A DNA stretch of 64,000 nucleotides from Chrysomallon squamiferum. Its lineage: Eukaryota; Animalia; Mollusca. The stretch lies in NCBI GenBank assembly GCA_012295275.1, contig CM022675.1:13950001-14014000 (forward strand), given 5' to 3'. Below the pieces are notes generated by a model that did no database searches, was not told the DNA's origin, and worked only from the letters and a program-made list of their open reading frames with translations. This document shows, in pieces, positions 1 to 64,000 of the stretch. The translations under genes were made by a program, and so were the position numbers. Position 1 is the first letter of the stretch; the number at the start of each line of letters is the position of its first letter.

Positions 1-545
1 AATGAGTTATAGTGTATTACTAGTATGACAAAATGAGTTATAATATATACAGGTATGATATGATAAGTCATAATCTATACTGATTGATATAATGAGTTAT
101 AATATATACTGGTATTATATAATGAGTTATAATTATTGATATGATATAATGAATTATAATATATACTGTTATGACAAATGAGTTATGATTAATTACTTGT
201 ATGATATAATAAGTCATAATATATACTGAATTGAAATAATAGTCATAATATATACTGGTATTATATAACTGAGTTAAGGTACTGGTATGATATAATGAGT
301 TACAGTATATTACGAGTATGAAAAAATTAATTGTAATATACACAGGTATGATAAAATGAGTTACAATATATATATATAGATATGATATACTAAGTCATAA
401 TATATTCTGGTATTATATAATGAGCTATATACTGATATGATATAATGAGTTACAATATATATATATGATATGATATACTAAGTCATAATCTATTCTGGTA
501 TTATATAATGAGTTATATACTGATATGATATAATGAGTTGTAATG
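1..545. repeat. Degenerate ~30-bp AT-rich minisatellite (consensus ~ATAATGAGTTATAATATATACTGGTATGAT)
   Basis: AATGAGTT/AAGTCATAAT core recurs about every 26-30 bp from the window start. Confidence 0.85.
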
Positions 546-1047
546 TATATTATTATATAATTAATTATAAAATATTGTTATTACAATATGATTAATCATA
601 ATCTTTTATTATTGTTATGAAACGATTACTTATAACATATCACGATTATGATTTGGTTCCTATTATATGTGTGTTTAATATACTCTGTACTGTATGTAAA
701 TGTGTGTATTAATATGAATGTAGCTGAGACTACTTAATGCAATTTATTTATAATGAATGACGAACCGTCTGTTTTTACATTAATTCATTGCTTTTGCACC
801 GAAATAGAAATAAAAACTGAAAAATGAAAAGAGAAGCATTAGAAAGGAAATTAATATTTTATGACCGAACCTAAATCGTAGAATACGTTAATCTTAATTA
901 CTTCGAAATGGACGTAGTCAATCGAAGTCACATATCGATCTGTTCAACTCGCTGTTTATACTTCTTCTCACTGATTCGCTTCTTCAACACAAATTTAAAC
1001 ACGTACTAAACTTTCTTATAATATAAAGAAAAACAATATTACTTCTT

Positions 1048-1078
<31 letters not shown>

Positions 1079-1149
1079 ATGTGTATGTGTGTATGTGTGT
1101 GTGTGTGTTATAACGTACATATAATTATACATATAATGTATATATATAT

Positions 1150-1893
1150 ATAATACAACATTACTATTTTATATAATACATTTCCATTTTACATAACATA
1201 ATACAACATTTTCATTTTATATAATACAACATTACCATTTTATATAACATAATGCAACATTACTATTTTATATAATACAACATTACCATTTTATATACCA
1301 TAATACAACATTTTCATTTATATGATATAATACAACATTACTATTTTATATAATATAAAATTACCATTTTATATACCATAATACAACATTTTCATTTATA
1401 TAATATAATACAACATTACTATTTTATATAATATAACATTACCATTTTATATACCATAATGCAACATTTTCATTTATATAATATAATACAACATTACTAT
1501 TTTATATAATATAACATTACCATTTTATATAACATAATATAACATTACTATTTTAATTAACATAATACAACATTACTATCTTATATAACATAATACAGCA
1601 TTACTATTTTATATAACATAATACAGCATTACTATTTTAGATAATATAATACAACATTACTATTTTATATAACATAATACAGCATTACTATTTTAGATAA
1701 TATAATACAACATTACTATTTTATATAACATAATACAACATTACTATTTTATATAACATAATACAACATTACTATTTTATATAACATAATACAACATTAC
1801 TATTTTATATAGTACAACATTACTATTTTATATAATACAACATTACTATTTTATATAGTACAACATTACTATTTTATATAGTACAACATTACT
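1150..1893. repeat. 23-28-bp minisatellite (ATAACATAATACAACATTACTATTTTAT)
   Basis: More than 25 tandem copies of ACAACATTAC(T/C)ATTTTAT, with and without a 5-bp ACATA/ATATA extension. Confidence 0.9.
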
Positions 1894-1985
1894 GTAGAAA
1901 ATTCCAATATCTTAGTGCAGGCCAAAATACAACGTTATTGTGTTCTGTCGATTTTGGCCTACACTAAGATATTGGAATTTTCTAC
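1894..1985. other. Near-perfect inverted repeat (35-bp arms, 22-nt loop); MITE-like or pre-miRNA-like hairpin
   Basis: 1894-1928 GTAGAAAATTCCAATATCTTAGTGCAGGCCAAAAT matches the reverse complement of 1951-1985 at 34/35 positions. Confidence 0.85.
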
Positions 1986-2009
1986 TTCTGTCTGTGCTTG
2001 TGTTTGTTA

Positions 2010-2430
2010 TAACAACGACGTGGACGCATGACGATATGATAACGTATACTGACGTCACACGAACTTGCTGACAGCATTTTGACGCTGTTGTGTTGAGCAC
2101 GTGGTAACTGGATATGAAAAAAAGTTAGTGTGAAACACGATTTAGTAAGAAAATAGCGCAGTCATTATGTGCTGTAAAGTCACTTAAGGGTAGAAAATAC
2201 TCACTCTCTCTCACTTTAAGAGCTGTTTCAGTTTTTGCTCGAGTTGACAGAATTAGCTGCGCACGTTGTCAAAAGTGTTTTTGCCGGCCACTTGACCGCG
2301 GGCTACCCACGTGACTGTGAAGTTTGTTCTCGTGATAAAGTCTCGTGTGTTTTGCAGTGTTAATGAGCTGCTGGAGCTCTTGTCGTAGTTTCGTTCAGCT
2401 GAAAATGACGCCGAGCTTAATGGTCATACA
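2010..2430. promoter_or_regulatory. CpG-enriched putative regulatory region upstream of the GPCR, with a CRE and E-boxes
   Basis: TGACGTCA at 2050-2057, CACGTG at 2098-2103 and 2308-2313; locally raised GC/CpG against AT-rich flanks. Function is inferred. Confidence 0.35.
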
Positions 2431-2547
2431 AATGCTCCTTCACACGTTTTATTTATTTATTTATTTATTTTAATTAATTAATTTATTTATTTTTAAATTT
2501 TATTATTATCATTATCATCATTATCATCATCATCATCATCATCATCA

Positions 2548-2582
<35 letters not shown>

Positions 2583-4908
2583 TTTTTTTTACCATTGATT
2601 ATATAATGACTGGCTATCTGTTTTCCTGCTTATTTATCTATCTGTCTATCTGTCTGTCAGTCTCTCTATCTGTATATCTACATAATGACTGAGCATTCAC
2701 AAATAAAACGACTTTCACTTAGTCCTTAAACCCATGTCTTTGTGTGTCTCTGGCCCACTTAACTGTTTAGTCTTGAACGTCAGCAGGATGCTGCCTGGGT
2801 TAGAACGGGAGATGGGTGATATTTAAGACGAAATCGGCTATTTGCAAATACACCGTACATTTGTAGTGACGTTGAAAACAAAATGTTCAGACAGTTACAG
2901 ATGTAGTGTATAACAGAAACGTAAAAAGTGAAATCTTACAAAATAACAAATTTTATAAACGAAATTGGGTTCAGTAGTAAAACAAATCAACGCAATTATC
3001 CCAGCCAACCACAAAGACGAACATTTAAAAACTTATTTTTCATTAAATGGAAACATTATATCCACCACAATTATAAATAAAATAAAAAATTATTTCATTT
3101 TATTTCTTCGCAGGCTTTTACCAGCAGAAGCCACTCTATTCGACATTTATTTCGTTTCAGTATTAAAGCGAGACTGCTCATGGAAAATAATTGTTTATAA
3201 ACAGCAACTATGGTTTCAGGTAACGCACAAGCGCACAACGATGAAACTAATGGAAAAATCCCCGAATCGTGGCAGTAACAGATGTTTGTTAGACTTGCTA
3301 TCTGAGACTACAACAGTTTCACGTATTGAGTCGCTTGCTGATCAGTCTAAGCTGAGCTCAGGTGAGGGAGTTCCTGCACGCGCTCGCAGCGGAGGATTTT
3401 TAAAATTACTCCCCCCTCCCCCAGGTTAGCTTCTTAAAAATCCACTTCTGCATCGTTTTGCTTCTTGCAGCATATCGATCGTTTCGGAATGTTCTGTTGA
3501 TCAAACAACTCAAACAGACAGACAGACACAGACAGACAGACAGACAGACAGGTGTACTGAGAGAAACAGACAAAAATAGACAGATATACGTAAACCGTGA
3601 ATCTAAAAATAATACATACTGACTATTTATTTATTAAAAAAAAAAAAAAAAAAAATAAATAATCTTGTTGTCGCGTCTGCTGTTAATTTGTAATTTGCTC
3701 TGGCACCCAAATAAAATGTAAATCCACGTAGATGATGAAGTGGTTTTTTTTTTTTTTTTTTTATCTATTTATTTTTTATTAATAATACTTCTAGACGTGA
3801 ACAGTACTATTAATAACAATTGAGTTTTTCACTTTCCTTAAAATAGCACATCACCAGTTTTTAAAAATCAGTTTTTAATAAATAAATAAAGTTTCGGCTG
3901 ATTCGTCTGACGTTGTTTGTTTATAGCATTATTAATTACTCAAGTATTTCATACATTATTAATTATTCATTAAGTAATGTTAATTACTTCGTTAAGGTTT
4001 ATTAATTATTTCATTAAGTAATATTAATTACTTCACATATCGTTATTAATTATTTCGAATCGCCTTTTAGTATTAATTATTTAATATCATTTTGTAATGT
4101 TAATTATTTCATATTACTGTAATGATAATTGTTTGAGAAAAGCTGTCATATTTAAAATCAAATCTGATTACAATGATTGCATATAGAATCTAGAAAGATT
4201 AATTTTATTAACAATATACTATCAAACAGTTTACACACAAGTACTGTTTTGTCGTACAGAGTTCATTGTGATAATAACCTGTTCAGTGATATTACCAACG
4301 TCGTTGATGTTGCTGTCACTGACACAGGTATCTGGTGTAAAGGTTTCTGTCAGATTCAAAACGCCTGCTTTATTCTACAAATGTCGTTGTCATCATCGTC
4401 AGTATCATCGTCAAAATCATAATCATCATTGTTACCATCATCATTATGTTCATTATAGTCTTCATTGATTTCTTCGTATTATTATGCCTATTATCAATAT
4501 TATTGTTCTTCTTCTTATTAGTTTTGTTCTTATTATTGTTATGTTCTTGTTGAGATGTTTTAAAAGAATTACACGTGATATACACATTATTATTATTATT
4601 ATTAATAATATTATTGTTATTACTTTGTTGTTGTTGTTGTTGTTATTGATATTCTTGATGCTGTTTTAAATGAGCAAACGCGATATACCCAAAGAAAAAA
4701 CACAGGAACATCAAATTATTTACCAGTGCTCATAAATGTTGAAACTGGGTGAAACTGGGAGTATTTATCAGTGAAAAACCGTGTTTCTCATTTTAACAGA
4801 ATTATTTTACAAATTCACATTTAACATTTTCTGACAACTTTAAAACTGTCAGCCTAACGTTTCTCCATTTGAAGGAGATTCGTACTCTAAACGAAAGTGA
4901 CTTTCAAT

Positions 4909-4947
<39 letters not shown>

Positions 4948-5176
4948 TTAATCACTACAATTAAATAAGTTAAAGGAAATGCAACTAAGATTATTAATAT
5001 CTACATTTATATGTAAAGTAAGAACTATTGCCTTTATTATTATTATTATTATTATTGGTGGAAGTAGTAGTAGTAATAGTAGTAGTGGTAATTTTGGTAC
5101 GGCAGAAGTAGCAATAGTAGCAGTAGTATTTTATTTGTATTATTATTACCACTTTTTAAATTCTTTTTTATTTATT

Positions 5177-5221
<45 letters not shown>

Positions 5222-5264
5222 TTGTTTTTATTGCTTTGCTTATACAAGCGATAACCATTAGAAT

Positions 5265-5416
<152 letters not shown>

Positions 5417-6218
5417 ATAGTCTGGAATAGACGAAATGTGTATCTGTATGGCTATCTATTTCAAAAATTCTTGACTTTTGATTAACTAATTAATTCATTC
5501 ATTTATATAATTATTTATTTCAGAACTGTACATGAAGAAAGAATACAAGAGAATTTTCCGTTAAACTTCTGTGACCACTTCAGGAAGAGATCAAGAAAAT
5601 GCCAGAAATTACACAACTAAACAGAGACGAAATGATATACAAACTATATGTGTAATATTAACCAAGCTGAAATCAAGATACGTTAAATAAAATAACGTTG
5701 CAGAGTGTGTGTATCTGTGACAGATATCGGAAAATGCTGTTTGAGAGATATCTCACTGGAGCTGCTGTGTTAGATCACTCGAGTGCAAGGTCAAAGACGC
5801 TGGATGTAGATACGACGTATTTGTAACAACACCAGGCGATGTCGTGTTGTTCAAGGTCGCTCAATGCAAGAAACCACCACGCTGCTGTGATACCCGGATG
5901 TCGTCGTCCTCGTTTCGTGTGGCTGTTTTTTTTTTAATCACAGTTTATTTTATTTAATCTTTCTCTAGAACCCTGATCTGTGTTTCCATGCGGCGTACAT
6001 TTAACGAGTAGAAAAGTTTCTTGCAATTATTTCTAAAATTCCTTCTTTGTTCTGCGGTTATAATTATTTTGACTAACTATCTTTCTGTGATTAACCCTCT
6101 ACCGCGCAGGTATAATTAACCCTTTAACTACAGCGGTGTGTTGTGTGATTCAGTTTGACGTTGTAAAACAAAGACTGGATGTTAATTACACAGCTCATTG
6201 GATTCAGCAACTTTTACA

Positions 6219-7631
6219 ATGTCACAGCATGTTGTTTTATTAACGACCGACAACTACAACGACACCGTCTTCTCGGCAACAGACCAGACTAATGTTGTGA
6301 GCGAGTCGCAGACGATTTCCGGTGCGTCGGGAGTTACTTCCGGTACCATCCCGTCAGAACACGTTTGGAGTAATGAAGTAAGGGAGAGAATCGCTGTTGT
6401 CAGCTTCATAATGGTGTGCACAATAATCGGCAACAGCACACTCCTCTTCGTCATCATGTGCAAGCGTTCTCGCAGAATTAAAAGGGTCAACGTTTTCCTG
6501 GTGAATCTCGCTATCGGCGACATCGCCGTAGCTTTCATCACGAACACGACAGAAATCCTCTTCCTCGCCTTTGACGACTGGGCGCTCGGTCCCGCTGCCT
6601 GCAAGATTTCAGTCTACCTGCAGATAGTGACGTTCGCCAGCGCCACCTTTCTCCTCACTGCAATGAGCATCGACAGGTACCAGGTGATCGTCAAACCTCT
6701 GCATTCTTTGGCTCACAGACCCAAGATCTCGATCAAGGTGGCCGTTGCCTGGGTGATGGCCTTCATCTTCGCGTCTCCTCAGCTGGCGATATTCGTCCAG
6801 GTGGAGAAAGGAGTCAAGTACGACGGGACGCCGAAGCGGTTTTGTCTGAGTCGTGGCTACACGGCTGAGTGGCAGAGAAAACTCTACTTCACTTTCCTGA
6901 CGACCTACATCCTCCTCGTGCCCTCCATCGTCATGCTGTACTGCTACACGAAGATCATCCGCGTCGTCTGGTCCCTCTCCGCCGAGGACGACATCGCTCC
7001 GGCTGACATCGTCAAAACCAAATCCTACCAGTACGAGACCAGCTCGTCCCGGATGTCGGTACGCAGAGGTCACGTGACCGCCTGCAAGCGGAGGGTGGTG
7101 GTAATGACGCTGACTGTAATAACAGGATTTCTTGTGTGTACGGGGCCTTATTTCGTTGTTACTCTAATTCGTATTTACTCAGACTACAAACTACAGCTGC
7201 ACGTTGCTCAGGTTGTCTCAGAAAACATTCTACTCACGCACAGCGCGCTCAACCCGCTGCTCTACGGAATATTCACGATGCGCGTTAAGCATTTTAATTC
7301 GCTGAAGAGCTGTTTAAAGTGCGGTCGCCGACCTGTGAAAAAACCTAAAGGAAAACAGTACCTTCTGAACGGCGCCGACTGCCGGAATGTGCGAAAGGGT
7401 CACGTGATTCAGTTAAAGTACTCTACCAATCAGAATCCATTTATTGAAGAAGATAGCAAATCAAAGAGTGCCAGCTATGACGAGTATCACCCATTGAGGA
7501 GAATTCGAAAAACACCTGTAGACGTAATTAGCAACAACGGACACACGGACACATTTGATTTCTCCACCGTTTTGTGTAACGACAATGCAGAGAAAGCCGC
7601 CGACGTACGGCTGCCGAAAACGAAAAGCTAG
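6219..7631 (+). CDS. Class A (rhodopsin-like) neuropeptide GPCR, vasopressin/oxytocin-NPS/CCAP-GnRH receptor superfamily; single coding exon, ~470 aa
   Basis: Intact ORF from ATG 6219 with seven hydrophobic segments: GN (TM1), NLAIGD (TM2), WALGPAACK (ECL1/TM3 Cys), SIDRY, W...SPQLAIF (TM4), ECL2 Cys and WQRKLY, CTGPYF (TM6), NPLLY (TM7). N-glycosylation sequon NDT in the N-terminus; higher GC than flanks. Confidence 0.93.
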   Translation: MSQHVVLLTTDNYNDTVFSATDQTNVVSESQTISGASGVTSGTIPSEHVWSNEVRERIAVVSFIMVCTIIGNSTLLFVIMCKRSRRIKRVNVFLVNLAIGDIAVAFITNTTEILFLAFDDWALGPAACKISVYLQIVTFASATFLLTAMSIDRYQVIVKPLHSLAHRPKISIKVAVAWVMAFIFASPQLAIFVQVEKGVKYDGTPKRFCLSRGYTAEWQRKLYFTFLTTYILLVPSIVMLYCYTKIIRVVWSLSAEDDIAPADIVKTKSYQYETSSSRMSVRRGHVTACKRRVVVMTLTVITGFLVCTGPYFVVTLIRIYSDYKLQLHVAQVVSENILLTHSALNPLLYGIFTMRVKHFNSLKSCLKCGRRPVKKPKGKQYLLNGADCRNVRKGHVIQLKYSTNQNPFIEEDSKSKSASYDEYHPLRRIRKTPVDVISNNGHTDTFDFSTVLCNDNAEKAADVRLPKTKS

Positions 7632-8534
7632 AGAGAGCGTCTTTAACGCTTGTTTAATTGGATGCGGTGCTTTCATCCTGGAAGGAAAATAAATGAAGAA
7701 AAAACATCTTAATGTGCTATAAATCAGCGAAATGACAATCGCATGACCGCTTCCGAATGGTTTTCGTGTTTGTTGTTAGAAACCGCGCTGAGCGAATCAC
7801 CAGAAAAGACGACGGAGTGTTGAATAGCCGGACAGGCGTCACAGTCCTATCAGAAACCATGGAAACGAATCACTTGGATACGGGCTTAAAGGAAACCATC
7901 ATTCCATAATGACATGAAGTTGATAGTGAAATCACTTATTACTTTCTCTGTCTTCCTTAATTTATTCTTTCCTTCTTTGTTCTTCTTTTCTTTTCTTTTC
8001 TTTTTCTCATTTATTTTTCGTTTTGATTTTCATCTCTTCCTTCCCTTTTTATTAAACATTTACTGTCTGTTTATAATTCCTAAACTGAACTTCATAGAAT
8101 CCTGAATTTTCTATCGCAAACTCGGATAGCATCAACAAATAATAAATAAATAATATTAAATGAATAAATAAATACTAAAAATTATGAATGATTTGTTTTA
8201 ATTTCAGGGGTATAGCCATATCCTTCTTTTATAAATCATAAAAGGACAATCGAGAAAAAATAATAAAAATAATAAAATAAAATAAAATAAAATAAAATCA
8301 AATAAAAAATCAAGAGAATTACGCAGGTGAGTTTATAAAATAAGGATTTAAAAGGTTTCTCTGATGGACAATGCGTTTACAACTATCAAGAAAAAAAAAG
8401 ACAACAAAACAAAACTTAAATTACATGTGAACAGCTAAATTATTATTATTATAATTGTTGTTGTTGTTGTTACTGTTGTTATTACATTATTATTATTAAT
8501 ATTGGTATTATTATTCTGATTACTATTGTTATTA

Positions 8535-8571
<37 letters not shown>

Positions 8572-9023
8572 CCATGAAACATTCAAAGATATTTACATAA
8601 ATAACTTGATACCACTAATGTTATAATAAAATGATAATTAATTTATAGATGCGCGTGCAAAGACCGGCCATTTTGAGAAAATTATGATTTTGAGAGGGAT
8701 TTTCGGCTTATCGAAAACATATGACATTTATAACAATTAACATTATTTATTTGTATCACTGATATATAATAGATATATTCATGTTATGCACGTATGTCTT
8801 TATAAACTTGTCATAAACATTAATTTCAAATTTCAATGAAATTATTACTAGGGTTAATTCTTCATGAACTTTTTCGCTGTCGTCTAAAAATTCGGACCAG
8901 TGTCTTCATTTCTTTGAATTGTTCTCTTTCACTAATAATCATGAACGTCGCTTACCATGAAGCAAATATTTTTAAAATGTTATTTATTTATTCATTCATT
9001 TCTTTATTTATTTATTCTTTCAT

Positions 9024-9074
<51 letters not shown>

Positions 9075-9789
9075 TTCTTTCATTTTTTTTTTTTATTTTT
9101 TTTTATTATTTAAAAAAAAAAAAATAATAATAAATTATAGGTGTGGTAGTATAAAAAATCTTGAAATGGCAAAACAGTGGATCACCGCATTCATTCTCAC
9201 TGGTCTTCAGTTCTCTCGTGGGGGTGGGGGAGGGTACAAAAAATAATAATAATCATAATTGAAATAACAAAAAATAATTTATTTCAATTTGTATTCAATA
9301 TAGAGAATATTCATTAAGCGATTGTTGTTGTGGTTTTTATTTTTTTATTTTTTTGTTTGTTTGTTTATTATTTATTTTATCACATTAATAATTTATTAAT
9401 TTAATTGTTTGTCTGTCTGTTAGTTTGTTTGTTTGTTTTATCACATTGATAATTTAGAAGAAAATAACGTAGTTTTTTGGACAGGATGACGAATGCTACA
9501 GAGTCACACACATTCATTAACCAATAAACAGCGTCGTGCATGACATCATCAATAAATGTTACTAACAGACTTGAATACGAATTATCTTTCAACTGGAACA
9601 GTAATTTCAGAGTCAGATGGAGTTTACAAAATTTATAATATTCAGTCATTAATCATAATTACATTCAGTGATAACACCTTCCTTCAGAATCGTTATTAGG
9701 ATTAAATTTAGATTTAAACGTATTTCTAATTCAATAATATACCTGTCGAGTCTTAACCGTATTTGTAACAATGTGATAAATTAAGAACT

Positions 9790-10670
9790 TATCAAAACTA
9801 AAATTTATTTTCAACTTTTTGTTAACACTCATCATAAAATTATTCATTTTATACGAAAAATCCCATATAATTAAATCTAATCCTAACCCTAAGCTAACCT
9901 TAACCCCAACCCTCATCTTTACCCTAATGCTAATACTAACCATAGCCCTAAACTTAACCATATTCTTACTTGATACAAAATTATTAATTAAGGATTTATT
10001 CAAATATAAAATTTAAAATAACTTTTATTTCAAAAAAATTAACTTGAGAGAGTTCTTGATGAATGATAGGGTAATGGTTAAAATACGTTTTATTTTAATA
10101 AAATATTAATTTAACTTAGTGTTTGTTAAACGTAACGTTATGGTTAGAGTTAGGATTAGGATTATCATCAGTGTTAGTATTTGGGTTAGCTTTAGGTTTA
10201 GATTTATGTATGAATTTACCTACAGAGAGTTTTCGTATAAAAACTGAAAAATATTATGATGAGTGTCAGAATAACATTGAAAAAAGCTTTTATTTGAAGA
10301 AGAAGAAAAAAATAACAATTTGGCAAAGTTCACGGTGAGTGTTAGGATAAAAGCAAAAATAACTTTTATTTAGAAAAATGAACTTGGGAAAGTTTATGAA
10401 AGCGTTTAAAATACGTTTTATTTTAATAAAACCTTAATTTATGAGTTTGTTTTTAGTAACGTTACGGCTAGGATAGGGGTTAGGGTTAGGGTTAATTTAT
10501 GAGTTTGTTTTTAGTAACGTTACGGCTAGGATAGGGGTTAGGGTTAATTTTCAGGATAGTTTTACCGTTATGTTTACAGTTAGGGTTAGTATTATTGTAA
10601 GGTTTACGTTAGGGTTAGCATTATTGTAAGGGTTAGGGTTAGCATTATTGTAAGGGTTAGGGTTAAATAA
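9790..10670. mobile_element. Foldback/MITE-like element with degenerate (CCCTAA)n/(TTAGGG)n arms
   Basis: 9825-9900 (ACACTCATCATAAAAT..TTTTATACGAAAA..AATCTAATCCTAACCCTAAGCTAACC) is the reverse complement of ~10184-10266. A further TTAGGG-rich block lies at 10465-10665. Confidence 0.55.
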
Positions 10671-10780
10671 ATAAATAAAATAAAATAAAATAATAACAAA
10701 TATAATAATAAAAAAAAAAAAAAAAAAATTAAAAATTAAGATTTACAAGAGAAAAAAGAAAAAAGAACTAATATATATAC

Positions 10781-10811
<31 letters not shown>

Positions 10812-11974
10812 CATATACATAAACATATAATTAAAAAAAACTGAGTTATATGTTAAAATGCTCGTTTTAAAGGACTGAATTTTTTTTTTAAAAATTAAAA
10901 TGTTCTCAAATAACAAACTTCTTTTATATATATATATAAATATATAATCTACCTAGACCATATAATAAAATATATACAAATAATGAGAAAATGAAAAAAA
11001 ATATATATATATTGAAAAAAAAAAAAACTTCATCTTTAAAAAACATAAATAAACAAAAACAAATAACAACTGAAGAATACATTTTGAGAATCAAAACGAA
11101 CCCCCCACCACTATTGCTCAGAAACATTTATATAAAGCACTATTAATTTGTAAGTTGAAAATCAACATACTTAGAAAACAGAATATTCTAACAAACATAT
11201 ATAGATACCACATAGAGATAAATCAGATACGACATAAAAAAATATATTCATCAGTATTTTAGTAAATTATTCATTCTTTCTTTCTCCCGTCGTTCATTAT
11301 TTACTGTGTTTTTCTTCCTGTCACATTCTTTCTGCTTCTAAATGTAGTGTACAAAAACATACTGTAGAACCATAAATAGAAATTACACATAAAGCACATT
11401 TACAAAAACTGCAAAGTCAAGCATTATATTTTACAAAATAAATAATGTACTGCAAGACTGCAGAAATTATTACATATATATATATATATATTAAAAACAA
11501 AGTCATTAAAAAACACAATGCAATACATTTATTTATAATGTTATTAGAAATATATACTGAACAAGGGAAGGGATCTACAATATTTGAAATGCTTACGTGG
11601 AGACAGTAAAACAGTAAGCAATAAAACAGTTAAATAAAACTGGTATGTAAACAGTTTACTGCAGTAAAATCATATTAGATGAAACACCTCAATCTGATAT
11701 CTCACACACACACAAACACATACACACACACACGCGATCACACACCCAAACAGCACATCAGAGCAGTGCACAGAAAAGATACACACCATAAATTAGAATG
11801 ATTAACTCTACAGATCTATCTTTACTCTGATGTAACTTTTACATAAATGTAATATAATTATTAGAATAAATTAAATATAAAACGTTTATTTATCTATATG
11901 TTATTTATTAAATTACTTTTGATCTTGATATGAATGCCAGTAAATAAATAAATAAGTATCACATATAATGAATG

Positions 11975-12135
11975 TAATCGTGCGTAACCGGGAAAAGGGA
12001 CGTAAGTGTACAAAATAATAATCTCGAGGAATCACGCGCGATTTTGAATCACGCGATTAAAATGGCGGCTTGTTGCTAGGCGATTGTCGCAGCGCATATT
12101 CAAAGGGAAAACACCGAGAAGGACTGGTTAGTTAA
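11975..12135 (+). promoter_or_regulatory. CpG promoter/first non-coding exon, copy A1 (YY1-type AAAATGGCGG)
   Basis: AAAATGGCGG at 12059-12068 within a CpG cluster, followed by a GTTAGT donor-like site at ~12127. Conserved in front of four gene copies. Confidence 0.6.
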
Positions 12136-13237
12136 TGGTTTCTGTTTTGGAGATAAAGGTATACTTAATTTGTTTTTTCATATTTAGTTGTATTTTTATA
12201 GTATGCCACTGTATTTATAGGTCATGAGGATGAGGTTTGTGACTCTTAGACTGTGTGACACTGAGTCGACTGACACTGACAGTCAAATAATGGTGGTTTA
12301 AAGAAAAGTTTTTATTTTTACACAAAACTGAAAATACATTTTGAGAATCAAAACGAACGTCCCACCACTATTGCTCAGAAACATTTATATAAAGCACTAT
12401 TAATTTGTAAGTTAAAAGTCAACATACTTAGAAAACAGAATATTCTAACAAACATATATATATATATATATTCATCAGTAATTTTAGTAAATTATTCACA
12501 TTCTATCTTTCTCCCGTCCTTCGTTATTTACTGTGTTTTTCTTCTTGTCACATTCTTTCTACCTCAGAATGTAGTGTACAAAAACATACTGTAGAACCAT
12601 AAATAGAAATTACACAAAAAGCACATTTAGAAAAACTGCAAAGTCAAGCATTATATTTTACAAAATAAATGATGTACTGCAAGACTGCAGAAAAATAAAA
12701 GTATATTTGAATACTTTTGGTAATTATTACATTTATATATATATTAAAAACAAAGTCATTAAAAAACACAATGTAATTCACTGTGCATTGACATTTATTT
12801 ATAATGTTATTAGAAATATATACTGAATAAGGGAAGGGATCTACAATATTTGAAATGCTTACGTGGAGACAGTAAAACAGTAAGCAATAAAAACAGTTAA
12901 ATAAAACTGGTATGAAAACAGTTTACTGCAGTAAAATCATATTAGATGAAACACCTCAAATTGATATCTCATACACACACAAACACACACACACACACGC
13001 GATCACACACCCAAACAGCACATCAGAGCAATGCACAGAAAAGATACACACCATAAATTAGAATGATTAACTCTACAGATCTATCTTTACTCTGATGTAA
13101 CTTTTACATAAATGTAATATAATTATTAGAATAAATTAAATTAAAACGTTTATTTAACTATATGTTATTTATTAAATTACTTTTCATCTTGATATGAATG
13201 CCAGTAAATAAATAAATAAGTATCACATATAATGAAT

Positions 13238-13385
13238 TTAATCGTGCGTAACCGGGTACAGTGACGTAAGTGTACAAAATAATAATCTCGAGGAATCACG
13301 CGATTAAAATGGCGGCTTGCTGTTAGGCGATTGTCGCAGCGCATATTCAAAGGAAAAAAAACCTAGAAAGAATTGGTTAGTTAAT
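13238..13385 (+). promoter_or_regulatory. CpG promoter/first non-coding exon, copy A2
   Basis: TGACGTAA at 13262 (CRE-like), AAAATGGCGG at 13306-13315, GTTAGT donor at ~13376. Confidence 0.6.
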
Positions 13386-15891
13386 TGTTTCTGTTTTGGA
13401 GATAAAGGTATACTTACTTTGTTTCTTCATATTTAGTTGTTTTTTATTGTATGCCACTGTATTTATAGGTCATGAGGATGAGGTTTGTCACTCTTAGACT
13501 GTGTGACACTGAGTCGACTGAGACTGACAGTCAAATCTATGGTGGTTTAAAGAACAGTTTTTATTTTTACACAAACGTATTATATTCCATTAATGCATTT
13601 AACGTACAGAAATTAAATATCTTCTTAATTATTACTTCAAATATTTACATATATCGTGTAATTAAGAGATAAATGTAAATAATCGAAACGATAGGCAGAT
13701 CAGTCCTGCAGAGGTTATCTCCCCATGGCATTGATTGGCGATTTTTCTAAGCATCCAAGCAGAATTTCTCAGAATCATTTATTGAGAAAAATTGTTTTTG
13801 AAGTCTCCCCATATGTTCAGTCCTGAAGTCCATAGCAACTAGTTATTATGCATTTTTAGGAGCCATTAACCCTAAGACTTTTGGTAGTTGCAGGAAGAAT
13901 GAATTAGAATTTATCTGTGTTCACTACACATTTGTTAAATTTGTCAGAGTTTAAAGAGTGGCTGATCTGCCATTTTTACCATCAAATTAAATTTTGATTT
14001 ATATTTTATTATCATTTTTTAGATTGAGTCTCATATGATATGTTTGAAATTCTTAATTTTTAAAGTATTTAGACATAATATTTATTATCGCATTTTAGGG
14101 TGTTTAAAATGACACAGGAAGCCATTTAAAACAAAATCAGATATAGGTGTAAAAATCTTTAAGTAGCACATCATATCTTTCTTTACAAATGCAACTTAAT
14201 GTTTTATTCTTAAGTGTTTTAAGTAATTAGTTGTAAAATAAAAAAAAATAATTAACTGTGATGTATATATTTCTTAAAAGCTGTTGAAAGCATTTGATGT
14301 TTAACAACAATCCTCTGCAAAATACAAACTCAGCAAATCCAGAATGGTCTGGCAGGTACCCATTAGTTGTAATAAAATGTCTATATTCATGAAACAAAAG
14401 GCAATTAGAGATGCAGCTGTGATAAGTTGTATATGTGATGCAGAAATACAGCTTTAACAGCAAAACAGAAGTTACCCATCATCTGACCATTGTTGACATT
14501 TTCACTAACAAAAGGTTCAAGCAAGATTAAAAATAAATTTATGATACTAAAAAAATAATAAGGAAATGGTCATTAGTGGGTTTGTTTATTTGTCATTCTT
14601 GAAATATTACAACTAGTTGGATTCACAGAATATATTGTTTTGTTGTTTTAATTACTATGTGATCCTAACATTCTGCAAACAAAATACTAATCTATGTCTC
14701 AAGAGACAATAATCAGCAAAACCTGAAGCGTCAAGACTTGAAAGCTATCAGCGTGCTTATCTCAGCCTGGTCATAGCAACTAAACTGCATTGTAAATCAT
14801 TAAAGTATCCTTCTTTTACTTACCTCATTTTAATAGAAAAAACAATAGATAAAGAAAGTTGACATCACAACTGTTCTTCTGCTCTTGTAGTGTGCGGCTA
14901 TGTTTAGTGCAGTGAAAACTGGCAGATTTTTTAGTTTAATTAGTAAAGATTCATAAAGATATGGTTACAAAAATCCAAAAAAAAAGAAAATATGTTTTCT
15001 ACTCTAGTTTAATGTGAATGATGAATATTTACTTGAGCCTGAGGGTTTTGTGCACCAGTCCTAAAAATAAGTAAAAATTGAACTAATATCTTGTTAGATG
15101 ATTAAATGTTTGGGGGTGGCCATGTGAGAAGAGCCTACTTTTGGTCAAACTTAGATAGCTCGAGTGTTGGCTCCCAAGAACCTTGATCTGTGAAACTGAG
15201 AGTCTGGTCCTGGCTGAGTTACTGTAGAAGTTAGTAATAATTATAATAATAACCTTTGAATAATAAAATGTTGATATGTCAAAAAGCTTTATATACTCAG
15301 TCCTATGTAGTCCCAGAGTGCTATATGGTCCCAGATATAATAGAAATTAGCCTTTCGAAACTCCAAGTTCTGGAATGGTCTACCTATTGTAATACTGAAA
15401 TATAATGTTTAACAATAAACATCTGTTCAGAATATCATTATCCAAAAAGTAATGAAAATCTGTTTCCATGGTTTCTTGAAGAAATTGTCTTCCATTACAG
15501 TGTGTGTATTACCACACAGATTTGTTAAATTTCATGAGAATGTTCATTTTCAACATGTGTAACTATTAACTGCTGTTTACATAGCACAAATAAAATGTTT
15601 TACACAATAAACTCATGATGCTGGTTTCTCTTGGCTGATCCTGTTTCAACTTGCTATGGGTGCTTAATTGCACACCCTGTGTGTGAAGGAATGAAGAAAG
15701 ATTATTATTATTATTAGGAAGAATGAATTATACTTGTGCTTTCCCTCCATAGTTGAGAGTGTACTTTGATGTTCTGTGTCATGTACATTTTTTCTAAACA
15801 TACAAAGCTTATAAATTATTAGTTGATCCCCAAAATTTAAAAAAAAGTCAAAAGAAATCTAGAAGTTCTGTTTTAAATTCAGTTTTCAACA

Positions 15892-15942
<51 letters not shown>

Positions 15943-17342
15943 TCAGTTTTATTACAAACATAATAACAACCTAAGTCAGCATGAAAAACAATATTTTGGT
16001 TGAAATTTCCTTGACATTTGAAATTTCAATTTTGGTGTTTTTTTAGAGAATTTACTCTCACATGTTCACCTGGCTTCCTTATGGGATAATCTTGAATTCA
16101 GAAAAACCCAAATATGTGTGTGTGACCTAATCCAACATCACGATTTAAAAACTAGAACATACGTTGAATTGTAACTTTTAAATTTTTTTTTATTGTTATT
16201 ATGTTGTTTATAAACACATCTATAGAACCAAATGAAATAATAACAATGTATAAGGCTAAGATTTGTATTTTGCAGTTCAGCTAATATGGATGATAATTCA
16301 GAAGTCAATCCTAATCCCAGTGCTCTTGCTTTGCATGGCAACAGTACAGATCCTGGACACCATTTACAGCAGCAAGTGTCAGGTAATTAATAACACAGTA
16401 CGTCTCTACAATGTAGTTTTGATGGGTAGTTCTAAGCAGAAAAAATTATTATTTATATCCCTAACAATGAACTTTTTTAATATATTGTTTAGTGTCAATG
16501 AGTTCTATTCTGACAAAAGACAAAGTTATTACTTATTTCTGTTCCTTTTACTGGCACTTTAAAGTGTGTGCTGACAATTTTAAACTTATAATGCTGTTGG
16601 TGGAAATAAAGAATTAGTTTTGTTTGTATACACACAGTTCTCTGATTTATATTGATAATAAATAAACAGTTCTAAAAGTTACATATCCTGTTTGTTTGAC
16701 ACATGAAAACAAAAACAATATTAATTACTGTTTGATCTCTATTACGACTGTTGTAATTATTCTCGGATTTGTTTGATTTATTTTAATACTGTAAAGTAAT
16801 AATTATTTCTTAGCACCTACAAATAATCAGTTAACAATATTAAACATTTTTTTAATATAGTTATATCTAATAATAACATATTTTAATAATACTATATGCT
16901 GCCATTGTTCTGTATATAGATAAAAAGATTTTGGATAAATTCTGCTTGTGAGTTGCGGATATTTTAACTTTACTTACCATTTTACAGGCATGAACCCAGT
17001 TGTGAAACCAACGACGCCCAATCCCACAAGAAGAGTGTTGTGTATGGAAATAAAGTTAAAACTAGTAAGTCAAAAACTGAAAGTTTTCTTTTCTATCAGA
17101 CTCTGCGATCTGAACAACACACACACACAGACACACACACACATTTCTACACTAACAGATTATTAAACTATTTAAAAGTTTTTCATCATGTTTTTGATGG
17201 TGTGCATACTCCAGTGTTTTTAAGTATCATTATTATCTCCAGTAAATATTGAAATACTGCACAAAGTATCATTATTATCACCAGTAAATATTGAAATAAA
17301 ATGCAAAATATTTATAAAACAACAACAACAATCACAAAACAA

Positions 17343-17378
<36 letters not shown>

Positions 17379-17841
17379 ATTATCAAGAAACAACAACAGT
17401 GGCAGTAGGAGTAGCAGTAATTATAGTAAAGTCAATCACAAAGATATATAATAATAATGTTACACATTTGCTTTTTTATGACTAAGCTGAAGAGTAATTG
17501 TACAGATCACTCTTAATAATTCCTGTTAACTCATCAGAAACATAAATTTACTGGTTTTATTTTTGTATTATTTCAGCAAAAAAACATGGAAGAGCATCCA
17601 ATATTAAAGGTGAATTTTTTTCCTTGCACAGATTAAAACAAAATGTGCATTAATAACAAGATAATCATCTAGTTGCTTTTAAACTTATGATTGATGTTTT
17701 CATTAAATTCTGATGAATGAATATTAAAAACTTCAAATTTGATTCTTACTAAGAAATTATAATGTTAATGTTTATATAGTACAAACAATTATAAAGCCAT
17801 TTATAATAGATTTTAATATTTTTTGTCTTCTTGTGATACAG

Positions 17842-18863
17842 AGTCTGCCAAGTCAGTGATAGACTCAGTTGACACACGTCTCATTGTTGAAACAAGAGCA
17901 AAGAAAAGAGGTCTAACACTTTTGAAGAAGGATGGTGTTGTGATTGTAATAGGAGGTCCAGGCTCAGGAAAGACAACTCTTGCTTGGAGCATGATGAAAC
18001 AGATAGAAGAAGAAGAGAATAGAGAATATTATTTGCTGACTCATCACTCTGAATTCAGTGACATCGATCTGTCTCCAGGTAGAAAATGCATTTTCGTCAT
18101 TGATGACATATTTGGTAAGACTAATCTCATTTCAGATTTTATGTCGTCATGGCAACCAAAATTTTCAAAAATGTGGAGTCTTGTTCAAGATGGTTCTGTT
18201 AAATGTATTATTACCTTACGAAATGAAATATTTGCAAAAAGCAAAACCAGTTTGAAGGAATATGATCTGTTTAAAGAGAATCATCTCCTTGATCTGCAGA
18301 GTGATGACTATTGTCTGAATAAAGATGAAAAGAAGGAAATTTTAAACACTTATCTCAAACAAGAAGATGTTACAATGGGTGAAAAGGACAAAGACATTGT
18401 AATTCAAGAACTATGTACAGAGTTAGGATTCCCTCAGATGTGTGTTTTTTATGTTAAATCAAGTGATGCACAAAAAAGTGGAGTCGAGTTTTTTAGGAAA
18501 CCTGTAGAATATCTCACACAACAGCTGCAAAATATGAGAAGTGACAAATCCTTACAGATCAATTATCTGGTTCTGCTGCTGATTATGTTTAAAAAAGGGA
18601 GTCTCAGTATTGATTTGTTGAACCCATTTGAAAATGACAGTGACAGTGAAATAATGAAATTAGTAAAACAGCTAGAGCGTGTCTGTCCAAGTCTAAAAAA
18701 CACTGGTCTTGAAGACATAAATAAAGCAGCTAACCTTATGTGTGGTACCTATTTGAAGCTTAATGACAGTAAGTACACATTTATTCATCAATCAGTGTTT
18801 GATGCTTTGTTTCTGATGTTTCAGTCAGAGTTTCCAAAGAAAGCAAAAGAATTGCAATGTTGA
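17842..18863 (+). CDS. Open exon encoding a complete nSTAND3-like P-loop NTPase plus helical/winged-helix module
   Basis: Acceptor TACAG at 17841, phase 1. Walker A GGPGSGKTT, Walker B CIFVIDDIFG, sensor-1 CIITLR, GxP motif LGFPQ, and MHD-like FIHQSVFD; these match STAND/nSTAND3 hallmarks. Confidence 0.85.
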
Positions 18864-20055
18864 GACACCTGCAGTGTCTAACAAAAGTCACATTACAATG
18901 ACTTTGAGAACTGACTGCTTTTATGTGCTTGCTCACAGATTTACTGACTTGCTGCAAGTGAATGTGTTGTAATATGGAATTGACAGATCAGAAAAACAAC
19001 CTTTTGGATATTTCTTGTTTGTTTGGTGATGAAAATGTTGTGTCAACAACTGATACATCATGTATAGTTGCATTTTCAAAAACAGACAGTGTAACTATAC
19101 TCAAAGAACTATTAAAGCCTCAAAAGAAGATAAAACTGAATAATTACTCGCAGTTGTTGTATCTATCTATTGATTCATGTAATATGAATATTGACTTTTT
19201 AGAGACTGACTTTATAAATAAGGAGAAAGACAACAGCAAAATGAATGAAAAAGCTGTGAAACTGTTATTGGTGAGGCTCCATAAACAAGTAAGATATGAG
19301 TCAGATTTCATACCTTTGATGACATCACTGATTCATAAAGTTTTTGATGAGTCATCTTTTTAAATAGCTGGTTACCATTGATATAATAAACAAATTTAAA
19401 GACTGCTTTTATTGCTGCAGGTCAGAGTAATTCAAGTCTTATTAAAGAAATAGTAAAACCGAAACTAGATTGTTTAATGATGAGAACAGATATAAAGTAG
19501 TTTTAGCAGCAGCAATATGGGGTTCTGTTGACACAGTGAATTTTCTCACTGACCAGAGATGTAATGATACAAATGATAACAACTGGAAGAAAAGTCAAAA
19601 ATTGAAAGTAGCAGTGATGGTTAACAGTGCAGATGTTGTTTAGTGTCTCCTTGATAAAGGAGATGATCCTCATGCTCATGTAGCTGTTAATAGGAAATTG
19701 AATGATTAGTTTAACATTGTTGATAAAAACTGTGCTTCTAATGTCATTCAGTGGTTAACAGAGACCAGATTGCATTTTATAGGCTTCAGACCCACCTCTC
19801 CACGTTGCACATGAATTTCAGTCATCACTACAAATTTGTTAACCTGTAACTGTATAATAATTACATTATTCTAGATACACAAATATCTTTTAAAAATATT
19901 ATCTTCGTCCTTTGAAAAAACATATGTGCTCAAGCCTCTCAATATTAAAATAATTATTATTAACAGCACATCGCCAACTCAATGTCACATTCTCATAAAT
20001 ATTCATTAACATACTGCATGGCGTGTTTTTGCTTTCAGAGCAATAAAAATGATCT

Positions 20056-20166
<111 letters not shown>

Positions 20167-22369
20167 GGTTATAAAACATTATGATTATTATTTTGTATAA
20201 ATATATTCATGTAAAGAATATAATTCACAGAACAACCAGACAAAACTCACCGGCAACAGACACTTTGATTTTATTTAATTGCAAATAAAATAAATTTATT
20301 AATAGTTAATGCATTTGATGCAATTATATTTTTGACAAACAAGTAATTTAAATACTTGTACTGTTGACATTTTTTGTACCATCCCTTTGTTTAACTTGTG
20401 CCAGTTACATTGATTCCTGCCATCCCTTTCACAAATGCTGAGACCACCGAGAAAAAACCACTGTGATGTTGTAATTATTGATGTTGTTTTTACTCAAAAA
20501 TGGACCACTGAGAAAAAAACTCTGGATCTGTGATGTTGTTGTAAAATGTCAACAATGAAGGTAAAACTCCTTTTCTTACAGCTGTGAACTACAAACAGAA
20601 CAAAAAAAATGGAGTGTTGGAATTCTGTTTTACATCTTTTTAAACTAGAAAAATGGAGCTTGTGTTAAAAAACATTAAAGTAAAATAAAATAGTGTCAAC
20701 AGAACAAAATAGTTTTGTATTTACAGATCATGGAGCTGATCCTAGTTTAACAGACAAATATAAGAATTCTGTTTTACAACTGGCAGCTTGAACTTGGAAA
20801 TACAGAAACTGTGACAGCACTGATTCAAAAAAGTGTTGATGTAAATATTAAAAACAGCAGAGGTGAAACTCCACTTCTTACAGCTATATATCATTATAGA
20901 CATCCACATCATTGATTCAATAATGATAGCAAGTGGGAAATAGTTTTGTATGTAATGGAACATGGAGCTGTAACCAATTTTGCAGACAGATGTAATAATT
21001 TTTTTTACACCTAGCAGCTACTGATGGAAATATAGAAATTGTGAGAGCACTGATTGAAAAAGGTGTTGATATAAATATTAAAAACAAGGAAGGTGAAACA
21101 TCTATTCTTACAGCTGTGAAGTATGAACACAATAAACTGGTTTTGTATTTATTGGAACATGGAGCTGATATAACATATAGATATAAGAATTCTGTTTTAC
21201 AAATAACATCTAAACATGAAAATAAAGACATTGTGAAATCACTAATTGAAAAAGATTTTGATATAAATATTATAAACAGTGGAGGTGAGACTCCTCTTCT
21301 TACAGCTCTGAATTATGATTGTTGTTAGTGGCATTCATACATGAATGATGAACACTCCAAAGCAGTTTTCTGTTTCTGAAACATGGGGCTGATCCTTAAA
21401 TATAAAATTTAATAAAATACTGGTGTAAATTACTAATTTATTTTAAAATTAATATGAATATACCAAACATAGTATATCTTTCTCCTTTTTAATTCAAATA
21501 TTATTATTATTATTATTGCATATGTATCCAATTAATGTTGAAAGATTCTTTTTTTTTTTTTTTTTTGAACATTTACGTTTATTATTTTTGTTTTTCAGAA
21601 TTGTTTTTATATGTTTTTTTTCTCTTTTGCTCACTTTTATTTAATTTCATTTAGTTTAATTTTATTTCATTTTTTATACCCTTTTTTCTAACATTAATTT
21701 ACAATTAATGTAGATTAGTTGATTTAAATGATTATACGAGGGAAGTAAATGCAAATCATTTAATACAGTGGTGCATTGTACTTCAAACTATAAAGTGAAG
21801 AAACATTCAGTCTGGAGTTTGAATGATGTGTGTATGTTAAACTGCATGCACTGTAAATAACTATGAAGTTTATTTCTTTTAACTTTGTCATGAACTGAAA
21901 ACGAAACTCAGATTTTTAGTTGTTTTATTATAACATTCATAATTGTTTCATTTAAGGAATAACCACCAAATTTTGGATTGACAGAAACATTATTATTATT
22001 CATTAATTAATTATTTATTTATGTTTTATTGTAAGATTTAAGTTTAGTGTTTTTGATTATTTGTACTAATAAGAATATGAATATACGTGTGTGTTATAAT
22101 TTTTCTATAAAGAGTTATGTAAAGAATAAATGTACTAACACTACTGAAAATAAAATAAATTTTACTTACTATTTACACTTATATGAAAGTGGAATTAAAT
22201 AAGAAATGTACAAATTAAGTAGATTTCATTATTACTACTATCATTTTTTTTATACATTCTTAATGTGTGTGTGTTAGCTAAAGTGTAAATATGGTAAAAT
22301 GATTGAAAATAAACTATTTTAATCTGCAACAACATGTATTTTGATTTTTTCTAAAATTTCACAATTCAA

Positions 22370-22930
22370 CCACTGCCCAATAATTTACATAAAAGAGACC
22401 ATTTTGGGAGTTCTTGCAAAATATACCTTTCTCCTAGAATGAAGTGGAGAATTACTGCACAAGTTTTTTCTTGAAGTTTATCATTACATATTTAGGTTTG
22501 GCACATACATGTTATTGTTCTCAAATACCTACTGTTTGTTCATTGTGATTGAATATATTATTCCAGGTGAATATATTATTGAAAGGTGACTATAATATCA
22601 GATTTGATTGATTTTTGAATGCCAATGTATGAATCCAGGTGGAGTTTAAACTGCTGCTTTCATTTGGCCACTGCCCCATAACTGACATGAAACAAAGCAA
22701 ATTGGGAGTTCTCATAAAATATGTCATTCTGCTGGAATAAAATGGAGATTTACTGCACAAGTTTACTCTTAAACTTTATTATTACATATTTAGGCTTGGC
22801 TCAAATATCTTCCAATTTTAAATTATGCATTTGTCCATTGTCATAAAATGTATTATTCCAGATGAAAGATGACTGCCATATGAGATTTAACTGATTTTTC
22901 TATGCCATATCCAGGTGGACTGTTAAAACT
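22370..22930. repeat. Diverged ~300-bp tandem duplication; related sequence at ~30250 and ~51690
   Basis: CCACTGCCC..GGGAGTTCT..TACTGCACAAGTTT..TTACATATTTAGG at ~22370 and ~22668. Confidence 0.7.
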
Positions 22931-23637
22931 GCTTTTTTGGGCTATCATTCTGAAGAAGGAAAGTTTGTAACTTGTGAATCTGACTAGGTGATTTCAATGG
23001 AAAAAAGCATATATAAACCAGTTGTTAGTGAAATACAAAACAGATATTAAAAGAGAAATAACTGAAATGTTCTGAAAAAAATTTAAAAAAAATGAAAAAA
23101 ACAAGATAAAATTGTTTACTTCTTTGTAATTATTGTTTCAGTTGTTTCGGTAGATTTTTAACTAGACTAAGTTGTGAAAGAATTGAACATTTACAATTAG
23201 AATAATAAGAATTAAGAGTAAATTATTCACATTCATTCCTTCTCCCATCCTTTGTCATTTAATGTGTTTTTCTCTACCTCTCACAATGTTTCTACTTCAG
23301 AATGTTGTGCACAAAATCATAATGTATAGCCATAAATAGAACTTACACGTAGAGTACACATAGAAAAACTGCAAAGTGAAGGGTTATATTTTTACAAAAT
23401 AAATAATGTACTGCAAGACACCAGAAACATAAAGTATACTAGCATACTGTTGCCACTGATTGGTCTAATGTGTGTGTATATGTGTATATACATGCACACA
23501 AACACACACATACACATATATATATACTGACATACACGTACACATACACGTACACATACACACATGTATGTAATGTATAAGTACATTAAAAAAGTCATTG
23601 AGAAAAAATCACAGTATAAATGAATACACATTAACAC

Positions 23638-23668
<31 letters not shown>

Positions 23669-23808
23669 GATATATTGAAGAGGGCATCTACAATATCTAT
23701 ATTATTTATATGAAGATGGTAAAACAGTAAGCAATAAAATACAGTTAGAAAATACTGGTATATAAAAAGTACTGCAGTCAAATCTATAGGAAAGACTTCA
23801 ATGTGATA

Positions 23809-23859
<51 letters not shown>

Positions 23860-24210
23860 TACCCAGACAAACAGAAATACCCACACACACAGAACAAGAG
23901 AGCAATGCACAGCAGAGATGAGCGCCAGAAATTAGAATCATTAACTCCACTGATCTGTCTTTACTCTCATATCATATTTAAAATTACAACTTTAAAATAA
24001 TGGGTCCAAAAGTAAACATGTCTACACAAATAAAAATAAATTAAAAACAATTAAAACACTTCAACAATTATCTGTACATCAAGATGACAAACGTAATTTA
24101 TAGTTATTTATTTACTTCCATTAGAAAACGTTTTATGTTCAGTTAATTTTCTCGCCTAATTATTATAGTTTTCGGAGAGTTTGATGTAACATAACTATTA
24201 ATGTATGCTC

Positions 24211-24296
<86 letters not shown>

Positions 24297-24454
24297 CTTC
24301 GAATTGTAAAGAGATCGACTTATAGATAATTTTAATATAATTAATAGAATAAATAAAATTAACATTTTTATTTACCCATATTATATTTATTAAATTTTTT
24401 TTTCTTGATACGAATGCCTATAAATAAATAAATAATCATTGCATATAATCAATT

Positions 24455-24612
24455 TAATCGGGTGTAACCGGGTACAATCACGGAAGTGTACGAAATAATA
24501 ACCTCGAGGATTCTCGCGTGATTTGGAAATGCGATTAAAATGGCGTGTTGTTGTAAGATGGTGGTCGTAACGCAAAGTAAAATGAAAAGACTAGTAGGAA
24601 TTAGTTAGTTAA
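24455..24612 (+). promoter_or_regulatory. CpG promoter/exon 1, copy B
   Basis: CGGAAGTG (ETS-like) at 24481, AAAATGGCG at 24537; homologous to A1/A2. Confidence 0.55.
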
Positions 24613-25932
24613 TTTGTTTCTGTTTTGGAGGTAAAGGTATATGTAAGTTTTTCTTCATATTCAGTTTGATTTCTTAGAGTATGTCACTGTATATGTTATA
24701 TTAATTATAGGTCATGAGGGTGTGGTTTGTCACTCGGACACTGTGACCCAGAGTCGGCTGACGGTTGAGTCTGTGGTTTCGAGAAGAATTTTTACCTTTA
24801 CACATAAATATTATATACCATTAATATATCTAAAATATAAAAGTTAAACATATATTAAATTATTACTTCTAATTGTTTGCATATATTGTGTAACTAACAG
24901 ATAAATATAGAAAATCGAAACGATAGGCAGATCAGTCAATTCACTTCGTTCACAAAATCAGGAACGTAACAGTATCGTGAGTAAGCACTTTTCATGCAGA
25001 GATTATCTCTGTTATATTTATTAATTACGTGAAATTATCAGAATTTAAAGTGATTGAACTGACTTTATTTTTGTCCTCATTGAATTAAATTTTAATTTAT
25101 TTTTTAATTTTGGTGGTTTTCTTAAGTTAACGATTCACGTGACATTTTAGTCGTAATATTTATTTTTAAGTTGATTAAAACGGAACAAAAACTGAAACAG
25201 ATGTAAAAATCTTTAAACAGCACACCATAACTTTTTTTTATAAAATGTACCTTAATTTAAGTATTTTAAATAATTACATGTAACTTGTTAAGATTTTAAA
25301 ATACTGTCTTGATATTCATATTGTCTATTTTTTTTCTTCTTTTGGTTTTTAAAACTTTTAGCTGTGCGATAATATACAATTCAGAAAAGAAAAGTGTATG
25401 TGTGTGTGTGTGTATTTAACAGAACCTAATATCACAATTTAAAAAACTAGAATTTTTTTTTTCTTTTAAACATATTAAAAAGTGGTGTCTTTTTGTTGCA
25501 GTACTAGAAGTTATTGAATAAGTATTTCTTTTCTCAGTTTTCGATTTTGTTGAAAAATTAAAGTTGGTTTAATCAACTGGTTTTTAAATGTACCTGTAAA
25601 AATGTGTATTTAATATAACCATGCAGATACATCAATCAGGTAAAAATATAGTTCTGTTGTGAAATACACTGTGTGTTTTTGTAAATACTTGTTAGACATG
25701 CTGTGAGTATTTTTGTTTTTGTTCCTTGTTTTTATGTTTTGTAAACTGTACCATTGCCAGTAAAATTAAAGAATAGATAAAGAAATGAAAAGAACTAGAT
25801 GATTAATTAAAACTTATAAGGGTTTTTTTTTTTTTTTTTTTGTTAATAAATATATCAATAGAAGCGAATGTAATATTAACAATCTGTAAGGCTAAGATTT
25901 GTATTAAAACTGATATTAACATTTCAGCCAAT

Positions 25933-28826
25933 ATGGATGATGAAAAGGAGAATTTAGAAGTCCATTCTAAAACCACAGCTGTTTCTGACAACACCACAGT
26001 TCCATTCACTTGTAACTCAGATACTGTACAGCCTCAAGTGTCAGGTATGACATCTTGTGAAGGTAATTAATAACACAGTATTTTTCTACAATGTAGTTTA
26101 CTGTTTTGATGGGCAGATCTAAACATACATTTTTATTATTAATATCTGTAACAGTGCAGTTTTTCTTTCAATGTATTGTTTAATGTCAAACAGTTTTACT
26201 ATGACAAAGGACAAAGTTATTATTTATTTCTGTTGCTTTTATTTTCACTTTAAAGTGTGTAATGACAATTTACAGGTTATAACACTATTGCAACAAGTAG
26301 AAAAATTACTCTCGTTTGTATGCACACACTTTTCTGATTTATACTGATAATAAATTAATAATTTAAAGATTTTTATATCCTTTTTCTTTGACATATGAAA
26401 ACTGTAGAACAAGACACACTGATTACTGTTTGATTACCATCATGGCCTTTGATATTATTCTTGTATTTATTTCATTTACTTTAATACTGTAAAGTAGTAC
26501 TTATTTCTTAACACCTAAACATAATGAGTTAACAATAATAAACACATTCTTTTTAAACATATATACATACATTCAGTGATAAGATTTTGTTAATAATGTA
26601 CATAGATAAAAAATTTTTTTTAGTAGAAAATCTGTTTGTAATTTGTGGATTTATAGGTTTTCATTTACTGTTTTAGAGATCCAACAAGAGCACAGTCAGT
26701 GACAGAAAGAAAGTAAATATCAGCACAGTTCAGAATTACCAACTATCTCATGACAAGAATGCTGTATTTGGTAGATAACAGAACAGCACAGCCTGGTAAT
26801 CATTAGTACTTTTCTGTCAGATTCTGTGATCTGAACAACATGCATGCACATGTTGAGACAGACACACACACACACACATTTTCACTAACAAGTTATTAAA
26901 TTTTACATTGTAGTTTTGATGGTGTGCATACCTTAGTGTTTTTAAAAGATCACCATAAATACTGAAATACTAAACAAATTATCATTATAATCTCCAGTCA
27001 AGGTTGAAATATCAAACAGATTATCATTATTATCTCTTATAAATATTAAAATGCTATGCAAAGTGTCATCATTATCTCTAGTAAATATTGAAATACTGTG
27101 CAAAGTGTATATAAGACAACAGCAATCACTAAACAATCAGAGCAATAAATAAATAAATAAATAACAATATCTTTTAGCAGCATGAACATGAGGTTCTGTT
27201 CACACAGTGAATTTTCTCGTTGACCAGAGATATAATGATACAGACGAAAACAACTGGAAGAAAAGTCAAGTACTGATATTTAACACAGCAGATGTTGTTC
27301 AGTCTACTCGATAAAGGAGCTGATCCTAATACTCGTGTAGCTGTTAAAAGGATGTTGGTTGATTGTTTTAACATTGGCAATAAAAACTGATTATAATCTG
27401 ATTCAGTGCTCAACAGAGACCAGATTGAATCTATTGCCATCTGACTCACCTCTCCACATTTCAGTTCTGCATGATGACTTAGATTTGGTGAAATCATTGG
27501 TGAAAAGAAATGCTGATATTAATGCAATGAACAGTGAGGGAAACATACAAACAGAACAAAGTAGTTTTGTGTTTACTGGAACATGAAGCTGACCCTAATT
27601 TAACACAGTGATAACAGTTCTGTTCTACCAACAGGAGCTAAACAGTGAAATATAGAAATCGTCACAGGTCTGATAGAAAAAGGTGTTCATGAACTCACAG
27701 CACTGAGTAAGAAAGGTGTTGATGTAAATACATTAAACAGTAGATGTAAAACTCCTCTTTTTAAAGCCTTGAATTGTCAACAGAACAAAGTACTTTTGTA
27801 TTTGCTGGAACATGGGGCTGATCCAAATTTAACACAGTGATAACAGTTCTGTTCTACCAACAGGAGCTAAACAGTGAAATATAGAAATCGTCACAGGTCT
27901 GATAGAAAAAGGTGTTCATGAACTCACAGCACTGAGTAAGAAAGGTGTTGATGTAAATACATTAAACAGTAGATGTAAAACTCCTCTTCTTAAAGCCTTG
28001 AATTGTCAACAGAACAAAGTACTTTTGTATTTGCTGGAACATATGGCTGATCCTAATTTAACAGACAGAGGTAACAGTTCTGTTTTACACATATCAGCTG
28101 AACATAGAAACAATAGAAATTGTGACAGCACTGAGAAAAAAGGTGCTGATGTAAATGTTTTAAACAGTACAGGTAAAATTCCTCCTTTTACAGCTTGTAA
28201 ACTACAAAGAGAACACAGTAATTCTGTATTTACAGGAACATGGAGCAGATCCTAATTTAACCAGCAATGAAAATAGTTCTGCTTTACACCTTGCTGCAAA
28301 ATGTGGGAAAATAGAAATTGTCTAAAACTCATAGAAAAAGATGCTAATGAAATTTTAAAAACAATGAAACACCTCTTCTTACAGCTATGAACTACAGATG
28401 GAGCTGATCCTAATTTAACAGATAGATATAAGAATTGTGTTTTAACTGTAGCAGCTACACATGAAACAATAGAAATTTCAACAGCACTGATTAAAAAATG
28501 TGCTGATGTAAATATTATAAAGACTAGAGGTGAAACTCCTCTTCATACACTGTGAACTATAAACAAAGCAAAATTGTTTATTATTTACTAGAACATGGAG
28601 TTGATCCTAAAATAACAGACAGTGAAAACAATTCTGTTTTACACATAGCTCCTAAATTAGGGAATAAACAGAAATTGTGACAACTCTGATTAAAAAGGTG
28701 TTAATATAAATATTAAGAACAATGAAAGTGAAATTTGTCTTCCTACAGCTCTGAATTATCAGTGGCATTCATACATGAAGGTTCCAAAGGACATTTTGTA
28801 TTTCTGGAACATGGAGCTGATCCTTA
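25933..28826 (+). pseudogene. Copy B: NLR-like paralog with the NTPase deleted and frameshifted ankyrin repeats
   Basis: Exon 2 MDDEKENLEVHSKTTAVS.. (25933-26062) and exon 3 remnant ~26679-26775. Intron-3 sequence joins at ~27170 to sequence homologous to copy A 19500. Ankyrin remnants carry many stops and a 229-bp internal tandem duplication. Confidence 0.85.
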
Positions 28827-29730
28827 AATTTGCATGTTGTATAATTAAATTAATGTTTAAACTTAAAATGAATATATGCAACATAGTATTTGTTCTTTAT
28901 TGATTTAAATATTATTACTGTTATTGTTATTGCTATAATTATTATTATTATTATTATTATTACATTTGTATCCAATTAAATCTTTGTTTATTTTTTCTCA
29001 CTCACTTTTTATTTATTTATTTATTTATTTTTTTTTGACAGCTAAGTATGTTATTTTTATTTTTCAGAATTGTTTATGTATATTTTTATTTTATTATATT
29101 TTATTACACTTTCTTCTGGGTTTTTAACATTAATTTAAAATTCATTCCCTTAATAGATTTGTTGTTTAAAATCATTGAATGATGCTTGTATGTTAAACTG
29201 CATGCATAGTAAATAAATGCACTTGCTGAATTAAACGTAATCTGTTTTGTGGCCAATTTGTGTCTTGTTCTTTCTGGGAAAGCGTCTCATGTTTTCCTGT
29301 GCTTTCAGTATTTTTAATCTTTATTTTTGATTATGTATGTGTGTATTTACTGTTTAACTGTCACGATTTTGTCGTTTTTCTTTATTAGTAAAGGTGTATA
29401 TTGAATGATCTGAACACAGCACTAATGTAATTGTCTAGATTTGGTTAATGAGTGATAATAAAAAGTAAGAAGTAATTGTTAATACTTACTAGTTTGTTTC
29501 GAGTGTATTTTATTATAAATATAGTACATAACAAATATGAATGGTTTAGCAGTCACAACAGTAAGGAAATAAAAACTGATTTACACAATAATGAACGAGA
29601 AAATATTAGTCAATTTGTTATAACTTTGTCATCAAATGAAAACTAAACATTGATTTTTAGTTCTTTTATTATATCATTCATAATTGTTTCATTTAAGGAA
29701 TCACCACTTGGTCTTTGAATTGAAAGAAAC

Positions 29731-29747
29731 ATTACTATTATTATTAC

Positions 29748-29813
<66 letters not shown>

Positions 29814-29825
29814 TATTATTATTAC

Positions 29826-29867
<42 letters not shown>
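29731..29867. repeat. (ATT)n microsatellite
   Basis: Direct reading; the paralogous tract at ~51247-51290 is shorter. Confidence 0.95.
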
Positions 29868-30881
29868 GAAATGTATCTTCAGTGGTTTTTTCTTTTTTTT
29901 TCTTATGAATTTCTTATGATTTATTGCACCCACATTATTAGCTACATAATTATATGAAATACGGTTATACTAACTGATACGTACATTATTAACGTACGTG
30001 TATGTGTTATAATTTTTCTGTAAAGAGTTAAATAAAGAATAAATGTGCTAATACTATTGAAAATAAAATAAATATTACTATAGACATTAATTAAAATAAT
30101 ATTTATATGAAAGTGGAATTAAATAAGAACTGCACAAATTAAGTAGATTTCATTATTTCTACTATCCTTTTTCTTTTTCTTAATATGTATGTTAAATAAA
30201 GTGTAAGTATAGTAGTGCTTCATAACTTACATGCAACAAAATGTATAGGAAGTTCTTGCAAAATACACGTTTCTTGCAGAATAAAATAAAGAATTACTGC
30301 AGAAGTTTTTTCTTGAACTTCATCATTACATATTTAGATTTGACATTAAAACATTATGCGTTCTTAAAGACTTACCGTTTGAAAATTACGCATTTGTTCA
30401 TTGTGAGAAAATGTTATTCCATAAAATTTGTTATCACTACAATTAACAGAATGGCGTCAGAAGTAATTGCTCGCTCACTCTGCCTTGTTTCAAGATTCGA
30501 CTGTTTCCTTTACCAGAAGCAAACGTTGGTTTAAAAACTGAACAAAAAAACCAACATAACATGATTGCTTATTTCCTCGCTCACGTGACAAAGGTAATCG
30601 ACGAACTCTGCTTGTTCTCTGCCCTACCTCGGTGCCATTGAAACTGTGTTGCGCTTTCCTTTCCACCGCAGTTTGGAAGTCGTTTTCTTAAAGTTGTCCT
30701 CGTCATTTTCACTTTCAAAACCTCAAATAAATATTCTCTCGAACAGTCGAAACGTACAGGATCAAATTCTAAAAATGTTCTGTGATATTGTAATGTCTAT
30801 ATGTGTGCATGTGTGTTTGTGTATACATGTAATGTATATGTATATTCAAAACAACGTAAATGAGAAAAAATCACATTAAGA

Positions 30882-30924
<43 letters not shown>

Positions 30925-31789
30925 AGGCATATACAGCAAAACAGTAAGCAATAAAATACAGTTAAATAACTGGTATGTTAAGAATTTATTGCAGTCAAAT
31001 CATATTATAGGAAACTCAGTAATCTGACATACGCATGTTATCTCACGCATACACAGAGACAGAAACGCACACAAACGTGCACAGACATAGAGAGATACAC
31101 ACATATTCAGATACAGAAATACACACCAGCACACCCAGACATAGACATACTCAGACACACAGAAACACAGAGATACTCACGCACAGACAGAACAAGAGAT
31201 GAGCACCAGATATTAGAATCATTAACTTTACTATGATATGATAACTAAAACAACAACTTTAAAATACTGAGTCTAAAAGTAAAAATGCCTACAGAAATTA
31301 CTAAAAAAAAAGAAGAAGTAAAACTCTTCAATAGCTATTTATACAAAAACTATATTATTCCAAAAACATTTGGTGAAAATAAAAATTGTGAACAAGGGAC
31401 TATCAGAGATAACTCTTTCTGTAGAGGGACGTCTGAGTGAGGAGAACAGGTAACTCCAGATTCCTGAAAACAGAAGAGTTCCAGTTCCATTGCTTTTCAG
31501 AGCATTAGTACAATATATATTAAACAGAAAACCTTTAAAATAAACGTGCGAGTGTCTGTGTGCGCGCATGCGCATATATGTGTGTGTGTGTGTGTTAACC
31601 GTCTAAACTTCCACTAAAATTTGTTGATCTGCCTATTGATATACATACCCAAGTGTTTATATACTTAAGAAAACACACACACACACACACATCATTATAT
31701 AATAATAATAATAATAATGATAATATGTATTATTATTATTATTTTCATTATTATTACTGTTACTGTTATTGTCATTGTTATTGTTTTTG

Positions 31790-31833
<44 letters not shown>

Positions 31834-32000
31834 TTGTTAAGCAGAACTATAATAATGACAATTATGTTTTTAGTAACCTTCGTTCCGTTACCGATAATAA
31901 ATAACTAAATAACCAAATAAATACATAAATATATAAATAAATAAATAGCTAAACCGGTCAGTTACAATTATTTTTTTCTCTTATATATTCGGGCATTGTT

Positions 32001-32158
32001 ATGGCGCATTCGCAGGTTGCTCTCGTTCTGGTATCCTTAGCAACGGTTTTCACCAGCACCGAGCCGACGTTTCTGAATCACATGGTGACAGTTTATGGTG
32101 ATCTTGGGGTGATCCAGAGTTTTGTCCCGATGGAAGTTTCGTTGTTGGTTTGGGTATG
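32001..32158 (+). pseudogene. Vitelline membrane outer layer 1 (VMO1, beta-prism)-like 5' gene fragment
   Basis: ATG 32001 gives signal-peptide-like MAHSQVALVLVSLATVFTS. A shifted frame gives HGDSLW*SWGDPEFCPDGSFVVGLGM, matching the VMO-I repeat pattern GxxWGxWxxxExCPxGxxxxGFxL. Contains a frameshift and a stop. Confidence 0.65.
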
Positions 32159-32195
32159 ATTTGTGTTAAAACTGATATTTTACAGTTCAGCCAAT

Positions 32196-35100
32196 ATGGG
32201 TGAGAAAAATGAAGATTCAGAAGTCAACTCTAAAACAATAGTTGTTTGTCTGTCTGACAACACCACAGTTACATCTACTTGTAACTCAGATAATGGACAC
32301 CATTTACAGCTGCAAGTGTCATGTATCACATCTTTTGAAGGTAATTAATAACACAGTAGTTTTCTACAATGTAGTTTACTATTTTGAGTGGGGAGATCTA
32401 AACAGAGAATATTTTTAGTTACATCTGTAACAATGCAGTTTTTCAATATATTGGGGGGGGGGTTCTCCAAAAATTCTTCTTGTAAGTTGTGAATTTAAAT
32501 AATTTCATTACTGTTTCACAGATCCTTCAAGAAGACAGTCAGAGGTAGAATAAAATAGAAATTGCAATATAGTTAACAAATACTACACCGTATCGCAGTG
32601 CAATAAAGCTGTGTTAGGAAATGAAGTTGGGAATACTCATAAGTTTTCTTTTCGTTGTAAGTTTGATTGATAACCGTCTACACAACCCAGTAATCATTAG
32701 TACTTTTCTATCAGACACAGTGACCTGAGCCACACACACACACACACACACACAGACAGACACTCAGGTTTATGATTTATGAACTGAACTGTGTGCACAA
32801 ACATTTTCATAGAAAATTAAACAGCTATCACTGAACTACACACACACACACACACACACACAGACTGTTAGACTGAATTAGAGTATCGTCTTAATACAAG
32901 TCATTAAAAAAATTTATATACCTATTGAAGCACTATGCAATATATTAATATTATCACAAATAAATAGTAAAATAATATAAATGTATCATTATTATCACCA
33001 GCAAACATAAACTATTATACAAAGTATATAGAACAACAACAATTAGAACCGAATCAAAACAATAAATAAATAAATATCATCAAGAAACAGTGACAATGGC
33101 AGTAGTTTGACAATAGTAGTAATTACAGTAAAATCAACGACAAAAATGTAATAATAATGTTACAAGCTTGCCCTTTTATGACTAAACTGCTGATTAATTT
33201 ACTCACCAAAAACATAAACGTACTGGTTTTATTTTTATATTATTTCAGCAAAGACTGATAGAAGAATTTCAAGTTTTAAAGGTACTTGTTTTTTTCCTTG
33301 TATAGTTTAGAACAAATGTGCATTAATAATGAGATAATGATCTAGTTGCTTTTAATCTTACAAGCTCTGTTATGACTAAACTGAAAAGTAATTGAACAAA
33401 TCACTGTTATTAATAATTCTTGTTTGCTTCACGGTAATAGAAACTTCCTGGCTTTATTTCTACATTATCTCAGAAAAGGCTGATGGAAGAATATCCAAAA
33501 TTAAAGGTAAATCTTTTTTTCTCATCTAGTTTTGAAAAATATGCATTACTCTTAGAAGCTCGCAGTGTTATGATAAACTGCAGATTAATTGCAAACATCA
33601 CTCTGTTAATAATTCCTGTTTACTTATCAGTAATAGAAACTCACTGGTTTTATTTTTACATTTTTCCAGAAAAGACTGATGGAACAGCATCCAATATTAA
33701 AAGTGCTTGTATAGTCGCTTTAAATCTTATTGATATTTTCATTAAATTCTGATGAACAAATATTATGGCAAGAGACTATAGCATTATTTTAAGAACTTGA
33801 AATCCTGATTTATATAACAAAACATTTTCAAAACAGTTTATAATAGATCTTAATTTTTTAACTTGTTTTGATACAGTTTCTACCAGGTCAAGGATAAACT
33901 CTGTTGACTGGAGGCTCTGTGTTGAAATAAGAGCTGAGAAAAGAGGTGTTATACTTCTGAAAAAGAATGATGTTGTGATTATAGTAGAATGTGCAGGTAA
34001 AGGGAAGACAATTCTACCTTTGTGCATGATGAAACCATTAGAAGAAGAAGAGAACAGAGATTCTTACTTGCTGAAATTTGATTTCTTTACAGAGAATCAT
34101 CTCCTTGACTTGCAGAATGATGACTGTTGTCTGAATCACGATTAAAAGTATAGAATTCTAAACAAATATCTCAAACAAAAAAATGTCACAATGGACTGTC
34201 ATTTGTAGATCATGTACAGAGTTAGGATTCCCTCAGGTATGTGTCTATTATGTTAATTCAAGTGATGCACAAAAAAGAGGAGTTGAGTTTTTTCAGAAAC
34301 CTGTAGAATATCTCAGACAACAGCTAGAAACTATGAAAAGTGATGAATCCTTACAGATCAATTGTTCTATTGGTCATAATATTTCAGCAAGGCAGGTTCA
34401 GTATTGATTTGTTGAACCCATTTGAAAATGATAATGACAGTAACATAATGAATTTAAAAAAACTGCTAGAGCGTGTCTGTCAAAGTCTAAAAGACACCGA
34501 TCTTGCAGATATAAACAGAGCAGCTGATGTAATGTGTGGTACCAATTTGAAGTGTAATGACAATAATTACACATTTATACATCAGTCAGTGTTTGACTGT
34601 TCGTTTCTGATGTTTTCATCAAAGTTTCCAAAGAAAGCATCAAAGTTACTAGAAGTGTGTCCTGTCTCCATGTTGTTAGAATATGTTGTGACGCCTGGAG
34701 TGTCTAACAAAAGTCACAATGACTGTGAAACCTGACTGCTTTGATTTTCTTGCTCGCAGATTTACTGACTTGCTGGCATCAAGCAATGCCAGAAAAATTA
34801 TTTCACATCCATCACTGAAAAATGAAGAGTTTGTAAAGTATATCATAGAGGAAAAAAACTTTTGTTATGGTAAATTGTCTGAAATATTGAATCAGAAACT
34901 AAAGTACAGGTACATGACTGTAGAACAGAATTTGGTAAAAACGTCCGTATGGAAACTGAAGAAATTGTACATTTCTGTGACAGTTATTAAGTGTATTCAA
35001 TAGTGAAAGTAATATGTATTAATTCATCATTTGTTGCAAGTGAATGTGTTGTGAAATGACTAAGAGCTTTGTCGAGGTTTTCTTGCATCAAATCTGTGTA

Positions 35101-38100
35101 AAATACAATACCTATATCAGAAAAATCAACTTTTGGATATTTCTTGTTTATTTGGTGATAAAAAATATTGTGAAAATATTCCTACAATCAGATGTTATTC
35201 CAATTTTTGATACATACAGTTTAGTTGCATGTTCAAAAACAGATATCCTTACAATACCCCAAAACTGTTACCGTATAAAAATGTGAATTTGAGTATGTAT
35301 TCCTGGTTGTTACCACTTTCAATTTATTCATCTAACATGAACATTGCCTGTTTCTTGGCTGACATTATAAATACTCAGAAAGACAAAAGTGAAATAAAGA
35401 AAAAAGTTGTGAAACTGTTATTGGTTAGGTTCCATCCACATGTACATCACACAATTGTTCACAGATACTTCGCAAAATCAGTAATTGATAAAGAAAATGA
35501 TACGAGCCATATTCTTAAGAAACTGGTTGCCATTGAAATAATAAACAAAATTGAAAACACTGCAGTCATTGCTGCTGGTCAGAGGAATTCAGGTGTTATT
35601 AAAGAAATAGTAAAACTGAAACCTGACTGTTTAAACGATGTGTGAATGACAGTGAATTTTCTCATTGAACAGAGACGAAATGATAAAGATGAGAACAACT
35701 GGAAGACAAGTCAACTACTGAAAAGCTATGATGTTTAACAGTGCAGATGTTGTTCAGTGTCTCCTTGATAATGAAGCTCTTAATAGGACATTAAGTGGTT
35801 TGAATGGAAAACTAGATTAAAATTGTTGGACTGCGACTCGCCTGTCCACATTTCAGCTCTGCGCGGTGATTTAGATTTGTTGAAATCACTAGTAAAAAGA
35901 AATGCTGATATCAACGCAGTGAACACTGAGAGGAAAACTGCACTTCATAAAGCTGTAAGTCATTGTGGATTTTACACAAAAGAATTACTTTTGTTTTTAC
36001 TAGAAAATGGAGCTGATGTTAACATCACAGATGATGATAGAATTCAGCTTTACACTTAGCAGCTGAAGTTAGATATATGGATATTATAACAACATTGATT
36101 GAAAAGGGTGTTGAGGTAAACAGTACTAACTATGAAGGTAAAATTTCTCTTTTTACTGCTCTGAATAATACTGAAAAACAACCATTTATGAGTGATGAAC
36201 AACGGAGAGCACCGATTGAGAACAGTGGTGGTAAAACTGCTTTCTTTCCAGTTGCAAGTCATTTGCATTTGCAGAAGAGGTCAAACAGCTTCTGTTACAG
36301 CTGTGAACTCTAAACAGAAGAAAGTAGTTTTGTATCTGCTGGAACATGGAGTTGATCCTAACATAACAGACAGAGATAACAATTCTGTTTTACAGATGGC
36401 AGCAAAAACATGGAAATATAGACACTGTTTCAGCATTGATGTTAAATATTACAAACAATGAACGTAAAACTCCTCTACTTACAGCTGTGAACTACAATCA
36501 GAACAAAGTAGTTTTCAGTTTACTGGAACATTGAGCAGATCCTAATTTAATAGAAAGTAAAAACAATTCTACTTTACACCTAGCATCAAAACTGCGAAGT
36601 ATAGAAATTGTGACAGTACTGATTGAAAAAGGTGGTAAAGTAAATAGTTAAACAAGGAAGGCGACATTCCTCTTCATACAGCTCTAAACTGTTGTCAGTA
36701 GCAGTCACATAGTAATGATAAACTTTGTGAAGTAGTAATATATTTAGTGGAATATGAAGATGATCTTAATTTAAGAGACAGTGGTAACAGTTCTATTTTG
36801 CACATAGCAGCGAAACATGGAACTATAAAAATTGTCACAGCATTGACTAATAAAGTTATAGATGTAAATATTATAAATAGTACAGGTGAAACTCCTCTTC
36901 ATACAGCTGTGAAGTACAAACAGGACAAAGTATTTTTGCATTTGCTGGGACACGGAGCTGATCCTATTTTAACAGACAGTGATAACAATTCTGCTTTAGT
37001 CATAGCAGCTGATTACGGAAATATAGACATTGTGAGAGCACTGATTGAGAAAGGTGTTGATATAAATCTTAAAACCAGTGATGATGAAACTCCTCTGCTT
37101 AGAACTTTAAGGGATTATGAATATTGTCAAAAGGAGTCTCTTAAAGATGAACGTTGCAAAATGGTTTTGTGTTTACTGGAACATGGAATTGATCCTCATG
37201 TGACAGACAAACATAAGAATTGTGCTTTACACAGAGCAGTGTTACAAGGAAATATAGAAACTGTGAGAGCACTCATTGGTAAAGGTGTTGATATAAATCT
37301 TAAAAACAGTGACGGTGATACTGCTTTGCTTAGAACTTTAAGGGATTATGAATAATGTGATAATGAGTTTCTTAAAGATGAACGTTGCAAAGTGGTTTTG
37401 TATTTACTGCAACATGGAGCTGATCCTAATTTAACAGACAGCGATAACAATTCTATTTGACACATAGGAGCTAAACAGGGAATTATAGAAATTGTGAGAG
37501 CACTGACTGAAATAGGTATTGATCCAAATCTTAAAAACAGTAGTGGTGAAAATGCTGTTTCTACAGCTTTAATTCATTATAAATATATATATTTTTTTAC
37601 TAATCAACACTTGAAAATAGTTTTGTATTTACTGGAAAATGGAACTGATCCTAATTTAACAGTCTTGTATAGCAATTCTCCTTTACATCTAGCAGCTGAA
37701 AATACAGGGAAATATAGAAACGGTGAGAGCACTGACTGAAAAAGGTGTTGATATAAATCTTAAAAACAGTAGTGGTGAAACTGCTCTCCTTACAATTTTA
37801 AATGATTATGGATATTTCCATTCTGAATCTGTAAAATAGGACGTCGGAAAGTAGTTTTGTATTTATTGCAACATGGAGCTGATCCTCTTTTAACAGATAA
37901 TGATAACAATTCTTCTTCACGTATAGCAGCTAAAAAGGAACAAATAGAAATTGTGAGAGCACTGATTGAAAAAGGAGCTGACGTAAACCTTAAAAACAAT
38001 GAAGGTTAAACTCCTCTGCTTACAGCTGTAAAATATGACAAGAACACTGCAAGCTTCTATTTGCTTAAAACAGACAGACAGAGCAATTCTGTTTTATACA

Positions 38101-38265
38101 TAGCAGCTAAACGTAGAGACATAGATACTGTGACAGCACTTGTTGAGGAAGGTGCTGATGTAAATGTTGTCAATGCTTTGGGAAAACTCTTCTCAGGATA
38201 GCTAAAGATGAATTTTGTAGAAAAAATCGTTTCCTTTCTACTGAATCATGGTGCAACATATAAAT
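32196..38265 (+). pseudogene. Copy C: most complete architecture (N-terminal exons, 3 micro-exons, degenerate nSTAND3 NTPase, helical region, long ankyrin array)
   Basis: Exon 2 32196-32340; exon 3 32522-32638 (stop, donor mutated to AT); micro-exons 33249-33281, 33474-33506, 33670-33702. NTPase remnant from ~33876 (VECAGKGKT, Walker B deleted, LGFPQ, FIHQSVFD). Ankyrin ORFs 35823-36059, 36747-37355, 37494-37739. Confidence 0.88.
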
Positions 38266-38560
38266 TAACTGGTATATTTTATTAACAAAAGTTAGTTACT
38301 ACATGATGGATAAAAACAGAATTTGACTGGTCGCATTTATAAGTAAAATAAATCTCATAATGATGGAGAAATTTCTTATAGCTTTATTACAAATATAAAA
38401 TAACTAATTTCTGCGCCCTGCTCTTAACAAATAAATATAGAAAACAATTTGTACCTGTATTTTCCATTGATTTTCTTGTTATTAATTTTCATTCAGTATG
38501 ACAGTCAGTACTCTTTTGAATTTAAATTAAATACAAACAAAAAATTATAATACAACATAC

Positions 38561-39584
38561 CTGACAATTCCATTAAAACTTTTTAAACATTAAAAACAGG
38601 TGTCTTTGTACACTGTGAAGGGAAAAGTTTTATATCAAAACATTTGAATCCTGAAAATCAGCCTGGCAGTACAAATGATCTTGTTAAAAGTTGAGAACAA
38701 AGGAAACTACTCTAGTAACATTATCAAGTGACAAGTCGAATGTCACTAGATCTTCTCCCATCAGATGTAATACTAATACAAAAATATTTACCTAGGTAGA
38801 TACTTGAATGTATTCTTGCTTGCTTCATTTCCACAGAATAATAAATTGTTGATCACCGTTTACGTTTATTTTAAGCTTTTTTCTTTTTTGTTTGTTTGTT
38901 TGTTTTTTTTGTTGTTTTTTTTTTTTTTTTTTATTATTAGTTTGTGTTTTTTGACACCACTTGTAAAGTCTCCTGTGTTGATCAGAAAGGAATTCAGTGT
39001 TTCCAGAAGAATCTGGTAATATAACCACATGCTATCCTAAATCATGGATCCTATTTTGCTCAAAGATCTCGTAATAGGATTTTCCATCAGTTATTTTGCT
39101 GTTGTGGGTTGTGTATTGTTGTATTTTGTTCATTTCCACATCCTTGTCAACAAAAACTGCTATTTCATTTCCAGATTCTAATTCACCGAGTGTCTCATCG
39201 AGCACTAGAATCAATGTTGTCATCATCAATAATCTTATCAGTCCCATATGTGTACTTTGGCTTTGTCCCATGGACGTTCTTGTAAATCAGAACTTAAAGC
39301 AGCAGTTTCCTGGGGATGTTCCAAATGGAAGATGGGAGAACATTAGTATAAAACATGTACTCATATTTGGTTCAGATAATTAATAATGATTTTTTGTAGG
39401 AGAGGGTTCCAAAGCAAATTCATATGGGCTAACGTTGCCTGCCTTCTTGGAGACATTTCTTTAGAATGACCAAAACAAAAAAGTGTTGCCATTCTTTAAC
39501 TGTAAACAGCAAATATAAGTGAAATATTAAAATTACTTACTGGACGTTCTATTTAACCATGTGTTTTATGAAACTGGATGCCAT
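38561..39584 (-). pseudogene. Possible degenerate minus-strand gene fragment of unknown family
   Basis: On the minus strand: ATG at 39584, GTAAGT donor after 39541, TTTACAG acceptor before 39499, GTATG donor after 38561. Coding-like pieces (VLDETLGELESGNEIAVFVDKDVEM; ILPDSSGNTEFLSDQHRRLYKW) with stops. The implied 41-nt intron is short. Confidence 0.3.
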
Positions 39585-39719
39585 CTTTAGAATATTCTTA
39601 TGTGAACTCTTTCATTTGACTTCATTATTTATGTAATGTTATTTTGGGATAGTTATGTCTTAAAAATATGTACATTCTTAACAGACTGATTGTCAAATAA
39701 AAGAATAATAATCCATACA

Positions 39720-40815
39720 AAAGTCAGCACAAATGTCAGTATCTAATTGTTTGTTAGTTTTTTGGTTTGAATCTTTATTTTATTCAGCATGCTTACTAAA
39801 AGTTCGTTTGAAAACTAAAGACGGTATCTTTACAGAAAAAGAAAAACTAATTTGACGATAAAAGAATAAATATATATATATATATATATATATATTTTTG
39901 GATAATGTCGGTTCTGTTGAGGACAAGAACCTGCCAGTAAATCAATTGATTTCCCTCTAAATGATTTCAATTTTAACACCATCCACTTATCAGAAGAACA
40001 AATATTATATTACTCAAACAGTGTTATTGTTTTTATTACTGTTTAAACAAGGTTATTGTATTAGCTTTTATTAATTACTTCGGTTTTTGTTTTGTTTATC
40101 TGTTTAAAAGATATTTATCTCTTGTTGTTATCACCACTACTATTATTAATAATAATACTGTTTTGTTGTTTTATGATGTATCTGATCCTGATATGTTTCC
40201 AGTACATTTTTCCTTGAATATTTTCTGGTAATTTTAATCTTTATATGTAATAACTGTTTTCGCTCTGTTAAAATACTTCAATTGAATACGCATTAAATTT
40301 GCATATTTCCTGACGTTCCATCGAAAACCAGTATTAACATATAATTTCAAAAATTAAACTCCATTTTTCCATTATCAACAAAAAATAAAAACAATTAAAA
40401 CAAATCAGCCCAAATGTCAGTAACTAATTGTTTATTACTTTTTTTATTTTGAATTTTTATTTTACTCGGGTATATTTACGGAAAACAAATTTTCATCGAT
40501 AACCCTAACCCAGTTATTTTTTTTATATTTTATTTTATTTTTTCATTATTATTATTATTATCAGAATTTTTTAACAAAATTTGGTATTAGCATTTATTAA
40601 TTACTTAGATTGTTTTGGTTTGTTTATATGTCTAAAACATAATTATCTGTTTGTTATTACTACTACTAATAATACTACTTTTTTGTTTTATGATATAACT
40701 AACACAGATATGCTTCCAGTATATTTTCCTTGAATATATGTTTAATAATTGTTGTGACTTTGTTCAGATATTTCCGTTTTTCAGTTGACAAAGCTTTAAA
40801 TTTGCATATTTGCTG
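39720..40815. repeat. Diverged tandem duplication (~39720-40310 and ~40400-40815)
   Basis: TCAGC(A/C)CAAATGTCAGTA..TAATTGTTT, TATTAGC.TTTATTAATTACTT, TTCCAGTA.ATTTTCCTTGAATAT and TAAATTTGCATATTT each occur twice in order. Confidence 0.7.
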
Positions 40816-40926
40816 ATGTTTTATCACATACAAATGTTTTTCTGTTTTCTTATGCGTTCCAATTTTCGAGAAATTCTGCCCGTGTCTGATAAACATCAAA
40901 CTGGCTTGGCACAAATATCAAATCTC

Positions 40927-40958
<32 letters not shown>

Positions 40959-41767
40959 GTTATATGTTGTCTGTATGCAGAAGAGAATGCAAGGGGTTAT
41001 TTAGTCTGCGAGATCCGTCCGTGCACGTGTACGACCGAACTGTATGAAGTTTTCACAGCTAAGTCGGGTCCTATGTCGTACTACGCAGTATGAATGCGCT
41101 GTAGCATAACCAGGAATTTCATTTCTTTCCGCTGATATCTTAAATCTTAAACAAAAACAGAAGGAAATGAAACAGATAGAATCCTTTAGAAACAAACCAC
41201 AACAAAGAAAAACAACAACAAAAAAAACATCATCAACAACAACAAAATATCCTGAAACAAAAATGCCCTTCAACTTTAAAAAAGCAACATAAATAAACAA
41301 AATAAAGTAATGACTTCAAAAATAAATAAATAAATAAGTTTTAAAATGTGAGTAGTTATAAATCAGTGGTGGTAATACGATGAAATATTTTTCTTTTTTT
41401 TTTTTTTTCTCACATAATTGTAATAGCTTTCGGATAGCTTGATGGAACAGATTTGTTACTGCACACACACAAAACAAAAAAAAAAACCAACCAACAAACA
41501 AACAAAACAGAAACAACTATAAAATATACAAATAAAAATAAAATAAATAAAATACAACGAAATAAAATTAGAAAGCAAAACAATGTATATAAGCGAATGT
41601 AGGTCACGTGAACAAACTTTCCTTTCGGACACTTTCTCTATTTTATATAAAAAAAAAAATCCCAAGTCCTTCGAAATCCTAGAAGATAACTGTTGCCCGA
41701 ATATCTGGGAAAAGAGTTAATTTGCCCAAATTCTGTCAAGATAATAACAAATAACACATAAAGAAAG

Positions 41768-41875
41768 TAATCGGGTATAATCGGGTACAAAGTTCACGCG
41801 ATTAAAATGGCGGCTTGTTGCTAAACGGTTGTCGCAAATTAAAACGAAAAGATTAGTAGGAGTTGATTAGTTAAT
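41768..41875 (+). promoter_or_regulatory. CpG promoter/exon 1, copy D
   Basis: CACGCGATTAAAATGGCGGCTTGTTG at ~41795-41820, essentially identical to the A1 core. Confidence 0.6.
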
Positions 41876-44247
41876 TGTTTCTATTTGGGAGGTAAGTGTA
41901 TACTTAATTTATCTCTTCATATTCAGTTTGATTTTGTATAATATATCACTGTATTTACATGTTATATTAATTATAGATTACGAGGGTGTGGTTTGTCACT
42001 CTCAAACACTGTGATACCGAGTCGAATGACAGTCGAATCTGTGGCTTTAACAAATGTTTTTAGCGTTACACAAAAATATTACATACCATTAAAATATTTA
42101 AAATATAAAAGTTAAATGTCAAGTTAATTATTACTTCTAATGGTTTACACATATCGTGTAATTAAAAGATAAATAAAAAAGAAATAATAATAAAATAAAA
42201 AAACAAAAACAAAAACAAACAAAACAAACAAAGATAGGCATATCAGTCAATTTACTTTGTTTAAAAAATCAGAAACGTCACATTAATGCACTTTTCATAC
42301 AGAGGTTATCCCTGTTATAATTGTTAATTACCGTGAAGACTGACGGAGACATGGCATTTTTGGTTTTATCAAATCCAAAATTTCTCAGAATCCTTAATTG
42401 AGAATAATGGCTTTCGAAGTCTGCCATTTTTGTCATCATTAAATTAAATTTTTAATTATTTTGATTCATTTTGATTTTGTTTTTTCTTTTATTTATTTAT
42501 TATTATTATTATTACATTCTAACAAAACATTATAAATTTGAAATTCTGCATTTCTAACATATTTAGTCACAATATTTATTATAGCATTTTAAGGTGTTTA
42601 AAATGACACAGGAAGATATTTAAAACAGAAACTGATGTAGATGTAAAAATCTTTAAACAGCATATCATAATTTTCTTTACACATGTAAGTTCATTGTTGA
42701 ATCTTAAATAATTAGTGGTAACATTTGATGTTTAACCGTAATCCTCTACAGAATACAATCTCGGCTAGTCTTGGAGCCCATTGTAGTTTTGATGGTGTGC
42801 ACATACTTATTAGGGACAGAAAAATGTCTATATTTATGTTATAGATCTAGGTGTAATACGTGGTATATCTGAAGAAGAAACATAGCTTTAACTGCGAAAC
42901 AAAAGTTATCTATCATCTGACCATTGTTGACATTTTCACTAGTGGGGCTAATAAAATCTGCAAGCAAAAATAAACCAATTTTAAAAATCAATTTATAACG
43001 AAACATACAGTGATTAATTTTTCCTTCGTATTTGTGCAATACTGTAGCTACTTGGACTCACAGATTAGTTTGTTCGGTTGTTTTGTTTAGTTTGTGATCT
43101 CAAAATTCTGCAAACAAAATACTAATCTATGTCTCAGAGCAGAAGACACAGTAATCGGAAAAAACCTGAAGTGTGCAGACTTGAATCCTATCAGGTCAGC
43201 CAGTGTGCTGTTATCAGCCTGGACGTAGCTACTAAACTGCATTGTTTACATGTAAGTCATTGAAGTATTTTACGTTTCTTTCACTTTAAAGTGTGTACTG
43301 ACAATTTCAAAGTTATAATGCTATTGGTGGAAATAAAGAATTAGTATGGTCTGTACACACACAGTTCTCTAATTTATACTGATAATAAATTAATAATTCA
43401 AAACGTTTTATGTCCTGTTTGTTTGATACATGAAAACTGTAGCTCATTTTAATAGAAATAACATACCAAATCAGGAACTTTGACGTCACAACTCTTGTTC
43501 TGGTGTATGGCTTATAGGCTCTAGCTAATGTTAGAACAGTGAAAACTGGCAGTTTAGCTTAATTAGTAAAGATTCATAAAGCTATGGTTAAAGAAAAGTC
43601 AGCCCCGCAAGGAAAAAAAAGAAAACAAAAACACAAATCAATCGGTAAACATTACCATTTAACTACAAAAATTCTTTGAAGTCTTCCTGCAGTTACACAT
43701 TATACAATAATCACTGGCCCATTGTTCTGCGTTTATCAACGGAAATAATCGCTTAAGGATTCCAGCAGCTCACGTTTCCAAAGGCTAATTTTTATTAAAT
43801 CAGTAGGCTTCGCCCGTGAAGGAAGCAGGAGAAAACAAAGGAATTAAAAAGTAAGTTTCCAGTCTCTTAGAAAGCTCAATTATTTGTATTTTGATACATG
43901 TGGGTGATACATGATACGGTTTTCACTTGCCTGTGGCTATTTTTACTTCCCAGGGTGATTGGCTATACATCAAGTGCACACACTCTGTGATTATGTGAGT
44001 GAATTTCTGTGTGCGTTTTTCTGTGTCTGTGTGCAAATGAAAGAAGAAGGATTATTGTTATTATTTGGAAGAAATCATTTTGCTTTCTTTTCCACAGTCG
44101 AGAGTGTACATTGATGTTTTGTGTCATGTTCTTTGTTTTCTAAACAAACAAAACATAACTTTGCCCTAAAAGTAATAAAAAATCGATTTCGGTCGATTTT
44201 CAATATTTGCTGATTTCCTTGTGGGATAATCTAGAATTCAGAAACAA

Positions 44248-44283
<36 letters not shown>

Positions 44284-44436
44284 AACAGAACCTAATATCA
44301 CAATTTAAAAACTAGAACAGACATTGTTTATTGTCATTATAATGTTTATAATAATATGTATTGAACTGAATGTAATATTAAGACTCTATAAGGCTAAGAT
44401 TTATATTAAGATTTGATATTTTACAGTTCCTTCAAT

Positions 44437-45232
44437 ATGGGTGATGAAAAAGAGGATTCAGGAGTTTATTCTAAAACCACAGCTGTCTCTACAGGTAACT
44501 CAGATGCTGTAAACCAGTCGCAGCCACAAATGTCTAGTATCATTTCTTGTGAAGGTAATTAATAACAAGGTCTTTTTCTACAACGTAGTTTATTATTTTG
44601 ATGGGCAGCTCTAAATTTTTCATTATGTTGTTTAATGTGAATTGGTTCTACTCGGACAAAGGACAAAGTTATTATTTATTTTTGTTGCTTTTTCTTTCAC
44701 TTTAAAGTGTGTACTGACAATTTCAAAGCTGTAATGCTATTGGTGGAAATAAATAATTATTATGGTCTGTACACACACAGTTCTCTAATTTATGCTGATA
44801 ATAAATTAACAATTCAAAACGTTTTATATTCTGTTTGTTTTATACATGAAAACTGTAAAACACACTAAGTAGTTTTGTATTTATTGGAACATCGAGCTGA
44901 TGTTAACTTAACAGACAGGGATAACAATTCTGTTTTACATCTTGCAGCTAAGTATGGAAAAAACAAATTGTGACAGCACTGACTGAAAAAGGTGTTGCTG
45001 TAAATATTAGAAACACTGAGGGTAAAACTCCTCTTTTTACAGCTGTGAATTCTCAACAGAACAAAGTAGTTTTGTATTTGCTGGAATATGGAGCTGATCC
45101 AAATTTAACAGATAGTGATAACAATTCTGTTTTACACATAGCAGCTAAACATGGGAATATAGAAATTGTGACAGCATTGATTAAAAAAGTGTTGATGTAA
45201 ATGTTATAAACAGTAGAGGTGAAACTGCTCTC
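44437..45232 (+). pseudogene. Copy D: exon 2 plus ~3-4 ankyrin repeats; exon 3 through NTPase deleted
   Basis: MGDEKEDSGVYSKTTAVS..CEG|GT (44437-44554). Intron 2 sequence breaks at ~44865 into ankyrin sequence (ORF 44970-45200 GKTPLFTAVNSQQNKVVLYLLEYGADPN). Confidence 0.85.
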
Positions 45233-45791
45233 TGTTCTAGTCTTTCAGTTTTTAACGAGACGAAGACAATTATATTTTAGAATTTTTATATTATTGCCGT
45301 TATTATAATTTTATTTATTTATTTATTTATTTATTTTATATTGTGTTATTATTATTGCTATCATTATTATCATCATTATCATCGTCCAGTTTATGTTTTG
45401 TTTCTTCATTTCCTTCATTAACCTACTGTCATTTTTTTCTTTTAATTATTTCTTTTGTTTTATTTCTTCAAACATAAATTATAGTTATTTATTTACTTAC
45501 ATTAGAAAACGTTTCACCTTCAATTAATTTTCTTGTCTAATTATTATAGTTTTCGGAGACTTTGATATAACATAACTCTTAATGTAGGCTCAAACAAATA
45601 AATAAATTAATTAATAATAATAATAATAAAACTTCGAATTGTAAAGAGATCGACTTCTAGATAATTGTAATATAATTAATAGAATAAATCAAATTAACAT
45701 TTTTATTTACCCATATTATATTTATTAAATTACTTTTTTTTTTCTTGATACGAATGCCTATAAATAAATAAATAAATAATTATAATCAATT

Positions 45792-45948
45792 TAATCGGGT
45801 GTAACCGGGTGCAATCACGGAAGTGTACGAAAGAATAATCTCGAGGACTCTCGCGCAATTTCAAAATGCGATTATAATGGCGTTGGTTGTAACGTGGCGG
45901 TTGCAGCTCAAATTAAAATGAAAAGACTTGTAGGAATTAGTTAGTTAA
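45792..45948 (+). promoter_or_regulatory. CpG promoter/exon 1, copy E
   Basis: CGGAAGTG at ~45818, ATAATGGCG at ~45874; paralog of copy B's promoter. Confidence 0.5.
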
Positions 45949-47280
45949 TTGTTTCTGTTTTTGACTTAACGGTATATGTAAGTTTTTCTTCATATTTAGT
46001 TTGATTTCTTAGAGTATGTCACTATACATGTTATATTAATTATAGGTCATGAGGCTGTGGTTTCTCACTTGGACACTGTGACCCAGAGTCGGCTGACGGT
46101 CGAGACTGTGGTTTAAAGAAGAATTTTTACCTTTACACGTAAATATTATATACCATTAATATATCTAAAATATAAAAGTTAAATATATACTTAATTATTA
46201 CTTCAATTATTTGCATATATTGTGTAACTAACAGATAAATATAGAAAATCGAAACGATAGGCAGATCAGTCAATTCACATTGCTCACAAAATCATGAACG
46301 TAACAGTATGCACTTTTCATACAGAGATTATCTCTGTTATATTTGTTAATAACGTGAAATTATCAGAATTTAAAGGATTGAACTGACATTTTTGTCCTCA
46401 TTGAATTAAATTTTAATTTATTTTTTAATTTTTTGGTTTTTCTTAAGTTAACGATTCACATGATATTTTAGTCCTAATATTTAGTATTTAATCGTAATAT
46501 TTATTATTAACTTGATTAAAACGGAACAAAAACTGATACAGATGTAAAAATCTTTAAACAGCACACCATAATTTTCTTTAAATTTTATTTTTTATAAATG
46601 TACCTTAATTTAAGTATTTTAAATAATTACATGTAACATGTTAACATTTTAAAATTCTTTCTTGATATTGTTTCTCTTTTTTTATTTATTTTTTATTTTT
46701 TTGGTTTTTGAAACTTTTAGCTGTACGATAATATCCAATTCAGAAAAGATATGTGTGTTTGTTTAACAGAACCTAATATCACAATTTAAAATACTAGCAC
46801 ATTTTTTTTCTTTTAAACATATTAAAAAGTGGTGCCTTTTTGTTGCGGTATTAGAAGCTATTGAATAAGTATTTCTTTTCTCAGTGTTCTTTTTCTTAAT
46901 TAAATTTGGTTTAATCAACTGGTTTTTAAATGTATTTGTAAAATGTGTAATTAATATAACCATGCAGATACATCAATCAGGTAAAAATGTAGCTCTGTTG
47001 TGAAATACTCTTTGTGTTTTGGTAAATACTTGTTAGATGTGCTGTGAGTATTTTCTGTTTTTGTTCCTTGTTTTTATGTTTTGTAAATTAGGTTTTGTAA
47101 ACTGTACCATTGCAAATAAAATTAAAGAAAAGATAAAGAATTAAAAAGAACTAGAACATTAATTAAAACTTATAAAGTTTTATTTTTTATTGTTAATAAA
47201 TATATCTATAGAAGATATGTAATATTAGCAAACTGTAAGGCTAAGATAGTATTAAAACTGATATTAACATTTCAGCCAAT

Positions 47281-50200
47281 ATGGATGATGAAAAAGAGAA
47301 TTTAGAAGTCCATTCTAAAACCACAGCTGTTTCTGACAACACCACAGTTCCATTCACTTGTAACTCAGATACTGTACAGCCTCAAGTGTCATGTATGACA
47401 TCTTGTGAAGGTAATTAATAAAACAGTATTTTTCTACAGTGTAGTTTACTGTTTTGATGGGCAGATCTAAACATACAAATTTATTATTAATATCTGTAAT
47501 AGTGCACCTTTTTTTTCAGTGTATTGTTTAATGTCAAACAGTTCTACTCTGACAAAGGACAAAGTTATTATTTATTTCTGTAGCTTTTATTTTCACTTTA
47601 AAATGTGTAATGACAATTTACAGGTTATAACACTATTGCAGCAAGTAGAAAAATTAGTTTGGTGTGTACACACACATTTGTCTGATTTATACTGATAATA
47701 AATTAATAATTTAAAGATTTTTATGTGCTTTTTGTTTGACATATGAAGACGGTAGAACAAAACACACTAATTACTGTTTGATCATGGCCATTGATATTAT
47801 TCTTGTATTTTTTTCATTTATTTTAATACTGTAAAGTAGTAGTTATTTCTTAGCACCTAAACATAATGAGTTAACAATATTAAACATTCTTTTTAAACAT
47901 ATATACTTAAGTTCAGTGATTAGATTTTGTTAATAATATATGCTGCAAATGTTTGTGTATAGAGATAATCTGTTTGTAATTTGTGGATTTATAGGTTTTC
48001 ATTTACTGTTTTAGAGATGCAACAAGAACACAGTCAGTGACAGAAAGAAAGTAAATATCAGCACAGTTCAGAATTACCACACACTATCTCATAACAAGAA
48101 TGCTGTATTTGGTAGATAACAGAACAGCACAGCCCGGTAATCATTAGTACTTTTCTGTCAGATTGTGATCTGAACAACATGCACATTTTCATTAACAAGT
48201 TATTAAACTTTACATTGTAGTTTTGATGGTGTGCATACCTTAGTGTTTTTAAAAGATCATCATAAATACTGAAATACTTCACAAATTATTGTTTTAATCT
48301 CCAGTCAGGGTTGAAATATCACACAAATTATTATCTCTCATAAATATTAAAATGCTATGCAAAGTGTCATCATTATCTCTAGTAAATATTGAAATACTGT
48401 GCAAAGTGTATATAAGACAACAAAAATCACTAAACAATCAGAGCAATAAATAAATAAATACACAATATCTTTTAGCAGCATCAACATGAGGTTCTGTTCA
48501 CACAGTGAATTTTCTTGTTGACCAGAGATATAATGATACAGATGAGAACAACTGGAAGAAAAGTCAAGTACTGAAAGTAGCATTGATATTTAACACAGCA
48601 GATGTTGTTCACTACTTGATAAAGGAGCTGATCCTAATACTTGTGTAGCTGTTGAAAGGATGTTGGTTGATTGTTTTAACATTGGCAATAAAAACTGATT
48701 ATAATCTGATTCAGTGCTCAACAGAGACCAGATTGAATCTATTGCCATCTGACTCACCTCTCCGCATTTCAGTTCTGCATGATGACTTAGAATTGGTGAA
48801 ATCATTGGTGAAAAGAAAGGCTGATATTAATGCAATGAACAGTGAGGGAAACATACAAACAGAACAAAGTAGTTTTGTATTTACTGGAACATGAAGCTGA
48901 TCCTAATTTAACACAGTGATAACAGTTCTGTTCTACCAACAGGAACTAAACAGTGAAATATAGAAATCGTCACAGGTCTGATAGAAAAAGGTGTTCATGA
49001 ACTCACAGCACTGAGTAAGAAAGGTGTTGATGTAAATACATTAAACAGTAGATGTAAAACTCCTCTTCTTAAAGCCTTGAATTGTCAACAGAACAAAGTA
49101 CTTTTGTATTTGCTGGAACATGTGGCTGATCCTAATTTAACACAGTGATAACAGTTCTGTTCTACCAACAGGAGCTAAACAGTGAAATATTGAAATCGTC
49201 ACAGGTCTGATAGAAAAAGGTGTTCATGAACTCACAGCACTGAGTAAGAAAGGTGTTGATGTAAATACATTAAACAGTAGATGTAAAACTCCTCTTCTTA
49301 AAGCCTTGAATTGTCTACAGAACAAAGTACTTTTGTATTGGAACATGGGGCTGATCCTAATTTAACAGACAGAGGTAACAGTTCTGTTTTACACATATCA
49401 GCTGAACATACAAACAATAGAAATTGTGACAGCACTGAGTAGAAAAGGTGTTGATGTAAATATTTTAAACAGTACAGGTAAAATTCCTCCTCTTACAGCT
49501 TGTGAACTACAAAGAGAACACAGTAATTCTGTATTTACAGGAACATGGAGCAGATCCTAATTTAACCAACAATGAAAATAGTTCTGCTTTACACCTAGCT
49601 GCAAAATGTGGGAAAATAGAAATTGTCTAAAACTCATAGAAAAAGTTGCTGATGAAATTTTAAAAACAATGAAACACCTCTTCTTACAGCTATGAACTAC
49701 AGATGGAGCTGATCCTAATTTAAGAGATAGATATAAGAATTGTGTTTTAATGATAGCAGCTACACATCAAACAATAGAAATGTCGACAGCACTTATTAAA
49801 AAATGTGCTGATGTAAATATTATAAAGACTAGAGGTGAAACTCCTCTTCATACACTGTGAACTATAAACAAAGCAAAATTGTTTATTATTTACTAGAACA
49901 TGGAGCTGATCCTAATTTAACAGACAGCAAAAAATATTCTGTTTTACACATAGCTTCTAAATTAGGGAATAAACAGAAATTGTGACAACCCTGATTAAAA
50001 AGGTGTTGATGTAAATATTAAAAAGAATGAAGGTAAAACTACAGCTATGAACTAGAAACAGAAGAAACTAGTTTCAGTTTACTGGAATATGAATTTGATC
50101 CTAATTTAGCAGACAAATATAACAATTCTGTTTTTCATCTAGCAGCGAAACATGAAAACCTAGAAATTGTAATATCACTGATTAAAAAGGTGTTAATAAA

Positions 50201-50325
50201 TATTAAGAACATTGGAGGTGAAATTTGTCTTCCTACAGCTCTGAAATTATTGTTGTGGCATTCATACATGAGTGATGAAGGTCCCAAAGGACTTTTTCTG
50301 TATCTGGAACATGGAGCTGATCATT
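47281..50325 (+). pseudogene. Copy E: NTPase-less paralog, duplicate of copy B
   Basis: ATG 47281 MDDEKENLEVHSK..; junction at ~48466; frameshifted ankyrin repeats, with ~190 bp more ankyrin sequence than B near 50010-50200. Confidence 0.85.
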
Positions 50326-51244
50326 AAATTTGCATGTTATATAATTAAACTAATGTTTAAATTTAAAATGAATATATGCATCATGGTATTTTTTCTTTAT
50401 TGATTTAAATATTATTATTGTTATTGTTACTGCTATAATTATTATTATTAGTATTATTATTATTTATTATTATTATTATTATTACATTTGCATCAAATTA
50501 ATGTTGACAAATCTCTTTATTTTTTCAGAATTTTTATGTATATTATTATTTTATTATATTTTATTATTATTTCTTCTGCTTTTTTTAACATTAATTTAAT
50601 ATTCATTCGCTTAATAGATTTGTTGTTTCAAATCATTATTGAATGATGCTTGTATGTTAAACTACATGCATAGTAAATAAATGCACTTGCTGAATTAAAC
50701 ATAATCTGTTTTGTGGCAAATCTGTGTCTTGGTCTTGCTGGAAAAGCGTCTCATTTTTTCCTGTGCTTTCAATATTTTTAATCTTTATTTTTGTTTATGT
50801 ATCTGTGTATTTATAGTTTAACTAACTGTCAGGATTTTGTCATTTTTTTTTTTTTTTAGTAGTAAAGGTGTATATTGAATGACCTGAAACTGATTAAATA
50901 TGAAGAACAAAGCACTGACGTAATTGTCTAGATTTTTGGTTAATGAGTGATAATAAAAAGTAAGAAGTAATTGTTAATACTTACTAGTTTGTTTCGAGTG
51001 TATTTTCTTATAAATTAAATATAGAATTCACATGAGAAATATCAATTAATAGTTTAGCAGTCACGACAGTAAGGAAATAAAAACTGATTTACAGAATCAT
51101 GAATGAGAAAACATTACAAAGTCTATTTGTTATAACTTTGTCATCAACTGAAAACTAAACGTGGATTTTGAGTTATTTTATTACGTCATTCACAATTGTT
51201 TCATTTAAGGAATTACCTGTTAGTCTTTGGATTGAGAGAAACAA

Positions 51245-51293
<49 letters not shown>

Positions 51294-51316
51294 GTTTTAT
51301 GATGAAATGTATCCAG

Positions 51317-51347
<31 letters not shown>

Positions 51348-52851
51348 CACTATGGATTTCTTATGATTTATTGCACCCACATAATTATATAAAATACAGT
51401 TATACTAACTGATACATTATTAACATACGTGTATGTGTTATAATTTTCTATAAAGTGTTAAATAAAGAATAAACGTGCTAATACTATTGAAAATAAAATA
51501 AATATTACTTACTATTTACACTAATAAGAATAATATTTATATGAAAGTGGAATTAAATAAGAAATGCACAAATTAAGTAGATTTCATTATTACTACTATC
51601 CTTTTTCTATACATTCGTAATGTGTATGTGTTAGATAAAGTGTAAGTACAGTAGTGCTTCATAATTTACACGCAACAAAATGTAAAGGAAGTTCTTGCAA
51701 AATACACGTTTCTTATAGAATAAAATGAAGAACTACTGCAGAAGCTTTTTCTTGAACTTTATCATTACATATTTCGATTCGACACATAAATATTATGTTT
51801 TCTTAAACGCTTTCCGTTTGTAAATTACGCATTTGTTCATTGTGAGAAAATATGTTATTCCATAAAATTTGTAATCACTATAATTAACAGAATGGTGTCA
51901 GAAGTTATTTCTCGCTCACTGCCTTGTTTCAGGATTCGACTGTTTCTTTTACCAAAAAACTCAACAAAAGAACATGATTGCTTATTTCCTCGCTTACGCG
52001 GTACAGGTAATAAGGAAGATCGATGAACTCTGCTTGTTCCCTGCCCTGTCTCGGTGCCATAGAAAGTGTGTTACACTTTCGCTTCCACCATAGTCTGCAA
52101 ATCGTTTTCCTGAAGTTGAAATGGTCATTTTCGTCTGTCTCATAGTTCGTTCAACCGTCTTGTCCTCGTCATTTTCACTTTCAAAGCCTCAAATAAATAT
52201 TCTTATCTCAAACAGTCGAAATGTACACAATCAAATTCTGAAAACATTGTTTGCTTATATTTTTTTTTATCTAGGTCGATAGAAATACGCGATGGTATAC
52301 ATTTGTTTATTAAATCATTTTCACTGAACAAATCAGATCAACAGCTAGGGACGTGACCTTCCCGTTTCTACCACGTGATCAAAATAGTTTACACTGCTAA
52401 GCATGAAAGGGTCTGCGTTCTAATCAAATTAAAGAGTTGAAAATATCAAAAAAATAATAAAAATTAAATGGCAATTGAAATAAAATAAAAATAAAAATCA
52501 ACAATACAAATAAAAAAACACCCGAAACAAACCAGTTATTTTCAGCCGTACAAGCCCAGAATAACAAAAAAAAAAAAAAAAAAAATAAAAATAAAAATAA
52601 GAAGAAGCAAAGAAGGAAAAATAAATAAAATAAAATAAGTAAATGAATATGCAAATGAAAATAAACACCAAGGTGCCTCCACACAAAAGAATTACTTGTA
52701 CACAAAAATTTAAGATGTGTAATAAACACATTAGGTATGAAGACCAAGGAAACTTTGAAATTAGTCTCACTGTTTAGTTATCTGTAGTGCATTTCTGTGT
52801 TTTCAAGTTATAATGGTGAGAGATTTACTGGCTTATCTGAGTCAGGTTGAA

Positions 52852-53118
52852 CTATATCAATAATTTATACTAGAAGGAAAATCTAGATAAGAGTGACAGC
52901 ACTTACAATTTGTGTGTCAATGTATGTTTTTATGTATTGTGTCTGTGTGTGCATGTGCATCATTCCATGTTGGTAATCTCACAGTGAATGACAGAACAGT
53001 ACTAATGACTACTGTGATGTGTATCATGTTATTTGTTAAACAGGTAGAGAAAAGAAAAGTTTTAGTTTTTAACTTGCAAGTTTTTATAACTTCATTTCCA
53101 AACACAACATTTCTGTTA
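52852..53118 (-). pseudogene. Inverted fragment of NLR-like exon 3 plus intron
   Basis: Reverse complement aligns with 54668-54930 and encodes NRNVVFGNEVIKT. Confidence 0.8.
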
Positions 53119-53126
53119 ATGGACTA

Positions 53127-53197
<71 letters not shown>

Positions 53198-54157
53198 TGA
53201 TTATGATGATGATAATAATATAGTAATAGTATTAATATGAAGAATACATTATATTTACTTCAGCGGACAATTAAAATAATTATTAGGAATAACTAATGTA
53301 ATTATTATATCAACTACAGAGGAAAAGATGTTACTTTGTATTAGTATTCTGATAATTAGTACATTTACTACGAAACTAAGATATAACTTAGAATAACTAT
53401 TGTGATAATTATTATATTTATTATAACTCTAATATAGTTAGTATATGTATTGTCATAATTATTACATTCACCAGAAAACTAAGGTATAAGTTAATACAAC
53501 TATTCTAATTGTTAATATATTTGCAATAAACTAGAGTATATCTATGGATGACTGTTGTGATAATTATTGTTTAGACATAATTTGGTACAGCAACTGAGGA
53601 AACATCCTTAAAAAGCTTTGTTAAAATTATCAGTTTATTGTTATAAAATGTTTCGAATAAACTGATTCTAATATGATGTAAGAGTAATTAATTACAACAA
53701 TATTGTTTTCACATCAGCAGTGTTGTGATAATTATGTTTTCATGACTATTTTTATATAACAATCTAACATCACTATTTAGAAAATGAGGACTTTTATTAA
53801 AACCTATTTAGATTCTATTATTTTATAAGGCATTTCAGGATTATATTTATGAAATAAAAGCTGAAAATGCAGTCGGAGCTGTTTTCACTTCAGCCAGTGC
53901 TCAACAACTGATACATGAAATAGTATGCACTGTTTGTGGGTAGACGTATATGAAATATCACTTGTTGTTAATGAGGAAAGAGTAGACCATGAAGTGATGA
54001 CAGAGGGTTTCTCTCTTATTTTTCTTTCTGTTCCCTGAATTTTCCTTATTCTTATGTCTGACCCCATATAACAGCAAATACAATGTATTGAATAAAACAT
54101 TTATTTTCTTTCCTCTACTTTAAAAATCATTAAATTATTTGTTACAGCTGAACCAAT

Positions 54158-54275
54158 ATGGATGACAGAAAAGAGAGTTAAACATTTTCATCTAATGTCA
54201 CAGAGGTTTCTTCCTCAGAAATTATAACAAAATTATTTATATCTGTAATAACGAAGTCTTTCAATTCTTGTTTAA

Positions 54276-54308
<33 letters not shown>

Positions 54309-54708
54309 TATTAAGCTTTGAATTGACAGTTTTTTGTTATGTATTACTAATAAATTAACAATCAAAATATTTTTTCTAGCTTTTGTTTCGAAATACAAAC
54401 TTGTTACTGTTTGATTGTATAATAAGTTAACGATATTAAACACATTTTATAAACATAAACTTTTATTGTTATATTCAGAAATACTGTTAGGACAGACTAT
54501 TAATAGTGTTCAGTGTCATATTCTATATGTAGATAAAATTGGTTTTAGAAATTATTTTTGTAAATTATGAATTTAAGTAATTTCTTTTACTCAGTTGGAA
54601 GAACACAACCAGTGGTAGAACATAAATGTAAATATCAGCACAGTTCAGAATTACCAGGCGTGTCTAATAACAGGAATGTTGTGTTTGGAAATCAAGTTAT
54701 TAAAACCA
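54158..54708 (+). pseudogene. Copy F: 5' fragment (exon 2 with an early stop; intact 114-nt exon 3)
   Basis: TACAG acceptor, ATG 54158 MDDRKES*. Exon 54595-54708 (TCAG..GTAAGT) encodes VGRTQPVVEHKCKYQHSSELPGVSNNRNVVFGNQVIKT. No downstream NTPase seen. Confidence 0.75.
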
Positions 54709-54990
54709 GTAAGTTAAAAACTGAAAGTTTTCTTTTCTCTTCCTGTTTAATAAACAACAGAATACACACCACAACGGTCATTAGTACTTTTCTGTCATTC
54801 ACTGTGATATGACCAACATAGAAAGATGCACACGCACAGACACAACGCATACAAACATATATATGGACACACAAATTGTAGTATTGTAACTCATCTAGAT
54901 TTTCCTTCTAATATAAATTATTGATATAATTGAAGTCAATATATCTATCATTATTATCACTTCCAAACATTGAAATATAGTACAATGAAC

Positions 54991-55042
<52 letters not shown>

Positions 55043-55453
55043 GAACAATAACAGTGCATAAGTAACAACAGTAATAACAAACAAATAGTTGCAGTTTTGA
55101 TAATTATTATATTTAGGATAAAACAAAAATGTTACTTTGTATAACTATTCTGATGATTAGTACATTTACTACAAAAACTAAGATAAAACTTTAGAATAAC
55201 TATTCTGATCATTATTAGATTGCTGATATACTAATATATATATATAATGTATGGTAGTATAGCTATTGTTATAATTAAATTGACTAGAAAACTAAGATAT
55301 AACTTAGAATAACTATTGTGATAATTATTATATTTAGTAGAAAACTAAGGTATACGTTAATATAACTATTGTAATAGTAAGGTAATAAATTATTGATACT
55401 TATTGTTATTTTTCCTCTATGTCCATATTTCATGCAATCTTTCTGTTCTTTGA

Positions 55454-55735
55454 TGTGTTTCAGTGTACACTCTCTAGGGTTGGGATGGAGTATAATAAAT
55501 GTAATGTTTGGTATGTTTCAGTATAAATTATCTAGGGTAGGGGTGGAGCATGATAAAAGTAATGTTTGGTATGTTTCAGTTTATATTCTTTAGGGTTGGG
55601 GAGAGTTTCATAAATATAATGTTTGGTATGTTTCAGTGTACATTCTCTAGGGTTGGGGTGCAGTATGATAAAAGTAATGTTTGGTATGTTTCAGTGTATA
55701 TTCTGTAGGGTTGAGATGTCATGTTTGGCATGTTT
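55454..55735. repeat. ~58-bp minisatellite, 4-5 copies (CTAGGGTTGGGGTGGAGTATGATAAAAGTAATGTTTGGTATGTTTCAGTGTACATT)
   Basis: Direct reading of the tandem units. Confidence 0.85.
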
Positions 55736-56556
55736 AAAGCAGGTAGCACTGGGACTAAAGTGGAAATGATGATTCCAAACAGCAGCTTAAAAAACAACAC
55801 GATGATCCACCCAAGTGTTGACTGAGTTGAAAATAGAGTTTTGGAGAATTTCTGAGTTTTCTGTTACTTGTAGCCAGGTGTTTCGGACTGATATCAGTGA
55901 CAGAACAACACTTCAGCAATCAGGTCTTTCTTCTGTTTTGCATGTTCTTCCACTTGCCTTGTGAAAGCAATAAAAAGAAAACGTCCAAATAAGAGAATTT
56001 TTCCCGAAGTGATATAAGCATTGACTGTAATATCTATAGTCTGTATAAAAATAATATTAACTCTTGTGTGTAGAAGGAAAACAGCACAGGCTCTGGACTC
56101 TCACAAATTAATACAATATCTTGTTTGTGTAAAAACTATAATCTTTCTTTCAAAAAATGACAACGATATAAAAGGGTGATGATTAGAAAGTAGAGGACGG
56201 TATCTTGGAAGTCTTTTCCATATCAGTTTAATATCATAATTTTATCTTTTCCCACCAAGAGAATTTCAGTTAATTAAGAGTTTTTTTATATATATATATA
56301 TATATATAACAGTTACAGTTACACTTTGTGGCCAGAAAATCGAAGTAAGTAGATACCAAGAAAATTAAACTAAGAAGATAGCGAGAAAATAAATATAAGT
56401 AGATACGGAGAAGTTAAAAATACCTAGATAAAATTAAGTAACAATAGCTAAATAGCGAGAATATCAAAACACCTGGACAGAAAGACAACCCACTTATATG
56501 TGTACTGTTTTAGTACAGGATCATGTAATTTATGTACACTGCGATTTCACTAAGAC

Positions 56557-56655
<99 letters not shown>

Positions 56656-57063
56656 AATAGCAAATGTGTGAAACTAAATTCATCAGATCAATTTTAAAAC
56701 TACAACGACATTTAGATTCTTCACACATCTTTGACTGCTGTTTCTATCTTTGGAATTTGGCTGGTAAAGAATATTTTAAATTATATGGAATAAATTAGAT
56801 TTTTTCTTCAGTCTATTGTTGTAAAGTCTGTTTCTAAACAGATCATCCAAATCTTTTCTTAACTGAAGTATTTTACTTTTTATGTGCATTTATCTATTTA
56901 TCTATCTTGGTATGTATGTATGTATGTATCTCTCTATCTAGCTATCTATCTATCTATAATTGTGTACCTTCATTTTGCTTCTTTTTATTATTTGTGTTCA
57001 TGTAATTTGATTTCCCTCAATACATTTTTATTAACGTTTTATTTGATTTTGTATTTCATTTCC

Positions 57064-57109
<46 letters not shown>

Positions 57110-57145
57110 GTTGTTTTTGTTGCTTTTATTGTCTTGTTTTTATTT

Positions 57146-57178
<33 letters not shown>

Positions 57179-57199
57179 TTAATAGCTCTTCAGGTACTT

Positions 57200-57380
57200 A
57201 GATCGCATGTTAATCTTGTTCACGGTTGAGTTATTAACAAGGAGAATTTGAAACCTTTGCAGGTACACTCATTGTTAGGTAATTGAAAAAATGTCGTTAA
57301 GAATGTCGTTACACGAAGATACTGATACTGCCTGGTGTTATCTGTAGGTCAGATTTCGAAGTTTAATTTTAAACATCAGT

Positions 57381-57411
<31 letters not shown>

Positions 57412-60400
57412 CTTCATCGTCAACATCATTACATTATTTTGCTGAGTATAAATATTCTGCTACTTGTTAATTGTTTATTGATTAATTTTCTGGATGCTCG
57501 TCAATTTATTTTATCAAGAAAACGAGAATAATACCCAAAATTAAATATTTTCCGTTGACTTACTCAGTTAACGTTCTAGCCGTATTCAGTTAAATGGTTG
57601 ACCTCAACTGTTACCTCAAAGAAAACAACAAACGGTGTGGGTTCTAAAATTTCTTTATCAAAACTTGAAACCAAACATCTGAAGTCACCTAGAACAGAAG
57701 TCACGCAATATCGACTGTGCAGTGGTGTCACATGAGTGGCAATATTGAGATACTACCGACTGAGTTAAATACAGCTGCCCAGTCCTTTTGTCAATCGCCA
57801 GAGTCCATGGTCAGAGGTCAGATGTGGATGATTATGCACATAATGTAAAACGTTTATTAAAAACAATAAAAACAACCGACATGATTACAGAACGAACTAC
57901 ACATAGACGTACATCGTCAAAACGAGGAGAGATTTGCGTATTAGTCCTGAAACTGTTATTCATCAAATAAATAAATAAATAAATATACAACAACAATAAT
58001 TAAAATATAGAAACGTTTGAGTGCGAAGAACATGCTATTTTATTTATTATGTTGTTTTCTTTTGACGAATTTTATTGCTTTTATTATTTGAGGTATTCAT
58101 TTATTTTTCTATTACGTGTATGACTGATAACTACATATATTTATATGTAGGTATTTTATATATATTTTCATGGGTTTGCATACATGGTCATCTTTGACCA
58201 ATCTATTAATAAATAAACCAATACTACTACCACTAATAATAATAATGTATCTTGTGCTAAGTGTTACAGAAGAAAAGGAACTTTTTTATGGATATGTATG
58301 TATGTATGTATATATGCAACTTTTGACCTTCATTTAGCTTCAAGAAACTTTTATTTTTATTCTTTCATCTGATTGTATTATTTAATTTGTTTATTTCATT
58401 CATATTATTATCATTGTTATTATTCTTAATATTATAATCACTGCTCTTGTCGTTGGTTGTGTTGTTGTAGTTCGGTTGAGTTGTAAACAAGGAGAATTTG
58501 AAACTTGTGTAGTTACAGTCATTGTTAAAGAATAGAAGAATTTTTTTTTTTTTTTAAATGTCCGTGTACGGTTATTGAAGATAAATACTACTTAGATTTT
58601 TCTGTAAAACAGTAGGCCAGATTTCAAACTTTAATATCAAACTACACTTCATTATTGTGGTTATTGTTATTGCTATTATTATTATATTTGTACTGTGCAT
58701 GGGACATGTGTGTGTGCGTAGATCGCACGTTAACTGTATTCACGGTTCAGCTGTAAACAAGGAAAATTTTAAAGGTGTGTAGTTACACTCAGTGTTAGAG
58801 AATACATAAAATATAGTTTATACGAGTATTGAAGATAATATCACTGATATTGTCTAGTTTTGTCTCTGAAACTGGATCAGGTTTCAAAGTTTAATGTCAA
58901 ACTACACTTAATTATTGTGGTTGTTATTATTATTGCTGATGCTGTTGTTGTTGTTGATATGTTTGTATTGTGCATAGTTTATGTAAGATACGTAGACTGC
59001 ACGTTAATCATGTTCACGGTTGAGTTGTAAACAAGGAACATTTTAAACCCGTAGAGTTGCACTCACTGTTAAAGAATAGAAAAATGGGTATTGAAGATAA
59101 TATCGCTAATACTGCCTAGTTTTGTCTGTCAAAAGTTTAATGTCAAACTACACTTCAGAATTATTGTTGTTGTTGTTGTTATTATTATTATTATTATTAA
59201 ATCGAATTATATCTTTTTATATACAACAACAACAACAATAATAATAATAAGAAAAAAGGCACAAATAAGGGGATCAGATCGAAGTATAAGTTATGTTCTT
59301 GACGATGGAGCAGTTTGTAAAAATAATAATATATACTTTTTCAGTTGTTTTAAAAAATAGTCGATAGAGGAATAAAATGTCTACCGAATAACTGACTATT
59401 TGAAATATTGATGATGATATAATTCAGTCTATTCGGGAAGTTAAATATAGAATTATTATGATAAAAATATGTTCAACGTTAATAAAGTAACGTTAATTTC
59501 AGTATACTGATTTGATTTAATTATAATCTAATAGTGAGCTGTAATTTAAAATGGCTAAAATGGCTATTCTTTATTACAGTTATATTCATTAGTTGATTTT
59601 GTTCATGATATTTGTCATTTTATTTTTCTCTCTTTTTGCAATTATTATTATTATTTTAAAGGTGTTTAATATGCAACTACTAGATTAGATGACACAAATA
59701 TTAAAATTTTGTTTGTTTACTTTCAAAATTAAACATGATATCTGCATGTTAGTCACGTGATTCTTATTCAAGATTTATGTAGAACATTATAACAGGGCAT
59801 TAAGAAAGAAACCGAAATAGAATGACATGAAATAAATAAATAAATAAATGTGAAATGTAGAGCTGGATGGAAGGTTATAAAATACAATTATCTATACGAA
59901 TCAATATATCTTACGAGGAATGTTTCCAGAGGGTTGAATCAAGACTAAACGCAGAGTGAGAGAGAAATACAAATAAACAGTGTCTGCTCTGACTTCTATG
60001 ACACGAAAACAGAGTAGTCTTCCTTGCTCGATATACAAACTAAATCTCAATCACGAAAATTATAATTGTGTATGTGTTGTGTGTGTGTTATTTTAAGATA
60101 TATATAGTCGTACTAAAAGAAAATGATATATAGCTCGCCCCTGTATATTGCTCATATCTTTTCGAGATAGTAGACAAATGATTTTGATAAACGTGTTATA
60201 CTTAGAAGTGTGTTTACACTGTCACCAAGCAACTAGAGTACCACACTCAGTGGTTACCTGTGACGTGTCCTCTTACAAAAATAGCACCTGACGTGTCTAA
60301 GCGGACGATAAGCAAACGGCGTAGAATTTCTGAAAAATCTCTAGCTGACAAGATTCGAGTTTTACTTCCATTTCGATTGACAGGTAGGCACACCTTACAT

Positions 60401-61491
60401 TACACAAACATAAAAATAATAACAAAATTAAAATATAAAAAAATGTAGAAAGTTTATGATAAGCTATTGGTTAAATATAATCATCATTAATAAAGTAACA
60501 TGTTCATTTCTGTATTGACACAATTATAATCTAATATTGAGCTGTAATTTAAAATGGCTAAATGATTCAACTTATTACAGTTATATTGATTCGTTGAAAT
60601 TTTCTTGATTTTGTCTTTTGTTTTCTGTTGTGTTGTTGGAACTTTATTATTAATACTCACTTTTCTCTGTTCTTACATTTAAAAAAAAAACAAGCTCACT
60701 GGTCACGGTCACTGCTTCTTTAGGATTAGACAACGTTACATGATCTAGACATGTATCTCCTTGAAATACGTAACTTGAGTTTTGTCACGTAGGCATGAAT
60801 TAGCAAAGAACACAGTTTATTGTAATGCAAATGGATATAGTGTATTTTCTCACTGAAATTGTTTTGACAAAAGGTCATGAAAGATTCATGTTAGGTTGCT
60901 AAATTTCTTGTTTTCATTAAATTGAGAATTTAAAGCAATAGTACGATATTAATTAATTGGTATCGTCAAATACTGATGCTCATGTAGTTCAGTGTATTTG
61001 GGTATAGAAAAAATAAATAAAAAAATATATAAATAAAAAATTAAAATTTTAATAAAAATAAAATAGAAAAAAATGTAGAAAATTTATGATAAACTATCGG
61101 TTAAGTATATTTTCAAGATTTAGTCACCATTAATAAAGTAACATGTTAATTTCTATATTTTTACAATTATAATCTAATACTGTAATTGAAAAAGGCTAAA
61201 TGGATATTACTTATTACAGTTATATTGATTCGTTGATATATTCTTGTTTTTTGTCTTTTGTTTTCTGTTGCGCATGTGGAACTTTTATTTTTGAGTGTAA
61301 TCCTAAATAATACAAAAATTAAATGTAACTGTTTTCTTTATCAACTCACTCTTCTCGACAGTAACATGTTCATGCATGTTCATTTTGTTGTGTCGCTGTG
61401 CATTTTTAATTTAGAAATGTAATCTTTTTAAAGATCTAATACAGCAGTTAAATATCAAAGACGTTACCAGACAATAAGTACATTAAGTACA

Positions 61492-61522
<31 letters not shown>

Positions 61523-63990
61523 TGTATGTATGTATGTATGCATGCATGCATGTATTTGTGGCTATCTGTGTGTATGTTTCTGTGTGTATGTGTAAAGAGA
61601 ATAACCAGTTATTTCTATGCTTTCCTCCATGTCAAACTACAGTTACTTATAGTTATTATTATTATTATTATTATGGTGGTGTTGTTGCTGTTTTTTTTAT
61701 ATTTTTTATGGGTTTTGTTTTTAAAGTGTTTATACCTCTGTTGATACTTAGATCGCATATTAATAGTGTTTAAATATTCTCATAGTTGTTAAGTGTTTAC
61801 TGAGTAATTTTCAGTGGATTTTTTATTTTGTTTTTGTTTTAGTGGACTGTTTCATTTTCTAAAATAGAGTGCTCGAAAACACGTGTACACTAACGCACGG
61901 ACATACATGCACATTCGCAACTGTAAGTATACAGATGTTTACAAACTCTAGAAAACATACATGTAGAAAACAGACATATAAGTCGACATACAATAACACA
62001 CCCACAGCCAAACGCATTATATATATATACATACATACTTACATAATTTAAAGTTATTTATAATTAATAGTAATTTGAGAAAAGAACGAAACAGAAGAAA
62101 ATGAAAAATATAAAGAAATGAATGTTAATACGAATGGTTTTAAAATAAAACTTATCAGAGTTTATTTTCTGTATATTGTCGTGTTTTATATGGATAAATT
62201 AATGCAAAAATCATCGTAGCTGCAGAATACCTATCTCTTTGGTATTAAAGCATCGAATTTCTCAATTCTTAAACACGAGAAAAGTAAGTAAATTTAAGTT
62301 ATTAATTCGATATTGTGAAGAACTTTGTAAAGCACGATATTATTGTTTACTACACGTAGTTGGTGCCTTTCATCCCGCTACCCCTATATTCTTTTCGTCT
62401 CTTTCTTACCCTGCAAGCAAAAATGTTTCAACAAATTTGTATAAATGGTAAAGTTCTAGCCGAACTCAAATTAATGGTTGACCTCAATTGTGACCTCAAA
62501 ATAACAACAAACTTGTTTCTAAAATCATTTCAGTCACCGTTCTTATTGTTGTTGTTGTTGCTGTTGTGGTTGTTGCTATAGTTCTTATTATTATTACTAT
62601 TTTTAATATTATATATTTTACTGTGCATAGTATATGTATAAATACTTATAACATAAGTTGATCATGTTCATGGTTGAGTTGTAAACAAGGAGAATTTGAG
62701 ACCTGTGTAGAGAATACCAAAACATGTTGTTATACGAGTATTGAAGATAATATGACTCATGCTGCTTAGTTTTGTCTGTGAAACAGTAGGTCAGATTCTG
62801 AACCATTAAAATCAAACTACACTTCATTACTATGATTGTTGTTGTTGTTGTTGTTGTTATGAACTCGAATTATATCTTTGTACACAAAACAACACAAATA
62901 ATAATAATAATAAGAAGAAGAAGAAGAAGAAGAAGAGGAAAGAAAGAAAGAAAGAAAGAAAGAAATCGCGAATAAGAGAAGCGATGTCTAAGTATAAACA
63001 CTATTGATGAACGAACAGTTTGTAAAAATATTAATATTCTTCAATTATCATATAAAATAGTTGATGGAGGAATGAACTATCCACGGAATAACTGATTATT
63101 TGGAATGAATAATTGAAATTAAAATTAATTGGTTTCGTCAAATATTGTAATTCGGGAAGACGAAAATTTTTGTTTTCAAAGTTGAATGACCCGTAATAAA
63201 ATAACAGGTTAATTACTATACTGGTACAATTATAATCCAATACAGATTTGTAATTTAAAGTGGCTAAGATGAATATTTCTTGTTACAGTTATATCCATTA
63301 GTTGATATTGTTCTTGTTTTTGTCTTTTGTTTCCTGTTGTGTTTTGTTTTCGGAATTTTTATTATTTTTAAACTATTTAATATGGAGTATATTCTCGTTA
63401 AAATTATTTTTTACAATGGTCATGGAAGATTCACGTTAGTTTAAAATTAAAGTTATTTTTTTCATTAATGAAATGGTTTCTTAAATAATAATGGTACAAC
63501 ATTAAGTACTTGGTAATTTTTTTAGAATGAAAAGCTTATTATTAATACCCAGTTTTCTCTGTTCTTACATTTCAAAACTAAACAAGCTCACGGGTCAAGG
63601 TCATGCTACTTTAAGATTAGTGATCCTCACCTTCTTGAAATATTGGCATGAGTTTTGTCACGTAGACACGAATTAGCAAAGAACACACTTTACTGTTTTA
63701 CAAGTCTTTATTATTTTGGCAGGTTTAAAAATAAGCGATTAAATAGAAAGATTTTGTATATATACACACAAAATCTTTGATTTTCTTCTAATTAAATTTA
63801 TTTTTGAGAAGAGTTCATGAAAGATTCGAGTTGGTTATTGTTAAATTTCTTGTTTCCATTGAATGAAATTATTTATTAAATTACGATATTGCGATGAATT
63901 AAGGAATTAAACCAAAGATAAACAGTACCATATCAGCTTATTATTATTCAGTATTTGTCACTGTCACGTGTTCTGTCTCTGAAGAAAGAA
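57200..63990. repeat. Mosaic of interspersed/tandem repeat modules
   Basis: GTTCACGGTTGAGTTGTAAACAAGGAGAATTTGAAAC-like module at ~57219, 58470, 58740, 59012, 62665. AATTATAATCTAATA..GTAATTTAAAATGGCTAA module at ~59519, 60522, 61165, 63228. CAAGCTCAC.GGTCA.GGTCA..GAATTAGCAAAGAACAC at ~60691 and ~63582. Confidence 0.8.
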
Positions 63991-64000
63991 ATAATAATTT

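What the first reader, a model, noticed from the sequence alone, without database searches (positions are those of the whole stretch)
54595..54708. Exon 3 encodes a conserved RHIM-like (amyloid-type) motif N-terminal to the STAND NTPase
Exon 3 diverges between copies but its 3' end keeps a pattern: NRNVVFGNQV (F, ~54669-54698), NRNVVFGNEV (inverted, ~53090-53117), KKSVVYGNKV (A, 17028-17057), CNKAVLGNEV (C, ~32599-32628), KNAVFG (B/E). This resembles the RHIM/cRHIM core (I/V-x-I/V/F-G followed by N), in an otherwise short low-complexity N-terminus. Fungal and bacterial NLRs use such short N-terminal amyloid motifs instead of a folded effector. Inference: a metazoan amyloid-motif/nSTAND3/ANK signalling receptor. 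The core lacks the canonical Gln, so this is tentative.
Basis: partly seen in the sequence, partly recalled or inferred. Interest (0 to 1): 0.8.

Follow-up and report, generated by a model that had tools for sequence, protein, structure and literature searches.

The report
Snail immune sensor's amyloid-like exon
This small exon encodes a short motif resembling the RHIM amyloid switch of human cell-death proteins; a neighbouring copy is spliced in that frame onto an NLR-type ATPase gene, so the family likely signals by seeding amyloid, but the flagged copy itself is likely an orphan relic in a decaying gene cluster.

Summary
The window holds a decaying tandem cluster of gastropod nSTAND3-ankyrin (NLR-like) genes. 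RNA contigs from three runs of one study splice copy A's ATG exon, motif exon, linker exon and NTPase exon. They carry one extra base upstream of the motif that puts VVYGN in frame, so the frame objection fails. The closest relatives (Gigantopelta aegis) carry RHIM-spaced motifs in the same slot in 5 of 7 N-termini, one with VQFG. A matrix built from those five ranks copy F first of 46,054 window 16-mers. Other relatives put a caspase or HEPN domain there. Limits: copy F has no NTPase downstream and a broken ATG exon. The spliced copy A has the most eroded motif and stops before its ankyrins. Pfam, PDB and Atlas searches gave no RHIM hit, selection within the window is not shown, and amyloid formation and a partner are untested. 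RHIM-NACHT-repeat proteins are known from amphioxus; I found no paper on the nSTAND3/mollusc version. The scan noted the same family earlier on other pieces of this genome. New variant of a known kind.

The parts
54595..54708 (+). Copy F motif exon, 114 nt, phase 1-1, AG/GT intact; the motif runs 54660-54698. No NTPase or ankyrin follows up to 64000. Its 5' half appears shifted by compensating indels against the frame of B/E/C.
   Evidence: PSSM rank 1
54158..54226 (+). Remnant resembling the family's ATG exon upstream of F: stop at codon 8, no GT donor at the expected place
   Evidence: translation; weak blastn match to copies C and E
52847..53124 (-). Inverted partial duplicate of F: 3' end of the exon plus intron. 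Motif 53117-53088, preceded by a stop and a microsatellite; acceptor absent, donor reads GC.
   Evidence: (84% over 280 bp)
16286..16382 (+). Copy A ATG exon (coding part, 97 nt, ends phase 1), low-complexity N-terminus
   Evidence: joint 16382->16988 in X1, X2, X4
16988..17064 (+). Copy A motif exon: 77 nt in the window, 78 nt in all four public runs (extra G behind 17015); VVYGN core at 17037-17051
17577..17609 (+). Copy A 33-nt linker exon, phase 1-1
   Evidence: joints
17842..18863 (+). Copy A nSTAND3 NTPase with following helical and winged-helix-like part; frame ends in a stop at codon 410 of the spliced frame
   Evidence: Pfam PF20720 6.6e-26; model pLDDT 93, STAND/AAA+ matches
20692..21400 (+). 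Copy A ankyrin remnants, broken (longest open stretch 109 aa)
25933..28750 (+). Copy B: ATG exon 25933-26062, truncated motif exon ~26679-26772, NTPase deleted, ankyrin remnants
   Evidence: the same deletion appears as joint 17296->19501 in X5
32196..38267 (+). Copy C: ATG exon 32196-32340; motif exon 32522-32638 (best fit to RIPK1 spacing, but in-frame stop and donor GT changed to AT); frameshifted NTPase 33855-34775; ankyrin array
44437..45231 (+). Copy D: ATG exon 44437-44554 followed directly by ankyrin remnants; motif exon and NTPase absent
47281..50264 (+). Copy E (about 90% like B): ATG exon 47281-47410, truncated motif exon ~48017-48113, NTPase deleted, ankyrin remnants

Best explanation
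The flagged exon is a likely orphaned copy of a small phase-1 exon that, in copy A, is spliced in the motif frame onto an nSTAND3 NTPase, and the RHIM-like motif it encodes likely serves intact family members as an amyloid-seeding effector. Shown: exon structure, splicing and frame in copy A; STAND-type fold; RHIM-spaced motifs in the same slot of the closest relatives; exchange of that slot for caspase or HEPN domains in other relatives. Inferred mechanism: a ligand binds the ankyrin array, the NTPase exchanges nucleotide and oligomerises, and the clustered motifs form a cross-beta seed. That seed would convert a partner with a matching motif, most plausibly a RIPK1-like kinase/death-domain protein or a paralog, leading to NF-kB signalling or cell death. 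This cluster itself is birth-and-death debris: F is likely non-functional, and A would at most make a 409-residue protein lacking the ankyrin sensor.
For: Three GT..AG joints in 3 of 3 RNA runs laid and none in X5. Extra base upstream of the motif in 4 of 4 runs; with it the frame is open to codon 410, with VVYG at residue 50 and Walker A at 107. A's NTPase lies in a 99-support clade with nine G. aegis proteins (quick tree; names). Five of the 7 with an N-terminus show the RIPK1 spacing (P0013 with VQFG, P0011 VHVG, P0014 TNVG, P0035 VQIP, P0003 VTIQ). The spacing is taken from a mutational scan of RIPK1/3: tetrad+G occurs in 5 of 76 N-termini vs 0.89 expected (3/1000 shuffles), triad+G in 10 of 76 vs 3.5 (1/1000). 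F ranks 1st under the G. aegis matrix. Caspase and HEPN_DZIP3 domains occupy the same slot in relatives. Precedent: RHIM-NACHT-repeat in amphioxus, and RHIMs sit where death-fold domains usually do (PMC4262963). Gln-less VxxG cRHIMs form functional amyloid (PMC13506858). Mollusc RIPK1 has a conserved RHIM (PMC12119088).
Against: No Pfam RHIM hit for any of 18 stretches. No PDB hit for an 11-sequence motif profile. No usable Atlas hit. Unbiased Gibbs sampling was barely above shuffles, 250 vs 194-235. The pattern without the Gly is not enriched, 15 vs 16.8. Copy A, the only copy with splicing evidence, ranks only 279 of 46,054, lacks both first-strand hydrophobic residues and carries two lysines in the loop. 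No signal of selection on the motif among window copies. All RNA evidence is contigs from one study. The enrichment counts include near-duplicate proteins (P0105/P0128, P0087/P0093) and hits inside folded domains.
Confidence: 0.6

Rival explanations
1. The motif descends from a RHIM-like element but no longer makes amyloid in this lineage. It is an eroding remnant or a short ordinary beta-strand contact, and the Gln loss and copy-A drift reflect lost function.
For: Gln absent in all six window copies; A lacks the first strand; intron better conserved than motif between A and F; every copy damaged; no library hit.
Against: Other paralogs of this organism seen as loose ends keep the pattern, one with the RIPK-like G-x-x-N-x-hydrophobic tail (table 7; my translation). 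Paralog RNA contigs match the motif half of the exon (5-8 differences in 49 nt) while their 5' half does not align. Two G. aegis paralogs, P0010 and P0012, also keep a Gln-less core.
Confidence: 0.25
2. Copy F is not dead but is a cassette exon of a longer gene whose NTPase lies beyond the window, as in paralogs that carry several motif exons in tandem.
For: F keeps AG/GT, a frame-preserving 114 nt, no stop and the best motif score. X4 contigs show a motif exon spliced to the start of a second motif-type exon (table 7).
Against: The ATG-exon remnant upstream has a stop at codon 8 and no donor. No linker exon, NTPase or ankyrin lies in the 9.3 kb downstream, whereas A's NTPase follows within 0.8 kb. 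The 5' half of F appears shifted against the family frame.
Confidence: 0.1
3. The RHIM likeness is chance or convergence: Asn/Val/Gly-rich strings are common in AT-rich low-complexity N-termini, and the reader's pattern is only shared DNA ancestry.
For: Weak Gibbs result; a matrix from five non-Gigantopelta mollusc motifs ranks F only 14th and a microsatellite-derived Asn run 1st; I chose the training sites after seeing the window motif.
Against: F ranks 1st in all leave-one-out matrices and 0 of 60 shuffled matrices reach its score; same position before the NTPase within one clade; literature-derived spacing enriched in N-termini.
Confidence: 0.05

Closest known systems
Branchiostoma RHIM-NACHT-repeat protein BF82280 (Kajava et al. 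2014, PMC4262963; parts 1-2 of 4 and passages read)
   Same: Animal STAND receptor with an N-terminal RHIM-type motif, central NTPase and C-terminal repeats; motif sits where death-fold domains usually are; function only predicted.
   Different: Here the NTPase is nSTAND3, not NACHT; the repeats are ankyrins; the host is a gastropod; the core lacks Gln in the window copies; the motif has its own phase-1 exon.
Fungal NWD2/HET-S and PP-motif NLRs; bacterial Bell/BASS3-NLR pairs (bioRxiv 10.1101/2020.01.06.895854 and PMC7889193, passages read)
   Same: Short putative amyloid motif replaces a folded effector at the N-terminus of a tripartite STAND receptor; 'all-in-one' relatives carry an enzyme instead.
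   Different: Those have an adjacent effector gene with the matching motif and a G-phi-Q-phi-G core. No effector gene was found in this window, and amyloid is untested.
RIPK1/RIPK3 RHIM (bioRxiv 10.64898/2026.02.19.706818 and PMC12119088, passages read)
   Same: Spacing of the aliphatic tetrad plus Gly is met in copy C (Ala at the third position), partly in F and E, and fully in G. aegis P0013.
   Different: Core (V/I)-Q-(V/I/L/C)-G is not met in any window copy. The N-x-hydrophobic tail follows the Gly directly, two residues earlier than in RIPK1/3 (their tail spacing is recalled). The motif is on a receptor, not a kinase.
Arthropod cRHIM (VxxG) of PGRP-LC/LE, Imd, shrimp SRB2 (PMC13506858, passages read)
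   Same: VxxG core met in A, F and the inverted copy; invertebrate immune context.
   Different: cRHIM proteins are membrane or peptidoglycan receptors and adaptors, not STAND ATPases; their amyloid is shown experimentally.
Bacterial Avs5 (Sir2-nSTAND3-repeats) (bioRxiv 10.1101/2025.07.08.663546, passages read)
   Same: Same Pfam NTPase family and tripartite layout; EfAvs5 is Foldseek rank 4.
   Different: Avs5 uses a folded Sir2 NADase effector and TPR-type sensors against phage.

Membership tests
RHIM (mammalian type) | Core tetrad (V/I)-Q-(V/I/L/C)-G | tested here: not met
   Window cores are VVYG, AVFG (B, E), AVLG, VVFG (F, inverted). Relative P0013 has VQFG, a natural RIPK3 variant per PMC12119088.
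RHIM (mammalian type) | Aliphatic tetrad spacing phi-x-phi-x5-phi-x-phi-G (RIPK1 531/533/539/541/542) | tested here: inconclusive
   C: 3 of 4 plus Ala; F: 3 of 4; E: 2 of 4 plus Ala; A: 2 of 4, first strand lost. Enriched among relatives, 5 of 76 vs 0.89.
RHIM (mammalian type) | Match to the Pfam RHIM model or to solved RHIM sequences | tested here: not met
   No RHIM family among hits for 18 stretches; 0 PDB hits. HMMER filters drop weak short matches, and even the VQFG relative was missed, so this test is weak.
RHIM / cRHIM | Forms and cross-seeds amyloid; needed for signalling | not testable with these tools
   Needs bench work; ArchCandy is not available.
cRHIM | VxxG core | tested here: met
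   A, F and inverted copy; B, C, E have Ala first; definition from PMC13506858.
nSTAND3 / STAND (NLR-like) receptor | nSTAND3 NTPase with Walker A/B and following helical/winged-helix part | tested here: met
   PF20720 91 bits vs cutoff 27.2; model pLDDT 93; Foldseek hits include NRC1 NB-ARC (TM 0.53), Avs5, CED-4, SAMD9, NLRP7 among AAA+ proteins.
nSTAND3 / STAND (NLR-like) receptor | Intact C-terminal sensor repeats in one reading frame | tested here: not met
   Ankyrin arrays present but broken in all copies; A stops at codon 410. Met in G. aegis relatives.
Amyloid-signalling NLR system (NWD2/HET-S type) | Motif translated N-terminal to the NTPase | tested here: met
   Copy A only; not met for F, which has no NTPase behind it.
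Amyloid-signalling NLR system (NWD2/HET-S type) | Separate effector protein carrying the matching motif | tested here: inconclusive
   None in the window (top hits); a protein search with the F exon found no candidate (insensitive); no genome is held.

The most novel reading that the evidence does not exclude
Molluscs run a large, lineage-expanded class of NLR-like nSTAND3-ankyrin sensors that signal through exon-encoded RHIM-like amyloid motifs. The phase-1 cassette exon is duplicated, swapped and diversified, losing the Gln in this lineage, to create separate seeding channels. That would be an animal counterpart of fungal and bacterial NLR amyloid signalling, interchangeable with caspase and HEPN effectors.
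Probability: 0.4. Interest if true: 0.8.

Novelty: new variant of a known kind. Interest (0 to 1): 0.5.

Why it matters
No animal NLR-type receptor that signals through its own amyloid motif appears as tested in the papers I read; the amphioxus case is a prediction, and a review lists the range of animal signalling amyloids as open (PMC7889193, passage). A mollusc family with named, intact members (G. aegis XP_041355392.1, XP_041355986.1, XP_041355391.1) and transcript-supported exon use makes this directly testable with short peptides. It would extend amyloid signalling to a new STAND clade and phylum. The flagged copy itself matters little: it is a marker of the family, not a working gene.

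Tried and rejected
No genome is held, so no genome-wide paralog or effector scan was possible. Pfam scan of 18 motif stretches at E<=10 gave no RHIM family. A profile of 11 hand-picked relative motifs against PDB gave 0 hits. Gibbs motif discovery on 31 N-termini: best 250 against 194-235 for three shuffled sets, with an unstable register, so inconclusive. ESM Atlas: nothing at or above 0.8 for the F exon, nothing usable for P0011 40-86. Protein search with the F exon: no candidate. Sequence search of the NTPase against PDB: nothing under E 0.025. pN/pS among window copies: too few sites and mixed. The idea that the extra RNA base lies in the A-run of the linker exon, which would put the motif out of frame, was tested and rejected: the base lies behind 17015, upstream of the motif. 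Transcription of F was not tested; both read-laying runs went to copy A. Complex prediction was not run, since filaments are outside its reliable range. The careful tree did not finish; the quick tree is used. Sequence look-up among earlier scan findings returned nothing.

Full report
Observation. The F exon is 54595-54708 with AG/GT ends, 114 nt, phase 1 at both ends. The window is 29% G+C eukaryotic DNA. The best protein relatives are from the snail Gigantopelta aegis (43-46% identity), then Haliotis, so the host is inferred to be a related gastropod. No whole genome is held.

The cluster. Self-comparison shows five tandem gene copies, A to E, between about 11 and 52 kb, plus fragment F and its inverted partial duplicate. 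The family layout is ATG exon, motif exon, 33-nt linker exon, then a long exon with an nSTAND3 NTPase (PF20720, E 6.6e-26) and ankyrin repeats. The NTPase region folds confidently (pLDDT 93). Its matches are STAND and other AAA+ ATPases, including the NRC1 NB-ARC domain, Avs5, CED-4, SAMD9 and NLRP7. Only A and C retain NTPase sequence. B and E lack it and lose the end of the motif exon; D lacks both. C has a stop in the motif exon, a lost donor and a frameshifted NTPase. F has an ATG-exon remnant with a stop at codon 8 and no donor, and nothing of the family follows it up to 64000. So the title is true of the family and of copy A, but not of the copy at the given coordinates.

Is the motif frame used? 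Five public runs hold copy A, four on record as RNA, from two studies in all; I laid four of them. All three RNA runs laid (one study, contigs only) show the joints 16382-16988, 17064-17577 and 17609-17842, each GT..AG; run X5 shows none. The window's motif exon is 77 nt, one short of frame. All four runs carry an extra G behind 17015, upstream of the motif. With a placeholder there, the frame from ATG 16286 is open to codon 410, with VVYG at residue 50 and Walker A at 107; the window allele stops at codon 75. Whether any allele reads on into the ankyrins is unresolved. The window copy is broken there, and the RNA contigs are short and mixed with paralogs.

Is it RHIM-like? A search of cluster representatives gave 1,213 relatives at E<=0.001, of which the best 150 were listed. 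In a quick tree of 53 rows, A's NTPase falls in a 99-support clade with nine G. aegis proteins (names). Left out of the tree were P0006-P0009, P0034 and all ids above P0048 except eight; the careful search did not finish. Two of the nine are annotated with little or no N-terminus. Five of the other seven show the spacing of the RIPK1 aliphatic tetrad before the NTPase, with cores VQFG (P0013), VHVG, TNVG, VQIP and VTIQ. The remaining two have a Gln-less core with spacing one residue shorter. The spacing is from a mutational scan of RIPK1/3 (bioRxiv 10.64898/2026.02.19.706818, passages). Among the 76 of 154 mapped relatives with at least 30 N-terminal residues, five patterns were tested on the last 100 residues. 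Canonical core: 3 vs 0.55 expected (15 of 1000 shuffles reach it). Tetrad+G: 5 vs 0.89 (3/1000). Triad+G: 10 vs 3.5 (1/1000). Relaxed triad+G: 14 vs 6.0 (2/1000). Tetrad without G: 15 vs 16.8 (740/1000). These counts include near-duplicates and some hits inside folded domains. A matrix from the five G. aegis sites, with no window sequence in it, ranks F 1st of 46,054 stop-free 16-mers, C 89th and A 279th; a matrix from five other mollusc sites ranks F 14th. F stays 1st in all five leave-one-out matrices, and 0 of 60 column-shuffled matrices reach its score. On 10 columns E, B, C and A rank 41, 173, 191 and 871 of 65,941. I chose the training sites after seeing the window motif, so some circularity remains. 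Loose ends from other paralogs of the same organism translate, in the frame fixed by the shared donor, to RNVVLGDQV (3 contigs) and NVLIGARNN (1 contig), both in X5 (my translation). Four X4 contigs continue from the donor into what looks like the start of a second motif-type exon (consensus agreement 0.73), which suggests tandem motifs in some paralogs. Other relatives carry a caspase, HEPN_DZIP3 or DUF4559 domain in the same slot: 4 of 12 scanned, chosen for visible N-terminal domains.

Evidence against. No RHIM family appeared for any of 18 stretches in Pfam, including the VQFG relative. PDB and the Atlas gave nothing. Unbiased motif discovery was inconclusive. None of the window copies has the Gln. 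Copy A, the only one with splicing evidence, has lost the first-strand hydrophobic residues. No partner was found.

Mechanism. Most likely (0.6), intact members act as NLR-like sensors. Inferred: ankyrins bind a ligand, the NTPase oligomerises, and the clustered N-terminal motifs nucleate a cross-beta seed that recruits a motif-bearing partner. A RIPK1-like protein is a candidate, since zebra mussel RIPK1 has a conserved RHIM that it needs for full NF-kB activation (PMC12119088, passages). Gln-less VxxG motifs form functional amyloid in arthropods (PMC13506858, passages). Rivals: eroded non-amyloid remnant (0.25), F as a live cassette exon of a longer gene (0.1), chance likeness (0.05). Taken apart: homology to the RHIM-spaced motifs of relatives about 0.85, amyloid function in intact members about 0.55-0.6, F non-functional about 0.85.

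What is known. RHIM-NACHT-repeat architecture in amphioxus was described by Kajava et al. (PMC4262963; parts 1-2 of 4 and passages; Figure 1 and supplements not seen, and they may list further invertebrate proteins). NLR-linked amyloid motifs are established in fungi and bacteria (passages). Searches for nSTAND3 with RHIM gave 0 papers. nSTAND3 with ankyrin gave two versions of one fungal study (listing only). nSTAND3 alone gave 5, four listed, none on molluscs by title. RHIM with NLR, STAND and bivalve gave 3, one listed. 'Novel STAND NTPase' with mollusc gave one paper, which has no RHIM mention in its main text. Searches listed nothing on this family by title or abstract start. The library lacks most subscription papers, including, as I recall, the one that defined nSTAND3. 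The scan's own notes record the same family on two other pieces of this genome; these are unchecked AI notes, seen after my reading was fixed, and are not counted as support.

Verdict. Observation confirmed, interpretation partly supported, new variant of a known kind. Interest 0.5: the family is a good, testable lead, while the flagged copy is a relic.

Noticed in passing
window 6186-7631 (+): Intact single-exon rhodopsin-family GPCR ORF of 481 aa stop to stop (7tm_1, E 2.3e-44), just upstream of the cluster and unrelated to it.
   Followed up: partly
window 17015: All four public runs have one more base than the window here: either a private null allele or an indel error in the assembly. Other breaks in this cluster may be of the same kind.
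   Followed up: partly
window ~33221-33705: Copy C has three tandem matches to the 33-nt linker exon and its flank.
   Followed up: no
table 7, run X4, behind 17064: Contigs run from the motif-exon donor into sequence like the start of another motif exon (25 of 30 bases match copy E by eye): some paralogs likely carry tandem motif exons.
   Followed up: no
window 17842-18863: Hundreds of contigs at 85-95% identity lie on the NTPase in each run (225-706 laid), pointing to a large paralog family elsewhere in the genome.
   Followed up: no
window 16286-18863: If the stop after the NTPase holds in expressed alleles, copy A would make a 409-aa motif+NTPase protein with no sensor repeats, a possible decoy or unregulated form.
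   Followed up: partly
proteins P0154, P0069, P0051, P0082 (Potamilus, Solemya, Haliotis): Distant mollusc nSTAND3 proteins also show RHIM-like strings before the NTPase (cores VEIG, TQIG, IQLG, VQAVG), so the pairing may be mollusc-wide.
   Followed up: partly
protein P0005 (Haliotis rufescens): Caspase-nSTAND3-ankyrin 'all-in-one' receptor in the same family.
   Followed up: no
window 55449-55713 and 57190-63700: Short tandem repeats of about 57 bp and dispersed 200-800 bp repeats downstream of F, with no match to the gene family.
   Followed up: no
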